In this document: piece after piece, positions 1-64,000 of the stretch
How the letters are laid out: each line of letters begins with the position of its first letter
How positions within the stretch are numbered: the stretch's first letter is position 1
NCBI GenBank assembly: GCA_000092065.1
Contig: CP000600.1
Strand: one strand, 5' to 3'
DNA from: Ostreococcus lucimarinus
Taxonomy: Eukaryota
Length of the DNA stretch: 64,000 nucleotides
Position numbers and translations under genes: made by a program
The notes under the pieces: model-generated
Told to the model about the DNA's origin: nothing
Databases searched by the model: none
Seen by the model: only the letters and a program-made list of their open reading frames with translations

Positions 1-49
1 CGACGAGACTTCTTGCTCGAAGAGTGAGATTTGGCAAATCGTCTTCGAG

Positions 50-1015
50 ATGACCTTCGTCGTCGCCACGATTCGCGCGTCGATCGAACTCATGAAGTGG
101 GCCCCGACGGGCGGGTCAGGGGCGGGGACGATTTCACTCGTTTCCGTGATTGGGTTCGGCATCGCGGCGTGCTGCGTGTACGTCGCCGCGGGAAGCTGGG
201 ATGACAAGTGCGGTCCGAGAAGTAGCGAGCGCTACCGTCGCGCCAAGACGTCGAGCGTCGAAGAGCGCGCGGGGTTACTGTCGTCTACGACGGCGGCGGC
301 GACGTTGGCGCCGCCTCGACGGATCAATATGTCTCTCTCATCGAAGTCGCGACGCACGAAAGCGAGCGACATGTACGGTACGAGTACTGTCCCCGCGTTT
401 GACGTGGAAAGTGGGAAACGAACGCCCGAGGCGTTTAGCGTCGGCGACGAGGACGACGTCCAACCCGTCAGCCTCGACGTCCCGGCGTTGACGAACGCGA
501 AGGAGATGCAAAAGGCTATCAAAAAGTACAAAAACATGCGAGATCACAATTTCGATCTCGAGAACTTTAGTGAGTACGCGCAGAGCGATGCGACGAGCGT
601 GATGTCGGAAAATCACGCGCCGTCGCACGTCAACTTTGGATCGCACGCGCCGTCGCACGAAGATTTCGGCAGCGAAATCGGCAGCGCGTTCGGCGACGGC
701 GACGACGACGAAAGGTCGGTAGACATGGACGGCAAGGATCGCGCCGCGCTGGCGCACGCCATGCAAGCGCAGCACGACTCGCAACAGCGCGCCAAATCGC
801 TTCGCATGGCGAATTTGCGCGTCAACACCGCGCCCGCGCCGAATCCCAAACGGTCGCGACCGCCGAGGTCGCCGCGCAGCTCCAACGCGACGTCCGCGGA
901 CAATTCGCCGCGCGCGCCGCTCTCACCCCCGACCGCGGAATCACCCAAACCCATCAGCGCGTCCGATTGGGTCGATTCCCCGATCGTCGTCGACGCGTCG
1001 TCGACGCCTCGATGA
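50..1015 (+). CDS. hypothetical membrane protein (N-terminal hydrophobic segment, internal NHAPSH-VNFGS/EDFGS duplicate)
   Basis: 321-aa ORF with non-biased composition in its first two-thirds; a TM-like stretch GTISLVSVIGFGIAACCVYVAAG near the N-terminus; no family recognised; may extend upstream of the window. Confidence 0.35.
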   Translation: MTFVVATIRASIELMKWAPTGGSGAGTISLVSVIGFGIAACCVYVAAGSWDDKCGPRSSERYRRAKTSSVEERAGLLSSTTAAATLAPPRRINMSLSSKSRRTKASDMYGTSTVPAFDVESGKRTPEAFSVGDEDDVQPVSLDVPALTNAKEMQKAIKKYKNMRDHNFDLENFSEYAQSDATSVMSENHAPSHVNFGSHAPSHEDFGSEIGSAFGDGDDDERSVDMDGKDRAALAHAMQAQHDSQQRAKSLRMANLRVNTAPAPNPKRSRPPRSPRSSNATSADNSPRAPLSPPTAESPKPISASDWVDSPIVVDASSTPR

Positions 1016-1519
1016 CGCCTCGACGACGAAGCCCGTCTCGCGTCGCGTCGCGTCGCGTCCGCGTCTACAGCGCGCGTTGATTATTTTACACCCAGTCTAC
1101 GCTACCCCGTCGCGCCGTCCCCCACCGTCGTCTCGCCCGCCGGAGTCCCCTTTCCCAACCTTCGCGCGCGTTCAAAGTGCAGCGCGCGAAGCATCGCGTT
1201 CACCTCGGCGTACGCGCCCGCGCGCGCCTCGTCCTCGTCCTCGTCCTCGCGCGCGCGTCCCGTGTGCATGCGCTTCACCGCGCGCTGCAGTTCGAGCACC
1301 TCCTCGCCGTCGCTCGCGCTCGGTCGCGCGCGCGTCGCGCGCGTCGTCGTCATCGGTCGGCGCGTCGTCGCTCTCGGGCGGTATCGACGGCGCGCGGACG
1401 CGCGACGCGCGCGAGACCGACTCGGACGCGCGCGCGCGATCGCGGCGCGCGCGACGCCGCGCCGCGCGGTCGAATCGCGCGCGCGAACGGCGCGCCGTCG
1501 CCACTCTACGGCGCGCCGA

Positions 1520-1952
1520 AATGAAACCGAAACCGAAAGATTCGCCCAAGAAGCGCCATCAGCGACCGAAGAGCGGCACGGGCGCGGCCAAGCGCGACAA
1601 ACGCGGCGTCGCGCGACACAAGAGCGCGACGACGGCGTTCGGCGAGGCGACGTTCGACGACGCGAAGCGTAAAGATTGGGTCACCGGGTACCGCAAGCGC
1701 AAGGTTGGACGACGAAAGCAAGCGCAGCACGACGCCGAGCAGCGCGCGCGACGCGAGCGAATCGCGGCGAGGAAGGCGCGGAGGGACGCGGAGCGCGTCG
1801 CGCTCGGTTTGGTGGACGACGAGGGCGAACGCGCGGCGAATGGGGTCGGGGACGCGGTCGAGCGGGACGACGCGGACGTCGACGCGGCGTACGCGAGCGG
1901 CGTCACGGTGACCGTGCGCGCGGGATCAGGCGCGAGCGACGATGGATTTTGA
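1520..1952 (+). CDS. small Lys/Arg-rich basic protein, possibly a nucleolar or ribosome-biogenesis factor
   Basis: The 3' part of ORF 1077..1952 starting at ATG 1520 (MKPKPKDSPKKRHQRPK...KDWVTGYRKRK...) has protein-like composition; the 5' part of that ORF is RP/RA low-complexity typical of GC frame artifacts. Confidence 0.35.
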
Positions 1953-2189
1953 TTTGTATTTTTTGTATCTCTGTATCTTTGCCTCGAGCGCGCGTTTCGA
2001 TTCGTTTCGCGCGCGTCGGCGTCGGCGCGCGGCAGAGCGCGACTCGCGGCGGCGGCGATGCGCGGTCGGTCGGTTCGACGCGCGCTCGCGCTCGCGCTCG
2101 CGTGCGGCTTGGGTGCGTGACGTAGGGCGCTCGTCGCGACGCGTCGCGGCGGCTCGACGACGGCGCGCGCGCGCGCGGAGGGAACGATC

Positions 2190-3644
2190 GTGGGGAACGC
2201 GCGCGTCGAGCGAATGCGCGTCGACGCGCGCGAGAGCGGCGAAACGCGACGGCGCGATATCGGACTGACGGCGCGCGAACGCTACCTGTCGAACGCAGCG
2301 ATGGCGCGCGACGCGGAGGGGGCGCGACGCGCGAGCGTGAACGCCTCGGGCGTGTTCAACACCAACGGCTTGCGGTGTCCCGAAGACGTCGAGTGCGAGC
2401 GGTGCGCGGCGCCGCTGAACGCGGCGCCGTTCCGCGCGCCGGTGAACCTGACGGGAGTGCGAGTGATCGGGTGTCGATACCGCGCGGACGTGTGCGACGC
2501 GCTGCGCGAGGAGTCGAAGGCGTGCAAGAGACACGCGCGGTCGCTGTGCGGCGAACAGGACACGCGAGCGCAGGCGAAGACGAAATGTAAACGCGAAATG
2601 AATCGAGCGTGGAAGACGCGGTGCAAGGAAGAACGGACGATGATGGTGTCGCGCGCGGATGGGGCGCTGAAACGGTTCTTGGAAGTGCTGGAAAAGTTGA
2701 AAAGGGCGCGAGCGAAGCGCGCGGCGGGAGGCGCCGGGGACGACTTGACGATGTTAGAGATGGAGCTTTCGCGCTTGAAGACGTCGATCGGGCACGCGTT
2801 CGAGGAGCTGAGAAGTAATCACGGAGGCGTCGCGGTGGGATTGATGTCGGATCGAATGGAAGCGTTCGTGCGCGGGCCGACGCTGTTGGATTCGACGAGC
2901 GATATGTTGGACGTCGTCAACGCCATGAACGCCGTCTTGGGCGAGCTTCAAGGTTTGAGCACCGAAGCGAAAAGCTTGTGCTCGTACGACGCGAACATGG
3001 ACACGTCGGATGGTAAAATTTTGTGCCAAGACATGGAAGAAAAGATGAAGCTTTCGGAGAAGCGCGTCAACCGCTGCGCCGCGCGCCTGAGCGATTATTT
3101 AGCGTCGACGGCGAAAATCGACGCCCTCATCGTAGAGAAGAAGCGTCGGTTCGCGCTTTTGGATTCGCTCGACAAGTTCACCGATTCAATCTCTGGCGCT
3201 TGGTCCGCGGTGCAGTACGAAGGCGACGACGACTTTGTCGAAGAGCCGTCGACGCGCTTCAATCTCACCGAACACGTCACCACGGGCATCGTGCACACGC
3301 TCATGAACCACTACACCACTGTCAGCGCCCGCCACGCGCTCGCCACCGCCGAAATCAAAGAATCCGCGCTTTGCGCGCACATCATTCCAAGATTTCAGCT
3401 CTCTCTCCTCGGCACCGGCTTCAAGCGCGGCGACCTCGCGTGTCCGCCGCCCCACGGCACCTTCATCGCCGGTCGCGAGCTCCCGGACTGGTCCGCCTAC
3501 TTTTTATTCCTCCTCGGCATCGCCGTCGGCGCCGGCGCCACGATCGCCACCAATCGCGCCAACGAAGCCGTGGATTTCGTGCGCACGAATTCCTCCGTCG
3601 TCGTCGCCGTCTTGGTCGTCGTCTTGGCCGGTCGCTTCTTTTAG
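2190..3644 (+). CDS. hypothetical Cys-rich, coiled-coil protein with a C-terminal transmembrane anchor
   Basis: 484-aa ORF; N-terminal Cys cluster (CPEDVECERCAAP...GCRY...C); central heptad-like region; C-terminal hydrophobic segments (YFLFLLGIAVGAGATIA, VVVAVLVVVLAG). Confidence 0.4.
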   Translation: MGNARVERMRVDARESGETRRRDIGLTARERYLSNAAMARDAEGARRASVNASGVFNTNGLRCPEDVECERCAAPLNAAPFRAPVNLTGVRVIGCRYRADVCDALREESKACKRHARSLCGEQDTRAQAKTKCKREMNRAWKTRCKEERTMMVSRADGALKRFLEVLEKLKRARAKRAAGGAGDDLTMLEMELSRLKTSIGHAFEELRSNHGGVAVGLMSDRMEAFVRGPTLLDSTSDMLDVVNAMNAVLGELQGLSTEAKSLCSYDANMDTSDGKILCQDMEEKMKLSEKRVNRCAARLSDYLASTAKIDALIVEKKRRFALLDSLDKFTDSISGAWSAVQYEGDDDFVEEPSTRFNLTEHVTTGIVHTLMNHYTTVSARHALATAEIKESALCAHIIPRFQLSLLGTGFKRGDLACPPPHGTFIAGRELPDWSAYFLFLLGIAVGAGATIATNRANEAVDFVRTNSSVVVAVLVVVLAGRFF

Positions 3645-3721
3645 TCGCGCTCGGCCGAGTCCGACTCCAACCGCCGCGCGCGCGTTTGTAACACTACCGC
3701 GCCACCACACGCCGACTCGCC

Positions 3722-4774
3722 ATGTCGCGCTCGCTCGCGACGCGCGAAGTGACGCGCGCCATCGCGCTCGCCCGCGCGTGCGCGCGCGACGCCCGCGCGC
3801 GCGTGAAAATTGCCGGCGGCGCGCGCGCTTCGGGACAAAAGTGCACTTTTTCTCGCCTCGGAAAACACCGGCTCGCGCCCGCGTCGACCGTCGCCGCGCG
3901 CGGCGGCGCGACGCGCGCGACGAACGATGATCTCGCGCGCCTGCACGCGCCGTCTCTTCACCGGTTCTACGTGGACGCGGACTTTGCGCGCGGCGCCGCG
4001 GTGACGCTCTCGCGCGAGGAGACGCGACACGCCACCAAGGCGCTTCGGTTGAAACCGGGCGATCGTTTGGAAGTGTGCGACGGTCGAGGGACGCTCGGCA
4101 TCGCGAGGCTGTGCGCCGTGGACGGCGTGGGGGCGACGGTGGAGGTGGAGGAGATGGTGGCGGACGCGCTCGGGAGCGGGACGGCTTGGGACGTCGCGAG
4201 CGCGTTCGGCGGATTAAAGGGCGGACGAGGGGACTGGTTGGTCGAAAAGTGCGCGGAACTCGGCGCGCGCACGCTCGTACCGTTGTTGACGACGCGATCG
4301 GGGGCGATCGGGGGTGGGGATAGGGACGGGGATAAGAAGCGGTCGGGGAATCGACGCGCGAGCGGCGGCGACGACGACGGCTCGACGGCGAGCGGGCGCG
4401 AGGGTCGGTGGGGGCGCGTCGCGCACGCGGCGAGTAAACAAAGCTTGCGCGTGTACGGCTTACAGGTTGCGCCGCCGATCGGTGTCGAGGCGCTTTGCGA
4501 AGAAATCGCGAAAGATTGTGGCGAGCGGTTGACGTTGCTCGCGGCGGCGGGCGCGCCGCCCATCGCCGACGTCGCGCGCGCTTCGGGACTAGACTTGCGC
4601 TCGGGACGGATCGTCATCGGGCCCGAGGGAGATTTTACGGACGAAGAGTTGAAGGCGATGATCGCGGCGGGCGCACGGCCGGTTGGTTTAGGGTCGTTGC
4701 GTTTACGCGTGGAGACGGCGGCAATTTCCGCGCTCGCCGCCGTGTCGGCGCTCGCAGAGGAAAAAGGTGCGTGA
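3722..4774 (+). CDS. RsmE-like 16S rRNA (uridine-N3)-methyltransferase (SPOUT family) with an N-terminal organellar-type extension
   Basis: Motifs: HRFYVD...LSREETRHATKALRLKPGDRLEVCDGRG (PUA-like N-domain), EKCAELGARTLVPL, IVIGPEGDFTDEELKAMIAAGARPVGLGSLRLRVETAAISALA (SPOUT knot region). Confidence 0.7.
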   Translation: MSRSLATREVTRAIALARACARDARARVKIAGGARASGQKCTFSRLGKHRLAPASTVAARGGATRATNDDLARLHAPSLHRFYVDADFARGAAVTLSREETRHATKALRLKPGDRLEVCDGRGTLGIARLCAVDGVGATVEVEEMVADALGSGTAWDVASAFGGLKGGRGDWLVEKCAELGARTLVPLLTTRSGAIGGGDRDGDKKRSGNRRASGGDDDGSTASGREGRWGRVAHAASKQSLRVYGLQVAPPIGVEALCEEIAKDCGERLTLLAAAGAPPIADVARASGLDLRSGRIVIGPEGDFTDEELKAMIAAGARPVGLGSLRLRVETAAISALAAVSALAEEKGA

Positions 4775-4830
4775 AGCAGCTCTCGCTTGAATATAATATT
4801 GTACACTGGAGTTTCATTCTAAATCATCAT

Positions 4831-6459
4831 CTAATCGCACTTGATCGCTCGGTAAATGTGACGCACGAAGAGCAGGCTCGCCTTGTGCCCGACGGTGCCG
4901 AGCAACAAAAACCAACCGTAACAAATAATGGCCATGTATCCGAAGTAGTACGTGCTCTGCAAAAAGCCCGTCATGTCGCTTCGCAAATGATAATAATAGA
5001 ACGCGTAACCGAAGATCGCGATCGCGGTACTGCCACCGCACAGCACCGAACGCCACCACCATTCGTGGTCTTCCGCGGTGAGCTGAAAGTACGTCAGCGA
5101 AATCGTCATAAACGCCGTGACGAGGATGAGAATGACGAAGACGACGAAGAGTACGCTATAAATCGTGTACACCTTGTGTCCCCAAACCGAAGCGAAAATG
5201 TAGAACAACTCGATGTAAATAGCGCTGAATGGCAAGAAGCTCGCGATGCACATCTGCGGAATCGTCGCGCGGTACCATGGCAGCGCTGGGATGTCGCGCG
5301 GATACTTCGTTGTTCGCACCGGCGCGTTGAACTCTGCCTTGGCGTTTTTACCGGCTATGCCTCCGACGATGGTGAGAGGAATGGTGACGATGGCCCAAAG
5401 CAAGACGATGAGTACGATGGTACCGAAAGGTAACGCCGCCGTGCTCCTGTACGCGATGGCGACGGTGTTCAAAAACGAGAACAACACGCCGAGCGGGCCG
5501 CAAAACAAGACGCACGTCAACAGCACGTTTCGCACCCAGTTTTCACCACCCATTTGTCTGTACGTATTCGCCGAGACGTAGCCTGCGATGCCTGCGGTGA
5601 GCGAGTACATGATCAAACATGCCGCGGTGACTGCACCCATGCTGTACGGGTAAAACGCGCCAACGAGGGCCAACATGAAGACGAAGATGACGAGAAAGAA
5701 GAGTTGCGTTCCAGTGCCTATTATGGCGGCGAACAGCGACCTGCCCCGCGGGAATCGGAACACATCGCCGTGCACATACTTCCAACCGGACTCTTCTTGA
5801 GACTCCAACATTTCTTCGTCTCGCGCAAACTTGACAAAGTCATTCTTCAACACTCTCAACAAAATTGACGCTAAGAAGCCCATCATCAAAATAACCGTCA
5901 CGCACGAGTTGATGATGCTAAACCAATGAATCTCCAGGTGCTCGGGTAAGAAAGAATACCGCGAGTACTTATCCATTCTATCCTTAAACGCCGTCGTCGT
6001 CGGTTTCCAATGCACGCTATAAGAAAACCGCATCGACATCGCCTCGTCCGCCGTGATATCTACCGTCTTCAATGGATCCGTACTCAAGTTGATCTCAATC
6101 ACTCGATCTTCGTTGTACGAAATCTCAAAGTGCACGTGCGTGAACAAGAAATACCTGTTCTCTGCCGCCGCCCCCCCGCGCATGATCTTCTCCACTTTCC
6201 CGATGAAGCCCCAAATCGGCAAGTCGTCGAACGACATTTGAAAGTAGTAGTCATTCTTCACCGCCCGGCGAAACTTCTCCACCTCTTTCCGCTCTAAAAA
6301 CTGCGTGCACAAGTCCACATTCTCCTTATCGATGCCAAATTCTATCTCATAAGGAGACTTGGCGAGCCTATCCCCACCCAGTACTTCACCCAAATCCGTT
6401 CGCTCGCGCTTGACGCCTTCGGGCGAGCGACAAAACGGGAAATCGTAATACTGATATGT
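4831..6459 (-). CDS. TM9SF: transmembrane 9 superfamily (nonaspanin, EMP70) protein, exon 2
   Basis: ORF 4831..6558 from TYQYYDFPFC onward is a canonical TM9SF body (9 TM helices, KNDFVKFARDEE...); the exon starts at the CAG acceptor immediately before ACA TAT CAG (TYQ). Confidence 0.9.
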   Translation of the reverse strand, partial: TYQYYDFPFCRSPEGVKRERTDLGEVLGGDRLAKSPYEIEFGIDKENVDLCTQFLERKEVEKFRRAVKNDYYFQMSFDDLPIWGFIGKVEKIMRGGAAAENRYFLFTHVHFEISYNEDRVIEINLSTDPLKTVDITADEAMSMRFSYSVHWKPTTTAFKDRMDKYSRYSFLPEHLEIHWFSIINSCVTVILMMGFLASILLRVLKNDFVKFARDEEMLESQEESGWKYVHGDVFRFPRGRSLFAAIIGTGTQLFFLVIFVFMLALVGAFYPYSMGAVTAACLIMYSLTAGIAGYVSANTYRQMGGENWVRNVLLTCVLFCGPLGVLFSFLNTVAIAYRSTAALPFGTIVLIVLLWAIVTIPLTIVGGIAGKNAKAEFNAPVRTTKYPRDIPALPWYRATIPQMCIASFLPFSAIYIELFYIFASVWGHKVYTIYSVLFVVFVILILVTAFMTISLTYFQLTAEDHEWWWRSVLCGGSTAIAIFGYAFYYYHLRSDMTGFLQSTYYFGYMAIICYGWFLLLGTVGHKASLLFVRHIYRAIKCD

Positions 6460-6653
6460 CTGCGCGAACGAGCCGGGCGCGACGAGCGAATTCGAGTCAG
6501 TCTTAACGTTCGCATCCGCATCTCCCTCGACGCGCGTTCGCGCGCATTCACAAGACATTTCGACCGCGTCGTCGCGTTTGGATTAATCAATTCGCCGCGC
6601 GCGCGCGTTCGATTTTTCCACTACGACGTCGACGCGCGAAACCGCGCACGCAC
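6460..6653 (-). other. intron of TM9SF gene (GTGCGT...CGCGCAG), about 194 nt
   Basis: Exon 1 (frame of ORF 6621..6905) and exon 2 (frame of ORF 4831..6558) are in different frames. Splicing GAG|GTGCGT ... CAG|ACA joins ...FANKVGPFHNPSE to TYQYYDFPFC, which reconstitutes the conserved TM9SF N-terminus. Confidence 0.75.
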
Positions 6654-6899
6654 CTCACTCGGATTGTGAAAAGGTCCAACCTTGTTCGCGAACAGCGCGA
6701 TGTCGTCGCCGCGATCGTATTTCGAGCCCGCGAGGAGCGAACGACCGATGGAGTTCGAAGTCGATCCTCGTTGAAGATCTTCCGCGCGCGCGCTCGACGC
6801 GCGCGTACACAGCACCGCACACGACGCGAGCACCACACACGACTCGAGGAACGCGCGTTTACGCGTTGGACGCGCGCGGGGGCGAGTTCGCGCGGTCAT
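6654..6899 (-). CDS. TM9SF: TM9SF exon 1: signal peptide plus start of luminal domain
   Basis: MTARTRPRARPTRKRAFLESCVVLASCAVLCTRASSARA|EDL...: n-region, hydrophobic core and AxA cleavage site; the exon-2 ORF alone lacks a signal peptide. Confidence 0.75.
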
Positions 6900-7010
6900 G
6901 ACCACCGCTCGCGCGTGGGTGTGTGCGGCGCGGCGCGGCGAGCGCGGCGGTTGGACCGCGAGCGGTTTCTCGTTTCGTTCATTTCACGGCGTCGGTTTAT
7001 CTAAGGTTAG

Positions 7011-9026
7011 CTAGACGATTCGCTGGACGCTACCAAATTGTCCGCGAGCTTTTGCAAGCGCGGCAGTGTACGCCTCGTTCGCCGTCTTCCAATCGCTCTT
7101 GTACTTGGCTTTGCGTTCTGGATCGAGCGAGGCCCACCGCTCGCCGAGCGCCTTGCCGACTTCGCGGAAGTTAAAGGTTGGATTTTCCGCCTTGACTGAC
7201 GGGCGTTCGTCCGTCGCGAACGCTAAGAAGGCAGTGAGCGGCTTTTTCATTCCTGGAACTTCCACCTTGGGTTCCGGCGCCTTCTTTGCCTTTGGATCTT
7301 TAGCTTCCTTCTTCGCCTCTGGCTCCTTCGAGCATCGATCTGCACACCGCTGTGAGGCAGTGCTGAGATCTCGCGCCGCCGAGAGCGCTTCGCTGAGATC
7401 GTGCGCCAAGTCGACTTTGATTTTTTCAACCAAGTTTTCGACCGATTTGTCCGTCAACTCGCGGCTTTCCTTGAGCGTACGATTTTCGGTTTCGAGAAGC
7501 TTGACGTTGAGACGCTCTTGTAGAAGTTTCTTTTTCGTGGCTTCGAGTTGCTTCAATGTCTCAACTCTGAACGTCTCATTCGTTGCTCGGGCTGCGATGA
7601 AAGCGGCGCGGTATCGAGTCGCCTCTAGTTGGAATGCTTTAGGACATCCAGTATTCGGTTCAGAGTTGCGCTTTTCCGACCGTAAACTACACTGTTCGAT
7701 GTCTTCATTGGCGTCGCGGAGCTTGTTCATCAACACGGCAATCGTTTCATCCTTCGCGCTCAAACACTTGTTTCGTAGAGCGAGCTCAGTCGTAGATGCC
7801 TGGAGTTCACTTTGCGTGCGCTCTAATGCCATCTTTAGCGACGGGATTTCTCTCATTTTCCGCGCCGCATCGACTCTAAACTCCTCCACTTCCCTCCTGA
7901 GTTGCTCGGACGTGGATTTGAGTGACTTGGACATTTCAGAAATTGATTTGTTCTCCACAGTCAAGCGCTTCACCTCGTCTCGCAGCTCGGCGTCTGAGCA
8001 CGATGCGAGCTCCTTTTGCAACTCGGCGATTTTCGACTTCAGTTGCACATTTTCAGTCTCGGCAGAGGAGAGTAACTCCACATCGTAGTTGAGCTTTTCA
8101 TTCTCGCCTTCTAAAGACGTCTTCTCCGCATCCAATTTTTCATATCGTTCGAGTGCGTCAACCAAATGACGTTGCAACGAGTCGCAACGTCGTTTCAACT
8201 CGTCGCGGTCGGTTAAAAACGATTTTTTCTCTTCATTAAGCACCACGCACGCGCCATTGTGCGAATGCACGTTCTCCGTCTCCGCTTGAATACGATTGTA
8301 ATCCTCGCGCAGGCGCTCCACGTTTTTCCGCAGGGCTGAGATTTGCGCCTCGTACTCGCGCTCTTCGCCATTCGCACGCATCTTCGCGATCGCCTCGGTC
8401 TCCTCTCGCGCAGCTTTCTCCTTGCGAATTTCCGCGCGTAACTGCTGATTGACCGTGCGCAGATGCGCAATCTCTGACGCCCGCGCGTCGGACTCTTTTC
8501 GAATCGCCTCGATACGAGATGGAAGCGCCTGAAAGTCTTCGCGAGAAAAGGCGGTGGGCTCGGATTCGAACGGTGGCGGCAGCGGCGGCGGCGGCGGCGG
8601 CGAAACACCCCGCGGCGTCTCAAGAGCCTCCACATTCACCATCTGCTCCGTCCTAGCTTTCTTCGATCGCGACGCCGTATCGACGTTCTCGACGAGACCA
8701 GTCTCCTTCGACGTCGTCCGATGCGTCGCCGACGTCTCGCCCTCGACTCCTCCGCGCGATCGCGCGTTAATATTTGGTGACGGGTACCCGCGCGTCGACG
8801 CCGCCGCGGCGACGCGCGTGACGTCGCCCCTCCCATGCGGACTCGCGTCGTCGCGCCGAGGCCGAGGCCGCGGCGCGGCGCTCTGCTTCTGTGTCTGTGC
8901 GTCTCGTTCCGCTCGTTTCGTCGTCGTGAGGGCAGGCGCTTCGCACCGGTCGCACGGGTCAGTGGGTTTACGCGTCGGCGCGATGAACAGCCCCCAACGC
9001 GCGGGCTTTGACTTTTTACGCGGCAT
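7011..9026 (-). CDS. coiled-coil protein with a C-terminal HMG box
   Basis: About 450 aa of heptad-rich sequence (LRAEIRKEKAAREE..., LEGENEKLNYDVELL...) followed by a canonical HMG box (KKPLTAFLAFATDERPSVKAENP...ALGERWASLDPERKAKYKSDWKTANEAY). Confidence 0.7.
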   Translation of the reverse strand: MPRKKSKPARWGLFIAPTRKPTDPCDRCEAPALTTTKRAERDAQTQKQSAAPRPRPRRDDASPHGRGDVTRVAAAASTRGYPSPNINARSRGGVEGETSATHRTTSKETGLVENVDTASRSKKARTEQMVNVEALETPRGVSPPPPPPLPPPFESEPTAFSREDFQALPSRIEAIRKESDARASEIAHLRTVNQQLRAEIRKEKAAREETEAIAKMRANGEEREYEAQISALRKNVERLREDYNRIQAETENVHSHNGACVVLNEEKKSFLTDRDELKRRCDSLQRHLVDALERYEKLDAEKTSLEGENEKLNYDVELLSSAETENVQLKSKIAELQKELASCSDAELRDEVKRLTVENKSISEMSKSLKSTSEQLRREVEEFRVDAARKMREIPSLKMALERTQSELQASTTELALRNKCLSAKDETIAVLMNKLRDANEDIEQCSLRSEKRNSEPNTGCPKAFQLEATRYRAAFIAARATNETFRVETLKQLEATKKKLLQERLNVKLLETENRTLKESRELTDKSVENLVEKIKVDLAHDLSEALSAARDLSTASQRCADRCSKEPEAKKEAKDPKAKKAPEPKVEVPGMKKPLTAFLAFATDERPSVKAENPTFNFREVGKALGERWASLDPERKAKYKSDWKTANEAYTAALAKARGQFGSVQRIV

Positions 9027-9079
9027 GGTTTGAAGTGCGGTTTGACCGCGACGCGACTGCGACTGCGACGCGCGCGCGT

Positions 9080-9985
9080 TTACAAGCCGAGTTCTATGGC
9101 TAAGGCGGTCTTGACTTTTTTCACCGCCTTCGCGGGCGGCGCGTTCGTTAACGCGGTCGGCGGCGGCGCGGGCGCGGACTTCTTCGCGTCGTCGTCGTCG
9201 TCGTCGTCGCTCTCGGTGAGTTTAATTTTCGCCGTGCGCTGGGTGTGCAAGGTGTCCTTGGTCAACGGCGGCGGCGCGAAAAATCCAAACGTCGCCGCTT
9301 TCGCCGGTTCCGCGCTCGTCGACGGCGCCGCGGTGGGAAACGAAAATAACCCCGCCGGTTTCGTCTTCTCAGCCTTCGCCTCGCGCGCGTCGTCGTCGTC
9401 ATCCGCCTCGACGGGCGCGCCGCTCAGCCGCGAAAACACGCTCGATCGACCGGCGTCCGCGTCCTCCCTCTTCGCCCCACCCGTGAGCGCCGCGAACCCT
9501 GCGAACGCGTTCGACGTCGTCTTACCACCGTCCCCGGTTCCACCCAACGGCGATTGTCCCGGTCGCTTCGCCTTGACCACCTTTCGCCTCCCGCCCGACG
9601 AGCTCGCCGGCGACTCGCTCGCCTCCCCCGGCTTCCTCCTCGCCACGTACTCCCGCCCCTGATCCTCGAACGCCCGTCGCTCCCGCTCCCGATCCTTCGC
9701 CTCTTCGATCTCTCGCTTCGCCCGCTGCGCCTCCACCTGCGCTTTCGCCTGTTCGATCATCGCGTTCACGTCGTCCGACGGCGTCGCCGCGCTCGCCGCG
9801 AACGGATTCGCGCCCTCGGGCGCCGGCGGCGCCTTCGCCGCGCGTCCGAAGTAATTCCCCGTCGCCTCGTCGACGTCCGCGTCTTCCTCGTCGTCGTCCT
9901 CTTCGTCGCGCGCGTCGTCGCGCGCGTCGTCGACCTGCGCGTTCAAACCGACGCCGTCAGTCCAATCGCGCATCGCATCGCGCAT
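9080..9985 (-). CDS. hypothetical acidic protein with scattered FG/F-x-F motifs (possibly nucleoporin-like)
   Basis: 301-aa ORF with varied composition ([25 protein letters not shown]), poly-Asp tracts and motifs [35 protein letters not shown]; the plus-strand ORFs covering the same bases are low-complexity. Confidence 0.4.
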
Positions 9986-10157
9986 CGTCCGCGTGCGTCG
10001 TCTCGAAGCGCGCGTTCGCGCCCGCGCGCCGCGATCGCGCGCACCTCATCCTCCGTCGCGCGCGCGTCCTCGCCGTCGCTCTCGTTCGACATCGCGCGCG
10101 CCGCGATCTGCGGCGAACGCGTCGCGATCGATGCGTCATTCGACGACGCGCGAATCC

Positions 10158-12995
10158 ATGTCGAACCAAGCGTCGCGCGCGCTTCGCGCGCCGGTGGCGC
10201 CGTTCGGCGACGCGCCCGCGCCCGCGGGTTACGTCCCGGGACTCGGTCGCGGCGCCGCGGGGTTCACGACGCGGAGCGACATCGGGCCGGGACAGGTCGC
10301 GGCGGCGGGGGACAAGGTGCGGGAACGAAACGACGACGACGACGCGACGACGCGACGACGCGACGACGCGACGGAGGCGCGATGCGATGGACGCGCGCGC
10401 GGATGATGCCGGCGAACGACTGACGAGGACGGCGCGCGCGAGTAGGAGCGAGACGAGGACGGCGGGAGAAGCGGCGACGGCGGCGAAGACGGATTGTTCG
10501 GCCGGGACGCGTCGACGTACGACGACGACGACGCGGAGGCGGATGAGATATGGGCGCAGATCGATGAGAGGATGGACTCGAGGCGGAGGGACGCGCGAGA
10601 GCGGCGGGAGAGGGAACAGATGGAAAAGTTTAGGGATGAGAATCCGAAAATCGTGGAGACGTTTCGCGACTTGAAGCGCGGGCTGAAGGACGTGTCGTAC
10701 GCGGAGTGGGACGCGATTCCGGATATCGGGGACTACACGATCAAGAAGAAAAAACTGAACGTGGGGTTCATGCCCGCGCCCGATACGCTGCTGGCCAAGG
10801 CGTTGGCGGAGAAGGAGACGGTGAACACGGCGGCGGACGCGGGCGGCGAGCAAGACTTGACGGCGGTGGGCGAAGGTCGAGGGACGGTTTTGGGGTTGAA
10901 GCTCGACCGATTAAGCGATAGCGTCACGGGTCAAACGACGATCGATCCGAAGGGGTACTTGACCGATTTAGGCTCGCAGAAGATCACGAGCGCGGCGGAG
11001 ATTTCTGACATTAAAAAGGCGCGTTTGCTGCTCAAGAGCGTCATCAACACCAACCCCAAGCACGGCCCGGGGTGGATTGCGGCGGCGCGTTTGGAGGAAC
11101 TCGCGGGTAAATTACAACAAGCGCGAGTGTTCATGCAAAAAGGGTGCGAGGAGTGTCCGAAGAACGAAGACGTGTGGATCGAGGCGGCGCGGTTGAACAC
11201 GCCGGAGAACGCCAAGGCAATTTTAGCGCGCGGCGTGCAAACGTTGCCGAATTCGGTGAAGATTTGGATGCAAGCGGCGCAATTAGAGATTGAAGATGAG
11301 CGTAAGCGGCGCGTGTTGCGGCGAGCGTTGGAGAACGTGCCGAATTCTGTGCGATTGTGGAAGGCGCTCGTGGACTTGAGCGCCGAGGACGACGCCAAGG
11401 TGTTGCTCGCGCGCGCGACGGAATGTTGTCCGCAGCACGTCGAACTTTGGCTCGCGCTGGCGCGTTTGGAGACCACTGAGAACGGTCGTAAGGTGCTGAA
11501 CAAGGCACGCGAAACATTACCGCGCGAGCCTCAGATTTGGATCACCGCGGCGAAGCTCGAGGAGGCGAATGGGAACGAAAAAATGGTGGAGAAAATCATC
11601 GCGCGCGCGGTCAAGTCGCTCAAATCGCACGGCGTCACCATCGATCGCGAGAGTTGGATCAAAGAAGCGGAAATCGCTGAAAAAGCCGAACCACCGTCGA
11701 TTGCGACGTGTCGGGCGATCGTCAAGGCGACCATAGGCGAAGGCGTGGAGGAAGAGGACAAAAAACGCACTTGGAAGGCGGACGCGGAGGAGTGTATGAA
11801 GCGCGAGAGCGCCGAGACCGCGCGCGCGATTTATGCGCACGCGCTAGATTCAGGATTTTCGCACAAGAAGGGTTTGTGGATGAAAGCGGCGATGTTGGAA
11901 AAGCGATTCGGTACGCCTGATTCCGTCGACGCCGTCTTGCGCAAGGCGGTGACTTTTTGCCCCAACGCTGAAATCTTGTGGCTCATGGGCGCGAAAGAGC
12001 GCTGGCTCAGCGGCGACGTCACGCGAGCGCGCGAGATTTTACAATCAGCCTTCGACGCCAACCCGGACTCGGAAGAGATTTGGCTCGCGGCTTTCAAATT
12101 GGAGTTTGAAAACGGCGAAATTGATCGCGCGCGCATGTTGCTCGCCAAGGCGCGAGAACGTTTGGCCGACTGTGCGCGGGTTTGGATGAAATCTGCGCTT
12201 GTCGAGCGCGAGGCGGGTGATGAACAAGCCGAACGCAAGCTTCTCGATGAAGGCATCGAAAAGTTTCCGACGTTTTGGAAACTTTGGATGCAACTCGGGC
12301 AACTTGAACAGCGCGCCGGGGAGAAGCGCGCCGAGCAAGTCCGACACGCGTACACGCAAGGCACGAAGAAGTGCCCGAACGCGATTCCGTTATGGATTGC
12401 GCTTTCAAGTTTTGAGATGCGCAGTGGGAACGCGTCCAAGGCGAGAATCATTCTCGAAACCGCGCGCGCGAAGAATCCCTCCAACGAACACTTGTGGCTC
12501 GCCGCCGTACGTCAAGAGCGCGAGAGCGGAAACATCCAGCTCGCCGAGAGCACGATCGCGCGTGCACTGCAAGAGTGCCCAACGAGCGGTTTGCTCCTTG
12601 CCGAGTCCGTGCGATTTGCGCCTCGCCCGCAAAGGAAATCGAAATCTGTCGACGCGTTGCGGCGGTGCGACAACGATCCGTACATCATCGCCGCCATCGC
12701 CATTTTGTTCTGGGCCGACCGCAAACTCGACAAAGCCCGAAGCTGGTGGAACCGCGCGGTGACAATAGCACCCGACATTGGTGACCACTGGGCGTCGTAT
12801 TACAAATTCGAACTCCAAACCGCGGGCGAGCAAGCCGCCCAAGCCGTCGCCGAGCGTTGCGCGCGGGCCGCTCCTCGCCACGGCGAGAATTGGAGCGCGA
12901 TGCGCAAGCGCGTGGAGAACTGGCACGATCCCGTGATTGAAATTTTGAAAAAAGTTGCCGCCGGGCAAGACGAAATGGCGTACGCGACGAAATAG
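10158..12995 (+). CDS. PRP6: pre-mRNA splicing factor PRP6 (U5 snRNP 102-kDa protein, HAT/TPR repeats), with one probable short intron near the 5' end
   Basis: The N-terminus MSNQ...[30 protein letters not shown] is the PRP1_N motif. It continues in ORF 10494..12995 ([24 protein letters not shown], then about 15 HAT repeats to ...[13 protein letters not shown]). An in-frame stop at 10404 separates the two parts. Confidence 0.9.
10317..10445 (+). other. predicted intron in PRP6 (AAG|GTGCGG ... AGTAG|GAG), boundaries tentative
   Basis: Removes the in-frame stops at 10404 and 10443 and keeps the frame (both boundaries fall on codon boundaries of frame 9993). The donor resembles the TM9SF donor GTGCGT; the acceptor lacks a pyrimidine tract. 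Confidence 0.4.
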
Positions 12996-13005
12996 TATCT
13001 TAGCT

Positions 13006-13010
13006 TGTAA
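13006..13010 (+). promoter_or_regulatory. TGTAA putative polyadenylation signal downstream of PRP6
   Basis: TGTAA lies 11 nt after stop codon 12993-12995; UGUAA is the chlorophyte polyadenylation signal (established knowledge). Confidence 0.5.
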
Positions 13011-13078
13011 TAAGTCGCCACCTTAGCGTCCCGAACCTCCCGCGCGTCGGCACAACGCCACTCCGCACGCGGCGCCTC

Positions 13079-13636
13079 ATGGCGCCCTCTCCCGCGAGCG
13101 CGTTCGATCCCACGAAGCTCGACGTGTTCTTCGAACAATACGTCGATGAAGACACGCAGCTCCCGCTCATCGCGAGCATAATCGATCGAGAACTCAGCGA
13201 ACCTTACTCCATCTTCACCTACCGGTACTTCTTGAACAACTGGCCCGAGCTGTGCTTCATGGCGATCGATTCGTCCTCGCGCGAGTGCGTGGGTGTCATC
13301 GTGTGTAAGCTCGAGAAGCACCGGGAGATGATGCGGGGGTACGTGGGGATGCTGGTGGTGGATAAGCGCGCGCGCAAATTGAAGCTCGGGAGCGAGCTCG
13401 TGTCGCGCGCGCTGGCCGTGATGCAAGAAAGAGGCGCGGATGAGTGCGTGTTAGAGGCAGAGACGACGAACGAGGGGGCGCTGCGGTTGTATCAATCATT
13501 AGGATTCATCAGGGATAAGGCGTTGTCGAGGTACTACTTGAGCGGGCGCGACGCGTATCGCCTCAAGCTGTTATTCCCGCTGCCACCCGCGGACGAGGTG
13601 GACGAGGCGAGCGGCGCGCCGAGCGACGCGAACTAG
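13079..13636 (+). CDS. NAA30: N-alpha-acetyltransferase 30 (NatC catalytic subunit, MAK3-like GNAT)
   Basis: YSIFTYRYFLNNWPELCFMA, VGVIVCKLE, RGYVGMLVVDKRARKLKLGSELVSRAL, LEAETTNEGALRLYQSLGFIRDKALSRYYLSG. Confidence 0.85.
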   Translation: MAPSPASAFDPTKLDVFFEQYVDEDTQLPLIASIIDRELSEPYSIFTYRYFLNNWPELCFMAIDSSSRECVGVIVCKLEKHREMMRGYVGMLVVDKRARKLKLGSELVSRALAVMQERGADECVLEAETTNEGALRLYQSLGFIRDKALSRYYLSGRDAYRLKLLFPLPPADEVDEASGAPSDAN

Positions 13637-13647
13637 CGAATTAGCGA

Positions 13648-13652
13648 TGTAA
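13648..13652 (+). promoter_or_regulatory. TGTAA putative polyadenylation signal downstream of NAA30
   Basis: 12 nt after stop 13634-13636; the region is shared with the convergent RPS18 3' end. Confidence 0.45.
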
Positions 13653-13787
13653 TCTAGCTTTATTTTAGCGTCACGGCGATTTGTGAATGGTGTGGAGTGT
13701 ACTACATCGTACGACGAGCATCTAATATCGCTAAGGGTTTTCGGCTTTGCCGGGCGGCGAATACGCCGCTCGACGTCTCGCAGAAAA

Positions 13788-14222
13788 TTAACGACGGCCA
13801 CGTCCAGTGGTCTTCGTGTGTTGCCCTCTGACACGAATACCCCAGTAGTGTCGGAGACCTCTGTGGTTACGCATCTTCTTCAAGCGTTCCAAATCGTCGC
13901 GCAACTTCGTGTCGAGTTGGTTCGACACCAGCTGCGAAAACTTGCCATCCTTGAAGTCGTGCTTGCGGTTCAAGAACCAATCCGGAATCCTGAACTGTCG
14001 CGGGTTAGACACGATCACCATCAACGATTCCAACTCAGCCGCGCTCAGCTCACCGGCGCGCTTCCCGAGATCAATCTCAGCCTTTTTGCACACCAAGTTG
14101 GAAAATCGGCGGCCGATACCCTTGATCTTCGTCAACGAGTACATCACCTTCTCGCGACCGTCCACGTTGGTGTTCAGGACGCGAATGATGTGTTGAAAAT
14201 CATCTCCAACGATGAGAGACAT
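13788..14222 (-). CDS. RPS18: 40S ribosomal protein S18 (uS13)
   Basis: [59 protein letters not shown]...[17 protein letters not shown]...[25 protein letters not shown] is near-identical in pattern to eukaryotic S18; it ends at GRGRR, lacking the usual TVGVSKKK-like tail. Confidence 0.95.
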
Positions 14223-14574
14223 GTCGTGCGGCGTTTACGGCGTCCAAGCGCGCGAAACGGAGGTTACGTTCGACGATGGATGGATCGACGAAAGATGCGA
14301 CGATCGGTTGTGCGATCGACGTATGTGCGCGCGACACGGATCGACCGAGCGTGCGTTCGAGCGGTGCGTGGGACGAAAGGAAAACTTTCTTGCGTTCGCG
14401 TGCGCGTGCGGGCGCGACGTGCGTCGGCGCGTCGGGAAAAGACGGACGCGAGCACACGTGTTAGGGCTTTTGAGGGCAGCGGCGCGCGCGCGAGGTCGGC
14501 GTCGATGACGGGGAGTCGCTCGTATTTAAGGGGTCGCGTTGAATCACAACTCAAAGAATTTTAGGAGAAATGGC

Positions 14575-15441
14575 CTACGGCCCCGGACGCTCGGGCCTCG
14601 GGCCGAGTTCGCCGCGAGGATCGGTGACAGTGATGTCGCCCTCTCGCGGCTCGTTGTGTAATTTGTTTTGAACCGCGTCAGCTTCGACGCGCTCTTCAAG
14701 GGCGGTCAAGAGACGATCGACGACGACGTCGACGGGGGCGCCGTCGGCGTCGTCGCGCGCGCCGAGCGGGACGGTGATGTCTGCCTGCTTGTACATCGTT
14801 TCGCGCGTTTCTAACAGAGCGTTGATCTTGGCGACGATGGAATCGATCGTCGGTTGTTCCTCGCCGCTGGTGTCGCCGGAGAGTAAGGGACGCTTTTCGA
14901 CGCCGTCGGCGAGGACGCGGCGCGCCAAGAGCTCGGAGTCGCCGTGCAAGCGCACGGTGACGCCGTTGTGCAGGTGCATCCAATTCGTCTTCTCGCACAC
15001 GATACCACCGCCCGTAGATATGACGCATCGCTTGTACGCCGCGACTTCGGCGAGGATCATGCTCTCGATGGCGCGAAATTCGCTCTCGCCCGCCTCGGCG
15101 AAGAGCTCGCTCGGCGTCTTCTTTGTCACGCTCTTGATGAGCTCATCCGTGTCCAAGTGATTGTACCCGAGCGCTTTCGCCAGCGACGCCCCGACGGTGG
15201 ACTTTCCGGACCCCATGATACCGATTAAGAACAGCGACGTGTCTGCGAGCTTGTTCGCGACGGTACGACCGCGCAGAAGCTGCGCGGACTCGGACGCCGA
15301 AGCCGAGGCCGAGGACGCCCGGCGACTGTCTCGAGCGCGTCGCGTCGCGATGACGCGGTGCTTGAGCGTTTGCGTCGGTGCGGAACATTGCGTCGACGGC
15401 GAAGCGACGGCACGACGAGCCGCGAGCGCGGCAGACGACAT
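14575..15441 (-). CDS. shikimate kinase with an N-terminal transit-peptide-like extension
   Basis: P-loop LFLIGIMGSGKSTVGASLAKALGYNHLDTDELI, then ...FRAIESMILAEV..., VISTGGG. Start moved to the ATG at 15439-15441 (MSSAALAARR) because the upstream part of ORF 14575..15585 overlaps the 3' end of the preceding gene. Confidence 0.88.
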   Translation of the reverse strand: MSSAALAARRAVASPSTQCSAPTQTLKHRVIATRRARDSRRASSASASASESAQLLRGRTVANKLADTSLFLIGIMGSGKSTVGASLAKALGYNHLDTDELIKSVTKKTPSELFAEAGESEFRAIESMILAEVAAYKRCVISTGGGIVCEKTNWMHLHNGVTVRLHGDSELLARRVLADGVEKRPLLSGDTSGEEQPTIDSIVAKINALLETRETMYKQADITVPLGARDDADGAPVDVVVDRLLTALEERVEADAVQNKLHNEPREGDITVTDPRGELGPRPERPGP

Positions 15442-15509
15442 GATGTCGCGCGTTTGAAAGTGAGGATGAAGATGGGGACAAGGACCTTGAGGTTTTCGGC
15501 GCTCGGGGC

Positions 15510-18500
15510 TCACGCGAAGAGACTGAGCGCTATTGGTAGAAAGACGACGCCATTCGCCACGGCGAAGAGCAAAATCACGCACCATTGACTGAAAAAGTAC
15601 ACGCGGAAGTACTCGTACCGCGCGAACGCGCTCGGGATGACACCAAGGAACGTGGTCACTCCAGCGTTGAACAAAGCGGGAGCGATGGATGCGAAGGCGG
15701 CGCCCGCGCGCCGGTCGGAAGAGAAAAACGCGCGGGACATGTGAGCGATGAATTCATTCACGACACCGGTCGAAATGATCAAGTTCGCCATGGATGCGCC
15801 GTTGAGCTTGACATTGAACCGACCCATGGCGCCGAAGAGCTCAGCTTGTGTGAACGCGAGCGTCGCAGAGGCCACCATAGTCGCTCGAACGTCGCCGCGA
15901 AAAGCAACGAACATAATGATTGTGGACGTCACGAGTCCTATGATGAGCGCTCGCCACGTGTTTGACTTGATGTTCAAGTACTGTTCGTTCATCGCATACA
16001 GCGCTACGTCGAATGGGAAGGCTCGGGCACCTCCTCGCGCGACGATGTCAGAATTCTTCAACGCGCTTCGAGCCTGGCGGATGTGCGCGAGTTTATCGTC
16101 AACGTCGAAAACGTCTTCGACGTAAAACAACAGCCTGGCGCTCGTGACGATTGACGCGTTGCTTCCGAGTGTTGTGAACGCGCGCGAAATTTCGCCGCGC
16201 TGACCGCCGGCGAGAAAAGCCGGGAACTCGCGAACGAATGCGTCTTCGTTGTAAATCAGTCGATGAGGGCAGTAGCATCGACTTCGCTCGCGGCTCGCGC
16301 CTTTGTGGAATTCGCACCGCTTCGATTGCGTCTGAGGTACGTGTGCTAAGCACTTTACCATGCATGTAAACGTTTGATTCTCGTCGAGCGCGTCCGCAGC
16401 GCACGAATCGTAAGGTTCCGCCGCCCTCGTGGCGTCGTAGTACCAACGCGTGTCGTTCAGCGAACACGAATGCCCGCCCGCAACTCTCGATTCCGCGTAT
16501 TCGGTGTAGTAAATCATGAAGTTGGTTGACCCGTGCGTTACGTCGACGTGCGCGACGTCGAGAAAGTCGCGCTCGAGTTCTCGCAACGCCACGGCGTACC
16601 GAGCAAAATCGACATTCGAGACGAAGACGAAGACAGGATACGTGGCGAATCGATGCTCCATCTCCGCCACGAACGGCGCCATGTAAGAATCGCTCGGTAT
16701 GACGTCCCGCATTTCGAGTCCAAGGCGTACTGTTGGAATGCCGGCGATCAAATACACGGCGAAGACACCATACATGGCGAGCACCGCAAGGCGTAACGCC
16801 GTGCTTGCGCGTGGTGCAGCAATCAAACGCTCACGCCACCGCACAAACGGCTCATACACCGCCGATGAAATCTTCGCAAAGGAAGAGTCGCGACGGAGCG
16901 GTGTCGTGCATTCGACGTCTTCTGATACCCTCCTCGCCTCAGATGCGCTGCGTCGCTCGAGATGTCGATACAGAATGCCAGGGAAAACCAACAACGCGAC
17001 GATGTAGTTGCATGCCACTGCGCACGCTATTTGGATACCAAAGTTTCTCACCGCGGGCACCGGCGAAATGGCGCCGAGCAAGAACGCGGCAAAGTTCATC
17101 GCGCTGGACAGTGTCACCGATGTACCACCATCGCGTAAAGTGCGAACGAGTATGTCTTCATTAGAACTTATTGAATCACCGTCAACGAATGAATCTTCAA
17201 GTTCTGCCGTAGCCGCCGCGGCGTGCGACGCGAGCACAAAGAAATCATTCACGCCCAAGCCGAGCGATAAGAACGGCAAAACTTGAAGCGTGATGGCGTT
17301 AAATGTCACGCCAGAGATTCGCGAGAGCGCGGCACTCAATCCTAAAGACGCCCACGTACTTAAAGCGACTACAGAGACGCCTTCGACAGCTGCTCGAGGG
17401 CCACACGCAGCGTTCGGGCTGAGATGGAAATATGTCACGACGTAAAAGGCGACGGTGAAGTAACCAATGAAGAGGAGCACGAAGGCGCCCCTCGACGCGG
17501 CGGCGATGATATCCTCAGTACTTCGTTGTGACATGTAAGCGATTGAAATGTGCTCGTAATTCGCAATTTTGGCGTCGATTTGCGAGAGCCAAAGTGATTC
17601 CCAACCCAACAGTAAATCTTCAGCGTCCTCTTTCGAGAGTTCGCGGCGTTCGTGTGCGGGAACCCAAATCAAAGTCGATGCCGTTGACGCAGATTTGGAC
17701 GCGCGCTTCGCCGGTGGAGTGACAACACTCGTATTCCTACCGCAAACATCGAAACTAGGCGTCGAGAATCCGCTCAGCGTACAAAACTGTACGATTTGTC
17801 CGACGTCATCGCGAGCGAAGAGGGACTCGCACGGTCTCGATCTTCCTCCGCAGTGAAGATCCCCGCAGTGACATTTCGACAAGGCAAAAGTCTCCAAGCT
17901 CGCACAACACTCGCTCGCAGCCGTGTAATTACCCTCGGCGATCAATGGACATTTCGTTTGCAGCGAACGTAGCTTGAATCCACACTCGAAGACGTTTGTC
18001 ACTGGCGTTGAAGCGCTCAAGTCTTCGTAGTAATCGTCTTCGATTCCACTCGTCGAAGACTTGCGTAACGTTTCTCCGTTCGGAAGTCTCACACACTGCG
18101 AATCGAACGAAATTCTTGCTATTCCGCACGTAGTGAACACTTGATTCCCGAGCGCGAACAACGTAGCGTCGCTCATCCACAACGTCTCGACGCACGGATG
18201 CTCGCGTAGTCTCGCCATATACTCGCAGCACGTGGGTGGCTGCTCCGCGTCGCCCTCCGGAACGCAACCGTATTCCAACACCGAAAACAAATTAAACGTT
18301 TCTATGCACGAGCAATCTTCCAACGATGGCGTCCCCGCGCGACAGCCCAACACGTCGACCGCCGACGCCTGCGTCGGCGTAAAAGTCGTTCGCACCACGC
18401 CGCGAGCGGCCAACGAGGCGGCGTCGCGCGTTTGAAACACCACGCGCATCGCATCTAACCCGTTCGCGTCTTCTCGCAATCCCGAAAACAGTACTTTCGG

Positions 18501-19061
18501 GGGAGTCGCGAGATTGAACCATTGTTTGCACCCTCGAGCGAAAGACTGATTGAAATCTTTCTCGAAATCAAATGATGCCACGCTCGGGCGAACCGAGTAC
18601 GACGCCGCGAACGCATCGTTCTTCTCAGCCCCTCCCGGCGCGCTCACCGCACCTTCCGCGAAACAATCCAACGGCGTTATTTGAAAACACGGCGTGTGCG
18701 GTTCGGAATCGACGTACTTGTAGCAAAAATCGTGCAGGGTGTACGACCCCGCCGCGGACGGCGCCTCCAAACCGTACATCCAGTCGTGCCAGTCCTTGAG
18801 TTCTAAGAACGCCTCCCTCGACGCCAACGTCGGCGCTCGCTTCGCCGTCACGACGAACGCCTGCGTCCTATAGTCACCGAACGCGTCTTCGTACGTCTTT
18901 ACCTCCTCCCGCGCTCGCGCGTCGACCCACAACTTCAGCGCGTCGACCTCGACCCTTCCCCAGAGCGCGCCGAACCCCCCCGCGAGCGCGCACGCCGCGA
19001 CCACCGCTCCGCACCGCGGACGCACCGCGCACGCCGCGACGCACGCTCTTATTTTTTCCAT
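15510..19061 (-). CDS. NPC1/Patched-family (RND-type) membrane protein with a sterol-sensing domain
   Basis: 1183 aa: signal peptide, a large Cys-rich luminal domain, then 12-13 TM helices including an SSD-like block (GVNDFFVLASH..., LSSAMNFAAFLLGAISPVPAVRNFGIQIA) and a second TM bundle, as in NPC1/PTCH/Dispatched. Confidence 0.8.
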   Translation of the reverse strand: MEKIRACVAACAVRPRCGAVVAACALAGGFGALWGRVEVDALKLWVDARAREEVKTYEDAFGDYRTQAFVVTAKRAPTLASREAFLELKDWHDWMYGLEAPSAAGSYTLHDFCYKYVDSEPHTPCFQITPLDCFAEGAVSAPGGAEKNDAFAASYSVRPSVASFDFEKDFNQSFARGCKQWFNLATPPKVLFSGLREDANGLDAMRVVFQTRDAASLAARGVVRTTFTPTQASAVDVLGCRAGTPSLEDCSCIETFNLFSVLEYGCVPEGDAEQPPTCCEYMARLREHPCVETLWMSDATLFALGNQVFTTCGIARISFDSQCVRLPNGETLRKSSTSGIEDDYYEDLSASTPVTNVFECGFKLRSLQTKCPLIAEGNYTAASECCASLETFALSKCHCGDLHCGGRSRPCESLFARDDVGQIVQFCTLSGFSTPSFDVCGRNTSVVTPPAKRASKSASTASTLIWVPAHERRELSKEDAEDLLLGWESLWLSQIDAKIANYEHISIAYMSQRSTEDIIAAASRGAFVLLFIGYFTVAFYVVTYFHLSPNAACGPRAAVEGVSVVALSTWASLGLSAALSRISGVTFNAITLQVLPFLSLGLGVNDFFVLASHAAAATAELEDSFVDGDSISSNEDILVRTLRDGGTSVTLSSAMNFAAFLLGAISPVPAVRNFGIQIACAVACNYIVALLVFPGILYRHLERRSASEARRVSEDVECTTPLRRDSSFAKISSAVYEPFVRWRERLIAAPRASTALRLAVLAMYGVFAVYLIAGIPTVRLGLEMRDVIPSDSYMAPFVAEMEHRFATYPVFVFVSNVDFARYAVALRELERDFLDVAHVDVTHGSTNFMIYYTEYAESRVAGGHSCSLNDTRWYYDATRAAEPYDSCAADALDENQTFTCMVKCLAHVPQTQSKRCEFHKGASRERSRCYCPHRLIYNEDAFVREFPAFLAGGQRGEISRAFTTLGSNASIVTSARLLFYVEDVFDVDDKLAHIRQARSALKNSDIVARGGARAFPFDVALYAMNEQYLNIKSNTWRALIIGLVTSTIIMFVAFRGDVRATMVASATLAFTQAELFGAMGRFNVKLNGASMANLIISTGVVNEFIAHMSRAFFSSDRRAGAAFASIAPALFNAGVTTFLGVIPSAFARYEYFRVYFFSQWCVILLFAVANGVVFLPIALSLFA

Positions 19062-19308
19062 CGCCCTCGCGCGCTCCTAGCGCGTCGCGCGCGTCGTCGT
19101 GTGCCGAAAACGGTCGAGAACGTCGAGAGAGCCATGTGTCGGTTCTTGTCCTCTCTCGGCCAACACTAAAATCTACAGCGCAACTTTTGCTACGCGGCAC
19201 ATCGACGCGCGACGCGCGACGCGCGAACGCGAACGCGAACGCGACGCGACGCGAAATAACGTCGACGGTGACGTCGACGTGACCGCGCGCGACGCGCGCG
19301 ACGTCGAC

Positions 19309-19360
19309 GAACGAACGAACGAACGAACGAACGAACGAACGAACGAACGAACGAACGAAC
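19309..19360. repeat. (GAAC)13 tetranucleotide microsatellite in a bidirectional promoter region
   Basis: Perfect GAAC x13 seen directly, flanked by (GCGAAC)3; lies between the divergent NPC1-like (-) and SNARE-like (+) genes. Confidence 0.95.
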
Positions 19361-19385
19361 GATCGTCGAGCCAACACCCGGCGCG

Positions 19386-19883
19386 ATGTCGGGACGAGAG
19401 CGCGATGCGCTGCTCGGGAACGACGCCGAACGCGCGCGGAGGAAGACGGCGATCGAAGGCGTGGAGCGGTCGAGCGCGAACGCGGATCGGTTGGAGCAAA
19501 CGGCGCGGACAGCGATGGAGAGCGCGCAGACTGGAGAAAACATTATGAGCAAGCTGCACGATCAGCGGGAGAAGATTTTGAGCGCGCGCGCGAGCGCGGG
19601 GCACATGGAGCGGGATATGGATAAGAGTGAAAAGCGCATGACGCAGCTCGGATGCGAAAAGTGCATGCAGCGGTGGGCGTTTTGTGTTTTAGTGTTGCTC
19701 GTGTTGACGGGATTGAGTTTTCTGTTGTGGTATAAACTCAAGCATCGGGACGAAGATAAGGCGCGTCGAGAGGCCGAGGAGGACGAGGCGTTGGCGATGT
19801 TGGCGTCGAAAGTGACGTCCACGGTGAACGATTCGTTGGCGCACATGGGACGGGTCCCGCGGCGACTGTTGGGGACGAGATAG
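19386..19883 (+). CDS. SNARE-like protein (Q-SNARE motif plus a single TM, with an unusually long post-TM tail)
   Basis: Heptad SNARE-like segment (ADRLEQTARTAMESAQTGENIMSKLHDQREKILSARASAGHMERDMDKSEKRMTQL), then a TM (WAFCVLVLLVLTGLSFLLWY), then about 45 charged residues. Confidence 0.5.
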   Translation: MSGRERDALLGNDAERARRKTAIEGVERSSANADRLEQTARTAMESAQTGENIMSKLHDQREKILSARASAGHMERDMDKSEKRMTQLGCEKCMQRWAFCVLVLLVLTGLSFLLWYKLKHRDEDKARREAEEDEALAMLASKVTSTVNDSLAHMGRVPRRLLGTR

Positions 19884-19944
19884 CAAAACTTTGTTTGTTC
19901 ATAGAAAAATGTATGTAGACTACACCGCGACGACCGCGTCGCGA

Positions 19945-20556
19945 TCACGAGAACCCGACCGATTTCCACCCATACTTACTCAGCGCCAACCGCAGCGTCT
20001 TGATGCGCTTGCGATTCGCGTCGCCGTCGCTCTGTCCCAAACGCGAAGCGCTCCTGTAGTCTACGCGCGACTTCGAGTTGCCCACATCCTTCGGGAACCA
20101 AAACTCCACGTCGTCCACGAACCCAAATATTTTACTCTTGTACTCCAACCGCAAGTAATCATCCGTTCGCTCGACGATCGTCGGCGTGAATCCATCGCAA
20201 TCCGTCGTCAGCGTGACGTCGACGAGCTCCTGCATCGCCTCGCTCGTCGTCTTCGCCGCGCCGCCGCGCGCGATTTTCTCCTCGTCGTTGTACGTCCACG
20301 CCGGAATGTAGTGCAGCGTGTCGTTGAACTCGTCCGCCGTGCCGACGCAGTTCGGCGTCGACGGGCAGAGCGCGAGGCCGGTCGAGACGCCGTTGAACGA
20401 CCCCACGCCCAACCCGGGACGCTCGCCCTCAAAGTTTAACAGCGAACCGACGAGCACGGGGGCGGCGACGCCGCGCAGGACGAAGCGACGGGACTGCTCG
20501 GGCGCGCGTTGGGCGCTGGCGCGAACGCACGGGCGAGCGGAGGCGCGCGCGAGCAT
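19945..20556 (-). CDS. DUF1499-family protein with a plastid transit-peptide-like N-terminus
   Basis: LALCPSTPNCVGTADEFNDTLHYIPAW matches the CPxxPNCVSS signature of DUF1499; start set at MLARASARPCVRA (20554-20556); the ORF track extends to 20622. Confidence 0.65.
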   Translation of the reverse strand: MLARASARPCVRASAQRAPEQSRRFVLRGVAAPVLVGSLLNFEGERPGLGVGSFNGVSTGLALCPSTPNCVGTADEFNDTLHYIPAWTYNDEEKIARGGAAKTTSEAMQELVDVTLTTDCDGFTPTIVERTDDYLRLEYKSKIFGFVDDVEFWFPKDVGNSKSRVDYRSASRLGQSDGDANRKRIKTLRLALSKYGWKSVGFS

Positions 20557-20652
20557 CGTGCGCGCGGGCGAGTGGCTACTTTGTGATTTTATGATACAAC
20601 GACGACGCGCGACGCGAGCCACGGCGCGAGCGATGGTGCGGCTTCGACGGAG

Positions 20653-23169
20653 CTACGGCATGAGCGATGGTGCGGCCTCGACGGCGCGCTTCTTGGACTC
20701 GATCACGAGACGCTTTTCGGCGAAGAACATGCGCTCGAGCTCGGGGGCGATGTCTTCCATCGTGGGACGCTCGAGGGCGTCGGCGCGCCAACATCGAGCG
20801 ATGACGGCGATGTATTCTTCGGGAAGACGCACGGCGAACTTTGAGGCGTCATCGAGCGACGGACGCTCGCCGCGAAGTAGAGCGGCGACGATTTGCATCG
20901 GTGATAAACCGCTGAAGGGATCTTCGCGCGTGAGACACTCCCACATGACGACGGCGAAACTGTACACGTCAACGGCGGTCGTGTACCGAGGCTGGCCTTC
21001 GAGGAGTTCGGGAGCCATGAACTGGTACGTGCCGACGAGCGACATCATGCCGCCGCTCGTCGACGCGCCGGTGTGAAATTTCGACAACCCAAAATCTCCG
21101 AGTTTTATGGATCCGCCGTCGTCGATGAACAAGTTTCCAGACTTGACGTCGCGGTGGATGATGTCCGAAGCGTGCAAATACACCAAGCCTTTCGCGGCCT
21201 CGCTCATCCATTTCAGAACCTTAAACGCCGAAAGGGTCTTGTTCGGGTTGTGCAGGTACGCGTATAGCGATCCTTTGTCGCAGTAGTCCATGATGATGCA
21301 TAGATTCGGCGGTGCTGTGGATGCGCCGATGAATTGCACGATGTGACGATGTCGCAAACGCGTGAGGAAAGAAAGCTCGCGCTTGAACTCAGCCAAACCG
21401 CGCTCGTCGCTCACGTCGCTCAGCACGCACAATCGCTTGATGGCAACGTCTGTTCCTCTATACTTACCGCGGAATACTTCGCCAAACGCGCCGCGACCGA
21501 TTTGTCGACCAAACTCTAAATGGTCGAGTGGAATCTCTTCAAAGTCGTTTTGTCGCGACGACGGTGTGGTCATCGGGCTTCGCGGCGGCTTTTGCGGCGC
21601 CAAAGGCGATGGCGTCGACTGCGGCGAACGTTTGCTTTCGCTCTCGTCTAAAGCATCGGTGAGCGTGCGCACGGCGAACGGATCGACGTACGTCGAAGCA
21701 GACGCTGGCCCGCTTTGAAGCGGCGTGAACTCGAGCGGCGCCGCAAACGCGTCCAAATCAAAATCGCTGGGTTTTCGACGATGACCGGGGCGCGCGCCCA
21801 AATCGAGCGGCGGCGCCAAGCCGAACGGATTATAATGCTCGTTGTCATCATTGTCGTCGAACTTGATCAGAGGCGGAATCTCCCCCACGGCGATTATCTG
21901 CGGCGCCTGCGCCGCCAGATCGGCGTCCATCAAGTTTTCAAACGTCGGATCCAACACGTGTTTCTTAGCCGGCGCGTTGGCGCTTAAAATCTCCTTAATA
22001 TCCGTCTCCTTCTCTAAGAACTTTGGTTCCGTTTCACCGAGCGTATGCACGATTTCCTGCCTCAGGAACGCCTTGCGTAACGCCACGCGAAAGCATTCTC
22101 GCAACGCGACGTGCTCGGCGCGAAACTTTTCGTTGTCACCTTCGGACAACCTATTCTCTTCCGCCAACGTCGCCGCAACGAAGAGCGCAGCGGCGTACGC
22201 TAAATCCGCCTCGCGCAACGCCAACCGCGCGACGAAACCGATGAGATCGGTCCATTGGAACTTGTCGAATTCGTTCGTCGTCGCCGCGACGGCTTCGGGC
22301 AAGTGTCGCGCGGCGAGCTCGACGACTCGTCTCGCTTTTCCCGCCACCGCGATGAGCGCGCACAAACTGACCGAGGAAATTGGATCGTGCATCCCGATAT
22401 CATCGTCCTCAAGCGTCTCCACGCGTGCGTCCACGGAGTAATTGTTCTCAAACGCCACGAAGAAGCGATGAAACTTACTCTTCGCTCGAATCATCGCCGC
22501 GTACGGCGCCACCAGCCCCGCGCACGCGTCGAACCCTTCGCGCTCGTAAAACCCCAAACCCTTCGTAAACTCCGCACTCGCCTTGCGTCTCGCCCCTCCG
22601 AGCGCCCCGAAATCGCTCGAATACGCCTCCAAAGGCTCATCCATCAATTTTTCTCGCCACGCGTACGTCGGATGCAAAATCGACGAGCTCCCGTGTTGCT
22701 GCAACGCGTGCACCACTCCACACATCCGCAGCGCCGACACCGAGCTTCGCAACACATCCACTCTCGCCAACGATTTCAGCATCATCTCTATGTTCTCACT
22801 CCGTCGCGTCGCGTCTTCGCACCACGTCGCTCGCACCAATCGTTCGACGTGCCGTCGCTTCGGCGCTCGTCCCTCGCTCGAGTGCATCGTCGCCTTCACG
22901 CACGAGTACTCGATCGGCGTCAGGCTCCGCATGTACGACTGGAACTTTTCATTGAACGTGCCGACGTCGTCCGCGAACGACGGCGTCGGCGTCAGCGCGC
23001 CGCTGAAACTCGACGCGCTTTCGTGATGATGATGTTGGTGACTCAAACTCGTCGTCGCGCCGTCGCTCGACCGCGTCGGCGCGCGCGCGACGTCGCCGCG
23101 ATCGCCGACGGCGTCGCTCGCGCCGTCGGTGCCCTCGCGCGCGTCGAAGACGCGCTCGGCGCGCGACAT
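20653..23169 (-). CDS. Raf-like (TKL) serine/threonine protein kinase with a long N-terminal regulatory region
   Basis: C-terminal catalytic domain: GRGAFGEVFRGKYRGTDVAIKRL, HRDVKSGNLFIDDGGSIKLGDFGLSKF, GTYQFMAPELL, DVYSFAVVMWECLT. The ORF runs to 23472, but its upstream part overlaps MMS19; the most plausible ATG is at 23167-23169 (MSRAERVF), and the start is uncertain. Confidence 0.8.
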   Translation of the reverse strand: MSRAERVFDAREGTDGASDAVGDRGDVARAPTRSSDGATTSLSHQHHHHESASSFSGALTPTPSFADDVGTFNEKFQSYMRSLTPIEYSCVKATMHSSEGRAPKRRHVERLVRATWCEDATRRSENIEMMLKSLARVDVLRSSVSALRMCGVVHALQQHGSSSILHPTYAWREKLMDEPLEAYSSDFGALGGARRKASAEFTKGLGFYEREGFDACAGLVAPYAAMIRAKSKFHRFFVAFENNYSVDARVETLEDDDIGMHDPISSVSLCALIAVAGKARRVVELAARHLPEAVAATTNEFDKFQWTDLIGFVARLALREADLAYAAALFVAATLAEENRLSEGDNEKFRAEHVALRECFRVALRKAFLRQEIVHTLGETEPKFLEKETDIKEILSANAPAKKHVLDPTFENLMDADLAAQAPQIIAVGEIPPLIKFDDNDDNEHYNPFGLAPPLDLGARPGHRRKPSDFDLDAFAAPLEFTPLQSGPASASTYVDPFAVRTLTDALDESESKRSPQSTPSPLAPQKPPRSPMTTPSSRQNDFEEIPLDHLEFGRQIGRGAFGEVFRGKYRGTDVAIKRLCVLSDVSDERGLAEFKRELSFLTRLRHRHIVQFIGASTAPPNLCIIMDYCDKGSLYAYLHNPNKTLSAFKVLKWMSEAAKGLVYLHASDIIHRDVKSGNLFIDDGGSIKLGDFGLSKFHTGASTSGGMMSLVGTYQFMAPELLEGQPRYTTAVDVYSFAVVMWECLTREDPFSGLSPMQIVAALLRGERPSLDDASKFAVRLPEEYIAVIARCWRADALERPTMEDIAPELERMFFAEKRLVIESKKRAVEAAPSLMP

Positions 23170-23212
23170 GACGACGCCGTCGCCGCAGATTGCGACGCTC
23201 CGGCGTCGAACA

Positions 23213-26200
23213 ATGGCGACGCGCGACGCCCTCGCGGCGTTCTGCGCCGCGTCGGCGCGCGACGACGACGCGACATCGCTCGCGGACGACGTCGCGCTCG
23301 CCGAGATCGCGCGCGCGATCGCGGACGGCGCGCGCGCGGTTTTAGACGTCGTCGTCGACCTGGAAGGATTTCTCACAGCGACCGAGCCAAAGCCGCGGGC
23401 GCGGGCGACGGAAATCCTCGCGCACGTCGCCGAAGAGTGCGCGATGACGCTGGATGATCGCGCGGTGCGCACGCTGAGCGCGTTCTTCGCGTCGAGGTTG
23501 AGCGATTTCGCGTCGACGGCGAGCGCGGCGCGCGGCGCCGAGGCGTTGGTGAAGCGAGCGAACGCGGAGGCGATCGAAGCGACGTCGAGGGCACTTTTCG
23601 CGGAGTGCGACGTGCAGGGGTTGAGACAAAGCGATAGGGAAGCGTGCGTGCGGTTGGCGATCGAAATGCTGCGGAGTGCGCACGCTGGGGCGTGCGCGCG
23701 CGGGGCGGGGGACGGGGAGCCGAACGAGGCGTTGGCGAGAATAATCGGCGCGTTCGATGGGGAGAAGGATCCTAGGTGCGTGTTGGGATTGTGTGAGGTG
23801 TGGACATTGTTGCCAGGGGCGTTTGAGCGGTTCGGGGAGGGTGGAAAGGCGGTGTACGAGGAGAATGCGGAGGAATTGTACGACGTCGCGGCGAGTTACT
23901 TTCCAGTGAGTTTCAAGCCGCCGAGAGGGGATTCGATTAAGATTTCTCGTCGCCAACTCGCGGAGGCGGTCGAACGCGCGATGACGGCGTCACCAACATT
24001 CGCACCGTGGGCCGTCGCGCACGCGTTGGAGAGTTTGAACCCTGAACTAGGTCCGGGGAAGATGGCGGACGCCGCGCGCGCGGTTCGCGCGATGGGCGAA
24101 CGTTTCGGCGCGAGCGTCATGGAAGAATACATGGGTATCGTTTGGCAAGCCATGCGCGCCGCATTGGCGCATCCCAACGCGACGAAGATGGAAGAAGACG
24201 ACGACGTGCAGGCGACGACGCCGATGGCGGTGATGACGACGATGTTTGCCAGCGAATTCACTCGCGGCACGCTCGCGCGCGCGGCGTTGACGGATCAATG
24301 CGTGCGCGACGCCGAAGTGACTTTGCGTCGCATGGCGAACGACAGCTCGTCGGATGACGTCGACGGCGCGTGCGCGATGGAGACCTCAGACGAGGGGTGC
24401 TGTGGCGGTGGTTGCGGCGGTGGGAGTAAGTCGTCCGGCGAAGAAGCGGCGAGGGGAAAACTCGTCGTTGCGACGGCGAGTCGCGTGCTCGGTGCGGTTG
24501 CCGCGGCGACCCCCACACTCGCGCATGATGTCATACACGGCACTTTAAAGTCACTTCTCGACGCCGCGAAGATTCCACGCGAAATAGATGGACTTCATTC
24601 GTCCAAAGCGGCGTACTTGGCTCTCATTCTTGCCACGCCCGCGCTCGGCGGCGCGTTGGATTGCTGCGAACGGAACGCCGAATCAAGTGTGCACATGAGC
24701 GTCTTGGACGATGAAAGTGAACGGTTGGTGGGGCTGTTTGCCGACGCAGCGCTGGGAAAGATCGAATCCCCGAGCTTTGACGAAGGCATCGTTTTAGGTT
24801 TAGCAGGATTGCACATGTTGTGCAAGTTTCCATACAGATTCGGTCTGGCGAGCGCTGAGTCGCGAGTCGCCGTGGCGAGCAAGCTATTCGATGCGATGAT
24901 GGCGCAACACGTAAACGAGTCCGAGGCCGATATCGAAGTGCGCATTGAGCGTTCGATCGATGCGCTCGTCGCCGCAGCGAGCGGTGCGGACGCAAAACTC
25001 GTTGACGCGATGTCGACGGGCGCCGTCGCTCTCCTTGCAGACAAAGTGACAGTTACGAATTTGCAAACCGTCGAAGCGACGCGAGCGATTCGTGCCCTCT
25101 GCGCCCTCGCGGCAGTAAATCAGATGATTCGAAACGACGTCGCGCGATTGTTTTGCGGCGTTGTGCGTGATGCTATCGAGATTGGTTCGCCGAATGCCGA
25201 GGATCTGGTGTCCGCGATGTGCCGCGACGACGACGGTGTACTGACGCGGTTTGTTTCATCCGACGAAGCACAGCGAGCGTGCGCCGATCTCACCACATTT
25301 TGTCTCGCGCGTGATCCTGCCACAACTGCAGAGTCCACCGTGCGCGTCGTCGCGAGCGCGGTGGCGAATTGTGACGACGCGACGCAAGCGCGATTCGCCG
25401 CCGAAGCCGTCGCGCTCTCGCGCGAAAAGCCGCTGATGGCTTGCGCGGTGATTTGTGGACTACGACCGCAAGCGGCGTTCGAAGCGACACACATGGTGGC
25501 CGCTCTCGACGAATTAACGCGCTCGCGCGGCGACCGAGGATTCTCGATGTTCGTCGCCGCCGCCGTCGGTTCGGCGACGCACAAATTCCCGAGCGTGGAC
25601 TTCGCGCCACCTATGGAAGACTTGACGGACGAGCGCACGACTTTCGTTCTCGGTGCGTGCTTGCGCGCGCGAGCGATGCGTCGAGACGATTCGTCGCCAT
25701 CTGATGCGCTGGTTTCGTGTCTCGTTCGCGCTCTCGACGACAGTTCGTCGCCTGAAGCGTCGAGAGGCGCGGCGATGGCGTTGAGCATGGCTGTGGGATT
25801 CAGCGCTGCGCATCGCGACATCGGGCTAGGTTTGAAGTCTTCGACTCACGCGAGCGAAAAGTTCCTCGCGTGTCAACGTTTCTTCACGAAAGTTGCGCCG
25901 ACTTTGATCAAGGGCGCGTACGAAGCCGTGGGCGCGAAGCGCTTGTCGAGATCTTACGCAGTCGTCAAGCTCGCCAGCGGCGTCGCCCCATCCGTGGCAC
26001 TCAGTTCGCAGTTCAACCTGTTCCCGCTGTTACCAGACGTGTTACACGCACTCACCGTCGGTACGCTCGCCGGTGACGACGACGCCGTGCGCGCGGCGCT
26101 CCTCCTCGTCGGCGCGCGACTCGCCGAGCCCGCACTGTACGATGCCGGCAGCGAAGGCGCGACGGAGCAGAACGCCGTCGCTCTCATCGACGCCCTGTGC

Positions 26201-26419
26201 GCCATCGCCACTGCAACGAGCACAATGTCCATGGAGTGTCGGGAGCACGCCCTCGATGCTCTCGTCGCGGCGTCGACGCTCAAGTTCAGCGCCGTGTACC
26301 CGAGTCGCCGGCGCGCGCTCGACGCCGCCGTCGTCGCGTGTGACGATCCTAAACGTCGCGTCCGCCGCGCCGCCGCGCGAGCGCGACAGGTATGGCTCAA
26401 ATTAATGACCTCTACTTAG
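23213..26419 (+). CDS. MMS19: MMS19 (cytosolic Fe-S assembly targeting / DNA-repair HEAT-repeat protein)
   Basis: MMS19 N-domain (ARATEILAHV, RAVRTLSAFFASRLSDF, FDGEKDPRCVLGLCEVWTLL, YFPVSFKPPRGDSIKISRRQLAEAV, SPTFAPWA), HEAT repeats throughout, and the C-terminal PKRRVRRAAARARQVWLKL typical of MMS19. Start set at MATRDALAAF (ATG 23213). Confidence 0.85.
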   Translation: MATRDALAAFCAASARDDDATSLADDVALAEIARAIADGARAVLDVVVDLEGFLTATEPKPRARATEILAHVAEECAMTLDDRAVRTLSAFFASRLSDFASTASAARGAEALVKRANAEAIEATSRALFAECDVQGLRQSDREACVRLAIEMLRSAHAGACARGAGDGEPNEALARIIGAFDGEKDPRCVLGLCEVWTLLPGAFERFGEGGKAVYEENAEELYDVAASYFPVSFKPPRGDSIKISRRQLAEAVERAMTASPTFAPWAVAHALESLNPELGPGKMADAARAVRAMGERFGASVMEEYMGIVWQAMRAALAHPNATKMEEDDDVQATTPMAVMTTMFASEFTRGTLARAALTDQCVRDAEVTLRRMANDSSSDDVDGACAMETSDEGCCGGGCGGGSKSSGEEAARGKLVVATASRVLGAVAAATPTLAHDVIHGTLKSLLDAAKIPREIDGLHSSKAAYLALILATPALGGALDCCERNAESSVHMSVLDDESERLVGLFADAALGKIESPSFDEGIVLGLAGLHMLCKFPYRFGLASAESRVAVASKLFDAMMAQHVNESEADIEVRIERSIDALVAAASGADAKLVDAMSTGAVALLADKVTVTNLQTVEATRAIRALCALAAVNQMIRNDVARLFCGVVRDAIEIGSPNAEDLVSAMCRDDDGVLTRFVSSDEAQRACADLTTFCLARDPATTAESTVRVVASAVANCDDATQARFAAEAVALSREKPLMACAVICGLRPQAAFEATHMVAALDELTRSRGDRGFSMFVAAAVGSATHKFPSVDFAPPMEDLTDERTTFVLGACLRARAMRRDDSSPSDALVSCLVRALDDSSSPEASRGAAMALSMAVGFSAAHRDIGLGLKSSTHASEKFLACQRFFTKVAPTLIKGAYEAVGAKRLSRSYAVVKLASGVAPSVALSSQFNLFPLLPDVLHALTVGTLAGDDDAVRAALLLVGARLAEPALYDAGSEGATEQNAVALIDALCAIATATSTMSMECREHALDALVAASTLKFSAVYPSRRRALDAAVVACDDPKRRVRRAAARARQVWLKLMTST

Positions 26420-26463
26420 CGTCATAGCTAGTCCATTCATCACGCGCGCCTTTAGTCCTAGCG

Positions 26464-27114
26464 ATGCAACGGAACGTTCTCTCGCGTCCCGCTCGCTCGC
26501 GTCCCGCTCTCGCGCCGCACACCGCGACTCGCGGCATGCCGGACGCCGCTGGTTCGCGCGACGACGACGTCGGTGTCCCCATAGAGCGCGATGTCGCCGA
26601 CGCTCCGTCGACGTCAAAACCCGCGAGCGCGTCCAAACCGTGCGCGTTCTTCGCCCGAGGTCGTTGCGGTGGTGGAACGCAGTGTCCGTTTTCACACGCG
26701 CCGAGCGTCGTGCGCGCGCGCGCGACGCACGCGTCCAACTGCGGATGCCCGGAGTGCAATCCAATGCGCGCAAAACCGCGCGAAAACGGCGCGAACGACG
26801 CCGATGGGGCGGTATCATCGGAGAGCGAGGAGGAGGGCGCCGTCCCGAACGCCGTCGTCGAGCGCGAGGCGCGCGAACGCGCCGCCGAACGCGCCGAGAC
26901 GCTGCGGCGATGCGCGACGATCGCGGATGAAAATCGGTGCGAATTTTGGCGCGAGTTCCTGCGCGAGGCGAGCTCGGGTCGAGGGAATCGTTTGGTGCCG
27001 TATTGGACGCGCGAGGACGACGCGCCGCCGCCGGCGACCGGACCGCGACCGCGACCGCCGGATGTCGGCGACGCCGACGCGCGCGCGCGCGCGAGACCGC
27101 GTCGTTCGATTTAG
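26464..27114 (+). CDS. small CCCH-type zinc-finger protein
   Basis: C-x7-C-x5-C-x3-H (KPCAFFARGRCGGGTQCPFSHAP) followed by CGCPECNP and an acidic tail; only 45 bp downstream of the MMS19 stop, so the start may be a later Met. Confidence 0.45.
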   Translation: MQRNVLSRPARSRPALAPHTATRGMPDAAGSRDDDVGVPIERDVADAPSTSKPASASKPCAFFARGRCGGGTQCPFSHAPSVVRARATHASNCGCPECNPMRAKPRENGANDADGAVSSESEEEGAVPNAVVEREARERAAERAETLRRCATIADENRCEFWREFLREASSGRGNRLVPYWTREDDAPPPATGPRPRPPDVGDADARARARPRRSI

Positions 27115-27306
27115 CGCACTTAGCCTCTGAAACCGCACCCTCGCGGTCGTAGCTCACGTTTTAGATTGTAGCGTATCGGCGTCCCGAAGCGCGTCCCGAG
27201 GCGCAATTCCACTCAATCGCGCCCGCGCCGCCCGCACTCGTCGTCGCTCGCGCTCGAACCGCGCGCTCTCGGCGCGCGACGTCGCAGACGCCTCGCCCGC
27301 GCCGTC

Positions 27307-27966
27307 ATGTTCGATCTCAAGCAACTGTTCGGCTTAGCGCCGACGCCCGAACAAAAAACCAAAGAGTGCAAGCTCAAACTGCGCAAACTCCAGCGCGAAC
27401 TCGAGCAACAGATTCGCGACGTCGAGCGCGCGACGACGAAGACGACGAGAGAGATCAAGCTCTGCGCGAAGAGAAACGACCAGAAAAGCGCGCGCGCGCT
27501 GGCGAAAGAGATCGTGCAGGCGAGGAAGGCGATTGAAAAGTTGTACACGAGCAAGGCGCGCGCGAGCTCGGTGGAACGCGCGCTGACCAGACGGGCGGCG
27601 ACGCAGACGAGCGTAAAAACGCTCGAACGCTCGAGCGAAGTGCTGAAAGCGATGAACGCGCTGGTGAAAGTGAGCGCGGTGCGCGATCAGGCGAGAGAAT
27701 TGAGCCGGGAGATGACGAGGGCGGGGATCATGGAGGAACTCGTGGAGGAGGCGCTGGCGGATGATTTAGAGGACGAAGACGAGACGGAGCGCGCGATTGA
27801 GGATATTTTAAAGGAAATCGCGGGGGAGGTCGTGTTACCCGACACCGGCGTCGAAGAGAAAGTCACGCGCGAGGCGACGATCGCGGTGGAACCGACGACG
27901 ACGACGACGACGACGACGACGGAAGATTTAAAGGCGCGACTCGAGCGCATGCGGCAAGAGGCGTAG
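27307..27966 (+). CDS. VPS24: ESCRT-III subunit CHMP3/VPS24 (Snf7 family)
   Basis: FG...PEQKTKECKLKLRKLQRELEQQIRDVER, AKEIVQARKAIEKLYTSKA, VLKAMNALVKV, ARELSREMTRAGIMEELVEE and the C-terminal MIM-like LKARLERMR align position by position with CHMP3; contains a poly-Thr9 tract. Confidence 0.9.
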   Translation: MFDLKQLFGLAPTPEQKTKECKLKLRKLQRELEQQIRDVERATTKTTREIKLCAKRNDQKSARALAKEIVQARKAIEKLYTSKARASSVERALTRRAATQTSVKTLERSSEVLKAMNALVKVSAVRDQARELSREMTRAGIMEELVEEALADDLEDEDETERAIEDILKEIAGEVVLPDTGVEEKVTREATIAVEPTTTTTTTTTEDLKARLERMRQEA

Positions 27967-28199
27967 CGAGTCGCTCGTTCGCGCGTTTCAAACGCAAATC
28001 ATCGCCGCGCGCGGCGAGCGATCTGTATCATCAATCAAAACCATTCTCGCGCTGTGTCTCCACGCATCGACGTCGCGCCTTCGCGCGCGCCCGCGTCGCG
28101 CTCGATTCGATTCGCGTCGTCGTCGTCGCCGCGCTCGACGCATTCAATTCCAAATCTACATTCGCGCGCTCGTCACCGCGTCACACGCGCGCGCGCCCC

Positions 28200-30032
28200 A
28201 TGACGCCGCGCGCGCTCGCGAACGCGTCTCCGCGCGTCGCGCGCGGGCGTCCGCGCGCGTCGACGCGCCGCGATGGACGTCGACGCGCGACCGCGGGCGC
28301 AGGGTTCGTTACGCGGACGCGTCGACGCCGCGTCGCGCGCGCGGCGAACGAGGACGCGGCGAGCGAGCGAACGCGCGCGAACGCGTCCGCGATGCCGTCG
28401 AAGACGCTTCGCGGGATGTTCGACGCGGTGCGAGGGTTCGTGCTGGAACCGTCGCGGGACGGCGGCGAAGCGTCGAGCGGCGGCGCGAGCGGCGGCGCGA
28501 GCGCGAGCCGACTGCGAAAAGTCATCGGATCGTTCGTCATGGACGTTTCGCAATCGTTCGATGAGCTCACGGACGCGCCGTCGATGACGACGGACGGCGC
28601 GGCGAATTTGAGGACGACGGCGGCGCGGCGAAGACGGGCTCGGACGCTCACGGCGGAGCGACGGCGACGAAGACGCGACGCGAAGACTCGGGATGAGCTG
28701 AGCGCGCTCGCGCCCGAGGTTGAGGTTCTGACGTTGAACGCGGTGCAGAGACGCGCGATCGGGTTGGATTGCGATGAGATGCACTTTGTGCCCGTCGGCG
28801 ACGCGAGCGGTTGGAGCGCGGCGTTGTTGCGATACAAGGCCAAGGAAGGCGTGGAGACGCGAAGACCGATCGTCATGGTGCCCGGATGCGCGTCAAACGG
28901 GATGACATTTGATGTCGATAAGACGGTGAGCTTACCCAGGTATCTCACGGAGCGCGGGCACGAGGTTTGGATCGTGGAGACGCGCGGCGTCGGGTACGCG
29001 CGCAGATGGACGAGACCGAGGTCGGATTACGTCGAGGTCGCGCCGCCGACGGACTCGGTCGGCGAAGGAAGCGGTGGTGGAATAGAAATACCGATGATGC
29101 GATCGGTGGGATTCGGGCTCTGGGACTTCGACACGCTGTTGAATGAAGATTTGTTTTGCTCGTGCGAGTACATCGCCGAAGTCTGTCGCCGTGGGGATTT
29201 GGCGGGCGTCGGGCATTCGATGGGTGGAATGCTCCTCGCCTCGCTTGCGGCCGTAGGACCGAAAGAAAGCGACATCGGGGTGAATTGTTCGTGGTCCATG
29301 ACTCGCGTGTGCACGATGGCGTCGTGTTTGGAATGTTCCTCGGAGAGCGACCCGGAATCGCCGGCGTCGGTGTACGCGCGTTTCGCCGCCTTGGCGGGCC
29401 ATCTCCCGCGAGGACTCACCGCGAATCCGAGCACGACCACCGTGCACTTACCAATAGCGCCCGCAAGCGTAGCCACCGCGGAGGCGTTTCAATTCGTGCT
29501 CGGTCCACCGCCTCCCATCGACGGCGACGGCGCGTCGGCGCCCGATCCCGCCAAGGCGTTTTGGAGAAATTCAGTCTCCCCGGTGACGTGCCATCCCGGC
29601 GCCACGGACTCGGAATTCCTTCGACGACTACTATTACGAGGCTTCAACAACGTCCCATTGTCGTTGCTGATTCAAATGGCAACACTGTTCACTCCCGGAG
29701 GCATGCGCAGCCGCGACCCATCCATGGGCGTCGACGAATCGTCGAGCGTGCGCGCCAGAATCGCTCGAGACAGCGAACGATTAAAGTACCTCGACGAGCT
29801 CCAGCGCGCGCGCGTGCCTGTTCTCGCCATCGCCGGGGACGTGGACCCGATTTTTCCCCCGAACCAAGTCAAAGCGTACGCCAGAAAAGTAGACGCCGAG
29901 TACCACGTCTTCGGCGACGCGTCGTCGCCGCGCGACGACCCGGACACCCATTACAGCCACTACGACGTCATCTGTGGCCGACACGCCCCTCACAAAGTCT
30001 TCCCCATAGTCGCCGAGTTTCTCGAGCGCTGA
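28200..30032 (+). CDS. alpha/beta-hydrolase-fold protein (GHSMGG nucleophile elbow), function unknown
   Basis: GxSxG motif (VGHSMGGMLLASLAA) with upstream HFVPVGD...PIVMVPGCASNG and downstream LAIAGDVDPIFPP / HYDVICG (Asp/His candidates); basic N-terminal leader. Confidence 0.55.
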   Translation: MTPRALANASPRVARGRPRASTRRDGRRRATAGAGFVTRTRRRRVARAANEDAASERTRANASAMPSKTLRGMFDAVRGFVLEPSRDGGEASSGGASGGASASRLRKVIGSFVMDVSQSFDELTDAPSMTTDGAANLRTTAARRRRARTLTAERRRRRRDAKTRDELSALAPEVEVLTLNAVQRRAIGLDCDEMHFVPVGDASGWSAALLRYKAKEGVETRRPIVMVPGCASNGMTFDVDKTVSLPRYLTERGHEVWIVETRGVGYARRWTRPRSDYVEVAPPTDSVGEGSGGGIEIPMMRSVGFGLWDFDTLLNEDLFCSCEYIAEVCRRGDLAGVGHSMGGMLLASLAAVGPKESDIGVNCSWSMTRVCTMASCLECSSESDPESPASVYARFAALAGHLPRGLTANPSTTTVHLPIAPASVATAEAFQFVLGPPPPIDGDGASAPDPAKAFWRNSVSPVTCHPGATDSEFLRRLLLRGFNNVPLSLLIQMATLFTPGGMRSRDPSMGVDESSSVRARIARDSERLKYLDELQRARVPVLAIAGDVDPIFPPNQVKAYARKVDAEYHVFGDASSPRDDPDTHYSHYDVICGRHAPHKVFPIVAEFLER

Positions 30033-30042
30033 TTTCGACGTT

Positions 30043-30047
30043 TGTAA
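30043..30047 (+). promoter_or_regulatory. TGTAA putative polyadenylation signal
   Basis: 11 nt after stop 30030-30032. Confidence 0.45.
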
Positions 30048-30227
30048 TCGCATCGTATCGAGTCGTCGCGCTTCGCTCGCCTAACCGCCGCGTCGCCGCA
30101 CACCGCGCCGCTCGCGCGTCCCGCGCGCGGCGCTCGCATGCGCACCGCGTCGCGCTCGAACGCGAGTGTGCAAACGGTCACGCCCGCGCGTCCCGTTCGC
30201 TCGCCCGCGCGTCGCTCGCGTCGCGCG

Positions 30228-31550
30228 ATGACGGTCGCCGAAGCCGTGCCGCCGCCCCCGAAAGCGAACCAAAGCCAACGCGGCGCGTCCTGGCGCGCCG
30301 AACACCGCGAAGCGATCCTGAAGGGCAGCGCGAGGACGCACGTCAGCGACGCTTCGCCGACGGTGATCGATTTCTTGACGAACGACGACGCGCTGGTGGG
30401 ACCGAGGAAGTGGTTGGGCGCGGCGACGCGCGCGGCGACGGGGGACATTTTCGGCGTCCCGAGTCACGCGCGACGGGTGCTCAAAGTGAGCCCTCGAGCG
30501 GGGACGGTCGAATTGATCGGTGACGAACTCACGCCGACGCACTTTAAATTCCTGCGCGGGATCGATGGGAAGAATGGGAAGTGTTACGGTTTGCCGGCGT
30601 GGGGCGAGGGCGTGTTGAAAATCGACGCCGAGACGGGAGAGACGAGCATGATTGGAAAGTTGCCGGGAGACATGAAGTGGCAGTGGCACGGCGGTTCGTT
30701 AGGTCGCGATGGAGCGCTGTACGCGGTGCCGTGCAACGCGTCGTCCGTCCTGCGGGTGTGCACGAAGACGGAGGAGGTGAGTTTCATCGGCGGCGACGTG
30801 ATTTCGCCGATGAAGAATAAGTGGTACGGCGGCATTCAAGCGCCGGATGGTTCGATTTACGGCGTGCCGTATTGTTCGGATAAAATCATACACATCGTTC
30901 CAGAGACACAATCGGTGGAGATGCTCGAACTACAAGGAGCGACTTTGGAGCCGAATAGCTACGCTTGGCACGGCGGAATCTTAGCGCCAAATGGCTGCAT
31001 TTATTGCTTTCCCAGTCACGCTCGTCGCGCGATGAAGATTGACTGCGCCACGCGCACGTGCACGCTCATCGGCGACGATCTCGGAGACAAGCGGTACAAA
31101 TTTGGCGGCGGATGCGTCGGCCCCGACGGCGACTCGGTGTACGCGTTTCCGAGCGATTACAAGGCGGTGCTGAAAATCGACACGAGAACCGACCAGACTT
31201 CTTTAGTGGGCGAAGGACTACCCGGAATGCTCCCAGACTTGCTTAACAAGTGGCAAAACGGTGTTCTCGCGGGCGACGGTTACATATACGGAATCCCGTG
31301 CGACGCACCGTCTGTGATCCAAATCGACCCCGGGACGGATTCGGTGCACTTCCTCGGCAACCTGGGCGACTTACCCGACAAATACCAAGGCGGTTTCTTA
31401 AATCGCGACGACGGCGTCGTGTACTGCATCCCCGAAAACGCTGAAAACGTCATGCGCATCTGCCCCGTCGGCAGCGACGCGCACCCACCGCCCCGCAGCG
31501 GCTTCGATCACGACGCTCGTCCCGAAAGTCGTCGCGCGGCGGCGTTGTAA
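30228..31550 (+). CDS. uncharacterised protein with eight tandem repeats of about 45-50 aa (W-x-GG...DG-x-IYGVP...VLKID), putative beta-propeller
   Basis: Eight consecutive units, e.g. KWYGGIQAPDGSIYGVPYCSDKIIHIV / AWHGGILAPNGCIYCFPSHARRAMKID / KWQNGVLAGDGYIYGIPCDAPSVIQID. Start set at the in-frame ATG 30228 (MTVAEAV); the ORF track begins at 30138. Confidence 0.6.
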   Translation: MTVAEAVPPPPKANQSQRGASWRAEHREAILKGSARTHVSDASPTVIDFLTNDDALVGPRKWLGAATRAATGDIFGVPSHARRVLKVSPRAGTVELIGDELTPTHFKFLRGIDGKNGKCYGLPAWGEGVLKIDAETGETSMIGKLPGDMKWQWHGGSLGRDGALYAVPCNASSVLRVCTKTEEVSFIGGDVISPMKNKWYGGIQAPDGSIYGVPYCSDKIIHIVPETQSVEMLELQGATLEPNSYAWHGGILAPNGCIYCFPSHARRAMKIDCATRTCTLIGDDLGDKRYKFGGGCVGPDGDSVYAFPSDYKAVLKIDTRTDQTSLVGEGLPGMLPDLLNKWQNGVLAGDGYIYGIPCDAPSVIQIDPGTDSVHFLGNLGDLPDKYQGGFLNRDDGVVYCIPENAENVMRICPVGSDAHPPPRSGFDHDARPESRRAAAL

Positions 31551-31555
31551 CTAAA

Positions 31556-33769
31556 GTGTGGTTTCTGAGCCACTTCCCGTTATCCCTTCGCGCGTCTCCG
31601 CAGACGCGCGCGCGCGACCGCACGTGCGCGCCGGCGCGTCGACGCCGATCACGCGCGCGCACCATGCTCCCGTCCTGGCTCGCCGGGAGCTCGAGCGATG
31701 AGTACAGCGGCGACGAAAGCGAAGGCCCGCGATCGCCGTCGAGGTTGAAACAGATCGGTTCGACGGTGAAACACGAGGCGAAGGACCGCCTGACGAAGCT
31801 GGCGCGAAGCGGAACCGCGAGCACGGCGGTGGATGGACTCACGGATTTCATCGCGGACCCGAAATCGCACGCGGCGGCGACGAAGATTGGAAATTTGAAG
31901 GAAAAGTCCAAGACGCTGTGGACGAACGCGATGCGGGACGACGAGGCGAAGATTGAAAGGACGAAAAACGCGACGAAAAAGGCGCTGGAGATCACGGAAA
32001 AGTTATGCGTGAACGCGGATCCCGATGGTGAAGTCGCGCACACGTTTGCGGACGCGGCGAGACGGATGAAGGATATCGTGGATACGGGGAAAAACCGCGA
32101 AGAGGTGCTCGAGCTGAGCAAGACGCTGGGGAAGGATGTGTGGGAACGGTTGAGCACGCGAGCGAAAGGAAACGAACACTTCACCGGTATGCGGGGAACC
32201 GTGGAAAGGATCGTGAACAGGGTGAAGGGGCTGATGCAAAAGTTGCAGGATGAAAAGATGAAGCGAGACGAGGAGGCGGCGATTTCCGCCGTGTTAAACA
32301 GCGAGGCGGCGGTCGACGAGATTGATTCGCGGCTTAAGACGTTGGCCGAGGAGAGTAAAGATGTGTGGAGTGATTTAAAGGCGGATACGCAACTTAGAGC
32401 GTTGATTAAGGAGGAAGTCGTGCCGGGCTTCGAGCGTTTGATTCGCGGAGCGGTGCAGGTTTCGTGCGAGCTCATGTCCAAACTCGAACTCCCGCGCGTG
32501 GACGGGGTGTACGATTCCCCGATCGGATCGGTGTGTTATCACGTAGATAACGTGCACTTCACCGAGTTCCACGTGTCCAAAGAGTCGTTACGGGTGATCA
32601 ATCACATGGATGAGGACGAACTCGGCGCTGGCTTGAGCACGACGGTGGAGGTCAGAGACATAAACACCGTCATGCAAAATGTGGAGTTCGCGTATTGCGA
32701 ATTTCCGCGAAACTGGGGGGTTGTGGACGGTGAAGGATTATGTACAGTCACAGTGGACGGCGCGAGCGTGGGAATTTCGTACGAAATCATCATCAACACG
32801 AATCAGTTGATGAAACTCGTGAACCAAGGAGTCGAGTTGGCCAAGGACGACGGGAAAATTGCGGAGATGAGAGAGAAGATTGAAGCCAAGATGAAGGAAC
32901 GTAAAGAGGCGAAAGAGCGAGAGGCGGCGCGGGCGCAGGCGGCGAAACCGGCGGCGACAACACCCGTTAAAATCGAGAAGTGCGCGTCAATCGATTCGGA
33001 CCGCGAAGAGTTCGGTTCACCCACGGGAGAGGTTGATGCGCTAGGTTCCGCGCTCGATCGCGCGTTTGGTGGTGGTATGTTCAGCGACGCGCACGACGAT
33101 GTAGACTCGCCGCCGTTATCGCCGACGTCGCCGACGTTTCACGACGCCACGGACGACGCTCGTATCTTGGGGGCCAAGGAAAAGCTGATTCGCAATCGCA
33201 AGGTGGTGAGTGAAATCTTAGGTGACGACTTTTTGGGCGAAGAACCCGTGTTAGAGCTTCGCGTACACACGACGCACATCTCAGTCGGCGAGCTGGACGT
33301 GCAAATTAGCGGCACGTCCGCGGCGTGGTTGTACAACATGATTGCTCTCGTCCTGACGCAACAGCTTCGCGGAACGATTGAGGAGAAAATCAACAACATA
33401 ACGGTCAAACAGCTCGCGCGAGTGAGCGGTGCCGTTTCCGCGTACAGCGCTGGTCTAATTGAGGTTTCCATCTACCAAGACGACGAATCGGACGACGACA
33501 TCGGCTCGATGTTATCCGGCGTCACGGGCTCGCTTCGCGAGAATCCGGGCGTCTGGGGCGAAGACTGGAGATGTTCGCACTGCCCAGGTGAAGCCCCCGA
33601 ACACGTCGAAGCGCGACGCAAGTTTGGTTCTCGATCGCATTCAAAAGCCTCTTTCGAGGGTTTGGACGAAATCGTCGAAGAAGCTGACGCGATCGAGCGC
33701 GCGGAGGCCGCGCGCCGGTCGCTCGAAGACGAGGACGTCGACTGGCACGACATCGCGAGTCCGATGTGA
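31556..33769 (+). CDS. hypothetical protein with an N-terminal coiled-coil region, two predicted beta-rich domains and an acidic C-terminus (TULIP/BPI-like lipid-binding fold is only a guess)
   Basis: 737-aa ORF of balanced composition; first ATG MLPSWLAGSSSDEY is about 108 nt in; beta-rich blocks (VYDSPIGSVCYHVDNVHFTEFHV, LCTVTVDGASVGISYEIII, LELRVHTTHISVGELDVQISG). Confidence 0.5.
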   Translation: MWFLSHFPLSLRASPQTRARDRTCAPARRRRSRARTMLPSWLAGSSSDEYSGDESEGPRSPSRLKQIGSTVKHEAKDRLTKLARSGTASTAVDGLTDFIADPKSHAAATKIGNLKEKSKTLWTNAMRDDEAKIERTKNATKKALEITEKLCVNADPDGEVAHTFADAARRMKDIVDTGKNREEVLELSKTLGKDVWERLSTRAKGNEHFTGMRGTVERIVNRVKGLMQKLQDEKMKRDEEAAISAVLNSEAAVDEIDSRLKTLAEESKDVWSDLKADTQLRALIKEEVVPGFERLIRGAVQVSCELMSKLELPRVDGVYDSPIGSVCYHVDNVHFTEFHVSKESLRVINHMDEDELGAGLSTTVEVRDINTVMQNVEFAYCEFPRNWGVVDGEGLCTVTVDGASVGISYEIIINTNQLMKLVNQGVELAKDDGKIAEMREKIEAKMKERKEAKEREAARAQAAKPAATTPVKIEKCASIDSDREEFGSPTGEVDALGSALDRAFGGGMFSDAHDDVDSPPLSPTSPTFHDATDDARILGAKEKLIRNRKVVSEILGDDFLGEEPVLELRVHTTHISVGELDVQISGTSAAWLYNMIALVLTQQLRGTIEEKINNITVKQLARVSGAVSAYSAGLIEVSIYQDDESDDDIGSMLSGVTGSLRENPGVWGEDWRCSHCPGEAPEHVEARRKFGSRSHSKASFEGLDEIVEEADAIERAEAARRSLEDEDVDWHDIASPM

Positions 33770-33813
33770 GCGTCGTCCTCCGAGTCAACCTAGCATGTTA
33801 TTGAAATCGTAAT

Positions 33814-35304
33814 TTGAATTCACTTCGCATCGCGTCGGTTCCGTCGCCGTCGCGCGCGCGTCACCAACCTTTTCGAACGTCGTCGCCTCTCGCGCCAGTC
33901 GTCGCCTCTCGCGCGATGGCGAAGCGATCGGAACCGAAACCCGCGAACGCGGAGGACAACTCGCAGACCGGTAAAATCGCCATCGTCGCCCTCGCCGCGC
34001 TCGGTTTAGCGATCAAGTCTCGCGTCGCGCGCTCGAAAGCCGACGCCAAACCGTTCGTCACGCGTTTACCGACCGCGACGAACTCGACGCCCGGCGCGTC
34101 GTCGAGCGTCGATAAGAGCCCGTCCGGTCGCGCGTTGCGCTCGCCGTTGCGTCCTCGCGACTCCTCGACGCGTGATCACGCGGCGGAGGGTTTGGCGTTG
34201 ATCGAGCTCGAGGCGCGCGGCGTCGCCGTCTCGGTGTCGCCGTTCGGCGCGACGATCGTCTCGCTGCGCGCGGCGCGGCGCGGGGACGCGGACGAGAAGG
34301 ATGACGTCGTTCTCGGGTTCGATGATTGCGAGAGTTACGATGAGGTCGAGGGAAGGCCGTATTTTGGTGCGGTGTGTGGACGGGTGGCGAATCGAATCGC
34401 GCGCGGGGAATTCGCCGTCGGCCGAAGGACGCACACGCTGGCGAAGAATAACGGGGAGAATACGCTGCACGGCGGGACTTCGGGATGGGATCGTAAGCGG
34501 TGGACGGTGGAGGATCAAACGCGAAGTAGTGTGACGTTGAGTTACGTGAGCGTCGATGGTGAAGAAGGGTTCCCGGCGAACGTGAAGATGTACGTGGTGT
34601 ACTCCGTCGTCGGATTCGGCGAACGCGTCGAACTCGAATGCGACGAAGACGCGGGCGAGGTGAAGCTTTGCGTGCGAAATTGCGCCGAGGTGACGACGAA
34701 GATGACGGCGACGGCGGATGCGATGACACCAATTTCCACGGTGCAGCACACGTACTTTAATTTGAACGGACACGCGTGCGGGGAGGATTGCTCGTCGCAC
34801 GTCGTCGAGATGCCGAATTGCGACCGGTACGTCCCGGTGAACGAGGACACGCTGATTCCCACGGGCGAAGGTTTGCGCAAGGTGGACGGCACGGCGTTTG
34901 ATTTACGTTCTCCGACACCGATGTTTGAGAAATCGAGCGAAGGCTACGACAACACGTTCGTCATCGCCGGCGCAGACGCGACGAGACCGACGAGCGAACT
35001 CCCGCGCGCGGCGCCGCGATTGGCGGCGCGCGTCACGTGCGAAGACGCCGGACGCGTTTTAGAGGTTTTAACGGACGCCCCGGGCGTGCATTTATACACC
35101 GGCAACTTTCTCTCCGAGAATATGGTCGGGAAGAAGAAGGAACGCGCGCGATACCGCAAGCACGGCGGATTCTGTCTAGAGACGGGCTGGTTCCCCGACG
35201 CCGTCAATCAGCACTCGAAAATCGGCGCCTCGTACCCGAGCGTCATGGTCAACCGCGGCGACACGTACTCGCACACGCTAACGTACCGACTTTCGAACAT
35301 TTAA
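33814..35304 (+). CDS. aldose 1-epimerase (galactose mutarotase family) with an N-terminal extension
   Basis: GFDDCESYDEVEGRPYFGAVCGRVANRIARGEFAVGRRTHTLAKNNGENTLHGGTSGWDRKRWTV, HTYFNLNGH, ...GGFCLETGWFPDAVN are the mutarotase signature blocks. Confidence 0.85.
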   Translation: MNSLRIASVPSPSRARHQPFRTSSPLAPVVASRAMAKRSEPKPANAEDNSQTGKIAIVALAALGLAIKSRVARSKADAKPFVTRLPTATNSTPGASSSVDKSPSGRALRSPLRPRDSSTRDHAAEGLALIELEARGVAVSVSPFGATIVSLRAARRGDADEKDDVVLGFDDCESYDEVEGRPYFGAVCGRVANRIARGEFAVGRRTHTLAKNNGENTLHGGTSGWDRKRWTVEDQTRSSVTLSYVSVDGEEGFPANVKMYVVYSVVGFGERVELECDEDAGEVKLCVRNCAEVTTKMTATADAMTPISTVQHTYFNLNGHACGEDCSSHVVEMPNCDRYVPVNEDTLIPTGEGLRKVDGTAFDLRSPTPMFEKSSEGYDNTFVIAGADATRPTSELPRAAPRLAARVTCEDAGRVLEVLTDAPGVHLYTGNFLSENMVGKKKERARYRKHGGFCLETGWFPDAVNQHSKIGASYPSVMVNRGDTYSHTLTYRLSNI

Positions 35305-35324
35305 TAGGGAATTACACCACGCTA

Positions 35325-36008
35325 TCAGTACGAGAAGACGTAGAAGCGCAACAAGAGCGTCAAAAATACTACGCCTACGAATATCGCGAGCGGCATGTAC
35401 TTTTGAATCAGCGCCTGTCTACTCAAATCCCTCGCCCTTTTGCTATACTTTTTGCTCGCCGCGCTCAAATTCCCGCTCATCGCGCTCACTCGATCCAAAC
35501 CCTCGCCCTGGGCCATGATATCGTTGATATTCCTCGTCATGATTTGTTGTATATCCGCCAAATCCGTGTTCAACTTGTTTAAATTCCTCTGCGTGCGCGC
35601 GTCGCTGTACAGCGCCTTGGTCCTCTGTATGAAGGTATCAAACTTTATGAACGCGTACGGTCGCGCCACCGCGTCGACTTCCCGTCCATTTTGTCTCGCA
35701 AACTCCTGTTGCAGCTCCTCCAGGTACTGATACGCCAACTTTTTCGGGTACGTTCGGTCGCACACGCACAGGTAGCACACGCCGTCGTCGACGACGTAGT
35801 GCATCAAGTGTTCGCCCGTCTCGATCGTCATCCGCGACGGCGGCGGATTCGGCGCGGGTTCGCCCAGCTTTTTAAACAGCGCCTTCGCCTGTCGCTTGCA
35901 CGTCTCGAGCGCGCGCGACTCGACGTCACCGTTCGACGTCGAGGCGTCGAGCGATTCCGCGAGCGGTAATCCATCGTTCGCGCGCGCCAAGAGCGTCAGT
36001 TTCACCAT
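35325..36008 (-). CDS. SEC22: vesicle-trafficking R-SNARE SEC22 (longin domain, SNARE motif, TM)
   Basis: MVKLTLLARANDGLPLAESLD...HLMHYVVDDGVCYLCVCDRTYPKKLAYQYLEEL (longin), NLNKLNTDLADIQQIMTRNINDIMAQGEGLDRVSAMSGNL (R-SNARE), C-terminal TM. Only the last 227 codons of ORF 35325..36950 are used; the upstream part is R-rich artifact. Confidence 0.9.
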   Translation of the reverse strand: MVKLTLLARANDGLPLAESLDASTSNGDVESRALETCKRQAKALFKKLGEPAPNPPPSRMTIETGEHLMHYVVDDGVCYLCVCDRTYPKKLAYQYLEELQQEFARQNGREVDAVARPYAFIKFDTFIQRTKALYSDARTQRNLNKLNTDLADIQQIMTRNINDIMAQGEGLDRVSAMSGNLSAASKKYSKRARDLSRQALIQKYMPLAIFVGVVFLTLLLRFYVFSY

Positions 36009-36344
36009 CGTTCGCCGCGCTCGAGGCGTCGACCGACCCACGGGCGCGCGTCGCGTCGATCGTCGAGCGATTCGCGCGCGATTCGCGTCGCGGAGTGTCG
36101 CGGCGGCGGCATTTCCGCGGCGCTTCCGCGGCACTTTGCGTCGCGAAACGCATTCGTTCGCAGCGTGGACGCGATGAGCGGCGAAGAGGTGCGCGCGAAC
36201 GCGACGCGCGCGCGCGCGAAGGGTGAACGGTTTGGCGACGCGCGGGGCGGTCGAGCGCGCGCGAGAACGCGCGCGAACGCGACGAAGGACGAGGAAAGAC
36301 TGACGATTTGAGATCTGCCACAGTACAACCCATTTCTGAATGAC

Positions 36345-37268
36345 TTGAACGACGCCGACGTCGAGCACGACGCGGGATTCGGACCCGAAGGCGCGTTTGC
36401 GGGGATGTCGTCGTCGACGGCGACGGCGAAGAGCGATGACCCGCGAACGATGGCGGAGAGTGGGAGCGTGTTCGGAGGGTCGGCGAGCGCGAACGCGCCG
36501 GCGGCGAAGGAGGCGACGCGCGGGTCGATACGCGAGGACGGAGGGAGCGCGTCCGCGAGCGCGTCGGGAGGGAGTGGGATGGCTTCCGCGTTCGTCGGTG
36601 GGACGAGCGATCCGAACGCGGAGGCGCCACAGCGGAGACGCGGTTGGATTTTTAGCGTTTCGTATTATCAGCAATTTTTCGACGTCGATACAGAGGAGGT
36701 GACGAAGCGCGTGTCGAGCGTGTTCACGTCGCCACATAAAGGAACGTTTTTGGACGATGTGGCGGGAAATCCTGATCTGTACGTGCCGATTTGGGGGAGC
36801 GCGACGTTGGTGTTCTTCACCGCGCTTGGAAGCGCGTGGGGCAAGTTTAACATGCGTAAGAGCGAGGGCTGGTCGTTCGACGCGAAGTCGGTGAGTTTGA
36901 GCGCGGCGTTGATTTATGGGTACGTCTTCTTGTTCTCGCTCATCGTGCACATGACGTTAACGTGCTACGCGCGCGTCGACAACTTGCGCGTCACCGACGT
37001 GTGGTGTCTGTACGGGTACAGCATTCTCGCCTTCATACCGGTGTGCATCTTAGCCACCGTTCCCGTTGAGTTGTTCCGGTGGTTATTCACCGGCGCGTGC
37101 GCCGCGTTGAGCACGTTGTTCCTCATGTCCAACGTTCGCAAGCGCGTGTTATCGTCGAGCAAAGGCACGACGTTTGCCGTGAGTTTCGTGAGTTTCATCG
37201 GCGCCGCGCACTTCGCCTTTGCGTTGATTCTCAAACTCTTCTTCTTCCAGTATTACTTCGGGCACTGA
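36345..37268 (+). CDS. Yip1-domain family protein (YIPF)
   Basis: RRGWIFSVSYYQQFFDVDTEEVTKRV...FLDDVAGNPDLYVPIWGSATLVFF plus five TM helices are typical of the Yip1/YIF1 family. The track start at 36345 is a TTG; the first in-frame ATG is at 36405 (MSSSTATAK). Confidence 0.8.
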   Translation: MNDADVEHDAGFGPEGAFAGMSSSTATAKSDDPRTMAESGSVFGGSASANAPAAKEATRGSIREDGGSASASASGGSGMASAFVGGTSDPNAEAPQRRRGWIFSVSYYQQFFDVDTEEVTKRVSSVFTSPHKGTFLDDVAGNPDLYVPIWGSATLVFFTALGSAWGKFNMRKSEGWSFDAKSVSLSAALIYGYVFLFSLIVHMTLTCYARVDNLRVTDVWCLYGYSILAFIPVCILATVPVELFRWLFTGACAALSTLFLMSNVRKRVLSSSKGTTFAVSFVSFIGAAHFAFALILKLFFFQYYFGH

Positions 37269-37285
37269 TTAGCCACTCACAGCGT

Positions 37286-37290
37286 TGTAA
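37286..37290 (+). promoter_or_regulatory. TGTAA putative polyadenylation signal
   Basis: 18 nt after Yip1 stop 37266-37268. Confidence 0.45.
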
Positions 37291-37382
37291 TCTCATAGCG
37301 GCGATTAGAATCGATCGACCCGCGTCGTCATCTCGAGTCGGCGTCTCGAGTCGGCGTCTCGCGCGTCGCATTCCTCATTCCT

Positions 37383-37470
37383 ATGCGTGCCCGTCTCGCT
37401 GGACTCGCGCGAACGCTCCCATCACCGCTCGCGCGCGCGCACGTCACTGCGCACCACCACCTCCGCGCCG

Positions 37471-37501
<31 letters not shown>

Positions 37502-38312
37502 CAAACGTTGTCCCAGAGCTTTGTCCCCAAACCTCGCGAGCATGGGCAATCGTTCGTCCTCGACGTGGGACGCCACGCAAACGCAAGAAGACTTCATGCG
37601 AAACGACCGCGTGATCGTTGTTTCGGCCGCGGATGACGTGCTCGGGAGCGAGACGAAGGAAAACGCGCACAAGTTCATCGAAGGGTCGTCGACGACGCCG
37701 CGCGGGACGCTGCACCGAGCGTTTAGCGTGTTCCTGTTCGATGACAGCGGACGGTTGCTGCTGCAACAGCGCGCGGCGAATAAAATTACATTTCCGAGCG
37801 TTTGGACGAACACGTGCTGCTCGCATCAGCTGACGGGACAGAAACCAGATGAGATGGACGACGCGTCGGCGATCGCGAGCGGGGCGTGCGACGGCGCGAA
37901 ACGCGCGGCGACGAGGAAATTGAAACATGAACTCGGTATCGACGCCAAGGACGTGCCGACGGAGAGCATCAAATTTTTGACGCGTTTACATTACTGCGCC
38001 GCGGATGAGTTCGCCGAGAATGCGAATCAACCGGTGGGAGGGACGTGGGGCGAGCACGAGATGGACTACATTTTGTTTGCGAAAATCGCGCGCGCGGGCG
38101 AGTCGTTGCCGATGGCGGTAAACGCGGAAGAGATCGACGACACGAAGTGGGTGACTGCAAGCGAACTTAAGGCGATGATGGACCAGTCCAGTGGGTTGCG
38201 ATGGAGTCCGTGGTTTAGGATCATCGCCGAGAAGTTCTTGTATGCGTGGTGGACCGACTTGGACTCGCTCGACAAGCACGTCGACGTCGAGACGATTCAC
38301 AAGGTGATGTAG
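37383..38312 (+). CDS. IDI: isopentenyl-diphosphate delta-isomerase type 1 (Nudix) with a Ser-rich transit-peptide-like leader
   Basis: HRAFSVFLFDDSGRLLLQQRAANKITFPSVWTNTCCSHQ, ...ELGI..., WGEHEMDYILF match IDI1 catalytic motifs; the leader contains poly-Ser10. Confidence 0.9.
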
Positions 38313-38602
38313 ACGAGAGGTGCGTATTTTCTTCGAATGACAACCGCGTGCTTCTTCCTTTTTCAATCTTATGCTTGCATCTCGATGATGACAACTGTGA
38401 CGGGCGGACTGCACGGGGTGATATCCGGATGAACGATTAGTCCTAGCGTTAACTCACGAGTGCGCTCCTGAGAGATGTACGCATAAGTTTTTCTCCTTTC
38501 GCGCGTTCCGCTCGCTCGCGCGCGCGTTGCGAACACTGACGATTGTTTTCATCCTCTTTAGATTATTAGCTAGCATTAGCGTTACAGCGAGTTGATACAT
38601 TG

Positions 38603-40429
38603 TTAAACAAATTTGCTCCCAAACAACAACGAGGCGTTTTCGAGCGTCGCTCTTCCATACGCGTCGAACGTCACATCTAATGCGACGCACCCGGCGTTGC
38701 AGAGCTTTTGATTGATTAATTTTTCGAAGACCTTACCCTTGTTGTGAGAGTTTTCGATTCTGGCCGCCTTTGGAGCGGCCGCCAACGTGGACGGCACAAA
38801 GGGAATATCGTCCGGGCCGACGGTACTTCGCTGCGGCACGGCGAACGGGTCGCTCGACGTCGTCGCGGGCGCCGGCGTGAATGGATCCTTCGACGCTTTA
38901 AACGCGTCGAACGGATCGGGCGATACACGAGTCGCACCAGAACCACTGATGCCAGCGCCGTCGTCAGCTTTCGGGATGATTTTTGCGACGAGCTGTTGAA
39001 GAAACAGCGAGTGTCCGACTACGATGACGGCGTCGTCCGCGTCGTGCAGTCGCATCGTTTCCAGAAAATCGTAAATGCGAGCCTCGACGTCTTGCGCGTT
39101 GTCTGAATCCGTCTCGCTCGTCCACCACTGACCGATGGCATCGTTTGGGTCGAACGCCATGCCAGCACCGAGGCGAGAGGCGGCTTGATCGTTGACGATT
39201 TCAGCCAACTTTTTCTTCGCGCGATCGAGAACTCCATCGCCTTGCTCGATGCCGACCGTGTCCAGACCTCCCACGCCTTTAATCTCTCGAATAGATTGTA
39301 AACACACCTGTCTCATCACACCTTGCACCGTTAACGGGTGGCTTTGAAGCATAAAGCACGCCGTCTGCACCGCGCGCGTCAGCGGTGAAACGTAGCACGT
39401 CGTGCAACGCCCGTACGATTCGCACAACTCTGAACCTTCGTTTTCCGCGACCATCAACGATGGCGATCGAGATTTTGGCGACGACGGCGAAGACGGCGGG
39501 CTCATCGTCGGCGGCGAAGTACTCGTCACGTTGGCGTGCACCAACACGCCCGCCTGCGCCTGCGAACACGCCACCGCGGCGCGCCCCCCGAGCGCCTGCG
39601 CCTGTTGCACCCCGAACAAGGTCAGCGGATGATCGAATCGCATCATGTTCGCGATGTTAATATCTCTCTGCGCCTCATTCCACTTGCTCTCGCCGTGACG
39701 AACGTAAAATATTCGTTTCGACGCGCGCGTCTCGGCCAAGTCTCGCGTCCTCAACGCGACGTGCACCGTCGCCGGCGACGTCGCGCGCTCCAATTTATCG
39801 TACATCGGCACCGCCACCTCCGCGCCCTCGTTCGCCAGCGCGTGCTGCACCGAAACCTGTCCTCGCGCGATCAACGTCGCTCTCTCCACTCCCCTCGCGC
39901 CGTCGCCCGCGTACAAATCGACGCACAGCGCGTCCCCGAACCGCGCCTCGCACCGCAAATCCCGCGTCGTGTTCCACACCGGCGCCCTCGTCCTCGTCGA
40001 TCGGCTCATCGTCTGCGCTCTCCGTCCCCTGCACGCGCCGTCGCCGCCGATCACCCGCATCGCGACGAACACCCGATTCGCCGTCGTCCCTCGCGTCGTC
40101 CCTCGCGTCACCGTCGCCGCCGTCGTCCGCCGTCGCGTCGCGTCCTCCGCCGCGTCGTCCGCGTCCGCGTACCGCCCCGTCTCGCGCGTCGGCGTCGCCC
40201 GCTTCGTCCCTCGTCGCAGCGCGCGCTTCAGCAGCGCGCCCGGCGTCGTCGCGCGCCGTCCTTCGTCGTCGTCGTCTCGCGTCGTCGTCCCGTCGTCGTC
40301 GCTCGACGCGCTCGCGCGCGTCGTATTCGCGTCGTCGCCGTCCGCGATCGCCGTCCGCGACAGCGCGTCGTTCAGCGCGTGCGTGCGCTCGATGAACGAT
40401 CGACGCAGGCCGTCCCAGGACGACTTCAT
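38603..40429 (-). CDS. histidine-phosphatase superfamily (phosphoglycerate-mutase-like) protein with a long low-complexity N-terminal region
   Basis: RHGESKWN (IFYVRHGESKWNEAQRDINIANMMRFDHPLTLFGVQQAQALG) plus a downstream VIVVGHSLFLQQL-type second His block. Start set at ATG 40427-40429 (MKSSWDGLRRSF), 41 bp from the divergent GNAT gene. Confidence 0.7.
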   Translation of the reverse strand: MKSSWDGLRRSFIERTHALNDALSRTAIADGDDANTTRASASSDDDGTTTRDDDDEGRRATTPGALLKRALRRGTKRATPTRETGRYADADDAAEDATRRRTTAATVTRGTTRGTTANRVFVAMRVIGGDGACRGRRAQTMSRSTRTRAPVWNTTRDLRCEARFGDALCVDLYAGDGARGVERATLIARGQVSVQHALANEGAEVAVPMYDKLERATSPATVHVALRTRDLAETRASKRIFYVRHGESKWNEAQRDINIANMMRFDHPLTLFGVQQAQALGGRAAVACSQAQAGVLVHANVTSTSPPTMSPPSSPSSPKSRSPSLMVAENEGSELCESYGRCTTCYVSPLTRAVQTACFMLQSHPLTVQGVMRQVCLQSIREIKGVGGLDTVGIEQGDGVLDRAKKKLAEIVNDQAASRLGAGMAFDPNDAIGQWWTSETDSDNAQDVEARIYDFLETMRLHDADDAVIVVGHSLFLQQLVAKIIPKADDGAGISGSGATRVSPDPFDAFKASKDPFTPAPATTSSDPFAVPQRSTVGPDDIPFVPSTLAAAPKAARIENSHNKGKVFEKLINQKLCNAGCVALDVTFDAYGRATLENASLLFGSKFV

Positions 40430-40470
40430 CGTCGAATTGTGACGGTCTTCGCGTCGCAACGAGACGCGCG

Positions 40471-40989
40471 ATGGCGTACGTCGTCGAGCGGTGCGCGCGG
40501 GCGACGTCACCTACGACGACGCCGTCGCGCGCGACGCCGTCGCGGCGCGCGATCGAGCGGTTCGTCGCGAGAGACGCGACCTCCGGCGTCGTCGTCGGCG
40601 CGTGCGCGTTTTGGACGCGCGACGACGGCGCGACGGGATTCGTGAGCGGACTCGAGGTCGACAGAGCGCACCGACGACGAGGCGTGGCGACGACGCTCGT
40701 CAGGGCGGTCGAGCGGGAGTGCGCGCGGCGGGGGGCGACGCGGTGCGCGCTGAGCGTGAACAAGGGGAATCGCGGCGCGACGAAGACGTACGAGAGGTTG
40801 GGGTACGTCAGGGACGAGGAAACGCGAGGCGCGATGGCGTGGGTGCGCGATCCGTTGGTGTTGGTGCAGCACAGGATGTCGAAACCGATCGGGATCGAAG
40901 GCGAACGCGGAGAAGAGCAGAGCGGCGCGGGGCGGAGCGGAGCGGAAGAGAGCGCGGCGGCGCGCGCGCGGACGGATGGATTAGATTAG
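40471..40989 (+). CDS. GNAT-family N-acetyltransferase
   Basis: GFVSGLEVDRAHRRRGVATTLVRAVERECARRGATRCALSVNKGNRGATKTYERLGY is the acetyl-CoA-binding R-x-x-G-x-A motif block. Confidence 0.7.
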   Translation: MAYVVERCARATSPTTTPSRATPSRRAIERFVARDATSGVVVGACAFWTRDDGATGFVSGLEVDRAHRRRGVATTLVRAVERECARRGATRCALSVNKGNRGATKTYERLGYVRDEETRGAMAWVRDPLVLVQHRMSKPIGIEGERGEEQSGAGRSGAEESAAARARTDGLD

Positions 40990-41005
40990 ATTACAACACG
41001 ACGGT

Positions 41006-42229
41006 TCACATGCCGCATTTTTTCAACGCTCGTTCGATGCCTTGCTCCTCGTACTCTTGCTTGGAGATCCAGAACTCGTCCTTGCTTCGCATGATGTCCG
41101 CTAAGACGGCGCCGCCGACGAAGACCATGTGCTTGCGGTGCGCCGGCGCCTCGACTTTCATCTTGAACTTTTTCATCGCCTCTTTGTCGCCGTTCAAGAC
41201 GTTTTTCAGGTAAAGGCGCTTGATGTCGCGCTCGAGTCGCGAGGGTAAGCCGGCGTACATGGAGTTCCCGCCGGACAAGACGATGTGTTGATACAGCGAC
41301 CGTCGATTGTCGATTTCGTTTTCTTGGATGCACTTGAAGACGAGGTCGGAGATCCCGTCGCTTTCGACGTCGATGAGATCGGGCTGGAACAAACACTCGG
41401 GACCCATGAACCGTTCCGGGCCGAATTTGATGACTCGCCCGTCCGGCAGCGTGTACGACGCGTTCGTCGCCGTCGTCTCTCGCGCCAACTGCAAATCGCG
41501 CTTGTAGTCGTACGCGACGTAACACAACTCCTCCTTGATCAAACGCGCCGTTTCCACGTCCGACGTTCGATTCAGCGGGTACCCTCGACGCGTTAACAAA
41601 TCAATCATTCGCGTCGTCACGTGCCTTCCCGCCACGTTCAATCGCTTGGTGAGATGTGGGAACGAATATCCATCCACCACCGGCACGACGTGCGTGACGC
41701 CGTCGCCCGAGTCCACGACGACTCCCGTCATCAATCCTTGCGCGTACAGCGTCAACACCGCCTGCACTTGGACGTACGCCCCTCGAAACCCATACGTCTC
41801 AAACATCGTCGACATCATGCGCTCGCGATTCGATTTCGGGTTCAACGGCGGATCCGTGAGCATCACCTTGCACTCGCGCGTATCGCATCCCAAACTCTCA
41901 AACGCCCTGTCCCACACCAATCCCATATCTTCCCAGTCTCGCACCACCCCGTTCGACACCGGGTACGAAATTTCTAAATTCGCGCGTTTTCGCGCCGCCT
42001 CGTCCCCGACGTACACGTCTTTCATCGCTTCATCGTCGAACGCGTCTTCCTCGTACCGCAGCGTCGGTCGTCCCACCATGCACGGGAACAGCGTTCGCGG
42101 TTCTTCATCCCCCGCGTACCCAGCCTTGACGAATCCCGTGCCCGTATCGCACACCACGACGTTCTCACGGTTCGTCAGTCCCACCGACGTCGCGAACCGC
42201 GCCGGGAGCGCGCCGCTCGCGTCCGTCAT
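41006..42229 (-). CDS. ARP2: actin-related protein 2 (Arp2/3 complex subunit)
   Basis: Colinear with Arp2: VVCDTGTGFVKAGYAGDEEP, AVLTLYAQGLMTGVVVDSGDGVTHVVPVVDGYSFPHLTKRLNVAGR, YTLPDGRVIKFGPERF, KHMVFVGGAVLADIM; 407 aa, single exon. Confidence 0.93.
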   Translation of the reverse strand: MTDASGALPARFATSVGLTNRENVVVCDTGTGFVKAGYAGDEEPRTLFPCMVGRPTLRYEEDAFDDEAMKDVYVGDEAARKRANLEISYPVSNGVVRDWEDMGLVWDRAFESLGCDTRECKVMLTDPPLNPKSNRERMMSTMFETYGFRGAYVQVQAVLTLYAQGLMTGVVVDSGDGVTHVVPVVDGYSFPHLTKRLNVAGRHVTTRMIDLLTRRGYPLNRTSDVETARLIKEELCYVAYDYKRDLQLARETTATNASYTLPDGRVIKFGPERFMGPECLFQPDLIDVESDGISDLVFKCIQENEIDNRRSLYQHIVLSGGNSMYAGLPSRLERDIKRLYLKNVLNGDKEAMKKFKMKVEAPAHRKHMVFVGGAVLADIMRSKDEFWISKQEYEEQGIERALKKCGM

Positions 42230-42632
42230 GTCGATGAATCGATGGCCGGTGCGATTCTTTGGATTCGGAATTGGAGTTCGTTCGCCGGCGCCGTCGCGTC
42301 GCGCGGGGCGCGCTTCGGGCCGTCACTCGCGCGGAGCGGCGCGATGACGCGCGTGGTCGCGAGCGTTCGCGCGAAGACGAGGCGTCGCGCGACGGACGAC
42401 GCGCGGTCGAGTGCGGGGCGAGCGAGGCGAGCGAGGCGAGCGCGAACGACGAATCGGAGACTCGACGTGATTCATTAAAGAGTCGACTCGCGTGGTGCGA
42501 GTCATACCTTATGAATGATATGACGACTAATGGTGCACGGCAACGAAACGTCGAACGAGCGTCGTCGCGCGCTCGACGTAGGAGGGAGGAGAAATGAAAA
42601 GCCAATCAAATCAATCGCAACCTTTCGCCACG

Positions 42633-43733
42633 TTACGGTTCGCCTTCGGCGTTCTCGGATGGTTGCTCCGACGACGCCGAGTCCACGGATCCAATCATGC
42701 TGTTCAACGAGCTCACGTCGACCTCGTCCGAACCGAGGGCGGTGATTCGCAACTTGTTGTAGTCGTCGTCGGTGGCGCCAAACGTCTCCTTCAACTTGAG
42801 TTGCACCTCAGCCCCGTGCGCCTTGTCGATGAACTCGTCCAAGTCAGCGAGGTACATCAACTTGGCAAACTTCCCCGCACCGTCGATCTTGCGCTCCATG
42901 CCAGATTGCGTCAAACCCGCCAAGTTGGTCATGAGAGTGCCGTACTTTTTGAACATTCGCTCACCCGTCTCCAATAAGATTTCCTTCATCTCTTCGCTAT
43001 CCAACCCGCACGCACCCTTGAGCGCCAACACATCCGCGACGAAGTCGAGCGTGAACGCCTCTTCCGTGAGCTTGTACCTGAGATACTTGCGGAAGATCTC
43101 CGCCGAGGAGTATCCCGTCTTCAACGCGAGACCTCGCACGACGCCCTTGTTCACGCTCGAGCGCTCGTTGGGGAAAAAGTTCTTCAACCGCTCCACGACC
43201 TCCACGTTCTTATTCACCGTCCTCTTCCGTCGCATTCGCCCGCTCGTCGCCTTTCGAAACACCTTATAGCACGAGTACGCGAACGTGCTCGCCAAGAAGA
43301 AGAACCCCAACGCGCCGAGGTTTCGCAACCCCGGATTCTCGCTCGCCGCGCGCACGCCCTCGGTCACCCTCCCCAGCACCGTGAGCTCCTCCACCTCCTC
43401 TTCCGCGATCTCTTCCTTCAATTCATCGATCGTCAGCCGCTCTCGCGCGCCCGGCGCGTCCCCGTCCGCGTCCGCGTCCCCGTCCCCGTCCCCGCGCGTC
43501 TCGTCCCGCGTCCCCGTCTCGCGTCGTCCCTCGCCCGCGTCCTCCGCGCGCGCGCCTGCGTCCGCATCGAGTCCCACTCGCGCGTCGTCGCGCGTCTCGC
43601 GCGTCTTCGTCGCGCGCGCCTTCGCCATCGCGACGACGCGCCGTCGCGCCGATCGCGTCGACCCTCGCCGCGCGTCTCGCGCGCGCGGCGTCGCGCCGAC
43701 GCGTCGCGACGCCGTCGCGATCGGCCGAAGCAT
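42633..43733 (-). CDS. hypothetical protein with a transit-peptide-like leader, an acidic region, one TM and a conserved-looking helical C-domain
   Basis: Start set at MLRPIATASRRVGATPRARDARR (ATG 43731-43733); TM GALGFFFLASTFAYSCY; C-domain YSSAEIFRKYLRYKLTEEAFTLDFVADVLALKGACGLDSEEMKEILLETGERMFKKYG has protein-like composition; the upstream portion of ORF 42633..44162 is rejected. Confidence 0.5.
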   Translation of the reverse strand: MLRPIATASRRVGATPRARDARRGSTRSARRRVVAMAKARATKTRETRDDARVGLDADAGARAEDAGEGRRETGTRDETRGDGDGDADADGDAPGARERLTIDELKEEIAEEEVEELTVLGRVTEGVRAASENPGLRNLGALGFFFLASTFAYSCYKVFRKATSGRMRRKRTVNKNVEVVERLKNFFPNERSSVNKGVVRGLALKTGYSSAEIFRKYLRYKLTEEAFTLDFVADVLALKGACGLDSEEMKEILLETGERMFKKYGTLMTNLAGLTQSGMERKIDGAGKFAKLMYLADLDEFIDKAHGAEVQLKLKETFGATDDDYNKLRITALGSDEVDVSSLNSMIGSVDSASSEQPSENAEGEP

Positions 43734-43846
43734 CGCGACGTCCGCGCCGATCGCTGTTCGCGAGATCGGTCGTCGCGTCGCGCGCGTCGCCGTGTGCGAC
43801 GCGCGCGCGACGACCGATCGGGGATCGACGATTCGGAGAGCGACGT

Positions 43847-43873
43847 GCGGTCGGTCGCGTATGGGTAAACAGT
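43847..43873. repeat. copy A of the 27-nt conserved intergenic motif GCGGTCGGTCGCGTATGGGTAAACAGT
   Basis: Identical to 53645..53671 (seen directly); lies in the 283-bp divergent promoter region between the hypothetical gene (start 43733, -) and SF3A2 (start 44017, +). Confidence 0.9.
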
Positions 43874-44016
43874 GCGGGGTGTAATAACAGTGCGTCCCGA
43901 TTCGCGATTCGCGCGCGCGACGCCCGCCGCGACACCGCGCCTCGCGTCGCGTCGCGCGCGGCCGAGACCGAGACCGAACCGCGAGACCTCGTAAACAGGG
44001 CGACGGACCCGCCGTC

Positions 44017-44778
44017 ATGTCGTTCATGGACGCGCGCGAGCACGGGTCGAAGATCGGCGGCGGGGGCGTGGCGTCGGCGAGCCAGGGCGCGGTGGATCGG
44101 CGCGAGCGCCTGCGACGGTTGGCGCTGGAGACGATCGATCTGGCGAAAGATCCGTACTTCATGCGGAATCATCTCGGGTCGTACGAGTGCAAGCTGTGCC
44201 TGACGATGCACGCGAACGAGGGGAATTACCTGGCGCACACGCAGGGGAAGCGACACCAACAAAATTTGGCGAAACGCGCGGCGAGGGACGCGAAGGACGC
44301 GGACGCGAGCTTCGGGAAGTCGAAAACGGCGACGATACAGCCGAGGAAGACGATGAAGATCGGACGACCCGGGTACAGGGTGACGAAACAGTACGATAGA
44401 AGGACGCGACAGCGGAGCCTGTTGTTTCAGGTGGACTACCCCGAACGCGAGCTCGGAACCAAGCCGAGGTATCGGTTCATGTCGGCGTACGAACAGAAAG
44501 TCGAGGCGTGGGATAAGCGGTATCAGTACGTGCTGTTCGCGTGCGAACCGTACGAGACGATTGGGTTCAAAATTCCAAACGTGGACGTGGACAAGGCGGG
44601 ACGGGATAAATTTTTCACGCACTGGGACGAGGACGTCAAGACGTACACGTGTCAGTTGACGTTTCGTCGCGTCGACGGCGACGGCGCGCCCCGCGGCGGT
44701 GGAATGCCGCGCGGTGGCATACCGCCGCCGCCGATGGTGGGCGGATTACCGCCGCCGCCGCCGCCGCCGGTTCGCTGA
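44017..44778 (+). CDS. SF3A2: splicing factor 3A subunit 2 (SF3a66/SAP62, PRP11)
   Basis: GSKIGGGGVASASQGAVDRRERLRRLALETIDLAKDPYFMRNHLGSYECKLCLTMHANEGNYLAHTQGKRHQQNLAKRAA is the C2H2 matrin-type zinc-finger region of SF3A2; proline-rich C-terminal tail. Confidence 0.93.
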   Translation: MSFMDAREHGSKIGGGGVASASQGAVDRRERLRRLALETIDLAKDPYFMRNHLGSYECKLCLTMHANEGNYLAHTQGKRHQQNLAKRAARDAKDADASFGKSKTATIQPRKTMKIGRPGYRVTKQYDRRTRQRSLLFQVDYPERELGTKPRYRFMSAYEQKVEAWDKRYQYVLFACEPYETIGFKIPNVDVDKAGRDKFFTHWDEDVKTYTCQLTFRRVDGDGAPRGGGMPRGGIPPPPMVGGLPPPPPPPVR

Positions 44779-44871
44779 GACGCCCGCTCGAGGGCGATTT
44801 TAGAGTATAGTTTACGGATTGCAAGTAGAGAGTGTAGCGTCCGCGCGTCGCGCGCATCGAGGACAACGATC

Positions 44872-45963
44872 GTGTCGTCATCGCGAACCCACCGAAAACG
44901 CGCGCGCGTCGCCGACATCGCGTCGACCTCGAAACCGCGTCCGCTCGTCGAGGGGACCGAGCGCGGCGTCCCGTTCCACCCGCGGCGCGCGCTACCACCG
45001 CACACCGCCGCGCGTCGCGGGTCCTCGCGCACCGTCACCGTCGCGCATCTATCATCAGCAAATTCTGCGCGATCGAGCGCCATGCACGCGCGCGCGGCGA
45101 TCGTTTCGGCGTCGGCGTCGATCGCGAGGGGAACTGAATCGTCCCATTCCGAACCATTCGTCCCGAGCGCGCGCGTCGTCGACGAGAACGCGCACGCGGA
45201 ACTGAGATGCGCGGGAAAGACGTCTCGAGAAGAGCTTTCTCCATCGCAGCGCGCTCGGGCCTTAGCGGGGATAATGGACGCGGCGTCGGCGCTCGGGACG
45301 CGCGCGCCGCTGTCGCCGCTGGGCAACGGAACGACGCCGCTGCGCCGGGCGCGATCGCTCATGGCCGAGGCGGCGACGACTTCGGCGGCGAATGGACTGA
45401 AACAGATTAGGGCATCGCGCGCGAATCGCGCGTCGTCCGCGGGCGCGCGTGACGCGGAAGAGAACTTGGACGCGCTCGAGGACGAAGCGCCGCGACGCGC
45501 CGCGAGCGACGCTGCTAGCGTGGCGTCGGCGAGCGCCCTTGACGCGGCGAACGCGATCGCGAAATATGCCGATCGCGAGCGGCAGCTCGTGGCGTTCATG
45601 AAGGAGATGGCTTCGAGCGCTGACGCTCGATTGAACGACGCGCTCGACGCGTTGAGCGCGAGCGAGGCGCAGCGCGAGGAAGAGCTCGCGGCGATGGCGC
45701 TCGCCGCGGACGCCGAGCGCGAGGCGTTGGAGTTTTCCATACTTCTCGAAAATAAGGCGCGCGTGAAAGAGCGCGAGCGCGTGGTCGAGCTCGAGACTTT
45801 GCTCGCTCTGAAGCAGCGCGAGATTGACGCGCTCGCCGCCGAGCGCGGCGGCGCCCGGCCGAGCGCCGCCGCCGTTCGGTACGCCGCGAACGTGCGCGAC
45901 GAAGTCAAAGCCATCTTACGAGCAGAGTTTAAGCGCGAGCTCGCGGACGAGCTCCTGAAGTAG
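44872..45963 (+). CDS. hypothetical Ala-rich protein with a C-terminal coiled coil (strand assignment tentative)
   Basis: C-terminal 130 aa heptad-like (ERQLVAFMKEMASSADARLNDALDALSASEAQREEELAAM...LETLLALKQREIDALAAER); the N-terminal half is low complexity; the competing minus-strand ORF 44652..46205 is equally biased. Confidence 0.3.
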   Translation: MSSSRTHRKRARVADIASTSKPRPLVEGTERGVPFHPRRALPPHTAARRGSSRTVTVAHLSSANSARSSAMHARAAIVSASASIARGTESSHSEPFVPSARVVDENAHAELRCAGKTSREELSPSQRARALAGIMDAASALGTRAPLSPLGNGTTPLRRARSLMAEAATTSAANGLKQIRASRANRASSAGARDAEENLDALEDEAPRRAASDAASVASASALDAANAIAKYADRERQLVAFMKEMASSADARLNDALDALSASEAQREEELAAMALAADAEREALEFSILLENKARVKERERVVELETLLALKQREIDALAAERGGARPSAAAVRYAANVRDEVKAILRAEFKRELADELLK

Positions 45964-46234
45964 GCGTGTATTACATTAAGCGTTAGCGAGCGGCGCCAGG
46001 CGCCTCGAAGAAACAAAGCCCCAACGAACCTCGGCACTTCGAGCCGCCGTCTCGATCGTTTCGACCGTGCGACGCGCGCGAGCGTACGCGCGCACGTCAA
46101 GCGAACGTCGAGCGCGGTGTGCGAACGACGTACGCGTCGATTTGCGCGCGTCGACGGCTGCACGAGACACTGAAACGCGTCGGACGATTTGATTTGCATT
46201 TGCAAACTCTTTTTGATTGGACTCTGCGAACGCG

Positions 46235-46717
46235 ATGAGCACGCCCGCGAGAAAGCGCCTGATGCGTGACTTCAAACGCTTACAAACCGACCCGCCGGCT
46301 GGAATCAGCGGAACGCCGAGCGAATCGAACATCATGGCGTGGCACGCGGTGATCTTCGGGCCCGAGGGAACGCCGTGGGAAGGCGGAACGTTTAAATTAA
46401 CGATCGCGTTCAGCGAGGAGTACCCGAACAAGGCACCCGTGGTGAAGTTTGTGACTAAAATGTTCCACCCGAACGTGTACAACGACGGATCGATCTGTTT
46501 GGACATTTTACAAAATCAGTGGAGTCCGATTTACGACGTCGGGGCTATTTTGACGAGCATACAGTCGCTGTTGTGCGACCCGAATCCGAATTCCCCGGCG
46601 AATTCCGAGGCCGCGGCGCTGTATAACGAAAACCGACGCGCGTATAACAAGAGGGTGAGCGCGTGCGTGGAGGATTCTTGGTTGGAGATCGGCGCGAGCG
46701 GAGCGACGGCGTCTTGA
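46235..46717 (+). CDS. UBC2: ubiquitin-conjugating enzyme E2 (RAD6/UBC2 type)
   Basis: [26 protein letters not shown]...[21 protein letters not shown] (catalytic Cys in the HPN...C motif); near-identical pattern to RAD6. Start moved to ATG 46235. Confidence 0.95.
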
Positions 46718-46916
46718 CGAATCAAAACGAGGAAACGCACAATAGCATTTCGACGAGCGCAGCTCGTGACGCGAGTTCACGCGCGCGCTCGTCGATTCGA
46801 ACGATTTTTATCATCCAAAAGCGCGAACTTTGTCGCGCATTAGCAGCATTTGTACAATCCATTGAACGATTTTCATTCAAACGCGTCTTCGACAGCTCGT
46901 CGCGGCTTGCGTCAGA

Positions 46917-48629
46917 ATGCGACGCATCGTCGCGCGGCGCGCCCTCGTCGACTTTCGCGCGCGCCCGTCGCTCGCGCGAATCCGCGCGCGAGCGAGCGAG
47001 GCGTCATCGCGGCGAGTCACAGACGCACAGACGTCCAAAGTCGTCAAAACATCTTCGACTCGAAGCTTTGCGACTCACGCGATGGCGTCGGAGGCCGAGC
47101 TCGTGACGCGCGTGGACGCGAACGAGGCGCGAACGACGGACGAAGACGCGCGTGCGTCGCTATTGCGTTGGTACGACGCGAATAAGCGCTCGCTACCGTG
47201 GCGAAGACGAGGGAAACAACGCAAATGGATTAAGATTGAGGCGCTCGCGGAGGACGCGGCGACGCCGTCGCGAGACGTCGCCGCGGCGGCGACGCTGTGG
47301 CGCGAGCGCGCATTCGAGAGCGACGGTGAGGACGGAGAAGCGAGCGTGCTCGCACGGATGAGCGATGATCAGTACGCGTACGGTATACTGGTGTCGGAAA
47401 TTATGAGTCAACAGACGCAAATCGAACGTGTCGCCGAGTACTGGCGGCGATGGACCGCGCGATGGCCCACGGCGGAAGCGCTCGCGGAGGCTACGATCGA
47501 GGAAGTGAACGAGGAGTGGGCTGGGTTGGGATACTATCGCCGCGCGAAGTTTTTGTTGAACGGCGCGATTTATGTGCGGGATGCGCTGAAAGGGAAGTAC
47601 CCGCGAGACGTCGAGGGATTGTCGAAGATTCCGGGCGTCGGCCCGTACACGGCGAGCGCGGTGGCGAGCATCGCGTTCGGCGCGAAGACGGCGGCGGTGG
47701 ACGGGAACGTGTATCGCGTTATCACTCGGGCGAAGATGATCAAGGGTGATCCACTCAAAGGCGACGCCGCGAAAGAGATTCGACGCGTCGCGGATGCATT
47801 CGTGGACGCCGAGCGCCCTGGCGACTTCAACCAAGCGATGATGGAGCTCGGCGCGATGGTTTGCGCTCCGCAGAATCCCAAGTGCGATTCGTGCCCGATA
47901 TCGATGTGGTGCGGCGGGTTCGCGAAACAACGTGAAACGAGCGGGGTGTTTAAGGTAACCGCATTTCCAGAGACGGCGAAGAAGGCGGAAAAGCGTCAAG
48001 AGCAGCGCGCGTTCGTCGTCTTGAGGCGTACGGCGCCGGCGGACGCCGACGCCAAGCCTGAATACGAGTATTTACTCTCCAAACGCCCCGAAGGTGGTTT
48101 ATTAGGCGGGCTTTGGGAGTTCCCCAACGCCCTGATCGCGATAGAATCTGACGACGCCTTCGCGCTGCGGCCAAAGTCTGACGTTCGAGACGCCCAAGAC
48201 GCCCTGTGCGAAGAACTCGGCGCGTCCTCGCGCCGAAACGTCGACGCCGTCGCGGGCAAAGCCGTGCACGTCTTTTCGCACATTCGCCAAGTCATGCACT
48301 ACCAGCTCGTCGATTGCGTTCCACTCGATGCGACTGGAGCGAACGGCGACGACGTCGTCTCGCGAAACGTGCCCGAGCGCGAACTCAAATGGTTCCCCGC
48401 GCGCGCGTTCGAAGAATCCGGCGTCTTCTCCTCTGGCGTCGTCAAGGTGTACGCCAAGTGCGCCGTGACTTCGGTCGCGCGCGCCAAGCCCAACGCCTCG
48501 GGCGCGCAGAAACGTCTTCGCGATGCGGGTGCGTCGCGCGAGATCGACGCTTCGCAAACTTCCATCAAAGCCTTCTTCGGGTCCGCCGCGCCGGCTTCGC
48601 CAGCCCCTGGCACTCGCGGGGGGACGTAA
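46917..48629 (+). CDS. MUTYH: A/G-specific adenine DNA glycosylase (MutY homolog) with a C-terminal NUDIX-like domain and an N-terminal targeting-like extension
   Basis: LLRWYDANKRSLPWRR, YGILVSEIMSQQTQIERVAEYWRRW, EEVNEEWAGLGYYRRAKFL, IPGVGPYTASAVASIAFG, VDGNVYRVITR and a 4Cys cluster (CAPQNPKCDSCPISMWC) are the HhH-GPD and [4Fe-4S] blocks of MutY. Confidence 0.9.
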   Translation: MRRIVARRALVDFRARPSLARIRARASEASSRRVTDAQTSKVVKTSSTRSFATHAMASEAELVTRVDANEARTTDEDARASLLRWYDANKRSLPWRRRGKQRKWIKIEALAEDAATPSRDVAAAATLWRERAFESDGEDGEASVLARMSDDQYAYGILVSEIMSQQTQIERVAEYWRRWTARWPTAEALAEATIEEVNEEWAGLGYYRRAKFLLNGAIYVRDALKGKYPRDVEGLSKIPGVGPYTASAVASIAFGAKTAAVDGNVYRVITRAKMIKGDPLKGDAAKEIRRVADAFVDAERPGDFNQAMMELGAMVCAPQNPKCDSCPISMWCGGFAKQRETSGVFKVTAFPETAKKAEKRQEQRAFVVLRRTAPADADAKPEYEYLLSKRPEGGLLGGLWEFPNALIAIESDDAFALRPKSDVRDAQDALCEELGASSRRNVDAVAGKAVHVFSHIRQVMHYQLVDCVPLDATGANGDDVVSRNVPERELKWFPARAFEESGVFSSGVVKVYAKCAVTSVARAKPNASGAQKRLRDAGASREIDASQTSIKAFFGSAAPASPAPGTRGGT

Positions 48630-49112
48630 GGTGCCGGGACGAATTGAGTGGAATTCTTCACACACTGACGCGCACCGGCGCTTTCGACGCGCTTTCGACG
48701 CCGAAAACGCCGACGTCAGTGAATACAAAGCACACGCACCCGTTCAAATCGTCCGCGCGTCGCACGTCGACGACGCGCGACGGTAAGACGCGTTCCAAGC
48801 GCGCTCTTCGGGACATCTGTGTGCGAAGGCATTCGAGCGAAAATGAGCGCGCGGCGCACGCGCCGTGGACGCGCGAACGGGAAAGACGAAGAAGATGACG
48901 TCGATGAAGATGATACGAGGTGCGGCGCGACGAATGACGCGATGATGACGCGGCGTTGGGTGATACGAGGGCGATGGCGATTGAGCGGGACGAGCGCGCG
49001 AGCGGGACAACCGACGCGAGACGAAAGATGACTGACGGATGCGCGTGAACGACGTCCACGCCACGGTTTTAGGTCACCGACGACGAGCGATGAACGACAG
49101 CAGTCGTCTGGG

Positions 49113-50534
49113 TTGATGGGAAGCGCGATGAAGTTGTTTAAATCGTTGAGTAGGAAGGAGCGAGGGGCGAAGCGCGAGCGACTTGAGGAGTCGGCTGAGG
49201 ACAACGCAAAGCGTGTGAAGTCCTCGGAGGATGCAAGCGCGAGCGCGAGTCCGTCGGGGGAGGCGCACACACCTCCAGGATCCGTGTTTCGACCGCCCGC
49301 GAGCGATGCATCGTTCATCACGAGCTCGATCAGGAAGTCCACGGCTAGACGCACGGGCTCCGGCGGCGCGGCGGCGGAGCCAGTGGCGCCGACGAATTTA
49401 AGCACACGTTTCGGTGGTGACGGCGACGATGGTCCCACATCGTTGGGTGTGGACGTCCTAGGGTCACCGAAAGTGAAAATCACGCGCTCGGGATCGCGAA
49501 AGCTGTTAGACACGATTTTTTCGCCAATGTTTTCATTTTTTAGCAGCGGAGGGACGAGAAAGCAAGGACGTCGGCCGAAGACGAGAAGGTCCGCCAAGCG
49601 CGAAGTCGCGGGACAAAGCGAGCACGCGGATGCGGAAGAAGCGATTCTAGATATGAAAATGAGTAAGATACACAACGCACTCATTCATAGCGAGGACTTG
49701 GATGGCAAAGACGTCGAGTTGTTGGGCGGCGAGCGGATGTCAGCGAGGGAATACTTGGGGCGTTTTGGGATGACGAGCGAAGAGGCTGCGCACGCGCCGT
49801 ACGAGGATTATGACGAAGAGTATGATCCGTGGGCATTCATTTACAATTTGAGGTACTCGTCGCCTTCTGCGGCAGCGCGCGGCCCGAAAGGACCGGTGCT
49901 CCCGGCGCGAGACGAGCACGACACTCGGAACACACTCGTGCTCGACTTGGATGAAACGCTGGTGCATTCTAATTTGGAGAACACGGTTGAGAGATGCGAC
50001 TTTAGTTTTCCAGTCGTCTTCAACGGCGACATGCATCGGGTGAATGTCAGAAAGCGGCCGCACTTGTCGACGTTCATGGAATTGGTGTCAAAGCAGTACG
50101 AAATAGTCGTCTTTACGGCGTCGCAGCAAATATACGCCGACAAGTTGCTCGATATTCTCGACCCTTCGCAAAAGTGGATCAAGCACAGGATCTTCCGCGA
50201 TTCGTGCGTGCAAATCGATGGGAATTTCATGAAAGACTTACGCGTGCTCGGCCGGGATCTATCGAGAACGATTATCATCGACAACTCGCCGCAAGCGTTT
50301 GGATTACAAGTCGAAAACGGGATCCCGATCGAGTCGTGGTACGACGACGATGCGGATAATCATTTGCTTTCACTTCTTCCCATACTCAACGAACTCGCCG
50401 CCGATACGGACGTGCGCGTGACGCTGGACCGCATGTTCAATCTCCGCGAGAGAGTGCGACGCGGCGGTCTGCGTTCCGACGCGTGGAGGCAGGCGATGGG
50501 TATAGAAATCGGCGCGCCGCTTCCCCCGGGATGA
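49113..50534 (+). CDS. NIF/FCP1-homology (CTD small phosphatase-like) protein phosphatase
   Basis: DxDxT catalytic motif LVLDLDETLVHS, then VRKRPHLSTFMELVSKQYEIVVFTASQQIYADKLLDILD, IIIDNSPQAF. Confidence 0.88.
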   Translation: MMGSAMKLFKSLSRKERGAKRERLEESAEDNAKRVKSSEDASASASPSGEAHTPPGSVFRPPASDASFITSSIRKSTARRTGSGGAAAEPVAPTNLSTRFGGDGDDGPTSLGVDVLGSPKVKITRSGSRKLLDTIFSPMFSFFSSGGTRKQGRRPKTRRSAKREVAGQSEHADAEEAILDMKMSKIHNALIHSEDLDGKDVELLGGERMSAREYLGRFGMTSEEAAHAPYEDYDEEYDPWAFIYNLRYSSPSAAARGPKGPVLPARDEHDTRNTLVLDLDETLVHSNLENTVERCDFSFPVVFNGDMHRVNVRKRPHLSTFMELVSKQYEIVVFTASQQIYADKLLDILDPSQKWIKHRIFRDSCVQIDGNFMKDLRVLGRDLSRTIIIDNSPQAFGLQVENGIPIESWYDDDADNHLLSLLPILNELAADTDVRVTLDRMFNLRERVRRGGLRSDAWRQAMGIEIGAPLPPG

Positions 50535-50589
50535 TGAATGAGTGGGATGATAACCGTCGCGTAATATTAGAGATTTGTAGGATTAACGT

Positions 50590-51792
50590 CTAAAGCTTCG
50601 CAAGCAACAATTCACCCATCTTCACGCAGCCGACGAGCGTCTTGCCTTCCTGCATGATGTCGCCCGTGCGATAGCCATCATCCAAAACATCGTTCACCGC
50701 CTTTTCGAGCGCAGACGCGATGCCTTCTTCGCCGAATTGGTATCGCATCATCATCGCCGCGCTCAAAACTTGCGCCAACGGGTTGGCCTTGTCTTGACCG
50801 GCGATATCCGGGGCGCTCCCGTGCACCGGCTCGTACAAGCCCGGACCCTCCAAGCCGATGGCCGCGGACGGCAACATACCGATCGACCCCGTCAACATGG
50901 ACGCCGCGTCGGAAAGAATGTCACCGAAGATGTTACCGGTGACGATGGTGTCGAACTGCGTCGGGTTACGGATGAGTTGCATCGCGGCGTTGTCGACGTA
51001 CATGTGCGAGAGCTCGACGTCGCTAAACTGCTTGTGGGTCTCGATGACGCGCTCCTTCCAAAGTTGGCTCACCTCGAGCACGTTCGCCTTTTCGACGGAA
51101 CACAATCGACCCTTGCGCTTGCGAGCGATTTCAAACGCCACCTTGGCGATGCGATCGACCTCCGGTTCAGAGTACACCATCGTGTTGAACCCGATGCGTT
51201 CGCCCGCGTCGTTCACGCCGAACCCCTTCGGTTTGCCGAAATAAATCCCACCCGTGAGTTCGCGCACCACCATGATGTCCGTCCCCTCCACGACGTCTCT
51301 TCTCAGCGTCGACGCCTCGATGAGCTGCGGCAGCACGTTCGCCGGTCGCAAGTTCGCGAACACCCCCAGACCCGCCCGCAATCCGAGCAACCCTTGCTCC
51401 GGTCGCTCCGCGCTCGGCAGGTTATCCCACTTGTACCCCCCGATCGCGGCCAGCAGCACGGCGTCGCTCGCCTTGCACATCTCCAGCGTCTCCTCCGGCA
51501 GCGGCGTTCCGTGCGCGTCGATCGCGCTCCCGCCCACGAGTCCCTCCTCGAACGCGAACGCGACGTCCGCCCTCGCGCCCGCCGCCTCGAGCGCGCTCCG
51601 CGCCACGCGCATGATCTCCGGCCCGATCCCGTCTCCCGGCAGGATCGTCACGTTGTACCGCTTCGACGCGTGCATCGCGACGCATCGCGCGCGTCCGCGT
51701 CGCGTCGCGTCGCCCGCGCGTCCCGCGCGTCGTCCGTCGCGCGTCGTCGGCGACGCGCGCGAGGGTTTCGTCGCGACGCGCGTCGTCGCCAT
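50590..51792 (-). CDS. LEU2: 3-isopropylmalate dehydrogenase with a transit-peptide-like leader
   Basis: [19 protein letters not shown]..., NLRP..., ...[11 protein letters not shown]..., [27 protein letters not shown] are IMDH/ICDH-family motifs. Start set at [11 protein letters not shown] (ATG 51790-51792); the remaining 138 codons of ORF 50590..52206 are R-rich artifact. Confidence 0.88.
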
Positions 51793-52210
51793 CGTCGTCG
51801 TCGTCCGTCTCGCGTCCGTCGCGGGCGTCGGTCGCGTTCGGAGCGCGTTCACGCGCGCGTTCGCGGTCGTCGCGGAGACGCGTCGCGGTCTCGCGTCGCG
51901 CGCGTCGCGCGGGGCCGTCGATCCGCGCGCGCGCCCGGCGTCGCTGACTCCCGGGTGTTTAGGGTTGAGGACATCTCCGCGTCGTCGGCGCGCGCGACGA
52001 CGTCGAGGGGTTCGTTCGCGTTTCGGGCTCCACAGTACGATCGAGCATCGCGTATTCCCGCGAGGCGCGGCGGTATATTTACTCCGAACACGAACTCGCC
52101 GCGCACGACGTCGACGGGTGGTCGGTTGGACGGCGCGCGCGCGCGCGAAGCGACGACGGCGCGGCAGACGGCGGCGGACGGGACGCGCGCGACGTCGGGA
52201 TCGCATCGAT

Positions 52211-53407
52211 ATGAGCGAGCGCGCGCTTCACACGTACGGCGCGCTGCTCGAAAGCCGCGCGCGCGGGGCGCTGTCGGACGCCGAGCGCGGCGCGGGCGCG
52301 CGGGCGACGACGAACGTCGCGCGTGCGCGCGCGAGCGATGCGTCGAGCGAGGACGAGGGAGACGCGGGAGGGCGAAGTCGACGGGAAGCGCTGGAGGACG
52401 CGGCGTGGCTGGAGGCGCGCGAGAGGGAGAACAAGACGTGGCGGGAACGCGCGCGCGAGGCGAGCGCGAAGGCGCGCGCGTGGTTGTACGCGAATTTATG
52501 GATCGCGTTCGCGCTGTACTTGGCGTTCGCGGTGTCGTGCCTGCAAGCGGTGAGGGACGAGCCGGGGTTCGAGACGTTCGTGGACGCGGTGTATTTCATC
52601 GCCATCACGGTGACGACGGTGGGGTACGGCGATATTTCTCCGCAGACGGACGCGGGGAAGATTTTTATGCTGTTTTTCATCATCGTCGGCATCGCGCTCG
52701 CGACGGTGGTGATTTCGAAGATCACCGACCTGATCGTCGACGCCAAGGAGCGGTCGGAGGTGAAGGCGCAGGAGGAGTTGGATCGATCGATGGAGAATGA
52801 TTTACATGCGCTGAGCGGGTCGCTCGGCGCGACGATGAGCGCGGAGGACATAGCGCGGTTCAAGGAACGCGCGGCGTTGGAGCACCAGAGCGTGGCGCGT
52901 GTCCATCCCGTGCTTCGCGTGCTGCTCCATCCTCTCGGCGTCATCACCATCGTCATCCTCATCGGCGCCGCGACGTTTTGCTCGCTCGAGTCGGGCACGT
53001 CGTATCTCGACGGCGTGTGGTGGGCCGTCGTCACGTCCACGACGGTCGGATACGGCGACATCTTACCGACGAATGATTCCTCCAAAATTTTCGCCGCGTG
53101 CTACGCCTTCATCGTCGTCGGCGTCATGGGCTGGGCCGTATCGCAGATTTGCGCGTCGGCGCTCGACAGCAAGGCGCACCACGACGGCGAGTTGCGTTCC
53201 TTCAAACTCACCGCGTCCTGGCTCGCCGAGCAGAGCGGCGATAAGGGTTACGTCGACAAGTTCGATTTCATTCGCTCCATGATCATCGCTCGCGGCGTCA
53301 TGAGCGCCAAGGAATTCGATAAAATCGCCGCTCGATTCTCCCAACTCGACGTCAACGGCGACGGCGCGTTGGACGTCGGCGACTTGCTCAACGTCCCGCG
53401 CGCGTGA
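52211..53407 (+). CDS. two-pore-domain K+ channel (plant TPK/KCO-like) with a C-terminal EF-hand
   Basis: Two pore loops [12 protein letters not shown] and [12 protein letters not shown], each flanked by TM helices (4 TM total), and the EF-hand loop [13 protein letters not shown]. Start at ATG 52211; the upstream part of ORF 51254..53407 is antisense to LEU2 and rejected. Confidence 0.85.
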
Positions 53408-53448
53408 CGCGATCGGGTTCGAAAAGTCGCGCGCCCTTCGCGTCGGCG

Positions 53449-53453
53449 TGTAA
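53449..53453 (+). promoter_or_regulatory. TGTAA putative polyadenylation signal
   Basis: About 42 nt after the K+ channel stop 53405-53407. Confidence 0.4.
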
Positions 53454-53644
53454 CATGATTAATACCAAGCGACCGAGCGCCGCGCCGCCTCGGCGTCCAC
53501 GCTTCGCCCTCGACTGGTCCTCGCCGCGCTCCCGGGTTCGCCCGCCGGCGGGTTATATGGGCATATGTAGTCTATAATACGGTAACAGCCGCTCGACGCA
53601 TAAAGCGTATCCTCGTGACGTGGCGCGTAACCGAATCCGCGATC

Positions 53645-53671
53645 GCGGTCGGTCGCGTATGGGTAAACAGT
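53645..53671. repeat. copy B of the 27-nt conserved intergenic motif GCGGTCGGTCGCGTATGGGTAAACAGT
   Basis: Identical to 43847..43873; lies in the 815-bp spacer between the K+ channel and the PPR gene, about 60 nt downstream of an AT-rich TATAATAC-containing stretch (53545-53590). Confidence 0.9.
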
Positions 53672-54222
53672 ACGCGATTCTGGATATCGAGATGCGGGAT
53701 GGATACGACACCCGCGTGTATAAGACCCATCGCGCGTCGTCTCGGCGCGGCTTCACACGCGCGCGCGACTCGGGTGCGATCGAGTCGCGATTCGTGAGAC
53801 GCGTCGTCACACGCGCGAGGCCGTCACGCGCGTTTCGCGTCGAGGCGCGCGCGATCGCGCCCGAAATCGCGACGAAACGCGTCGCGGTCGCGTCGCGTCG
53901 TATCTTTGCGCGCGCGTCGAAAGCGGCGAGGCGACGACGACGCGCGACGACGACGGAATCGAAACGAACGAAACGACGCGACGCGTAAACGCATTGACGA
54001 CGTTCGCGACATCCGAGATCGCGAGGGCGGACACCGGTCGAGGAGGACGGCGACGCGGGGATAATCGCCGAGGGCGAGACGCGCGCGCGGGACGCGGCGA
54101 GACGACGACGCGAAGCGATGTGGGCGCGAGCGGTGGCGGCGGGACCGCGAACGGGACGGGATGGCGAGGCGAAGGGTGAGGGGGAGAAAAAAACGACGCG
54201 CGTCGAGCGAGGCGAGGACGGG

Positions 54223-56544
54223 ATGATGGACACGGCGATGGAGGTCGGGGACGGCGGCGACGGCGCGGGGACGACGCGAGCGAACGGCGCGCGAGAGGGA
54301 AACGCGCGGATGGTGAAGCCGAAGCCGAAGGAGCGGGGGGATCGGGAACAGCGGAATCTGAACGAACATCACGCGCGAAGGGAACAACAGCGCGCGCGGC
54401 ACGATGGCGCGGTGAACGGCGCGGGCGGTGGGAAACGGGGGGGGGCGAGAGATTTGGAGGATTTGATCGCGCGCGTCGAGGACGCCGAGGACGCTGCGGC
54501 GGTGGAGCGCGTGTTGCGGCAATCCGTCTTCAAACCGGGCGCACCGGCGTACACGACCGTAATCAAGGCGTGTGGGAAAGCGTCGCAGTGGGAAAAAGCG
54601 CTCAAGGCGTACGAGATGATGACGAAGTTACACGGCGCCAAGCCGAACACGATAACGTTTTCGGCGTTGATCAACGCGCTGGGCAAGGCAAAACAGTGCG
54701 ACAGGGCGTTTCAAATCTTCGACGAGATGAATGATCGAGGAATCGAGCCGAACATTTTCACTTACTCCGCACTTTTGGGCGCGTGTGCCAGGGCGAAGCA
54801 GTACCAGAGAGCGATGGACATCTTTCAAGACTTGATTGAAAATCATCGCGACGTCGAAGTCGATCGAATCACGTACGGCGCCGCGATTCAGTGTTGCGTG
54901 CAAGGTCGGCGAGCGGACAAGGCAATTGAAATTTTCGAGCGAATGCTTGCGTCTGGAATCAAGGGGAACATCATCACCTACAACGCCGTGCTGATGGCGT
55001 GCGAGAAGAGCGGCGACTCGGATGGGGCGCAGGAGATGTTTGAACGCATGAGCGCCGAGCAAGTTCCGATGGATCGCGCGACGTTTCACGCCATGATTGG
55101 CGCGTGCGATCGCGCTCGACAGCTTTCCAAAGTGATGGACTACTATCACATGATGCCAGAGCGCGGCGTTACGCCAGATGCGGGGACTGTGTCGAACGTT
55201 TTGATGGCGTGCAGTAACGCCAAGGACCCTTTAACGGCGATTAAAGTGTACCACGACGCTCGAGCGAAGTTTGACGTCCATCGCACGCCCGGCATGTTCA
55301 ACAACCTCATCGGTGCGTTACACCGTGGCAAGCGATATGACTTGGTTTACGAACAGCTGTTTCACGATAGTATGACGCAAAGTGCGCTCTCGGTGTCGAC
55401 GTACGTTCATCTCATGATGGCGTGCGAGCGATTCGGTAACTGGGAGAAATCTTTTCAACTTTTTGAAGAGTTCAAAAGACACTCTCCTTCGAGCGTAGAT
55501 TCATACGTCTGGACGCGAGTGTTTTACGCGTGCGGACGATTTGAAAGTGACGATCCGGTATGGAAGAATGGAGCCATTCCTGGGTACACGAGTCCGACGC
55601 TCCAACGCGCGCAAGCCACGATGCGAGCGCTTTGGGCCGAGTACAAGTCGAAATTGAGCGTGTTTAAAGAAATCAGCGCGGTGGCGGCGCGAGTCAGCAG
55701 AGCTGGTAGCAATCATCCGTCGGCACAAAGTGACGTCGACGCGTCTCTCGCTTTGGCGTCGGCGAAGCATTCAGAGCTCGCGCAGACGCACGAGGCGGCG
55801 CCCGCCGCGGAGTCAGCCGTCGAACAAGAATTCGTGCAATTGATCAACGCATACAGATCCGCCGCGGCGGCGGCAGCGCGATGCTCTGATCCGAGCACGG
55901 TTCTAGATATCCTTCGCACGTGCGAGTACGACGGAATTCCACAGGATTCGGTGATTTACGGCGCTTTCGTCGCCGCGCTCGCCCTCAACGGCGACCGCGT
56001 GGGGGCGAATGAAAAGTTCAGAGAGATGTTCACGTTGGGATTACAGCCGGGCGTGGCGGTGTACGCTGCGCTCGCGCGAGCTGCTGCACGAGCGGGTGAC
56101 GCTAATACCGCGCTCAGTCTCGCCGAGGATGTGAGATCCATGGTCGGAAGCTCGGTGGGCGACGGCGCCATCATCGACGCGGTGGTGGCGGCGTGCGAGG
56201 CCGGAGGGGACTGGACGCGCGGCGCGAGTTTGTTCACAATGTGGGCGGCAAATGGCGTCCAGGGGGCGAACGACGAATTGCGACGTGCAATCGCGGCGAG
56301 CAGTGGCCTCGATCCGGGGCCCACGAGACGGGGCACAAGTGTGTACAACGCTTTCCGACGCGAACCGCCGGCTGAGTCCCAAGGCGTCGCCGCCCCGCGA
56401 GATGCAAAAACGACGACGCTCACGGCGAAAGTTCAACCGTTCGTCCCGCGGGGAAGACCTTCGGTGCTGCGTGACGACGCAAAATCGAGCGAATCGAAGT
56501 CACCGCCAGATGAAGGAGAAAATCCTCCGGACGAAGCTTTGTGA
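54223..56544 (+). CDS. pentatricopeptide-repeat (PPR) protein
   Basis: About 12 consecutive 35-aa PPR units (YTTVIKACGKASQWEKALKAYEMM, TFSALINALGKAKQCDRAFQIFDEM, TYSALLGACARAKQYQRAMDIF, TYNAVLMACEKSGDSDGAQEMFERM ...). Start set at ATG 54223 (MMDTAM); the track begins at 54118. Confidence 0.85.
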   Translation: MMDTAMEVGDGGDGAGTTRANGAREGNARMVKPKPKERGDREQRNLNEHHARREQQRARHDGAVNGAGGGKRGGARDLEDLIARVEDAEDAAAVERVLRQSVFKPGAPAYTTVIKACGKASQWEKALKAYEMMTKLHGAKPNTITFSALINALGKAKQCDRAFQIFDEMNDRGIEPNIFTYSALLGACARAKQYQRAMDIFQDLIENHRDVEVDRITYGAAIQCCVQGRRADKAIEIFERMLASGIKGNIITYNAVLMACEKSGDSDGAQEMFERMSAEQVPMDRATFHAMIGACDRARQLSKVMDYYHMMPERGVTPDAGTVSNVLMACSNAKDPLTAIKVYHDARAKFDVHRTPGMFNNLIGALHRGKRYDLVYEQLFHDSMTQSALSVSTYVHLMMACERFGNWEKSFQLFEEFKRHSPSSVDSYVWTRVFYACGRFESDDPVWKNGAIPGYTSPTLQRAQATMRALWAEYKSKLSVFKEISAVAARVSRAGSNHPSAQSDVDASLALASAKHSELAQTHEAAPAAESAVEQEFVQLINAYRSAAAAAARCSDPSTVLDILRTCEYDGIPQDSVIYGAFVAALALNGDRVGANEKFREMFTLGLQPGVAVYAALARAAARAGDANTALSLAEDVRSMVGSSVGDGAIIDAVVAACEAGGDWTRGASLFTMWAANGVQGANDELRRAIAASSGLDPGPTRRGTSVYNAFRREPPAESQGVAAPRDAKTTTLTAKVQPFVPRGRPSVLRDDAKSSESKSPPDEGENPPDEAL

Positions 56545-56713
56545 ATGGGCGCCGCGGCGTCTGACAACCGACGAGTCGAGTCGTTTCATTCACCGACGCA
56601 CTTAGTTTTTAGCAGATTGTCAGTGTTAGAACTGAACTGAACCTAAAACAGTATCGAAGACTTGCGCGTAGTCGTTGTTCGTTAGAGTACACCGTTATTT
56701 GATTACATAAATG

Positions 56714-58018
56714 TCACAAGAGGCGAGCGATTTCGTCAGTCTCGAACTCGGGCGCTCGTCGAAGGCGACGTATGACGATGCCGACGATGGTGACAGCGAC
56801 CACACAAAAAAGTGAAGCGCGCGACACGTCTAGGTCACGAGTGCTGACTACGATTGAAGCTTTCGAGCCCAGACGTGCGCTGACACTCGATGTCGGCGAC
56901 GCTTCGCCGTTGAGCTCTCTTTGGAGCTCGGCGAGTTGTTGCTGCAAGCCGGGCATCGAAGGGTGGTCGGGCTTGCGTCTGCCGATCTTTCTGGTGAGCC
57001 GGCGAATATCCCGCTTAAGTTTAGCGGCCTGATCCGGCGTCAAAGCCGGCGGCGAGGACACGGGCTCGGACGCCGGACTCGGACTCGATGTCGGCGACGC
57101 TTCGCCGTTGAGCTCTCTTTGGAGCTCGGCGAGTTGTTGCTGCAAGCCGGGCATCGAAGGGTGGTCCGGCTTGCGTCTGCCGATCTTTCTGGTGAGCCGG
57201 CGAATATCCCGCTTAAGTTTAGCGGCCTGATCCGGCGTCAAAGCCGGCGGCGAGGACACGGGCTCGGGCGCCGGACTCGGACTCTCCACCGGAGTCGACG
57301 ACGGATGTGCGTCTGGAGTCGCCGTTGGCGGCGGGTTCGGTGGCGGATTCGGCGGCGGATTCGGCGGCGGACTCGGCGGCGGCGGGTTCGGCGGCGGATT
57401 CGGCGGCGGACTCGGCGGCGGCGGACTCGGCGTCCCCCCGTTCACCGTGGACGTCACCGACGACGTCACCGTGGACGACACCGACCCCTCACCCAACGCC
57501 GCGCCGACGCCCTTCGTCCACGCCCTCGCGCCCAGCGCCCGCGTCGCCTCTCCCCATCGCTCGATCGCGCCTCCTTCACCCGTTCCGCACGTCCCGATCG
57601 CGAGCGCCAAGCACGCGCACGCCCCCGCCGCGCGCCACCGTCTCGCGCGCGTCGTCCCTCGCCTCCGCGCGTCGTCCCTCGCGTCGTCGCTCGCGCTTCC
57701 GCGCGACGTCCGCGTCGCCCCGTACGTCCCTCGCGTCGTCGTCGCGTCGTCCTCGCTCGCGCGCGCGCGTCCCGTCGCGCGCGTCATCCCTCGCGCGTCC
57801 CGCGCGTCCCGCGCGTCCCGCGAACGCGTCGTCCCGAAGTCGTCCCGAACGCGCGCGCGGTCGGCGTCGAGCGGCGGCGCGACGGCGGTCGGGGTCGGCG
57901 TCGCGCGCGCCCGGCGCGACGCGCGCGCGGCGCCGTGACGGGGTCTAAGCGTTAGACGCAACTCCAATTCGTAGCCCGCGCGCGTGTATTTCGTAACACC
58001 ATACACCGATCGGCACAT
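56714..58018 (-). CDS. proline-rich repeat protein with a C-terminal transmembrane anchor (HRGP-like; start uncertain)
   Basis: PPPSPPPNPPPNPPPPSPPPNPPPNPPPNPP block, two identical 66-aa repeats (PVSSPPALTPDQAAKLKRDIRRLTRKIGRRKPDHPSMPGLQQQLAELQRELNGEASPTSS) and a C-terminal TM (LFCVVAVTIVGIVI). The N-terminal 75 codons of the ORF are low complexity, and the real start is probably an internal Met. Confidence 0.6.
   Translation of the reverse strand: MCRSVYGVTKYTRAGYELELRLTLRPRHGAARASRRARATPTPTAVAPPLDADRARVRDDFGTTRSRDARDARDARGMTRATGRARASEDDATTTRGTYGATRTSRGSASDDARDDARRRGTTRARRWRAAGACACLALAIGTCGTGEGGAIERWGEATRALGARAWTKGVGAALGEGSVSSTVTSSVTSTVNGGTPSPPPPSPPPNPPPNPPPPSPPPNPPPNPPPNPPPTATPDAHPSSTPVESPSPAPEPVSSPPALTPDQAAKLKRDIRRLTRKIGRRKPDHPSMPGLQQQLAELQRELNGEASPTSSPSPASEPVSSPPALTPDQAAKLKRDIRRLTRKIGRRKPDHPSMPGLQQQLAELQRELNGEASPTSSVSARLGSKASIVVSTRDLDVSRASLFCVVAVTIVGIVIRRLRRAPEFETDEIARLL
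56887..57280. repeat. near-perfect 2 x 197-bp direct tandem duplication inside the proline-rich gene
   Basis: Units starting at about 56887 and about 57084 differ at only 2-3 positions (seen directly); this produces the duplicated 66-aa peptide. Confidence 0.9.
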
Positions 58019-58053
58019 CGCGCGGCGACGGCGTCCGACGCGCGTTCGCGACG

Positions 58054-59322
58054 ATGGCGAGCGAGCGCGAGGGATTGTTGCGAACGAACGAACGCGCGAC
58101 GACGACGACGGCGAACGCGCGCGACGACGACGAGGACGCGGCGACGCGCGCGGCGTGGACGAGGACGCGCGACGACGAGGATGGCGACGAGGGTGTTACG
58201 CGCGCGAGGGCGAGGACGCGGACGCGCGCGTCGCGCGCGCGGGCGTTCGGGATGGCGTTCGTCGCGTTGTGCGCGCTCGTGGGGGGGCTAGCGCTCGTGA
58301 AAGCGGAACGAGCGCGCGGGGCGGGGAGGATCGATCGCGCCGCGCTCGGCGGCGCGGCGAGGGCGCAAAACGCGCCCGGACACGTGCCGGGATTGGCCGA
58401 ACACGTCGAGAGCGTGACGCGGAGCACGAAGTTTCGGGCGATTACGTTCTGTAATAAGTCGTATTGGACGTTCGCGCACGCCTTGCTGGAGTCGATGAAG
58501 GCTGTGGCGCCGTCCATCGTGGACTTTTGGACAGTCATCGTTCCGGACGAGGCGACGAAGGAGTTCATCGAAAAGGAAACGGCGGGGGCGGGGCACAAGA
58601 TTGACGTCTACGTCGACGATGACTTACGCAAGCAAGTCGCGAAGTTTGCCGAAGCGAGCAAAGAAGAGCTCAAGTCGATGCTGTCGTGGCGGCGCGTGCA
58701 CGCGGTGCAAACGCTCGTGGACAACGACTACACGGTGATGTTCCTCGAGCCCGACGCGGTGATGCAAAAGAACCCTTTGCAGCTCATCCACGACCAGCTC
58801 ACGACGAACGATCTCGTGCTCGGGGCGGACTACGGCTTAGGGACGACGGCGCGCAAGCACGCGAACACAAAGGTGATCGTGGCCAAGCCTTCCGTGCAAG
58901 GGAAGAAGCTGCTCAACGTCTGGCAGCGCGCCGAACAGACGTACTCGGGCGATAAGGCGGAGGTTGGGTTCCTTCTTAACGACGTCATCCCGCACATCGA
59001 CGCCCTGACGGCAAAGATACAAATCCTGGACCAGACCGTCGTCGGAAACTACCTCACCCACCACGAAAAAGCCGGGCAAGCCATCGTCACGGGGATGGGT
59101 TGCGACAACGTCGATTTCAAAATAAACTTTATGGCGCAGTTGTTGCGACACGTCCAACCGGACGATCCGAACGCCCCGAAGAGCGCGATAGATTACGAAG
59201 GCGTCTCCGCGGGATGCGACTACGCGGGCCGAGAGAAAGTCTTCAAAATTTCGAACGAGTTCGCAAAGAAGAAGATGGCGGCAAAGTTGGGATCGAACAA
59301 GGCGACTTCGAGCGATGAGTAA
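58054..59322 (+). CDS. type-II membrane nucleotide-diphospho-sugar transferase (Nucleotid_trans / GT77-like glycosyltransferase)
   Basis: Cytoplasmic tail, signal anchor (AFGMAFVALCALVGGLALV), then FRAITFCNKSYWTFAHALLESM...WTVIVPDE, D-rich VYVDDD, SWRRVHAVQTLVDNDYTVMFLEPDAVM resembling PF03407-type plant/algal arabinosyl/xylosyltransferases; family assignment is from memory. Confidence 0.55.
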   Translation: MASEREGLLRTNERATTTTANARDDDEDAATRAAWTRTRDDEDGDEGVTRARARTRTRASRARAFGMAFVALCALVGGLALVKAERARGAGRIDRAALGGAARAQNAPGHVPGLAEHVESVTRSTKFRAITFCNKSYWTFAHALLESMKAVAPSIVDFWTVIVPDEATKEFIEKETAGAGHKIDVYVDDDLRKQVAKFAEASKEELKSMLSWRRVHAVQTLVDNDYTVMFLEPDAVMQKNPLQLIHDQLTTNDLVLGADYGLGTTARKHANTKVIVAKPSVQGKKLLNVWQRAEQTYSGDKAEVGFLLNDVIPHIDALTAKIQILDQTVVGNYLTHHEKAGQAIVTGMGCDNVDFKINFMAQLLRHVQPDDPNAPKSAIDYEGVSAGCDYAGREKVFKISNEFAKKKMAAKLGSNKATSSDE

Positions 59323-59395
59323 ACGACAGAGAGTACGCACGCGCGCGACGGTCTCGGCTTAGATTTTTGTATAATTCCTACAACGGTCATCAAAA

Positions 59396-61384
59396 CTAAC
59401 GTCTCGGTCGAACTCGCCGCCCATCGTTCGCTTCATCGTCGACAGCTCCATCGTCGAGCGCGCGGCGGTCGACGGCGGCGCGATCCTCACCGCCGCCGCC
59501 GCCGGGTGTGCTGAGAAGTTCTTGCGTGGGGGGTATCGTCAAATCGGCTTGCGAGATCATCGCCGCCATCGCATCTTGCTCAGCGATGCCGCCGTCGTGT
59601 GGCATCGCGTCCAAAACCGCGGCAGATGTGGGCGGCGCGAGGCGCTGCACGCGAGAGGCGAGAAAATTGCTGAACGCGCTCATCGCCGGCAGCGTCGCAA
59701 GGTTCGCCGCCATGTCTGTCCCCGCATTCGCCAGATTCGGCAGTGTGAGAACGCCCTGTGTACCATCTACGTTTCGAGCCGCCGCCGCCGCCACCGCTGC
59801 CGCGGTCGCCCCGGGGGGGGCGTGCATGGAGACTCCGGCGCCGTCTTGCGCGGGCACGGGCGCGCTCGGGAACACTTCAGCCTTCGGACGCAGAGCGCGC
59901 ATTTCTGCGACAGAGCTTAATATTTCGCCAGCCAAGTGCGGACATGAAATGTTCATAGCTTCGTAGCCCTCCGTCGACATGACGTCGCTCAGGTTGGCGG
60001 CGATGAAGCTCATGCACGCGCGCTTGAGCGCGTCGGCGTGGTTCAACTCGGCGAGCATGAGAGTGTTCGCTACGGTGTCAACGTCCACGGATTCGCACAA
60101 ACGTGCCTCGCACATCGCGCGAAGTCTGCTCAAGTCAAATCTATCCGCGGCGACGAGCAAGTGTTGCGTCATTGGAACGTCCAAGTTGACTTCGTCCGAA
60201 GCCCGACCCGTCGCTCGCGGACCCACCAACGCGCCAGTCGCGTCGATTTCGCCGTCGGCATCCCCCCTGTGCGCGCCACCCAGCAGGGCGTGCGCGCCGT
60301 CATCACTGACGCCCGAGCCTTCGCGCGGGATTTCGTCTGCGTACACGAAGTGCAACAACAAACGAAACACGCTCGGCTTTATGTCGAGAAGCGTGCACAC
60401 GCCCTCGCGTCCTTCGCGCATGGCGGCTCCTGTGCGGAGCATGGCGGCGAACACGCTCGAGCGTGACGACAAGATGAGTTTATGCGCTCTAAACTTTTCG
60501 CCCTCGACGTCGAAGGTGCAGTCGAAATCAGAGTCCGGGTCGTGCAGTAATCGAACGAGGTGTTTTCCGATCGTCGGATACGAGGGCACGTTGACGCTCG
60601 CCGCCGGCAGCAACTTCATGTTCTTGTTCAGCGCCCCACCGCTGGTGACGACAAGCTCTATCTCGTATCGTATCACGACGACATCGTTCAGCAGATACCC
60701 CGTCCCCGATCCCTCCAAAACCGACCTGCGGACGAATTTACGATAGCCGTGACAGTTGCGCGCTTGCGGGTCTTGCCTCGCGCACGAAATTTTGACCGCC
60801 CCTTGCTCGCGCTGTCGCCCTTTCGTGATGTGTCGCCCGTTCCCACTTTGATCTACCAGGGTAAATCTGTGAAACGCCCGCACGACGCGTCCTTGTCCGC
60901 TTTGCACCACCCCCAACGGCCTCGGCCCTTCGCCGATGAGGGCGACGAAGAGCGCCGCGTACGGATCGTCTTGCGGCGCGCTCGGCGCGTTCCCATCGCT
61001 CATCGAGCGCTTACCGTCTGGATAAAACAACAGCACCCATTCGTGTCCGCCCACCATGAACCGATCGCTCGCGATCGGTTCACCGTCGCCCAATCCCTTC
61101 AACAAGCTGTACCCGCTTATCGTGTGTTCGTGGCGCCCGATGACCGTCGTCGTCGACGTTCGCGACGCCGCGGACACGCCCGCCGGCGTCGTCGTCGCCG
61201 GACACGCCGCACTCGCCCCGATCGCCGTCGTCGCCGTCGTCGCCATCGCGCGCGCGTTCCATCGTTCGTGTCGCTCCGGCGTCGAATCCGCCGGTCGTCG
61301 CGCCGCGTGCGTCGCGTCGCGCGCGTCGCCCGGCGCGCGCGCGCGCGCGCGGGGCGTCGTCGACGGCGTCGCGCGCGGATCCAT
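59396..61384 (-). CDS. MATH-BTB/POZ protein (SPOP/BPM-like Cullin-3 substrate adaptor)
   Basis: MATH domain (HTISGYSLLKGLGDGEPIASDRFMVGGHEWVLLFYPDG ... VIRYEIELVV), then BTB (DCTFDVEGEKFRAHKLILSSRSSVFAAMLRTGAAMRE...CTLLDIKPSVFRLLLHFVYADEIP) and a BACK-like helix region. Start set at MDPRATP (61382-61384); the upstream ORF part has a V10 run and is R/P-rich. Confidence 0.78.
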   Translation of the reverse strand: MDPRATPSTTPRARARAPGDARDATHAARRPADSTPERHERWNARAMATTATTAIGASAACPATTTPAGVSAASRTSTTTVIGRHEHTISGYSLLKGLGDGEPIASDRFMVGGHEWVLLFYPDGKRSMSDGNAPSAPQDDPYAALFVALIGEGPRPLGVVQSGQGRVVRAFHRFTLVDQSGNGRHITKGRQREQGAVKISCARQDPQARNCHGYRKFVRRSVLEGSGTGYLLNDVVVIRYEIELVVTSGGALNKNMKLLPAASVNVPSYPTIGKHLVRLLHDPDSDFDCTFDVEGEKFRAHKLILSSRSSVFAAMLRTGAAMREGREGVCTLLDIKPSVFRLLLHFVYADEIPREGSGVSDDGAHALLGGAHRGDADGEIDATGALVGPRATGRASDEVNLDVPMTQHLLVAADRFDLSRLRAMCEARLCESVDVDTVANTLMLAELNHADALKRACMSFIAANLSDVMSTEGYEAMNISCPHLAGEILSSVAEMRALRPKAEVFPSAPVPAQDGAGVSMHAPPGATAAAVAAAAARNVDGTQGVLTLPNLANAGTDMAANLATLPAMSAFSNFLASRVQRLAPPTSAAVLDAMPHDGGIAEQDAMAAMISQADLTIPPTQELLSTPGGGGGEDRAAVDRRALDDGAVDDEANDGRRVRPRR

Positions 61385-61472
61385 CGCGTCGGATCGCGAT
61401 CGGGTCGGGTCGGGTCGCGCGTCTCGAAGTCGCGCTCGCTCGGCGCGCGTCTCGATTCGCGTCTCGCGCGGG

Positions 61473-62960
61473 ATGGATGCGACGCGCGTCGCCGCACTCG
61501 TCGTCGACGGAGCCCGACACCGCGTCGCGTCGCGTTGCGTCGCGTCGCGTCGCGCGCGCGGGATGCGCGGGGCGTCCGCGACGCCGTTTCGCGCGACGCG
61601 CGCGCGCGTCGACGCGCGCCCGCGACGCGTCGGAGGAGGAGGACGACGAACGACGACGACGACGACGACGACGACGCGAGCGTTCCTGCGCGGTGTGTTC
61701 GGCGGTGGGAAACGAGGAAAGCGCGACGTCGTCGACGCGGATGAGGTGCGAAAGAACGAACGCGAGTGCGTGCTGCAAACGTACGGCCGAGGCGAGACTG
61801 AGGTGATGGTTCGGGGAAAGGGTTGCGCGCTGTTCGACGCGAGCGGGAAGGAGTTTTTAGATTTCACGAGCGGGATCGCGGTGAATTGCCTCGGACACGC
61901 GGATGAAGGCGTGGCGCGAGTGATCGCCGAACAAGCGCGCACGCTGACGCACACGTCGAACTTGTATCACACCGAACCGGGGGCGACGCTCGCGAGAAAG
62001 CTCACGGCGACGTCGTTCGCCGACAGAGTCTTCTTTTGCAACTCGGGAACGGAGGCGAACGAGGGGGCGTTGAAATTCGCGAGAAAGTACGCCAAAACGC
62101 GCGCGCAGGCGCTGGGGAAAAACGCCGGCGACGCGGCGTGGGAGACGGTGAGTTTTGAAAACGGTTTTCACGGCCGAACGTTCGGCGCGCTTTCGCTGAC
62201 GTGGAAGGAGGGCTACCGCGCGCCGTTCGCCCCGGGACTTCCGGGGAACACGTTCACGCCGTACGGTGACTTGGAAAAAGCGCGTCAAGTGATCGTCAAA
62301 GGTCGCACGTGCGCCGTGTTCGTCGAGCCGGTGCAAGGCGAAGGTGGCATTTACCCCGCCGACGCCGAGTTCTTGCGAGGCTTGCGAGCGATTTGCGACG
62401 AAGCCGACGCCTTGCTCGTGTACGACGAGGTGCAGTGCGGCTTGGGACGAACGGGTAAACTCTGGGGCCATCAACTTATTAAAGACGCCGAGCCGGATAT
62501 GATGTCGGTGGCGAAACCGCTGGCGAACGGCTTGCCCATCGGCGCCGTGCTGATGAAAGAAAAAGTCGCCGCCGTCATGGCCGCGGGCGACCACGGATCG
62601 ACGTTCGCGGGCGGGCCTTTGGTGTGCGCCGTGGCGAACGAGGTCTTCGACCGGGTGAGTGATCCCGCCTTCTTAGCCAACGTCACCGAACGCGGGAACG
62701 AGTTGAAGTCGTCGCTCACCGAAAAGCTCGCCGGTCACCCGCGTCTTCGCGAGGTTCGCGGCGCGGGCTTGCTCGTCGGCGTGCAATTCGACTGCCCCAC
62801 CGCCCCGCTCGTCGCGGCGTGTCGCGCGCGCGGTCTGTTGACCATCACCGCTGGTAAGGGTGACATCTTGCGTCTCGTCCCTCCGCTCATCGTCTCGAGC
62901 GCGCAGGTGCAAAAGGCCACCGACATCGTCAAGGAGTGCGCGTTCGAAGCCTTGCGGTGA
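61473..62960 (+). CDS. ARGD: acetylornithine aminotransferase (class-III PLP aminotransferase, ArgD-like) with a transit-peptide-like leader
   Basis: VLQTYGRGETEVMVRGKGCALFDASGKEFLDFTSGIAVNCLGH, LYHTEPGATLARKL, FFCNSGTEANEGALKFARKY, LLVYDEVQCGLGRTGKLWG, a Lys-containing SVAKPLANGLP block and TFAGGPL. Start at ATG 61473 (MDATRVAAL); the leader contains poly-Thr9. Confidence 0.9.
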   Translation: MDATRVAALVVDGARHRVASRCVASRRARGMRGASATPFRATRARVDARPRRVGGGGRRTTTTTTTTTRAFLRGVFGGGKRGKRDVVDADEVRKNERECVLQTYGRGETEVMVRGKGCALFDASGKEFLDFTSGIAVNCLGHADEGVARVIAEQARTLTHTSNLYHTEPGATLARKLTATSFADRVFFCNSGTEANEGALKFARKYAKTRAQALGKNAGDAAWETVSFENGFHGRTFGALSLTWKEGYRAPFAPGLPGNTFTPYGDLEKARQVIVKGRTCAVFVEPVQGEGGIYPADAEFLRGLRAICDEADALLVYDEVQCGLGRTGKLWGHQLIKDAEPDMMSVAKPLANGLPIGAVLMKEKVAAVMAAGDHGSTFAGGPLVCAVANEVFDRVSDPAFLANVTERGNELKSSLTEKLAGHPRLREVRGAGLLVGVQFDCPTAPLVAACRARGLLTITAGKGDILRLVPPLIVSSAQVQKATDIVKECAFEALR

Positions 62961-63386
62961 TTCGCCTGTTTTTGTTCCGCCCCCGAGATGCGAACGGACA
63001 CACCGCCCTCGGTCGGTCGCCCGGCGCGTGGGGTTCGGCATTTTCACTTTCGTGTTCGCGTCGATGCGACCACACGGCGTACGTTTCCTTCTTAATACGC
63101 ATAAATCACCCACTCGCGTCGGCGCCGTATTGAACGCGCGGACCGCGCGAACGCGTCGTCGCGCGCGTCGTCGTCCGTCGTCGCGCGCGCATTGGCGTTG
63201 ACGCCGCACACGCGCGCGAGGACGACGCGCCGCGCGCGCTCGCGGTCGTGACGACGGCGCATCGAGGACGCGCCGACGACGACGCGAAATATTTCGACGC
63301 ACCGCGTCGCGGCGTGAACATGGAGGTGCGCGACGCGCGACGCGTTCGACGGACGCCCTAGAGCGTTGGGATAACATCGGCGCGGC

Positions 63387-63959
63387 ATGAGACCTAGCGC
63401 GCGCGGCGACGGCGGACTGACGACGCGCGCGCGAGCGACGACGGCGCGCGAACGCTCTCAGGGAGCGAAGGCGCAATTACCCAAAGAGTTATCATGGATC
63501 CCCGATCTCGTGCACGGCGCGTTCTTCGCGCCGTGCGACGTGCACAGCACGGGGAGCAAAGGCGAGCAAGTCAATTTGTTCTCGTTATCGTCACGACGCT
63601 CGATGTGTCCGGCGTGCGCGGCGGAGCGCGACGTGTTCGACACGATACAGGTGCGACGCGCGACGCGAGCGATTTTTATTTCAAGCGTCGGGCCCGCGGC
63701 GCGGACGACGGCGCCGAGGCGCGGCGCGCGCGCGGACGACGCGACTCGGGGCTTTGAATCGAGCGAAATGCGGGAAAAGCTCGCGGCCTCAGCTGTCTTT
63801 CGCGCGGCGCTTTTAGGGTTTAGGGTTTGGGCGCGTTCGCGCGGAGGCGACGTACGACTGACGCGCGCGACGAATCGTCTCGCTCGAAACGCTAGATTCG
63901 AAGGAGTTCGTATCATAACGTCGTGCGCGTGCAAGACGTGTGTAAGCTCATGGACGTGA
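63387..63959 (+). CDS. hypothetical protein (weak call)
   Basis: 190-aa ORF; the segment [40 protein letters not shown] has non-repetitive composition with a CxxC pair, but flanking sequence is R/A-rich; could be artifact. Confidence 0.2.
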
Positions 63960-64000
63960 CGGGTATACAGACGTACATCATCAACTCGGCGCGCGTCGTG

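Follow-up and report, generated by a model that had tools for sequence, protein, structure and literature searches.

Where does the nonaspanin (TM9SF/EMP70) protein encoded on the minus strand of this Ostreococcus lucimarinus DNA begin? The window, by which we mean the whole 64-kb stretch that was analysed, carries a 575-codon open reading frame (ORF; 6558..4831) whose N-terminus is MSCECARTRVEG. The original prediction held that this ORF lacks the signal peptide of its family, and that a 94-codon ORF just upstream supplies one through an intron running from a donor at 6653 to an acceptor at 6460. We find that a gene of two exons, with a 194-nt intron at 6653..6460, in the nuclear genome of O. 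lucimarinus or of a practically identical strain, is almost certainly the best explanation of the locus, and there is no evidence that contradicts it. The coordinates of the gene, its neighbours and its orthologous introns are listed in Table 1.

Table 1. Features of the TM9SF locus and its surroundings in the window, with the orthologous introns of related lineages.
Feature	Position	Strand	Details
5' UTR, TM9SF mRNA	6900..6991	-	about 92 nt; begins where L002 aligns after its adapter; start near 6991 approximate
Exon 1, coding part	6654..6899	-	82 codons; ATG 6899..6897; ends ...FANKVGPFHNPSE, the first conserved luminal motif
Spliceosomal GT-AG intron	6460..6653	-	194 nt, phase 0; follows ...NP(S/T)E, ends GCGCAG; missing from L001 and L002
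5' splice site	6647..6653	-	GTGCGTG; sequence reading
Branch-point motif	6495..6502	-	GACTGACT; branch A 6497, 37 nt before the last intron base
3' splice site	6460..6462	-	CAG; sequence reading and junction comparison
False N-terminus of the 575-aa ORF	6460..6558	-	MSCECARTRVEG...GSFAQ, 33 codons; wholly intronic
Exon 2, coding part	4831..6459	-	542 codons plus stop 4833..4831; entire EMP70 domain and multi-spanning membrane region
3' UTR	4772..4830	-	about 58 nt; poly(A) site near 4772-4775; poly(A) run of L002 follows 4772
RNA-methyltransferase ORF	3722..4774	+	convergent with TM9SF; PUA_4 and Methyltrans_RNA domains; stop 4772..4774
HMG-box ORF	7011..9026	-	671 aa; directly upstream of TM9SF; PF00505 HMG_box, E = 1e-14, C-terminal
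Acidic-protein gene	9080..10092	-	300 aa; candidate 16-codon exon 1 at 10092..10045
Candidate acidic-gene intron	10044..9935	-	110 nt; GTGCGCGC...GACTGACGG...GCGCAG
PRP6/PRP1-like splicing-factor gene	10158..12995	+	ATG 10158; exon 1 to 10316 (...AAAGDK); exon 2 from 10446
Candidate PRP6-like 5' intron	10317..10445	+	129 nt; GTGCGG...GACTGACG...TAG
Orthologous intron, related Ostreococcus	L003:825-1025		201 nt; 5' GTGCGCG; branch A to end 53 nt; 3' GCGCAG
Orthologous intron, O. tauri-like	L007		207 nt; 5' GTGCGTG; branch A to end 33 nt; 3' GCGCAG
Orthologous intron, O. mediterraneus-like	L008		197 nt; 5' GTGCGCG; branch A to end 45 nt; 3' GAACAG
Orthologous site, related Ostreococcus-like lineage	L004:3186-3249 (L004-L006)		no intervening sequence

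Structure and transcripts of the TM9SF gene

The 94-codon ORF (6905..6621, minus strand, a different frame from the long ORF) ends in ...GDDIALFANKVGPFHNPSE followed by VRARFRASTS and a stop, and GTGCGT, with its donor G at 6653, lies directly after the ...PSE codon. Its frame, its GDDIALFANKVGPFHNPSE end and the GTGCGT had all been described correctly, as had the MSCECARTRVEG start of the long minus-strand ORF at 4831..6558. The start given at 6905 did not hold. That position is a GTG, which was counted as a start because the ORF tool applies bacterial rules; the real ATG is at 6899. On the other side, CAG at 6462..6460 is followed by ACA TAT CAG TAT TAC GAT, which opens TYQYYDFPFC in the frame of the long ORF. 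Deletion of 6653..6460 leaves one uninterrupted frame, which starts at the first ATG (6899), runs for 624 codons and stops at 4833..4831. For an unspliced message, the in-frame TAG at 6623..6621 is the termination point. The splice also restores the N-terminal luminal motif conserved in TM9SF proteins, as had been predicted. The green-algal and plant homologues read straight through NKVGPFHNPSE-TYQYYD, and continuity over ANKVGPFHNPSE-TYQYYD/F was seen in Pyramimonas, Nephroselmis (transcriptomes), Cymbomonas, Pseudoscourfieldia and land plants.

The spliced 624-aa product was then compared with public records by exact look-up. All of its 624 residues agree with those of ABP01081.1, XP_001422764.1 and UniRef100_A4SBF1, which are named "predicted protein" (Ostreococcus lucimarinus CCE9901) and, for the UniRef entry, "Transmembrane 9 superfamily member". 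The deposited model must have this start and this junction, since splicing elsewhere would alter the protein sequence. Therefore, the public annotation already contains the intron at 6653..6460: the gene, start and intron are the same, with zero differences at the protein level.

Transcript evidence comes from two intron-less contigs that were assembled independently, L001 (run SRR28369097) and L002 (run SRR25907274). In both, the 624-aa reading frame is uninterrupted. Against the window, their alignment falls into two blocks, one ending at 6654 and the other starting at 6461, and their junction reads aatccgagtgag followed by acatatcagtat with zero intervening bases, so that exactly 6653..6460 is missing. 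The splice from 6653 to 6460 and the resulting TYQYYDFPFC thus agree with XP_001422764.1 and with both cDNA-type contigs. Split reads across 6460..6653 had been named as the check on this intron, and the two contigs in effect provide it, with the junction exactly at 6653/6460.

The first base of L002 to align, window 6991, is preceded by an Illumina adapter remnant (tcagacgtgtgctcttccgatct), and the contig ends in a poly(A) run; therefore, L002 is a full-length cDNA. We infer that L001 is also transcript-derived, solely from its absent intron. It spans neighbouring genes, and we ascribe this to transcripts that overlap, the genome being very compact. Identity between the contigs and the window is 99.9% from exon 2 onward and 98.5% in the upstream block (5' UTR and exon 1), the latter value being due to a 5-nt indel in the UTR. 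At this indel, both L001 and L002, which come from the environment or from culture, have an extra accgc/ccgca relative to the window (within 6900..6991), which is taken to be a population polymorphism. L002 also has a difference from the window immediately ahead of its poly(A), at 4774; a SNP or an error at the contig end may account for it.

The protein itself was examined with Pfam and with simple hydropathy calculations. EMP70 (PF02990) matched residues 83-581 of the spliced protein over profile positions 1-517/517 (E = 1.4e-172). Residue 83 is residue 34 of the 575-aa ORF and the first codon past the acceptor. Residues 1-33 of the 575-aa ORF are translated intron and not protein. Exon 1, in turn, encodes a leader with seven Arg/Lys in its first 15 residues, followed by the hydrophobic core CVVLASCAVLC (residues 21-31, Kyte-Doolittle 2.77). 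The original prediction called this a textbook signal peptide. The hydrophobic core after an Arg/Lys run is present as described; "textbook" is generous, and the Arg-rich N-terminal region is unusually long. In a crude hydropathy calculation, the orthologues all have a comparable N-terminal hydrophobic segment. A similarly crude 19-residue scan gave overlapping hydrophobic stretches across residues 259-606, which are compatible with about nine spans but are not separated from one another. Among named proteins, the closest relatives are TM9SF members 2/3 of the plant type (about 65% identity), and the label of the protein should read "TM9SF family" rather than "TM9SF2/4". A PDB sequence search found no related solved structure. 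The G+C content is 52% in exon 2, 63% in exon 1, 61% in the intron and 62% in the window. The low value in exon 2 may come from a membrane-protein composition rich in Phe/Ile/Tyr or from codon usage.

In the resulting course of expression, the gene is transcribed on the minus strand from near 6991, and its mRNA receives a poly(A) tail near 4772. The spliceosome removes 6653..6460 by means of GTGCGTG, the branch site GACTGACT (A 6497) and the CAG acceptor. Splicing joins the 82-codon exon, with its charged N-terminus, hydrophobic signal-peptide-like segment and start of the luminal domain, to the 542-codon EMP70 exon, and the 624-aa product is the deposited XP_001422764.1. By analogy with the rest of the family, the exon-1 leader would direct co-translational targeting and be cleaved as a signal peptide, and the protein would be expected to have an endomembrane role.

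Alternative readings of the locus

One other possible explanation does without an intron: translation would begin at the ATG at 6558, and the 575-aa ORF would encode a nonaspanin that has no signal peptide. The 94-codon ORF would then be either a small gene in its own right or an upstream ORF. Prokaryote-style gene callers do yield such models: the mis-started 575-aa form, with its 33 intron-encoded residues, is recorded from 498 contigs (P0121), and P0002 is a 99% identical copy. However, those 33 residues lie outside EMP70 and have no counterpart in any homologue, while the conserved NKVGPFHNPSE motif sits in the upstream ORF. The N-terminus of the ORF also lacks a hydrophobic core (maximum KD 0.59), which bears out the earlier statement that the long ORF has no signal peptide. 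Since cDNA contigs lack 6653..6460, and the spliced contig L002 on its own already refutes unspliced translation, this explanation is extremely improbable. The chance that an intron is present with a different donor or acceptor, such as the second GT at 6649 or the AGs at 6502, 6526 or 6451, is likewise vanishingly small. Forty-eight GT..AG pairs in the region keep a frame open, and GTGCGTGCGC contains two overlapping GTGCG donors. But when all 48 were enumerated, every alternative added or removed residues within the otherwise invariant motif, and 6653/6460 was the sole pair that kept the motif without an indel. A different donor/acceptor pair had been named as the outcome that would overturn the prediction; the pair used by both cDNA contigs and the public protein is 6653/6460. 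As an acceptor, the AG at 6502 is disfavoured by its position upstream of the branch A.

The intron-less contigs could also represent genomic DNA rather than mRNA, if intron loss has occurred in some natural variant of O. lucimarinus. A related lineage (L004-L006) is truly intron-less in genomic scaffolds of up to 48 kb, and L001 covers several genes, as a genomic contig would. The ends of L002, however, are those of a transcript, with an adapter at a plausible transcript start and a non-templated poly(A) 58 nt past the stop, and over exon 2 L001 and L002 each agree with the window at 99.9% identity. Should L001 prove genomic, L002 and the orthologues would still carry the intron reading. We therefore consider a genomic origin of the contigs very improbable, and we keep the two-exon gene as the reading of the locus.

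The intron among published introns and related lineages

The TM9SF intron was compared with the 319 EST-confirmed O. lucimarinus introns outside chromosome 2 described by Irimia and Roy (2008; PLoS Genet 4:e1000148, PMC2483917). These have the atypical 5' consensus GTGCGTG; 87% contain the branch motif ACTGAC and 66.5% its extended form GACTGACG. The 5' site of the TM9SF intron is an exact match to the consensus of this class. Its branch site matches GACTGACG at 7/8 positions and includes ACTGAC; only the last base differs, being T in place of the published G. The length of 194 nt is near the mean of 168 nt published for predicted introns of the species (median 111 nt). It has GT/AG ends, GTGCGTG and a branch motif, is absent from the mRNA and, when removed, restores the coding frame. 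The intron is therefore an ordinary U2-type intron, typical of the published non-chromosome-2 class and already known.

An Rfam scan of 6300..7100 returned two matches, both at chance level (E = 0.4-0.9), so the intron harbours neither a snoRNA nor any other known RNA. BLAST of the intron against the 64-kb window found no second copy, the matches being CG-rich low-complexity words alone. Introner elements of Micromonas (PMC4540971) are repeated intron families. The TM9SF intron resembles them in being short and in belonging to a mamiellophycean green alga; in contrast, it has no repeat copy in the window, and its position is common to four Ostreococcus lineages. The shared position points to an old, unique intron.

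The orthologous introns in L003, L007 and L008 (genomic contigs) lie at the identical codon boundary. All four introns, including that of the window, begin with GTGCG[TC], contain CTGAC 33-53 nt from the acceptor and end in CAG. Beyond these splice signals the intron interiors cannot be aligned, in contrast to the exons, whose DNA identity is 78-80%. Two known proteins help to place these contigs. The O. tauri protein XP_022841392.1 and the O. mediterraneus transcriptome protein A0A6U0EGU8 are 86-89% identical to the TM9SF protein of the window over the exon-2 region and share its junction motif. Two contigs close to them, L007 and L008 respectively, are environmental genomic sequences with the intron at the same codon boundary, and the same convergent methyltransferase neighbour is present wherever that neighbour is complete. 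In contrast, the N-terminal leaders of O. tauri and O. mediterraneus have diverged from that of O. lucimarinus, and the intron interiors share the splice signals alone.

The lineage represented by L004-L006 is different, in that TM9SF has no intron in its genomic metagenome scaffolds. The N-terminus of PRP6 is also one continuous ORF in this lineage. In a rough neighbour-joining tree of a single protein, which is weak evidence, the lineage was nested among the intron-bearing lineages, and this nesting suggests a precise loss of the TM9SF intron in L004-L006. More broadly, the intron may be old, present in at least four Ostreococcus lineages, with a recent and exact loss in the L004-L006 lineage that perhaps included the PRP6 5' intron, and with selection possibly keeping 5' introns in a minimal genome. 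We offer this broader history tentatively, as somewhat short of an even chance. If the loss did occur, the TM9SF locus would offer a modest example in nature of an intron lost recently and exactly.

Other introns, database records and neighbouring genes

Splice motifs were also counted across the window. A loose composite motif (GTGCG[TC], CTGAC, YAG) occurred at 39 sites, compared to 50 ± 11 in Markov-shuffled sequence. As this motif is not enriched, motif counting alone fails to find introns. Strict motifs were enriched about twofold, with GACTGACG occurring 10 times against 4.3 expected and GTGCGTG 26 times against 15.9 expected.

Two further candidate introns lie near gene starts in the window. 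Judged from its sequence, the PRP6-like gene seems to contain a 5' intron similar in kind to that of TM9SF. With this splice, Pfam PRP1_N is covered at 1-144/144 across the junction. The acceptor is ambiguous, with an adjacent TAG/GAG pair at 10445/10448, and an exact look-up of the 902-aa spliced product in the public collection gave no match. The original prediction had extended from TM9SF to the genome, stating that genes here carry short GTGCGT...CAG introns that an ORF-only annotation misses; the PRP6-like intron and the EST-based work (PMC2483917) agree with this. The acidic-protein gene probably has a first exon of 16 codons, in which case the first 17 codons of its 301-aa ORF would be intronic. 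Its spliced 300-aa product was not found in the public collection by exact look-up. The ATG of the acidic-protein gene is about 66 nt from that of the divergent PRP6-like gene.

The TM9SF intron shows that the window is eukaryotic and that the ORF-only track mis-starts genes in it. ORF-only calling has also left metagenome-derived protein sets with TM9SF entries that are truncated or that read through the intron. The read-through arises in L003, where the intron is in frame and stop-free. Its retention would add 67 residues with no truncation, and therefore prokaryote-style callers produced a 688-aa read-through protein (P0004), which represents a 175-member cluster in the metagenome-derived proteins. 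For genome annotation, we advise scanning near 5' ends for GTGCG[TC]...ACTGAC...YAG. The TM9SF gene model has been public since the release of the O. lucimarinus genome and the splice signals GTGCGTG/GACTGACG were described in 2008, and the lessons are methodological.

The HMG-box ORF lies between the acidic-protein gene and TM9SF, and consists of a long coiled-coil-like region with the HMG box at its C-terminus. In L003 and L004, which are syntenic, the acidic-protein gene directly neighbours TM9SF and no counterpart of this ORF was found. An exact look-up of the unspliced 671-aa sequence in the public collection also gave no match. This arrangement of genes is consistent with a lineage-specific event, and the HMG-box gene may be an insertion or have undergone a loss of that kind. 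On the opposite side of TM9SF, the 3' end of its mRNA falls at or beside the stop codon of the convergent RNA-methyltransferase ORF, leaving essentially zero intergenic DNA between the two 3' ends.

Follow-up and report, generated by a model that had tools for sequence, protein, structure and literature searches.

The introns that lie outside chromosome 2 of Ostreococcus lucimarinus were analysed by Irimia & Roy (2008, PLoS Genet, PMC2483917) from EST-confirmed examples. They share an atypical and very strong donor consensus, GTGCGTG, carrying 4.8 bits, and the branch motif ACTGAC, which is present in 87% of them and in the extended form GACTGACG in 66.5%. The distance between branch and AG shows a broad peak at about 20-35 nt, and the 3' ends display a modest preference for CGCAG (PMC2483917). 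Here we compare with this class an interruption in the gene for the splicing factor PRP6 of O. lucimarinus CCE9901, a tiny green alga and the source of the window (the whole stretch of 64,000 nucleotides that was analysed, to whose numbering the coordinates refer unless a contig is named). Very probably the interruption is an ordinary U2-type intron of the non-chromosome-2 class in a PRP6 gene of two exons, its splicing being something that we infer from the sequence. The O. lucimarinus genome is intron-poor, and the PRP6 intron would be recognised in the way typical of that genome.

The PRP6 gene and its divided PRP1_N domain

A protein search matched the spliced product to the public model P0002 (XP_001422607.1 / ABP00924.1), entered as 'predicted protein [Ostreococcus lucimarinus CCE9901]' in a 549,133-bp record and identical to the translation of the window except for two differences in the splice model. 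The more distant matches were PRPF6/STABILIZED1 proteins, which share about 60% of their residues with it across 98-99% of the length. These matches identify the gene as the PRP6 (PRPF6/STA1-type) gene of O. lucimarinus. It is the single one in the window, and we read it as two exons. Its product has the architecture of the PRP6/PRPF6 family, an N-terminal PRP1_N domain (PF06424) followed by Pfam matches to TPR_14, HAT_PRP39_N/C and Suf. Exon 1 (10158-10316, plus strand) has 53 codons and encodes the start of PRP1_N; its ATG at 10158 is the start codon of the public model and is kept in relatives. Exon 2 (10446-12995, plus strand) has 849 codons and a stop, encodes the remainder of PRP1_N together with the HAT/TPR repeats, and is open in frame up to that stop. 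Scans of the window against Rfam and for tRNAs gave no matches.

An earlier note on this DNA, made from its letters, had claimed that the PRP1_N start and the HAT-repeat body share a frame that two stop codons interrupt, and that a probable intron accounts for this. Both the ATG at 10158 and the ORF listed from 10494 (833 codons) do fall in the same frame (0 modulo 3). The two in-frame stops were found at 10404-10406 (TGA, plus strand, the first inside the intron) and 10443-10445 (TAG). The GT of the proposed donor AAG/GTGCGG (the slash marks a splice boundary) stands at 10317-10318 and the AG of the proposed acceptor at 10444-10445, and taking out 10317-10445 (129 nt) leaves one open frame, as the note had held, of 902 codons. 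The domain itself tells the same story: the upstream ORF of 82 aa corresponds to positions 1-51 of the Pfam PRP1_N profile (exon 1 covers these same positions; E = 7.6e-13) and the downstream ORF to positions 67-144 (E = 5.6e-27), while the product with 10317-10445 removed corresponds to positions 1-144 (E = 2.5e-43). The interruption of PRP1_N is thus that of one Pfam domain cut in two, far beyond chance.

The neighbouring gene, which is divergent and lies on the minus strand, has an apparent 5' intron of its own, of 110 nt, at 10044-9935 (GAG/GTGCGCG ... GACTGACG ... GCGCAG/GTC; window 9935-10092). It would link a first exon of 16 codons (ATG at 10092, minus strand) to the ORF at 9080-9985, and only 65 nt would then separate the divergent start codons at 10092 and 10158.

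Splice signals and conservation of the probable intron

The spliceosomal GT-AG intron that we propose occupies 10317-10445 on the plus strand (129 nt, phase 0); its removal restores PRP1_N, and an orthologous intron occurs in contigs L002 to L008. The 5' splice site GTGCGGG (10317-10323, plus strand) agrees with the consensus GTGCGTG at 6 of 7 positions. The branch-site motif GACTGACG (10418-10425, plus strand), whose A at 10423 is the presumed branch point, reproduces the published extended motif exactly. Three AGs stand in a row at the 3' end, GAG-TAG-GAG (10440-10448, plus strand). From the motif it is 19 nt to the TAG acceptor and 22 nt to the GAG that follows it, the published peak being 20-35, and the base at -5 is A, not the preferred C, so that the 3' end fits the class tolerably but imperfectly. 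A microsatellite, (ACGACGCG) x 5.4, occupies 10330-10373 (plus strand), and its copy number differs in L008, whose protein is 99% identical.

The earlier note was right that a pyrimidine tract is missing before the acceptor: in the stretch between branch motif and AG, pyrimidines make up 28% of the bases and T is absent altogether. Its worry over this was unfounded for O. lucimarinus, however, because the same stretch in the orthologous introns is likewise poor (28-48% pyrimidine), and the missing tract is therefore normal for the PRP6 intron and its orthologs.

Triplets of GTGCG, ACTGAC and YAG in this order number 11 in the window, against 4.2 +/- 2.0 expected (maximum 10) from 200 first-order Markov simulations, and most of them break otherwise open frames. 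This excess, together with the interruption of open frames, argues that the window holds several introns of the GTGCG/ACTGAC/YAG class. Further candidate introns with GTGCG, GACTGACG and YAG, each breaking an open frame, lie on the plus strand at 2113-2298, 36189-36323, 48920-49072, 63326-63461 and 63651-63895, and on the minus strand at 6649-6460. An introner or other repeat-element origin of the PRP6 intron was also considered and found no support: with the intron as query, BLAST over the 64 kb of the window returned only short (ACG)n matches of low complexity, and no repeat copies.

A comparison with PRP6 orthologs of related algae, as the earlier note had proposed, was made on syntenic loci from six other Ostreococcus lineages (L001, L002, L003, L004, L005-7 and L008), synteny being taken as PRP6 followed by an acetyltransferase gene and then by a gene for a Ribosomal_S13-family protein. 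An intron stands at the same place in five of the six, always in phase 0 and always with a GTGCG donor, GACTGACG and a CAG or TAG acceptor, so that position, phase and signals are kept in six Ostreococcus lineages; with the window included, the GTGCG donor and GACTGACG are common to all six orthologous introns. The lengths vary, with 93 nt in L002, 134 nt in L003, 125 nt in L004, 155 nt in L005-7 and 121 nt in L008. All but one of these five lengths are not divisible by 3, the exons there lying in different genomic frames, and splicing is therefore obligatory for PRP6 in those four lineages. When the window is aligned with L008, the exon flanks next to the intron hardly differ. Within the intron there are three indels of one base each and a change in the number of repeats, and the TAG of the window corresponds to a CAG, YAG being kept. 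The position of the intron is thus conserved while its sequence changes as non-coding DNA does (L002 to L008, 93-155 nt).

The sixth lineage, L001, lacks the intron at this site and encodes one continuous protein of 916 aa (359-3109 of its contig). The contig is genomic and bears several genes, and its protein cluster counts 51 members on contigs of up to 146 kb. Its PRP6 appears to represent a clean loss of the intron in one Ostreococcus lineage. On a neighbour-joining tree drawn without bootstrap the intron-less L001 nests among the intron-bearing lineages. Two Micromonas-like genomic contigs, L009 and L010, have a phase-0 intron 11-14 residues past the RSD motif, the corresponding distance in Ostreococcus being 10-13 residues, and the transcript-like 3-kb contig L011 is without the L010 intron, with its junction exactly at CAG/GT...CAG/. 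Micromonas-like introns at about the same site and the nested position of L001 suggest that the intron probably goes back to the ancestor of the Mamiellales, with a single later loss; that the positions are exactly homologous is presumed within a linker of variable length.

The PRP6 gene of L010 also has four short introns that resemble one another (about 58-75 nt, GTACGTTTCTT..TTTCCGTACGGGCGATTRGACTGACG..TTTACAG), at approximately 2016-2080, 2419-2493, 2986-3049 and 3251-3308 of the contig. They are missing from the related L011 and look like Micromonas introner elements.

Other readings of the interruption can be weighed against these data. Several other in-frame GT/GC-AG combinations exist around the intron, leaving room for a different donor such as CAG/GTCGCG at 10296 or GC donors that keep the frame. 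None of them has the GTGCG consensus, however, whereas all six Ostreococcus lineages keep GTGCG where exon 1 ends, and the constraint on 5' splice sites outside chromosome 2 is very strong (4.8 bits, PMC2483917); a donor other than the one at 10317 is very improbable. Still harder to credit is that there is no intron and that the stops are errors of sequencing or assembly or the marks of a decaying pseudogene, for which nothing speaks beyond the stops themselves. A frameshift, which the earlier note had left as an alternative, would explain nothing, as both parts share one frame; two independent nonsense errors would be required, and independent metagenome assemblies agree in the structure, namely L008 and the P0001 cluster, in whose 103 members the ORF starts at the same place. 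A pseudogene is further at odds with the otherwise intact state of the gene and with its full-length identity of about 60% to plant STA1. That the locus consists of two genes, one for a small 82-aa PRP1_N peptide and the other for an N-terminally truncated PRP6, we regard as scarcely credible too. Prokaryote-style gene callers do give two ORFs on metagenome contigs (e.g. L005, 434-652 and 748-3252), but the cut lies within one Pfam domain, the gap has complete splice signals, and all more distant homologs, as well as the intron-less relative L001 with its one continuous protein, encode a single polypeptide, which speaks against the separate small gene that the earlier note had named. The probable intron of that note, on the other hand, stood up well: the public model uses the same donor, the published splice signals are present exactly or nearly so, and the intron is conserved in six Ostreococcus lineages.

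Acceptor and public gene model

The exact boundaries had been called uncertain, and at the 3' end they are so within narrow bounds, the acceptor being either the TAG ending at 10445 or the annotated GAG ending at 10448, 3 nt apart. Both keep the frame and they differ by one Glu codon. With TAG the junction 10316 to 10446 would read GGGGACAAG/GAGCGAGAC, and with GAG the junction 10316 to 10449 would read GGGGACAAG/CGAGACGAG (GACAAG/CGAGAC). The first GAG of the row (10440-10442), used as acceptor, would be followed immediately by the TAG stop. Protein homology was tried as a means of pinning the junction and set aside, since the length of the linker varies among lineages and PRP1_N profile positions 52-66 find no counterpart.

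GAG is the weakest acceptor class in general, and alternative use is generally not seen at NAGNAG sites whose N is G. Tandem acceptors of the NAGNAG kind, which are said to have been described by Hiller et al. in 2004, reportedly also have GAG as a weak member. The PRP6 site is like them in its TAG/GAG, two in-frame AGs 3 nt apart that differ by one Glu, and unlike them in having G at the N position and so belonging to the class generally left unused.

The orthologous introns allow the two acceptors to be weighed. The earliest AG that restores the frame in L004 is a CAG, the next in-frame AG being a GAG 33 nt downstream. In L005-7, GAGs at 11 and 24 nt past the branch A lead to a stop or put the reading out of frame, and only a later TAG, at 29 nt, works. 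These two branch-nearer GAGs are skipped, as is the GAG at 10442 in the window, and GAG is therefore bypassed in these algae; this bypassing and the conservation of YAG argue that, if the intron is real, the TAG at 10445 is the likely acceptor and the intron one of 129 nt. The same intron with the GAG at 10446-10448 as acceptor (132 nt, a protein of 901 aa reading ...GDK/RDEDGG...), or with both tandem acceptors in use, is rather unlikely. It agrees with the public model, which reads ...AAAGDK/RDEDGG... with the donor at 10317, the AG at 10447-10448 and a GAG acceptor ending at 10448 (a 132-nt intron); it keeps the frame just as TAG does, and its 22 nt from the branch motif fall inside the published peak of 20-35. 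Apart from the weakness of GAG as an acceptor class and the skipped GAGs, what tells against it is that L004 and L005-7 have no AG 3 nt past the YAG, and so no NAGNAG alternative, and that the orthologous YAG was retained in L008 through a T-to-C change. Nor is the public model authoritative here, as it has another intron that is probably wrong. The AG at 10444-10445, given as acceptor by the earlier note, thus appears favoured over the annotated GAG by the comparative evidence.

The public model XP_001422607.1 / ABP00924.1 (847 aa) agrees with ours in locus, start codon and donor (10317) and differs in its GAG acceptor, 3 nt downstream. It differs also in removing a further 165 nt at 12263-12427 (plus strand; AA/GTTTCC...GCGCAG/T), by which 55 HAT-repeat residues (KFPTFWKLW...SSFEMRS) are exchanged for a single N. 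No stop breaks the frame in this segment, every homolog conserves it, and both a GTGCG donor and an ACTGAC branch are missing from it. This second intron is therefore probably spurious, a prediction error, and for these same reasons the true PRP6 protein is likely to have about 902 aa, not 847. The practical value of the analysis is one of curation, in that the annotation probably misplaces the acceptor by 3 nt and the second intron deletes 55 conserved residues.

Interpretation and comparison with known systems

In the reading that we propose, one phase-0 U2-type GT-AG intron would part exon 1 (10158-10316) from exon 2, which would start at 10446. Its recognition would depend on the strong 5' splice site GTGCGGG and on the strong branch site GACTGACG, with the A at 10423; the acceptor would be the first usable YAG about 20 nt past the branch, the TAG at 10443-10445, and a pyrimidine tract would play no part. 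Splicing would link ...AAAGDK to ERDEDGG... and yield a protein of 902 aa in which PRP1_N is whole and the HAT/TPR repeats come after it, whereas an unspliced transcript would end after 82 codons. A search of metagenome contigs for the spliced junction, with two patterns and a gap of 0-3 nt covering both acceptors, gave 0 matches. When the first 190 aa of the spliced protein were compared with a set of 5.8 billion proteins, no sequence of this clade was found to span the junction; the matches were confined to unspliced ORFs, the lineage lacking the intron, and P0183, whose sequence runs on through the intron. The supplement of the EST paper (PMC2367439) lists no PRP6 cluster. Indirectly, the lack of the L010 intron in the transcript-like L011 speaks for removal of the equivalent intron from mature mRNA.

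It is conceivable, though improbable, that the intron acts as a feedback sensor, low spliceosome activity leading to its retention and to a PRP6 truncated after 82 codons, and that the TAG/GAG tandem acceptor in addition gives two isoforms differing by the Glu. Relevant here are the stops in the retained intron of this strain and the fact that most Ostreococcus lineages, and probably Micromonas too, have kept the intron. If there were such a sensor, PRP6 output would track splicing capacity in an intron-poor alga. The intron as such is already known, being present in the public annotation and having the signals of a class described in 2008, and for this reason it is of little wider importance; a minor evolutionary point is that it is apparently old (Ostreococcus, probably Micromonas) and was cleanly lost in one Ostreococcus lineage.

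As a protein, O. lucimarinus PRP6 resembles PRP6, PRPF6 and Arabidopsis STABILIZED1, the tri-snRNP bridging protein, in having PRP1_N followed by HAT/TPR repeats, and is about 60% identical to its plant and green-algal orthologs across 98-99% of the length. It differs from this family in its shorter N-terminal linker, positions 52-66 of the PRP1_N profile being absent, and in having no ubiquitin-like N-terminal extension. The intron, in turn, shares with the O. lucimarinus introns outside chromosome 2 (PMC2483917) the GTGCG donor, the exact GACTGACG, a YAG about 20 nt downstream, the lack of a pyrimidine tract, a length of about 130 nt and a place near the 5' end of the gene. It departs from them in donor position +6, which is G and not T, in its 3' end, GAGTAG in place of the preferred CGCAG, and in its branch-to-AG distance of 19, at the short edge of their range.

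Follow-up and report, generated by a model that had tools for sequence, protein, structure and literature searches.

The window analyzed here, a 64,000-nucleotide stretch of the Ostreococcus lucimarinus CCE9901 genome (contig CP000600.1), contains two spacers that carry the same 27-nt sequence. The first spacer (283 bp, 43734..44016) was delimited from open reading frames and Pfam assignments, and separates an ARMH5-domain gene on the minus strand (ATG at 43733) from SF3A2 on the plus strand (ATG at 44017). The second (710 bp, 53408..54117) is non-coding, varies by a 1-nt indel between strains, and extends from the stop codon of a K+ channel gene (53407) to the start of a PPR gene (ATG at 54118). 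The shared 27-mer, GCGGTCGGTCGCGTATGGGTAAACAGT, is present as copy A at 43847-43873 in the first spacer and as copy B at 53645-53671 in the second, both exact matches on the plus strand. These are the only two copies in the whole window, where no additional matches with up to 3 mismatches were found. A reading of the sequence alone, made beforehand, had reported the two identical 27-mers at these positions, and exact matching bears it out. Identity ends abruptly at both edges, with t (A) or c (B) on the 5' side and G (A) or A (B) on the 3' side, followed by the common CG that the sequence-only reading had also described.

Copy A lies near the centre of its spacer, which the sequence-only reading had described as a bidirectional promoter between SF3A2 and a hypothetical gene, now assigned as the ARMH5-domain gene. 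The 27-mer begins 113 nt from the ARMH5 ATG, and its last 15 nt, GTATGGGTAAACAGT (43859-43873, plus strand), end 143 nt before the SF3A2 ATG. Copy A is invariant among 7 O. lucimarinus-type haplotypes retrieved through the SF3A2 protein, and hence independently of the motif. A mini-intron or 5'-UTR intron was considered and rejected; the GT..AG spans are too short, and only CCE9901 has the second GTAAACAG, at 43991.

The repeat is real, and none of 100 dinucleotide shuffles of the window produced any match of this kind, in agreement with the earlier view that it exceeds chance. It is the sole dispersed exact repeat of at least 24 nt that is not simple sequence, once a 198-bp tandem duplication, trinucleotide runs and CG-rich runs are set aside. 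A chance match, an assembly artefact or contaminating synthetic sequence could appeal only to the generally CG-rich left half of the 27-mer, which by itself is ordinary (7 matches versus 7.2 expected). Against these origins stand the shuffles and the finding that independent assemblies (Illumina metagenome and Logan) of many samples show the sequence in these contexts again, and for practical purposes they are refuted. The sub-motifs TAAACAGT, GGGTAAAC and TATGGG are not generally enriched in the window; only copies A and B stand out, and the remaining TATGGG sites are Tyr-Gly codons.

Copy B looks like a young, short duplicate of copy A

Copy B begins 238 nt past the K+ channel stop, close to the 240 bp first estimated, and ends 446 nt before the PPR ATG, for which the estimate of about 550 bp was too large. 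It is present in all O. lucimarinus-type contigs retrieved through the PPR protein. The orthologous spacers of two other clades have no counterpart, the best matches there showing 5-6 mismatches to the 15-nt segment that occupies 53657-53671 (plus strand) in copy B. Together with its distance from the PPR ATG, its 27-nt identity to copy A and a bracketing direct repeat, this absence marks copy B as atypical and young. The direct repeat, read from the sequence, consists of CGCGAT on the plus strand 1 nt before (53638..53643) and 1 nt after (53673..53678) the copy, and encloses a 29-nt unit made of C, the 27-mer and A. It is possibly a target-site or fill-in duplication, and the evidence for this is weak because the hexamer is common in this genome (P~0.02 by a rough estimate).

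The arrangement resembles the short templated ('filler') insertions found at repaired double-strand breaks. Copy B would repeat, exactly and on the same strand, 27-29 nt of sequence from 9.8 kb along the chromosome; it is flanked by a 6-bp direct repeat and missing in other clades. It differs from such insertions in that the event itself is deduced rather than observed, since no strain was found with an empty-site allele.

A TATA-like stretch, TCTATAATAC (53571..53580, plus strand), was read 65-74 nt upstream of copy B, where an AT-rich stretch had been placed about 60 nt upstream; it is polymorphic among strains (TATAAT/TATGAT). A 109-codon open reading frame begins at the ATG within copy B and encodes 25% Arg and 17% Ala. 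It yielded tblastn matches in O. lucimarinus-type DNA only, belongs to no Pfam family and is not seen in the corresponding spacers of other clades. A small protein gene, as suggested by 'hypothetical protein' entries in metagenomes, was therefore rejected on the basis of the Arg-rich composition and the lack of conservation outside O. lucimarinus-type DNA. As far as tested, both 27-mers thus lie in non-coding spacers, as originally described.

A 15-nt core is conserved at orthologous loci of other Ostreococcus clades

A metagenome scan revealed a third context in O. lucimarinus-type genomes. This copy C has 21 nt in common with the 27-mer and lies where RPL35A and a DBP2-like helicase gene diverge, in a spacer of 237 bp. 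An exact 20-mer scan of the JGI metagenomes recovered only contexts A, B and C from O. lucimarinus-type contigs, and when 158 kb of distinct Ostreococcus DNA was scanned with a matrix, only the core sites already known came up. By both scans the core is rare and specific in Ostreococcus.

The informative part of the 27-mer is the 15-nt core GTATGGGYAAACAGT. In O. mediterraneus the ARMH5/SF3A2 spacer contains ATATGGGTAAACAGT, with 1 mismatch in 15 and in inverted orientation relative to copy A. In a second clade the RPL35A/helicase spacer contains GTATGGGTACACAGT, again with 1 mismatch in 15, and a weaker copy there points in the opposite direction. A third clade has GTGTGGGCGAACAGTCTGAC in that spacer (16/20 match; 3 core mismatches in 15), placed and oriented as in O. 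lucimarinus. In each case none of 3000 Markov-simulated spacers reached the observed match. The footprint thus extends to three other clades at two loci, and these two loci alone carry the conservation argument; at the ARMH5/SF3A2 locus no clear core copy was found in O. tauri or in a GC-55% clade. The sequence-only reading had staked a functional element on further copies or conservation, and the third context and the orthologous cores provide both.

Apart from the core, the spacers cannot be aligned between clades. The left part of the 27-mer (GGTCGCG) is not kept in other clades, nothing beyond about 15-20 nt is conserved, and the sequences next to the core are unlike between A, B and C and between species. 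Variation within the population was uninformative as to constraint, the strains being ~99% identical across the A and B spacers. Position is restricted: copies A and C and their orthologues occupy roughly the middle of divergent spacers of 228-364 bp, with a flanking ATG 82-149 nt away; copy B, at 446 nt, does not fit this pattern.

Search for RNA-level signals at the motif copies

The motif includes an ATG, and could act in the 5' leader of an RNA, either as an upstream AUG (AUG GGU AAA CAG, MGKQ...) or as a leader binding site that tunes translation downstream. Several features favour this: in the window the ATG shares its frame with the starts of SF3A2 and PPR, elsewhere it extends the helicase open reading frame in frame (609 versus 570 aa) and likewise that of O. 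mediterraneus ARMH5, and every motif copy is on the sense strand of some neighbouring gene. However, orthologous helicases begin at MGYVPPHLR, 39 codons downstream, and the 1-nt indel puts copy B out of the PPR frame in most strains. The in-frame MGKQ start codon is not conserved and was rejected. In one clade the ATG is a GTG, and in another it would open an out-of-frame reading frame that overlaps the RPL35A start, which argues against a translated leader. No structure was detected, and the orientation of the core differs between species at one and the same locus. A leader RNA element would not tolerate such a flip, and a site acting at the DNA level is therefore favoured; we regard a leader function as improbable.

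The motif might instead belong to an unannotated small RNA gene (snRNA, snoRNA or Pol III type) in the spacers, or serve as its promoter element, as the sequence-only reading had also suggested. snRNA-type promoters typically have long, well-conserved proximal elements. The proximal or upstream sequence elements (PSE/USE) of snRNA genes are comparable in being ~20 bp long, highly conserved between copies and placed upstream of the transcription start, sometimes with a TATA box downstream. The TATA-like box near copy B, and the unusual length of its 710-bp spacer for this genome, would agree with this. The suggestion found no support in the searches. Rfam gave no match at the gathering threshold in the window or at 7 related loci, and permissive matches were unrelated, far below threshold and never over the core. 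ARAGORN detected no tRNA or tRNA-like 5' end. Folding energies were no better than those of shuffled sequences on either strand (z-scores of -0.01 to +0.83 for A, B and C), indicating no stable structure, and conservation stops at about 15-20 nt with nothing adjoining the core shared. In contrast to the snRNA elements, no motif copy is followed downstream by an snRNA or another known RNA gene, and the motif does not match what we take to be the plant USE consensus, RTCCCACATCG. A small RNA gene is accordingly very unlikely. Two local features are each confined to a single copy: the O. mediterraneus copy alone lies in a local inverted repeat (z of -2.1), and copy B alone can pair with its own flank in a 6-bp stem.

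The core also occurs in introner-like introns of another picoeukaryote

The core is not confined to Ostreococcus. Contigs of a GC-58% picoeukaryote (L046, L050 and L051) contain 5 core copies within 6-8.5 kb, versus ~0.05 expected. Three of them are antisense in a pair of short repeated introns whose donor is GTRCGT and whose branch point is GACTGAC; a degenerate form is present in two further introns of this family. The other two lie in RIC1 coding segments, on the sense strand, and a homologue lacks these segments; one of the two copies aligns to an antisense intron copy over ~65 nt. Exact 20-mer matches in other algae were picked by the search pattern, and identity longer than the core is thus not independent evidence.

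These observations bear on the suggestion that the 27-mer is the core of a dispersed repeat family such as introners. In Micromonas, introner elements and single-motif partial copies have been documented (Worden 2009; Verhelst 2013, PMC3879977; Simmons 2015, PMC4540971; van Baren 2016, PMC4815162). In Micromonas pusilla the partial copies occur on the opposite strand in exons and also in intergenic and UTR DNA (PMC4815162; PMC3879977). The motif is similar in that a short conserved module recurs at many places in a Mamiellophyceae genome, with one-motif copies outside introns. It differs in that the window copies are not intronic, have no splice signals and number about three contexts per genome, whereas introners reach tens to thousands of near-identical copies. 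Similarity over most of the element, as expected of a family consensus, is likewise replaced by the 15-nt core. Introner insertions are typically lineage-specific, and two of the three motif contexts are conserved at orthologous positions. Measured against the partial copies of van Baren 2016, the window motif agrees in being one module alone and in running antisense to the orientation it has in the introns. That definition also calls for complete elements in the host genome; none came to light in the Ostreococcus DNA covered here.

The main rival to a promoter element is that the copies are functionless single-module remnants or offshoots of introner-type mobile introns, inserted into nucleosome-free promoter DNA, with B the youngest. 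The clustered cores in the GC-58% contigs, the partial elements of M. pusilla and the lineage-specific copy B with its 6-bp direct repeat all point this way. However, the flanks of A, B and C share only the 15-nt core with the introner-like introns of L046 and L051 and show no significant similarity to them against shuffles (lowest P of 0.03 among 18 tests). No donor (GYGCGT), GACTGAC branch point or CAG acceptor brackets A, B or C, the longest GT..AG span with the core being ~20-31 nt. A and C also have no inverted terminal repeats or consistent target duplications. O. lucimarinus-type genomes yielded only three contexts, and introner elements have not been reported in Ostreococcus in the literature. 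A neutral relic, moreover, would not retain 12-14 of 15 bases at orthologous positions amid scrambled spacers. We consider this origin rather doubtful, though it is a serious competitor. The introner suggestion is thus partly right: the window copies are not introners themselves, but the core occurs antisense in multi-copy introner-like introns and in exonic partial copies of another picoeukaryote.

A reading that combines both, which we consider unlikely, is that the core is the recognition site of a putative Mamiellophyceae-wide DNA-binding factor, organising a small number of host promoters and also carried by introners. Such a factor could, for example, be a protein that mobilises or positions introners. 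If so, Ostreococcus promoters and the mobile introns of a sister lineage would share one functional module, through exaptation of an ancient introner fragment or capture of a host site by the introners.

A candidate promoter element

Among the candidates put forward from the sequence, a shared cis-regulatory element is the best supported, the core being kept in orthologous divergent promoters of other Ostreococcus clades where the rest is unalignable. We give a probability of roughly 0.4 to the 27-mer holding a conserved promoter element with predicted protein binding. The core GTATGGGYAAACAGT would be a ~15-bp DNA element mid-way in very short divergent promoters (ARMH5/SF3A2 and RPL35A/DBP2-like helicase), 80-150 bp upstream of the start codons and presumably maintained by selection. 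The likeliest mechanism would be sequence-specific binding by a transcription factor or a general promoter-organising factor, predicted to recognise double-stranded DNA in either orientation. Copy A would be one of the old sites. Copy B, confined to the O. lucimarinus lineage, would be a young duplicate of 27 nt of the A version, most likely by short templated insertion, and may or may not function.

The perfect identity of 21-27 nt among A, B and C exceeds the usual length of a binding site and speaks against the promoter element. Because of this identity, and because the GGTCGCG part is unconserved elsewhere, the explanation also needs some copying or homogenisation among the dispersed sites. 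Also counting against it are the core copies that other algae carry within introns and inserted coding segments, places in which a promoter would be meaningless.

Known systems offer parallels for the candidate promoter element. Factor-binding sites lie in the nucleosome-free centre of divergent promoters, as with Rap1, Reb1 and Abf1 in yeast and the telo-box and site II of plant ribosomal-protein promoters. The core is similarly short, information-rich, orientation-tolerant and ~100 bp upstream of divergent start codons; its flanking genes include a ribosomal protein gene and an RNA helicase gene, and it outlasts promoter turnover. A ribosomal or ribosome-biogenesis regulon would need far more sites than the core has. 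The reverse strand contains ACCCATAC, similar to what we take to be the core of the yeast Rap1 site, an 8-nt resemblance that is not evidence.

Ostreococcus is the smallest free-living eukaryote, and its divergent genes share spacers of ~250 bp. To our knowledge, almost nothing is known of its promoter grammar. A rare, long element that outlasts full spacer turnover offers a handle for finding a DNA-binding factor and for testing compact bidirectional promoters, and O. tauri is transformable, which makes promoter tests practical. A core common to the introner-like introns of another picoalga bears on the origin of introners and on single-motif fragments outside introns. If the link is real it supplies a concrete sequence for testing that origin; if it is a coincidence, the finding amounts to one new candidate cis-element and a small local duplication.

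Other mobile sources were examined for the motif. A viral origin was rejected; IMG/VR does not contain the 27-mer, the matches of the 16-mer and of an 18-mer pattern are confined to phage coding sequences of low GC whose flanks are unrelated, and the introner mid-motif had no match in the viral search. A MITE or other DNA transposon was also rejected, with no inverted partner near A, B or C and the flanking direct repeat (CGCGAT) seen at B and at neither A nor C. Inverted core pairs do occur in O. mediterraneus and in L076, where they are oppositely arranged.

Two copies of a 27-nt sequence and their setting

The sequence-only reading had reported a 27-nt sequence present twice in the window, and this was borne out. 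Exact copies lie on the same (+) strand at 43847-43873 (copy A) and 53645-53671 (copy B), spaced 9798 nt apart, and no other site in the window matched at up to 3 mismatches. Dinucleotide shuffles of the window gave 0 matches to the 27-mer (n=100). When all exact repeats of at least 18 nt in the window were compared, the 27-mer was the sole complex dispersed repeat of at least 24 nt. The identity between A and B breaks off sharply on either side. The left 14 nt are unremarkable for a CG-rich genome (7 matches, 7.2 expected); the right 14-15 nt were found at copies A and B only in the window, even with 2-3 mismatches allowed.

Copy A lies between an ARMH5-domain gene (42633-43733, -) and the SF3A2 gene (44017-44778, +), both called from ORF and Pfam evidence, and in the gene order around it an Arp2 gene (-) precedes the ARMH5-domain gene. 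The proteins encoded beside the two copies are identical to O. lucimarinus CCE9901 entries, SF3A2 to XP_001422618 and Arp2 to XP_001422774 (549-kb chromosome). Copy B lies between the ORFs of a two-pore K+ channel gene (end at 53407) and a PPR gene (start at 54118). The earlier account of these surroundings was correct overall, but the PPR start is 446 nt downstream of copy B rather than about 550 nt.

The 9-mer AACAGTGCG occurs at 43868-43876 and 43886-43894, 18 nt apart, the first overlapping the end of copy A (GGGTAAACAGTGCG / GTAATAACAGTGCG). Both are unchanged among O. lucimarinus-type strains, and in O. mediterraneus a second AACAGT likewise follows the core. CCE9901 alone has a second GTAAACAG, at 43991-43998 and directly before the SF3A2 ATG; at this place six further haplotypes of the O. 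lucimarinus type have GTCCG-AG.

Further copies in metagenomes

JGI metagenome contigs were scanned once with the 20-mer GTCGCGTATGGGTAAACAGT, which gave 16 loci: 4 in the ARMH5/SF3A2 spacer (context A), 3 in the K+ channel/PPR spacer (B), 3 in an RPL35A/helicase spacer (C), 3 and 1 on contigs of other algae (D and E), and 2 on low-GC bacterial contigs, which were rejected as chance matches. The context C contigs (L047, L054, L055; GC 0.62-0.67) have 21 nt in common (GGTCGCGTATGGGTAAACAGT), and their helicase protein was also found on 680-690-kb contigs. Here the motif occupies a spacer of 237 bp, bounded on one side by the first RPL35A exon (-) and on the other by a DBP2/RH20-like DEAD-box helicase gene (+); the distances from the core to the respective flanking start codons are 117 nt and 104 nt. 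The true helicase start is MGYVPPHLR, as in every orthologue, so the 39-codon 'MGKQ...' extension of the metagenome calls is leader or promoter sequence. Contexts A, B and C were found on similar numbers of contigs, which suggests about three exact 20-mer copies per O. lucimarinus-type genome.

The core in other Ostreococcus clades

O. lucimarinus-type strains are ~99% identical over both spacers of the window and are therefore uninformative on constraint. We obtained the spacers of other clades via orthologous proteins, independently of the motif. At locus A, the orthologous 228-bp ARMH5/SF3A2 spacer of O. mediterraneus holds ATATGGGTAAACAGT, a version of the ~15-nt core GTATGGGYAAACAGT, in reversed orientation; a clear core copy was absent from this spacer in O. 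tauri and in a GC-55% clade. At locus C, one further clade (L076) has GTATGGGTACACAGT directed at RPL35A and a weaker GTATGTACAAACAGT directed at the helicase gene, separated by TATA-like AT-rich DNA, and another (L077) has GTGTGGGCGAACAGTCTGAC, 16/20 identical to the O. lucimarinus copy and in the same position and orientation. In first-order Markov simulations (3000 per spacer), matches as good as those seen in three clades at two loci (1, 1 and 3 mismatches in 15) were reached in 0/3000 for each spacer; the best O. tauri site, with 5 mismatches, was matched in 68/3000. The conserved cores lie 82-149 nt from start codons, in either orientation. Beyond the core, alignment of the spacers between clades fails. 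When 158 kb of distinct Ostreococcus DNA was scanned with a position matrix derived from the Ostreococcus sites, no additional site was convincing. The core has thus persisted at two divergent promoters from a time before the split of these clades.

This bears on the main rival reading, a functionless mobile module, which we rate as somewhat less probable than a promoter element. If the core were a decaying mobile fragment, its persistence at the same two promoters, in clades with otherwise scrambled spacers, would be unexplained, and several separate insertions into these particular 250-bp spacers would be improbable for so rare a family. Of the readings weighed, the one that fits most facts is a protein-bound promoter element kept by selection at loci A and C, copy B being a young duplicate; we give this tentative reading a probability of about 0.4.

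In O. mediterraneus (L070 3200-3300), unlike in the other species, the core belongs to an imperfect inverted repeat of local extent (TATGGGGTGTATAC ... GTATACTGTTTACCCATA), and the folding of this repeat is stronger than in shuffled sequence (z -2.1). In O. tauri (L004/L006 ~4320-4345), GGGGGTATGTATGAGTCACGAC stands in place of the O. lucimarinus motif; it holds a TGAGTCA heptamer (AP-1/GCN4-type) along with the 5-mismatch resemblance to the core.

Copy B

The orthologous K+ channel/PPR spacers of two other clades contained no core-like sequence. Copy B is restricted to the O. lucimarinus lineage and, compared with the conserved copies, is much more distant from the start codon that follows it; it is identical to A over 27 nt, against only 21 for C. 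A direct hexamer, CGCGAT, stands on both sides of it (53638-53643 and 53673-53678), and deleting the intervening 35 nt would yield AATCCGCGATTCTGG. No empty-site allele was seen among strains. Copy B is probably a young, short duplicate of A inserted in cis, perhaps as templated filler during break repair or by a very small transposition.

Starting from the ATG in B, a 109-codon ORF was considered as a protein gene and rejected: it is Arg/Ala-rich, without a Pfam match and without a counterpart in other clades. Farther along, in the spacer upstream of PPR at ~54012, the window has a 1-nt deletion (CATC-CGAG) relative to CATCGCGAG in every metagenome haplotype. The deletion determines which upstream ORF is joined to PPR by gene callers (808-aa vs 948-aa calls).

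The core on contigs of other algae, including introner-like introns

The context D contigs (L046, L050, L051; GC 0.58) carry five core copies at up to 2 mismatches in 6-8.5 kb, against ~0.05 expected. Three of the five are antisense inside two short repeated introns of 75 and 132 nt, and two more introns of the family hold a degenerate core (L046 701-776; L051 4688-4819, ~590-664 and ~1302-1382; 75-132 nt). GTRCGT donors, a common CCAAATCCCGCC block and a GACTGACAC branch point characterize these introns. Such features are hallmarks described for Micromonas introner elements (PMC4540971; PMC3879977); the repeated introns are probably introner elements. They also have a U-rich tail and come from an abundant GC-58% picoeukaryote; one holds the core module twice, 42 nt apart. 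The intron features, with a presumed polar/TARA provenance, point tentatively to a Micromonas-like alga as the source.

The other two context D copies occur in sense orientation within a RIC1-like gene, where they fall in coding segments that a 36%-identical homologue lacks; one of them aligns over ~65 nt to an antisense intron copy. These insertions appear to be exonised antisense introner fragments. This is the pattern that van Baren et al. described for M. pusilla, where partial introners of a single motif lie in intergenic DNA or, within exons, on the opposite strand (PMC4815162). Both insertions (L046 ~430-500 and ~1440-1560; ...GDGSCMGDGSRMGKQSDVRGQY... / ...IGTSNGSGIASKTRSVWANSQSESHSST...) are in frame and contain the core module; the second is the one that aligns to an intron copy, and the first follows three tandem 18-nt units (GGGATGGGTCGYGTATGG). 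On the context E contig (L044; GC 0.58), an 838-codon ORF that lacks Pfam domains carries two related copies, GTCGATATGACTAAACAGTCTGGAC and GTCGCGTATGGGTAAACAGTCTGGAG, close to its end. They lie on the - strand at 216-223 and 435 (oriented 12567 and 12786), 219 nt apart and in one frame. The 13 kb of this contig showed no introner-like repeats.

The likeness of A, B and C to the context D introns is confined to the core, their flanks matching the introns no better than shuffles. That D and E match the Ostreococcus copies over 20-23 nt is a product of the search pattern itself. Where the core is present many times in a genome, one such match can arise by chance. A purely regulatory site explains neither the 21-27 nt of identity that A, B and C share in a single lineage nor the intron and exon copies elsewhere. 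The putative promoter element may have a common origin with an introner module or may only look like one.

RNA-level, viral and chance readings

A small-RNA gene or promoter, as the sequence-only reading had proposed, found no backing. The window and seven related loci gave no Rfam match at gathering thresholds and no meaningful one at permissive thresholds; no tRNA was found, and neither strand gave a folding signal. The internal ATG of the motif is not what is conserved, being GTG in L077. In L076 it would begin an ORF overlapping the RPL35A start out of frame, which fits poorly with a transcribed leader of this ribosomal protein gene. A hidden small-RNA gene, an RNA-level leader element and chance share among them the probability left by the promoter element and the mobile module. 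A viral origin was rejected, the 27-mer having no match in IMG/VR.

The literature searched contained no description of the motif, or of any introner-related sequence, in Ostreococcus. As a candidate cis-element the motif is a new instance of a familiar kind; a module common to it and mobile introns, if it holds up, would surprise specialists.

Other repeats in the window

A 198-bp unit is present as two tandem copies, 99% identical, at 56885-57284, within a 434-codon ORF (56714-58018, -) with no Pfam match. It is followed at 57327-57432 by 12-nt and 39-nt GGCGGCGGATTC-type repeats. A microsatellite, (ACGAACGA)n, of ~8 units occupies 19299-19366.

Follow-up and report, generated by a model that had tools for sequence, protein, structure and literature searches.

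As the sequence-only reading of the locus described here had noted, plant GT77 enzymes include extensin arabinosyltransferases; among the characterised PF03407 members, RRA1-3 of clade A and XEG113 of clade C act on extensin Hyp-arabinosides (PMC3797821; PMC5371791). The same family contains RGXT1-4 (clade B, RG-II alpha-1,3-xylosyltransferases) and Dictyostelium AgtA (Skp1 alpha-galactosyltransferase), which are retaining, Mn2+-dependent GT-A enzymes (PMC2793385), and GT77 is therefore not confined to extensin substrates; reports of clade B members do not extend to algae (PMC3797821). Ostreococcus has about 8 GT77 paralogues per genome, and both GT95 and GT96 are present (PMC13213038). O. tauri showed no detectable Hyp-Araf4 (PMC5371791), and prasinophytes are reported to lack the GT75 mutase, the supplier of UDP-Araf (PMC3797821). 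With respect to potential acceptors, 8 EXT-like proteins have been reported in O. lucimarinus (PMC4769139 S1 Table), from which classical EXTs are reported to be absent; the "chimeric EXTs" of algae carry SP3-4 repeats within an otherwise unrelated protein and have no YXY motifs (PMC4769139).

Here we describe a divergent gene pair located in a 64-kb stretch of O. lucimarinus DNA (hereafter, the window), which comes from the gene-dense, intron-poor, GC-rich genome of a marine prasinophyte. ORFs were present where they had been placed by the sequence-only reading, one of 434 aa (56714..58018, -) and one of 422 aa on the opposite strand, and their features are listed in Table 1. We consider it probable that the two genes are functionally independent neighbours, an old glycosyltransferase (GT) and a young gene encoding a Pro-rich protein.

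Table 1. Features of the GT/Pro-rich locus, in window coordinates.
Feature	Position	Strand	Details
GT77-family (PF03407) type II membrane glycosyltransferase	58054..59322	+	422 aa; ORF and Pfam match
GT signal-anchor TM GMAFVALCALVGGLALV, aa 66-82	58249..58299	+	KD 2.41; AF2 helix 55-83
Nucleotid_trans catalytic domain, aa 155-360	58516..59133	+	well-folded part aa ~105-380
E232-P233-D234 at DxD position	58747..58755	+	invariant in 21 subfamily sequences
Spacer between both start codons, 266 bp	57788..58053		indel-polymorphic, partly unalignable with L007
5' extension of longest Pro-rich ORF, 77 codons, non-conserved	57788..58018	-	frame broken in L001/L005/L006
Pro-rich orphan gene, most likely CDS	56714..57787	-	357 aa, Met78 start, stop codon included
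Weak N-terminal hydrophobic segment AAGACACLALAIGTCGT, aa 53-69	57581..57631	-	KD mean 1.64 over 17 residues
Ser/Thr-rich stretch SVSSTVTSSVTSTVNGGT	57428..57487	-	translation; conserved in L007
xPPP array SPPPPSPPPNPPPNPPPPSPPPNPPPNPPPNPPP, 3 SP3-4 and 5 NP3-4 units	57326..57427	-	TRF period 12, 7.7 copies
Tandem duplication, 198 bp x 2.0 copies, 99% identity	56885..57284	-	TRF score 786; two 66-aa helix-loop-helix units
C-terminal TM helix LFCVVAVTIVGIVI, aa 323-339	56771..56821	-	KD 2.4; AF2 helix 324-344
Predicted cytosolic tail RRLRRAPEFETDEIARLL, ends EIARLL	56717..56770	-	[DE]xxxL[LI]-type motif match

The Nucleotid_trans/GT77-like assignment proposed earlier was borne out by the Pfam profile check: PF03407, which that reading and the literature equate with CAZy GT77, matched the GT over its full length, from profile position 2 to 208 of 208 (E = 3.4e-34; score 119 bits, gathering cut-off 22), and is carried by every GT homologue found. 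The proposed type II membrane topology also held, with one strong TM segment after a 65-aa N-terminal tail, and the start codon is supported by an N-terminal ERxxLL motif that most homologues conserve. The AF2 model is confident (pLDDT >85 over aa ~105-330, and 77-84 up to aa ~380) and shows a GT-A fold related to retaining transferases; no GT77 structure was found in the PDB, and a viral fold search with the GT returned generic GT-A matches alone, with no prasinovirus relative. The E-P-D triplet aligns with D-A-D of the outgroup P0072 and appears to be a conservative DxD variant, a putative metal/nucleotide-sugar site; the protein also has invariant Cys residues. We propose that the GT would be a retaining-type GT-A enzyme with this E-x-D site and with its catalytic domain toward the secretory lumen, most likely moving sugar from a UDP-sugar onto a glycan or glycoprotein acceptor.

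PF03407, the type II topology and the GT-A fold are common to the GT, RRA1-3 and XEG113, and its overall size (422 aa) is close to that of the RRAs. The GT differs from these enzymes in having E-P-D in place of DxD and in belonging to a subfamily of 36 marine-metagenome proteins (profile matches), among which there is no named plant or chlorophyte protein and whose closest outgroup is 27% identical. It also differs from AgtA, which is cytosolic whereas the GT carries a signal anchor. The exact protein occurs in 311 blocks of public assemblies, for the most part marine metagenomes, and orthologues with 36-87% identity are found in at least seven further lineages or haplotype groups. Its dN/dS against the sister lineage L007 is 0.31, and the GT appears to be an old gene under purifying selection. 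This compact, well-conserved, Mamiellophyceae-type subfamily, with its invariant E-P-D and conserved N-terminal ExxxLL tail, provides a defined target for learning what "wall-less" picoalgae do with ~8 GT77 genes.

The second gene encodes an SPPP/NPPP-repeat membrane protein, and the HRGP/extensin-like features previously attributed to it are evident in its translation. Its array SPPPPSPPPNPPPNPPPPSPPPNPPPNPPPNPPP, the sole long Pro-rich array within the window, comprises SPPPP at aa 121, SPPP at aa 126 and 139, and five NP3-4 blocks (the extensin/HRGP criterion is at least two SP3-5 units). No YXY cross-link motifs were found in the protein, which has 1 Tyr in 357 aa, in line with the report that O. 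lucimarinus lacks classical EXTs (PMC4769139). It resembles the algal chimeric EXTs in this and in carrying its SP3-4 repeats within an otherwise unrelated protein, and it differs from those of O. lucimarinus and from Chlamydomonas HRGPs in its C-terminal TM anchor and sorting-type tail, in having more NPPP than SPPP units, and in the lack of homologues outside its lineage. A string search of the 8 listed O. lucimarinus EXTs, in fragmented sequence text, did not find it.

This protein had been described as single-pass; its membrane character stands, whereas a single pass holds only if the first of two hydrophobic segments is a cleaved signal. That segment, AAGACACLALAIGTCGT, follows a charged N-region of 52 aa (net charge +6 over the 50 aa ahead of it) and could act either as a signal anchor or as a signal peptide whose n-region is long. 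Further along, SVSSTVTSSVTSTVNGGT is a possible O-glycosylation region, and AF2 predicts the duplicated units as helical hairpins (185-204/212-226 and 251-270/278-292; pLDDT 85-96). The helix LFCVVAVTIVGIVI is followed by a basic stop-transfer, and the tail RRLRRAPEFETDEIARLL is invariant but for T/I in all three family sequences. Since a [DE]xxxLL motif lies in the predicted cytosolic tails of both the GT and the Pro-rich protein, the two could share trafficking.

Taken from the membrane outward, the product would display 1-5 helical hairpins, a variable polyproline rod, an S/T-rich segment and a small Gly/Ala-rich tip, that is, a mucin/HRGP-like membrane protein presumably anchored and sorted by its conserved TM helix and ExxxLL tail. 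MUC1-like animal mucins are VNTR type I membrane proteins whose ectodomain is rich in Pro, Ser and Thr and whose cytoplasmic tail is short and conserved. The type I-like layout and the repeat-number polymorphism are shared with them by analogy, but there is no sequence kinship, and the repeats here are polyproline blocks and helical hairpins rather than PTS mucin repeats.

The genes are indeed divergent; the gap of ~35 bp given for them is not retained. The frame 5' of MTRATG is interrupted in three contigs (L001, L005, L006), positions 57927-58019 have no alignment to L007, and a Met is also present in L007 at the position of Met78. Since conservation of the 434-aa ORF does not extend to its first 77 codons, the CDS likely spans 56714..57787 and the spacer is 266 bp; translation most likely begins at Met78 (57787) rather than at 58018. 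The segment 57788..58018 is then probably non-coding (5'UTR/promoter), and the spacer is a putative bidirectional promoter. Back to the preceding stop, the Pro-rich ORF measures 343 to 493 codons depending on the haplotype, and from Met78 it is open in all nine gap-free same-species contigs, with lengths of 278-357 aa. The spacer itself ranges from 266 to 575 bp over haplotypes and lineages (266-277, 443, about 510 and 575 bp). Head-to-head geometry with a short spacer (90-450 bp) is routine in this genome: 3 of the 12 adjacent gene pairs in the same 17 kb are divergent, the neighbours MATH-BTB(-)/aminotransferase(+) have 88 bp between them, and gene spacers in the surrounding region are about 70-450 bp.

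Both a word-indexed search of 5.8e9 proteins and an exhaustive phmmer scan of 1.84e9 representatives returned 3 matches alone for the Pro-rich protein, and scanning the DNA independently of gene calls gave 5 loci, each 95-99% identical. No homologue was detected outside its own lineage by the protein searches and the DNA scan, so that the supposed substrate is much younger than the GT. A viral origin of the orphan was ruled out, with no viral relatives found, and the JGI label "ribosomal protein S15P/S13E" on the fragment P0056 is spurious (Pfam S15 E = 0.011; 16 bits against a cut-off of 31).

The suggestion that the two genes form a co-regulated pair of substrate and enzyme failed the synteny check. 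The pair was found only in the lineage of the window and in L007, where the GT is 87% identical and all flanking genes are collinear too, and it has been kept across a split with a dS of about 0.15-0.2. In contrast, no Pro-rich gene lies beside the GT (~36-65% identical) in seven more distant lineages or haplotype groups (L008/L009, L010/L011, L012, L020, L021, L022 and L023); recurrent GT neighbours in distant lineages are a ~340-aa secreted protein, PIH1 and PLATZ. The adjacency thus appears to be recent, and, viewed as an enzyme-substrate cassette, the locus is ordinary, with a recent adjacency and a geometry typical of the genome.

The Pro-rich gene varies in its repeats, with 5-17 xPPP units among haplotypes and about 27 in L007, and with 1-2 of the 66-aa hairpin units among haplotypes compared with ~5 copies of a 207-bp unit in L007. 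The arrays of L007 and L014 are far bigger than those of same-species contigs, and N gaps occur in the repeat region of L002 and L004; part of the copy-number variation could be short-read assembly collapse of 99%-identical repeats. The gene has a dN/dS of 0.95 in its C-terminal part and 1.33 in its N-terminal part, against about 0.3 in neighbour genes. Its most constrained part is the TM+tail block (omega 0.54; differences by codon position 8/3/9), and a McDonald-Kreitman-style test had too few sites (1 synonymous and 1 nonsynonymous polymorphism). The gene appears very young, lineage-restricted and fast-evolving. It would represent a repeat-polymorphic membrane protein confined to one lineage of an abundant ocean picoeukaryote, and genes of this type are candidates for host-virus or mating interactions; metagenome gene callers regularly mis-annotate its locus.

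For two independent neighbours, the history would be as follows. The Pro-rich gene would have emerged recently between the PPR gene and the GT, giving rise to the head-to-head order, and would evolve via gain and loss of repeats together with near-neutral or diversifying substitution. Its product may be hydroxylated and glycosylated by the general Hyp-O-glycosylation machinery, and such generic Hyp-glycosylation is possible, while nothing links the protein specifically to the adjacent GT. A point against independence is that, by our own post hoc estimate, chance would place a GT77 gene next to an EXT-like gene in only a few percent of such genomes under strict definitions, a modest but not negligible rate, given the 8 EXT-like proteins (PMC4769139) and about 8 GT77 genes (PMC13213038) reported for O. 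lucimarinus.

The reality of the Pro-rich gene itself has to be considered, since the ORF might not, or not yet, encode a functional protein. It could be a proto-gene or a spacer, GC-rich and bearing repeats, possibly transcribed divergently from the GT promoter, with a frame that composition and repeats, and not selection, hold open. This would fit the overall dN/dS of about 1, the absence of homologues elsewhere, and a six-frame substitution test in which the claimed frame was not set apart from the other five over the C-terminal block. Long antisense ORFs coexist with it (344 aa, + strand), metagenome callers took + strand ORFs alone in 4 of 6 contigs (L001, L002, L004 and L006) and both strands in L005, and the frame is broken in L007 and L014. 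However, these breaks fall within repeats rich in homopolymers, each in a single contig, and could reflect faulty assembly, and the TM+tail sub-block, the only one set apart in the six-frame test, combines its low omega with a position-2 deficit. The ORF also stays intact from Met78, although its length changes, in 9/9 same-species contigs free of gaps; a non-coding stretch of 1.5 kb would stand out among spacers of about 70-450 bp; and the coherent architecture (N-segment, S/T, polyPro, hairpins, TM, basic stop-transfer, tail) is preserved in L007. We regard an unselected frame as unlikely.

It seems quite unlikely to us that the two genes form a dedicated, co-regulated module, with one bidirectional promoter for both and with a GT that, in the manner of RRA/XEG113, extends Hyp-linked glycans on the neighbour's xPPP array during passage of both proteins through the Golgi. 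Membership of PF03407/GT77, the extensin substrates of clades A and C, the 3 SP3-4 and 5 NP3-4 blocks of the neighbour, the divergent genes with their 266-bp spacer, the ExxxLL-type tails on both proteins and the retention of the pair in L007 all speak for it, as does the presence of the extensin-pathway genes GT95, GT96 and GT47 in Mamiellophyceae (PMC13213038). Against it, no lineage with a GT ≤65% identical has the pair, the putative substrate gene is an orphan whereas the GT is conserved, the spacer is poorly conserved and indel-polymorphic, and divergent pairs are common locally. The placement of the GT in a subfamily without named plant or chlorophyte sequences among its 36 matches, and the reported lack of the GT75 UDP-Ara mutase in prasinophytes (PMC3797821), also argue against such a module.

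It is very unlikely, in our view, that the locus holds a newborn, possibly de novo, surface glycoprotein gene that arose from divergent transcription at the GT promoter and is under diversifying selection and repeat-length switching, its rod being glycosylated by the recruited GT. Such a product might serve in gamete recognition or in prasinovirus attachment, or as a decoy for such viruses, to name examples; if this were true, the locus would show an enzyme-substrate module at a very early stage of its formation.

Finally, we give almost no credence to a true gene on the + strand at 56.7-58.0 kb (e.g. 56921..57955, 344 aa) with the Pro-rich frame as its antisense shadow: open + strand ORFs do exist in the window and in L007 and are picked by some gene callers, but they leave the conserved 56714-56900 block uncovered, and + strand coding was rejected on the content of the products, which are Arg-rich low-complexity strings without TM, domain or Pfam match, and on GC by codon position, which is 0.81/0.70/0.68 with GC3 lowest in 56921..57955 and 0.61/0.43/0.82 with GC3 highest in real local genes.

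Both ORFs that the sequence-only reading had placed head to head, a glycosyltransferase gene (GT) and a gene for an xPPP-repeat membrane protein (Pro-rich gene), were found as claimed. The window has a GC content of ~62%, and 3 of the 12 adjacent gene pairs in the 17 kb around GT are divergent. In public assemblies, 311 indexed blocks contain the exact GT protein, and most of these come from marine metagenomes, TARA among them; in the six contigs shown, its neighbors are identical (6/6), gene density is ~1 per 1.2 kb, and introns are not obvious. An 852 aa ORF at the MATH-BTB gene is over-extended (662 aa in gene calls), and the longest-ORF start of the aminotransferase, at 61056, likewise overlaps the MATH-BTB gene.

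The glycosyltransferase family proposed earlier was borne out by a PF03407 (Nucleotid_trans) match of 119 bits that covers the entire profile. The protein has a single strong transmembrane segment (aa 66-82) behind a 65 aa tail, and its AF2 model, with 21 homologs as input, is confident over aa ~105-380; no solved GT77 structure was found in the PDB. The DxD position is occupied by E232-P233-D234, which is invariant among homologs and aligns with the D-A-D of P0072, the nearest outgroup. Searches with a single sequence and a profile returned 26 and 36 homologs, respectively, every one an unnamed environmental protein, and the nearest protein outside the subfamily has 27% identity. Host contigs of GT relatives have 49% GC (Bathycoccus-like) or 65-66% GC (Micromonas-like). 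The alga itself is probably of the Mamiellophyceae type, with Ostreococcus as its likeliest affinity. The annotated start is supported by an N-terminal ERxxLL motif kept in most homologs, and dN/dS is 0.31 against the ortholog of the sister lineage L007 (87% identical). The subfamily is divergent and GT77-like. Clade A of GT77 comprises RRA (Hyp-Ara1 to 2), clade B the RG-II xylosyltransferases RGXT, without algal members, clade C XEG113 (Hyp-Ara2 to 3), and clade D proteins of unknown function; clades A and C are represented in prasinophytes, but the GT75 UDP-Ara mutase is reportedly missing there (PMC3797821). Each Ostreococcus genome has ~8 GT77 genes, alongside GT95, GT96, and GT47 (PMC13213038).

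The first 77 codons of the 434 aa Pro-rich ORF are non-conserved, with the frame disrupted in the contigs L001, L005, and L006; ORF length back to the preceding stop varies among haplotypes, and in L007, too, a Met stands where the window has Met78. This lack of conservation, together with the Met in L007, suggests that the CDS probably starts at Met78, so that the ~35 bp spacer first described becomes 266 bp. Across haplotypes and lineages the spacer measures 266-575 bp (443 bp in L001, L006, L017, and L018, ~510 bp in L014 and L015, and 575 bp in L007), and its alignment to L007 fails in part. Within the species it is indel-polymorphic (266-277, 443, and ~510 bp), in contrast to the GT coding sequence, which hardly varies.

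The Pro-rich protein begins with a charged region, a weak hydrophobic segment (aa 53-69), and an S/T-rich stretch. It has eight xPPP units (three SP3-4 and five NP3-4), two 66 aa units arising from a 198 bp tandem duplication (99% identity), both confidently predicted as helix-loop-helix (AF2, pLDDT 85-96), a strong transmembrane segment (aa 323-339), and the tail RRLRRAPEFETDEIARLL, whose final six residues match [DE]xxxL[LI]. Since it has a single Tyr, the YXY cross-link motif is absent, and no Pfam family scored above threshold. Its sequence features are those of an orphan chimeric HRGP-like membrane protein.

The non-repeat C-terminal module had three matches among 5.8e9 proteins and three among 1.84e9 representatives (exhaustive phmmer scan). 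Scanning metagenome-contig DNA without gene calls gave five Pro-rich loci, each 95-99% identical, and no relatives were found on viral contigs. The ORF is open from Met78 in 9/9 gap-free same-species contigs, among which the protein varies from 278 to 357 aa, with 5-17 xPPP and 1-2 hairpin units; in these contigs GT is 100% identical and SNPs are nearly absent. L007 has ~27 xPPP units, a novel PNAYPTTPTPVPGES array, and ~5 hairpin units, and L014 has still more units, yet with frame breaks, all such counts being subject to possible collapse of 99%-identical repeats by short-read assemblers (N gaps occur in L002 and L004). Against L007, the C-terminal part has a dN/dS of 0.95 and the N-terminal part one of 1.33, compared with 0.31 for GT and 0.27 for the PPR gene, and constraint is seen only in the block of transmembrane segment and tail (omega 0.54; differences by codon position 8/3/9). 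We conclude that the Pro-rich gene is real, very young, and fast-evolving, and consider it unlikely to be a non-functional proto-gene.

The frame breaks inside the repeat arrays of L014 and L007 may reflect erroneous indels where repeats are rich in homopolymers, or else some haplotypes may truly be pseudogenized. P0057, a protein from L014, is an apparent mosaic of window-type and L007-type C-termini. In four of six contigs (L001, L002, L004, and L006), metagenome gene callers replaced the Pro-rich gene with wrong-strand, Arg-rich antisense ORFs, so protein databases under-represent genes of this kind; GC by codon position speaks against coding by antisense ORFs. The label "ribosomal protein S15P/S13E" on P0056 belongs to a mislabeled Pro-rich fragment.

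In L007 the pair is retained, but so are all other neighbors. The upstream neighbor of GT in L008/L009 (GT 62% identical) and L010/L011 (65%) encodes a ~340 aa secreted protein on the same strand, with no Pro-rich gene within 8 kb either side of GT. No Pro array stands beside GT in L012, L020, L021, L022, or L023, where recurrent neighbors are the ~340 aa protein, PIH1, and PLATZ. Synteny, by which a co-regulated enzyme and substrate were to be checked, thus fails for the pair, which is absent from L008-L012 and L020-L023. A block of PPR, GT, MATH-BTB, Aminotran_3, PLATZ, PIH1, and the ~340 aa protein is conserved in content, its order reshuffled by local inversions (L008-L012 and L021-L023 versus the window); in distant lineages GT and PLATZ are most commonly convergent. 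Synteny across L007-L012 and L020-L023 thus places GT in an old block that has been shuffled locally, with the Pro-rich gene as a lineage-specific addition between PPR and GT. The family and protein features of the sequence-only reading were right, and its dedicated substrate-enzyme link found no support. Such a link is unlikely with synteny negative, and keeps a small probability because only eight EXT-like proteins are catalogued in O. lucimarinus (PMC4769139), so that chance would not readily bring a GT77 gene next to an EXT-like one, and because both proteins have ExxxLL-type tails.

These motifs lie at the extreme ends of the predicted cytosolic tails. That of the Pro-rich protein is invariant in its family; that of GT (ERxxLL/ExxPLL-type) would be unusual for a Golgi-resident glycosyltransferase, which hints at post-Golgi or endosomal sorting. 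The ~340 aa family (secreted, Cys-containing, without Pfam match) is the most recurrent neighbor of the GT subfamily across distant lineages, adjoining GT in three and lying two genes off in L022. In the window lineage its gene, the ortholog of the L008/L009 and L010/L011 upstream neighbor (52% identity), lies ~8 kb downstream of GT, just past the window end. If GT has a conserved partner, this protein makes the stronger candidate, ahead of the Pro-rich gene. Elsewhere in the window, four short proline runs appear in other frames, all far shorter than the Pro-rich array.

Coordinates of the features in the window and in related contigs
Feature	Sequence	Coordinates	Strand	Remark
PPR protein gene	window	54118..56544	+	flanks pair
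Pro-rich ORF	window	56714..58018	-	434 aa
Pro-rich CDS, likely	window	56714..57787	-	357 aa
EIARLL	window	56717-56734	-	Pro-rich C-terminus
Pro-rich array	window	57326-57427
Spacer	window	57788-58053		266 bp
GT	window	58054..59322	+	422 aa
EREGLL	window	58063-58080	+	GT N-terminus
MATH-BTB/SPOP-like gene	window	59396-61384	-	flanking; divergent from Aminotran_3
Aminotran_3 gene	window	61473-62960	+	flanking; 88 bp spacer to MATH-BTB
RPPPSPPPPP	window	4137-4166	-	proline run
SPPPPPPLPPP	window	8571-8603	-	proline run
LPPPQPPP	window	24403-24426	-	proline run
LPPPPPPP	window	44746-44769	+	proline run
~340 aa family	L010	6818-7849	+
~340 aa family	L008	6631-7665	+
~340 aa family	L021	662-1696	-
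~340 aa family	L022	~274-1194	-
~340 aa family	L001	16213-17232	-
Frame breaks, Pro-rich repeats	L014	4863-6246	+
Frame breaks, Pro-rich repeats	L007	~5272-5300	-

Follow-up and report, generated by a model that had tools for sequence, protein, structure and literature searches.

The 64-kb window analyzed here (the whole stretch of 64,000 nucleotides from contig CP000600.1 of Ostreococcus lucimarinus) contains, on its minus strand, a previously undescribed gene bearing a 198-bp tandem repeat; the difference in its number of units is a phenomenon of an ordinary kind. The coordinates of its features are given in Table 1. From N- to C-terminus, the protein has a weak hydrophobic segment, a [S/N]PPP run, two 66-aa helix-loop-helix modules, a transmembrane (TM) helix and an 18-aa tail. 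In an alignment of population contigs, which derive from marine metagenome sources, the region upstream of 57943 is full of indels. An antisense ORF of 344 aa overlaps the repeat-bearing region. The window has ~62% GC and intergenic gaps of ~70-270 bp, and its neighbouring genes are of plant lineage (PPR, GT77, MATH-BTB, PLATZ); together with the marine sources, this would point to a picoalga of Mamiellales type. The GT77 (PF03407) glycosyltransferase gene lies head-to-head with the repeat gene, 266 bp away. A search of the whole 64-kb window against Rfam identified no family.

The 198-bp repeat is by a wide margin the strongest tandem repeat of the window: only three arrays reached a TRF score of at least 150, all of them within the repeat-bearing gene. 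Self-comparison of the repeat gave 2 mismatches at offset 198, versus 145-152 at offsets 196, 197 and 199, so that the period, in agreement with TRF, is 198 bp and not the 197 bp given in a previous sequence-only reading. That reading had placed the duplication at 56887-57280; the tandem pair is indeed found there, but the copies span 56885-57082 and 57083-57280, with the match extending to 57284. The units, described as differing at 2-3 nucleotides, differ at 2 bases, and the duplicated 66-aa peptide was recovered, AAKLKRDIRRLTRKIGRRK being found in the minus-strand ORF 56714..58018. The first difference (56969 G vs 57167 C) is synonymous, in a Pro codon; the second (57070 A vs 57268 G) exchanges Ser and Pro and is the sole amino-acid change between the modules. 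Compared to the unit common to most population contigs, each copy carries a private change: 57167 C, synonymous, in the 57083..57280 copy, and 57070 A, non-synonymous (Pro to Ser), in the 56885..57082 copy. We found no significant dyad symmetry in the repeat DNA, only one trivial 15-nt inverted repeat.

Table 1. Features of the repeat-bearing gene (positions in the 64-kb window; aa, residues of the 357-aa protein).
Feature	Position	Strand	Remarks
Most likely CDS, 357 aa plus stop	56714..57787	minus	ATG at 57787, frame conservation, codon-position GC
Longest ORF holding the repeat	56714..58018	minus	stretch beyond 57787 not conserved
Tandem repeat (TRF)	56885-57284	read on minus	period 198, 2.0 copies, 99% matches, score 786
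Repeat copy, protein module 1 (aa 170-235)	57083..57280	minus	PSPAPEPVSS...EASPTSS
Repeat copy, protein module 2 (aa 236-301)	56885..57082	minus	PSPASEPVSS...EASPTSS
4-nt extension of the repeat match	57281..57284	minus	sense GAGT; microhomology at array boundary
Copy-copy junction k-mer			sense strand CCGACATCGAGTCCGAGTCCGGCG
Helix A, module 1 (aa 185-204)	57176..57235	minus	PDQAAKLKRDIRRLTRKIGR; AF2 pLDDT 85-96; counterpart in module 2 at 56978-57037
Helix B, module 1 (aa 212-226)	57110..57154	minus	MPGLQQQLAELQREL; AF2, hydrophobic moment; counterpart in module 2 at 56912-56956
[S/N]PPP(P) proline-rich run (aa 121-154)	57326..57427	minus	TRF 12-nt/39-nt tandem repeat, direct-repeat family D1
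N-terminal hydrophobic segment (aa 53-68)	57584..57631	minus	AAGACACLALAIGTCG; candidate signal peptide or anchor; RRWR just before
C-terminal transmembrane helix (aa 324-339)	56771..56818	minus	ASLFCVVAVTIVGIVI; hydropathy, AF2
18-aa tail	56717..56770	minus	RRLRRAPEFETDEIARLL; ExxxLL motif; stop codon 56714-56716

In each 66-aa module, an S/P-rich linker is predicted to lead into an amphipathic helix of 20 residues (A), which a loop of 7 residues joins to a second helix of 15 (B). AF2, run on the single sequence, gave a helix-loop-helix per unit with pLDDT 85-96 and linkers below 50; in the sister species, all six units of the array described below were modelled as helix-loop-helix (pLDDT 75-91). 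Helix A has L/I at i, i+4, i+7 and i+11 and a hydrophobic moment of 0.81, exceeded by 0 of 2000 shuffles, and the moments of the module helices in general lie above nearly all shuffles. The amphipathic helix and flanking S/P-rich linkers proposed in the sequence-only reading are both present, but the basic charge it ascribed to the helix is not conserved, the net charge per unit being +4 in the window and -3 in the sister species. What the module conserves is not charge but the Leu/Ile stripe along a two-helix hairpin: between the window unit and the sister unit, 8 of 9 helix core positions are identical, versus 11 of 29 non-core positions. The module is probably an autonomous antiparallel alpha-hairpin, its helices held together by Leu/Ile a/d stripes, and the modules would be strung like beads between the [S/N]PPP proline-rich rod and the C-terminal TM anchor. 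The proline-rich run contains three Ser-Pro(3-5) motifs (SPPPP, SPPP, SPPP) and five NPPP(P), with no Tyr found in or near it in the window protein. This run is also length-polymorphic, with gaps in the population alignment that leave the ORFs intact.

The syntenic ortholog in the sister species (contig L011) has 6 units of 207 bp (69 codons): copies 2-5 are identical, copy 6 differs by 1 nt, and the edge copy is divergent. A second sister contig has 5 units, with flanks 99.85% identical to those of the 6-unit contig. Both the copy junction (CCGACATCGAGT followed directly by CCGAGTC) and the 3' boundary (GAG(T/C) followed directly by GTCAGCGCACG) are the same in the window and in L011. Leaving aside the divergent sister edge copy, copies within an array show 0-2 differences per ~200 nt, yet the window unit and the sister unit are 75% identical in nucleotides and 53% in amino acids. 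Since the two arrays share junction and 3' boundary and consist of near-identical copies that have nevertheless diverged this far between species, the comparison speaks for an array that predates the split of the species and has evolved in concert, rather than merely for a fresh duplication; the sequence-only reading, which had named recent duplication or concerted evolution, is consistent with this. In-register units would recombine by unequal crossing-over, gene conversion or replication slippage, which would keep the copies within a genome nearly identical and shift their number (1-2 in the window species, 5-6 in its sister), while from one species to the other the unit sequence would change fast, both in the loop and at the surface.

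Alternatively, the ancestor could have had a single module that expanded independently and very recently in each species, from 1 to 2 units here and from 1 to 5-6 in the sister species; the copies would then be near-identical because they are young. We regard this as unlikely. The commonest form in the window species is the single-copy contig (11 contigs), the unit dS of 0.19 is near that of the flanks, as expected from one inherited orthologous copy, and the 4-nt microhomology GAGT at the boundary could seed identical slippage repeatedly. However, the junction and the 3' boundary match nucleotide for nucleotide in both species, so that the same 4-nt microhomology would have to have been used twice by chance. 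Moreover, the sister array combines a divergent edge copy with identical inner copies, the classic signature of ongoing unequal exchange.

Besides that dS, the unit shows a dN of 0.30 between species (dN/dS 1.6), whereas the flanking genes have dS 0.14-0.16 and dN/dS 0.23-0.31 (unit vs flanks, Fisher p = 1e-5). The unit ratio of 1.6 does not exceed 1 significantly (binomial p = 0.18), so positive selection explains it no better than a loosening of constraint at surface positions. In one allele (L006/L013) there are 5 substitutions, all non-synonymous and all in the loop. Elsewhere in the protein, the N-terminal region has a dN/dS of ~1.3 between species, and the C-terminal region overall has 0.56 with 83% identity. 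The most conserved part is the 18-aa tail, with 17 of 18 residues identical in the sister species.

The protein probably has an N-terminal signal or anchor, an ectodomain outside and its tail in the cytosol. Its single C-proximal TM helix ASLFCVVAVTIVGIVI (hydropathy up to 2.33 over 19 residues, mean KD 2.83, AF2 helix 324-344) is directly followed by RRLRR, the arrangement of a type I (or N-anchored) surface protein. This one strong helix lies only 18 residues before the C-terminus, which would fit a tail-anchored protein facing the cytosol as well, for instance an organelle-surface coiled-coil tether whose Pro-rich run serves in the cytosol as a linker or ligand site. The hydrophobic segment near the N-terminus is weak (mean Kyte-Doolittle 1.78), and its distance of ~50 residues from the one usable ATG is unusual in a signal peptide; the ectodomain sequence shows no N-glycosylation sequon. 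A tail-anchored protein nevertheless seems doubtful to us. By the positive-inside rule, RRLRR after the TM helix puts the tail in the cytosol. The tail, the best conserved part of the protein, carries ExxxLL, which we take to be an adaptor-type motif; such a motif makes sense only in the cytosol. The N-terminal segment is itself conserved, with a longer counterpart in the sister species (AVGTTAALAALAIGACAVVG, 20 aa, mean 1.95), and secreted hydroxyproline-rich glycoproteins typically have SPPP/NPPP runs (PMC4769139).

With the ectodomain outside, the protein would be a length- and charge-variable, probably O-glycosylated surface stalk protein, whose rapid change may reflect an external interaction. 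Chimeric extensin-like HRGPs of green algae and plants have SP3-5 motifs, and PERK-type members combine an extensin ectodomain with a TM helix; the survey describing them includes O. lucimarinus (PMC4769139). Similarly, the protein described here has Ser-Pro3/4 motifs N-terminal to its TM helix, 3 in the window and many more in the sister species (14 or more SPPP motifs, together with PNAYP repeats but without YXY). The one indirect lead towards hydroxyproline O-arabinosylation is the adjoining gene, as GT77 includes RRA1-3 and XEG113, which arabinosylate extensins (PMC8012813). This pairing is not kept in more distant species (GT77 62-65% identical), in which the locus is rearranged and the GT77 neighbour is an unrelated 342-aa secreted protein. 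Unlike extensin-like HRGPs, the window protein has no Tyr cross-linking motif (YXY), kinase or other known domain; NPPP outnumbers SPPP, and hydroxylation and arabinosylation are only putative. A more specific reading, quite improbable in our estimation, is that of a lineage-specific hypervariable surface glycoprotein whose repeat-set ectodomain length and charge (+4 to -3 per module) are tuned under selection by an external partner, for example as a prasinovirus decoy or attachment factor or in gamete or cell recognition. Three independent coding repeats would then set the length of the ectodomain: [S/N]PPP, PNAYP..TPVPGES and the helix-hairpin module. Prasinovirus host receptors are still unidentified (PMC5371798).

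The population contigs agree with the coding nature of the repeat, already claimed in the sequence-only reading. The 198-bp unit corresponds to 66 codons and is read in the frame of an ORF that has been maintained. Of 18 distinct ungapped contigs, 17 retain both this frame and the ATG at 57787; their ORFs, of 274-357 aa, share the terminal tail and vary in length by in-frame indels only. In contig L007, a 2-nt insertion disrupts the frame. The position of the stop codon is retained despite an adjoining 15-nt indel. Across the repeats, GC3 > GC1 > GC2 in the minus-strand frame, as in the neighbouring genes. It is very improbable that this is a GC-rich non-coding minisatellite whose minus-strand ORF is merely a by-product of base composition. 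Long spurious ORFs do arise in high-GC DNA, an antisense ORF overlaps the repeat, no Pfam family is found, homologs are confined to two species, and the N-terminal dN/dS is high; but the unit lengths (198 and 207) are both divisible by three, the ORF survives its length variants, the stop codon stays in place beside an indel, hydrophobic heptad positions stay while surface positions change, the TM helix and tail have a dN/dS of 0.56, and AF2 gives confident single-sequence modules in both species.

As for copy number, two full copies are present, besides the window, in four independent contigs of the window species (L002, L007, L021, L025), and the copy-copy junction is present in five further contigs (L003, L005, L027, L029, L030). 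Another 11 window-species contigs carry 1 copy. Every repeat-spanning megahit contig is among these, whereas SPAdes-type scaffolds have 2 copies or break at the repeat. Contigs break at the repeat in 7 cases in the window species, and an N gap or contig end falls exactly there in 12 of 32 distinct population contigs, the assembly trouble that had been anticipated from the sequence. Three k=31 Logan contigs stop after exactly 30 nt of the unit, where a graph branch created by the junction would end them. A scan of metagenome DNA with a unit-internal 26-mer added no more than three contigs, each with one copy. The duplication is no product of the window assembly: despite the 11 single-copy contigs of the same species, a falsely expanded second copy is scarcely credible given two full copies in four other assemblies and the junction in five more, the Logan contigs halting as at a junction branch, and a private substitution in each window copy, nothing an assembler would invent. 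Copy number, suspected earlier to vary between strains, is likely polymorphic in the window species (1 vs 2 units), although these contigs do not tell it apart from short-read assembly collapse, which may explain the single copies; the sister species makes the better case for polymorphism (5 vs 6 units in near-identical flanks). By their left-flank haplotypes, the 2-copy contigs fall into three or more backgrounds, and for each of these there is a closely similar contig with 1 copy, a pattern that recurrent gain and loss, recombination or assembly collapse could all produce.

We consider it likely that the duplication is a coding minisatellite in a real, intronless, lineage-restricted gene, in which modules recombine and vary in number, the product presumably being a surface stalk protein. 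An exhaustive HMM search of 1.84 billion protein representatives gave 3 matches, all from the window species and the sister species. Pfam searches with the ORF and with a single unit gave at best 18.9 bits against a cut-off of 27; DUF7553, DUF7341, Ribosomal_S15 and ENOX1 were all sub-threshold and were rejected as identities. Foldseek with the AF2 model found no PDB fold match (best E-value 0.58), and no relative of the protein was found in IMG/VR viral contigs.

Intragenic coding minisatellites are known from surface proteins such as the yeast FLO/ALS adhesins, streptococcal alpha-C/Rib (DNA-identical ~240-bp repeats) and mucin VNTRs. The gene described here resembles them in its long in-frame units with near-100% DNA identity within the array, in copy numbers that vary by species and probably by strain, with a unit that diverges between species, and in C-terminal membrane or wall anchoring with repeats as modular spacers. 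It differs in its host, a marine eukaryote of high GC in which the genes around the repeat gene are of plant lineage, in its module, a two-helix hairpin rather than a beta-rich domain, and in its short arrays of 1-6 units; it has no sequence relationship to them (Pfam, HMM search). PARCEL units are likewise tandem amphipathic repeats in membrane-associated microbial proteins, but these units of 25 aa (75 nt) are dyad-symmetric and belong to DUF285/TIGR02167 by HMM match (PMC2996958). We rejected PARCEL/DUF285 for the present unit, which has 66 aa, no DUF285 match at E <= 10 and no significant dyad symmetry.

The locus breaks short-read assemblies and may collapse in them, and the exact protein is absent from a 15-billion-protein collection; the gene is therefore likely mis-modelled or missed in annotations. 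It offers a compact and well-documented example of probable concerted evolution, in a eukaryotic genome that is very small and streamlined. An old array made of identical copies here goes together with rapid change in the loop and at the surface and with a charge reversal between sister species. To our knowledge, neither virus receptors nor mating recognition molecules are known for this algal group. If surface-exposed, the protein would be among the very few candidate hypervariable surface molecules in these algae.

The tandem duplication is real: TRF reported 2.0 copies at 56885-57284 with 99% matches (score 786), and the three arrays that reach a score of at least 150 in the 64-kb window all lie in the same gene. 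Self-comparison left 2 differing positions at an offset of 198, against ~150 each at 196, 197 and 199, so that the period is 198 bp and not 197 bp as given in the sequence-only reading. That reading was otherwise essentially right about the duplication: it had described near-identical copies in a coding region, differing at 2-3 nucleotides, and there are two differences (56969 G versus 57167 C; 57070 A versus 57268 G), one synonymous and the other a Pro to Ser change in a linker. The repeat is in frame in a minus-strand ORF kept in 17 of the 18 distinct ungapped contigs (274, 278, 282, 348 or 357 aa), all related contigs being of marine metagenome origin, and GC by codon position over the repeats (0.65/0.55/0.73) has the same pattern as in neighbouring genes. 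The sole frame-broken ungapped contig is L007 (a 560-kb JGI contig), in which CC is added to the window's six-C run at the site equivalent to 57433; this 2-nt insertion stems either from a consensus error in the homopolymer or from pseudogenisation of the allele.

The start codon is likely the ATG at 57787, giving a protein of 357 aa (layout in the table), since the sequence upstream of ~57943 is full of indels across related contigs and the divergent neighbour gene begins at 58054. An arginine-rich antisense ORF (56921-57955, plus strand, 344 aa) crosses the repeats. In metagenome annotations this strand, or fragments of the antisense ORF, was often called, so that mis-annotation of the true gene is frequent; a collection of 15 billion proteins contains neither the 357-aa nor the 434-aa protein as an exact sequence.

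Features of the repeat gene, its protein and related loci (window coordinates unless a contig is named)
Feature	Position	Strand	Remarks
Longest ORF bearing the repeat	56714-58018	-	from ORF list
Repeat copies	56885-57082 and 57083-57280	-	match runs 4 bases beyond
N-terminus	first part of 357-aa protein		R/A/T-rich
Hydrophobic segment AAGACACLALAIGTCG	aa 53-68		after R/A/T-rich N-terminus
Short conserved stretch	between hydrophobic segment and [S/N]PPP run
[S/N]PPP run	aa 121-154
Two 66-aa modules	aa 170-235 and 236-301
Juxtamembrane stretch	between module 2 and transmembrane helix
Predicted transmembrane helix ASLFCVVAVTIVGIVI	C-terminal of juxtamembrane stretch
Tail RRLRRAPEFETDEIARLL	C-terminal end		18 aa
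PNAYP..TPTPVPGES repeats	L011 5455-6316; L016 3970-4875		sister species
Loop allele	L006 3066-3263; L013 9619-9816		equivalent to window 57157-57172; five substitutions within 16 nt
PF03407 (GT77) nucleotide-diphospho-sugar transferase	58054-59322	+	422 aa, E = 3.4e-34

Among 5.8 billion proteins, a word-indexed search matched only two one-module variants from the same species (P0031 and P0032) and a 575-aa protein (P0033), and an exhaustive search of 1.84 billion representatives with an HMM profile of module plus tail returned 3 proteins, all from the same two species. No relative was found in IMG/VR, no Pfam family scored over its threshold, and a PDB fold search with the model gave no significant match. 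By the Pfam, HMM and PDB searches, the gene and its module are outside any described family; PARCEL/DUF285 repeats, also considered, were rejected. P0033 is encoded on L011, a 440-kb contig with the gene order of the closely packed, ~62% GC window (aminotransferase, MATH-BTB, GT77, repeat gene, PPR, ion channel), and this shared order makes it the positional ortholog from a sister species. The neighbouring genes, GC content, close packing and marine origin of the related contigs would fit a Mamiellales-like picoalga. Further out, in relatives whose GT77 is 62-65% identical, the locus has been rearranged and GT77 has no neighbour of this type.

Six units of 207 bp make up the L011 array: the DNA of units 2-5 is identical, unit 6 is one base off and the edge unit 1 has a 3-nt deletion. 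A second sister-species contig, L016, has five units, with flanks 99.85% identical to those of L011; isolated 1-nt indels break the frame in both, which we attribute to errors in the long-read consensus. The copy-copy junction (sense CCGACATCGAGT followed by CCGAGTC) and the 3' boundary (GAG(T/C) followed by GTCAGCGCACG) are common to both species, and units share 75% of nucleotides and 53% of amino acids between species while being identical or nearly so within each array. The array is thus probably older than the species split and is being homogenised and resized by unequal exchange, which would keep copies alike and alter their number. Of the two histories initially proposed, very recent duplication or concerted evolution, the latter is favoured; given the shared junction and boundary, independent duplications in each species at the same 4-nt microhomology seem unlikely. 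Within the window species, most population contigs share one identical unit, and both copies are 100% identical in L002 and L007, the two-copy contigs in which they were compared; the window strain is atypical, with one private change in each copy.

Copy number was tallied over the distinct contigs of the window species. Two full copies are present in the window, L002, L007, L021 and L025; the junction is followed by an N gap or contig end in L003, L005, L027, L029 and L030; one copy is spanned in L004 (= L022), L006, L008, L009, L012, L013, L014, L015, L023, L024 and L026; and L001, L010, L028 and L031-L034 have a gap or end at the repeat without junction information. The k=31 Logan contigs L032-L034 break off precisely 30 nt inside the unit, which is what a graph branch made by a junction would produce. 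No contig of this set has three copies. Megahit contigs spanning the repeat have one copy in every case, and SPAdes-type scaffolds mostly have two copies or a break. Since a population with two-copy alleles only should, in a de Bruijn graph, cause megahit contigs to break and not to collapse, the one-copy contigs are probably real single-copy alleles dominating their samples, a reading reasoned from assembler behaviour. Contigs with two copies fall on three or more flank haplotypes, and a nearly identical contig with one copy exists for each. The suspected copy-number polymorphism is better supported in the sister species (5 versus 6 units) than in the window species, where we consider a real 1-versus-2 polymorphism reasonably probable. 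The anticipated assembly trouble is evident from the N gaps and contig ends in many contigs, and in practice the locus is routinely mis-assembled.

The 12-nt/39-nt repeat coding for [S/N]PPP (57326-57433) is also length-polymorphic: population contigs differ by alignment gaps of ~27 to 39 nt, their ORFs are intact, and the window has the longest allele; the run is more than twice as long in the sister protein. The gene has yet a third repeat that expands independently: in the sister protein, ~290 aa of PNAYP(S/T)TP...TPTPVPGES (42-45-bp units) separate the SPPP run from the hairpin modules, and the window has one degenerate counterpart (PDAHPSSTPVES, ~57281-57316). A 15-nt indel (56701-56715) is found directly 3' of the stop codon and overlapping it; alleles without the segment end in TAA instead of TGA at an unchanged codon position, and L003 has an additional ~23-nt insertion there. 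L006 has an 18-nt in-frame deletion (57792-57809) in a CG-rich 9-nt repeat (CGCGCGTCC x3), which falls in the 5' leader just upstream of the ATG if our assignment is right. The intergenic/promoter region towards GT77 (57943-58025) shows extreme indel variation among contigs otherwise 99-100% identical; L002 and L004, for example, have a ~170-bp insertion with many CGATCG repeats.

In single-sequence AlphaFold2 models, each unit of the window protein is a helix (20 residues), a loop (7) and a helix (15), with pLDDT 85-96, and the linkers and N-terminus are disordered; the same helix-loop-helix is predicted in all six sister-species units (pLDDT 75-91; linkers <50). Leu/Ile occupy i, i+4, i+7 and i+11 in both helices, and the hydrophobic moment of helix A is above 2000 of 2000 shuffles. 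The basic amphipathic helix of the sequence-only reading is thus amphipathic, and is modelled as half of an alpha-hairpin; its charge is another matter. Unit net charge is +4 in the window, -3 in the sister species and +1 in an allele of L006 and L013, so that the basic character is lineage-specific, not conserved. The five substitutions of this allele are all non-synonymous and all in the inter-helix loop (K37E, P38N, H40D, S42A). It was found in single-copy contigs only, and P0031 has an intermediate loop form, RRENDHP. Between species, the unit has dN 0.30 and dS 0.19 (dN/dS 1.6), the TM plus tail region 0.10 and 0.18 (0.56), and three flanking genes 0.035-0.049 and 0.14-0.16 (0.23-0.31). 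The unit differs from the flanks in dN/dS (Fisher p = 1e-5), and its excess over 1 is not significant (p = 0.18). In the helices, identity extends to 8 of the 9 positions of the hydrophobic core, against 11 of 29 others.

We infer that the product is a membrane protein with a variable ectodomain, in which a proline-rich, probably O-glycosylated rod would lead into a row of alpha-hairpin beads. Four features fit this: the N-terminal hydrophobic segment is conserved in both species, the SPPP/NPPP runs resemble those of secreted hydroxyproline-rich glycoproteins (PMC4769139), a strong TM helix is followed by RRLRR, and the 18-aa tail is highly conserved (17 of 18 residues identical). The tail contains ExxxLL, which we take to resemble an acidic dileucine adaptor motif. 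The main rival topology, a tail-anchored cytosolic protein, is in our estimate improbable. The GT77 family takes in the extensin Hyp-arabinosyltransferases RRA1-3 and XEG113, and Hyp-Ara3 in Ostreococcus tauri is given as an unpublished observation (PMC8012813). The adjacent GT77 gene, divergent and 266 bp from the ATG, encodes a protein with an N-terminal hydrophobic anchor, and is paired with the repeat gene in the sister species too; as a pointer to arabinosylation it is a lead only.

In kind, this is a coding minisatellite in a putative surface protein, evolving in concert and varying in copy number. Such minisatellites are familiar from yeast adhesins, streptococcal alpha-C/Rib proteins and mucins. 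What stands out here is the orphan gene, with its three independently variable repeats and a unit charge that is reversed from one sister species to the other. Surface glycans have been implicated in resistance to prasinoviruses (PMC5371798). For a molecule that faces viruses or partner cells, such fast changes of length, loop sequence and charge would be fitting.
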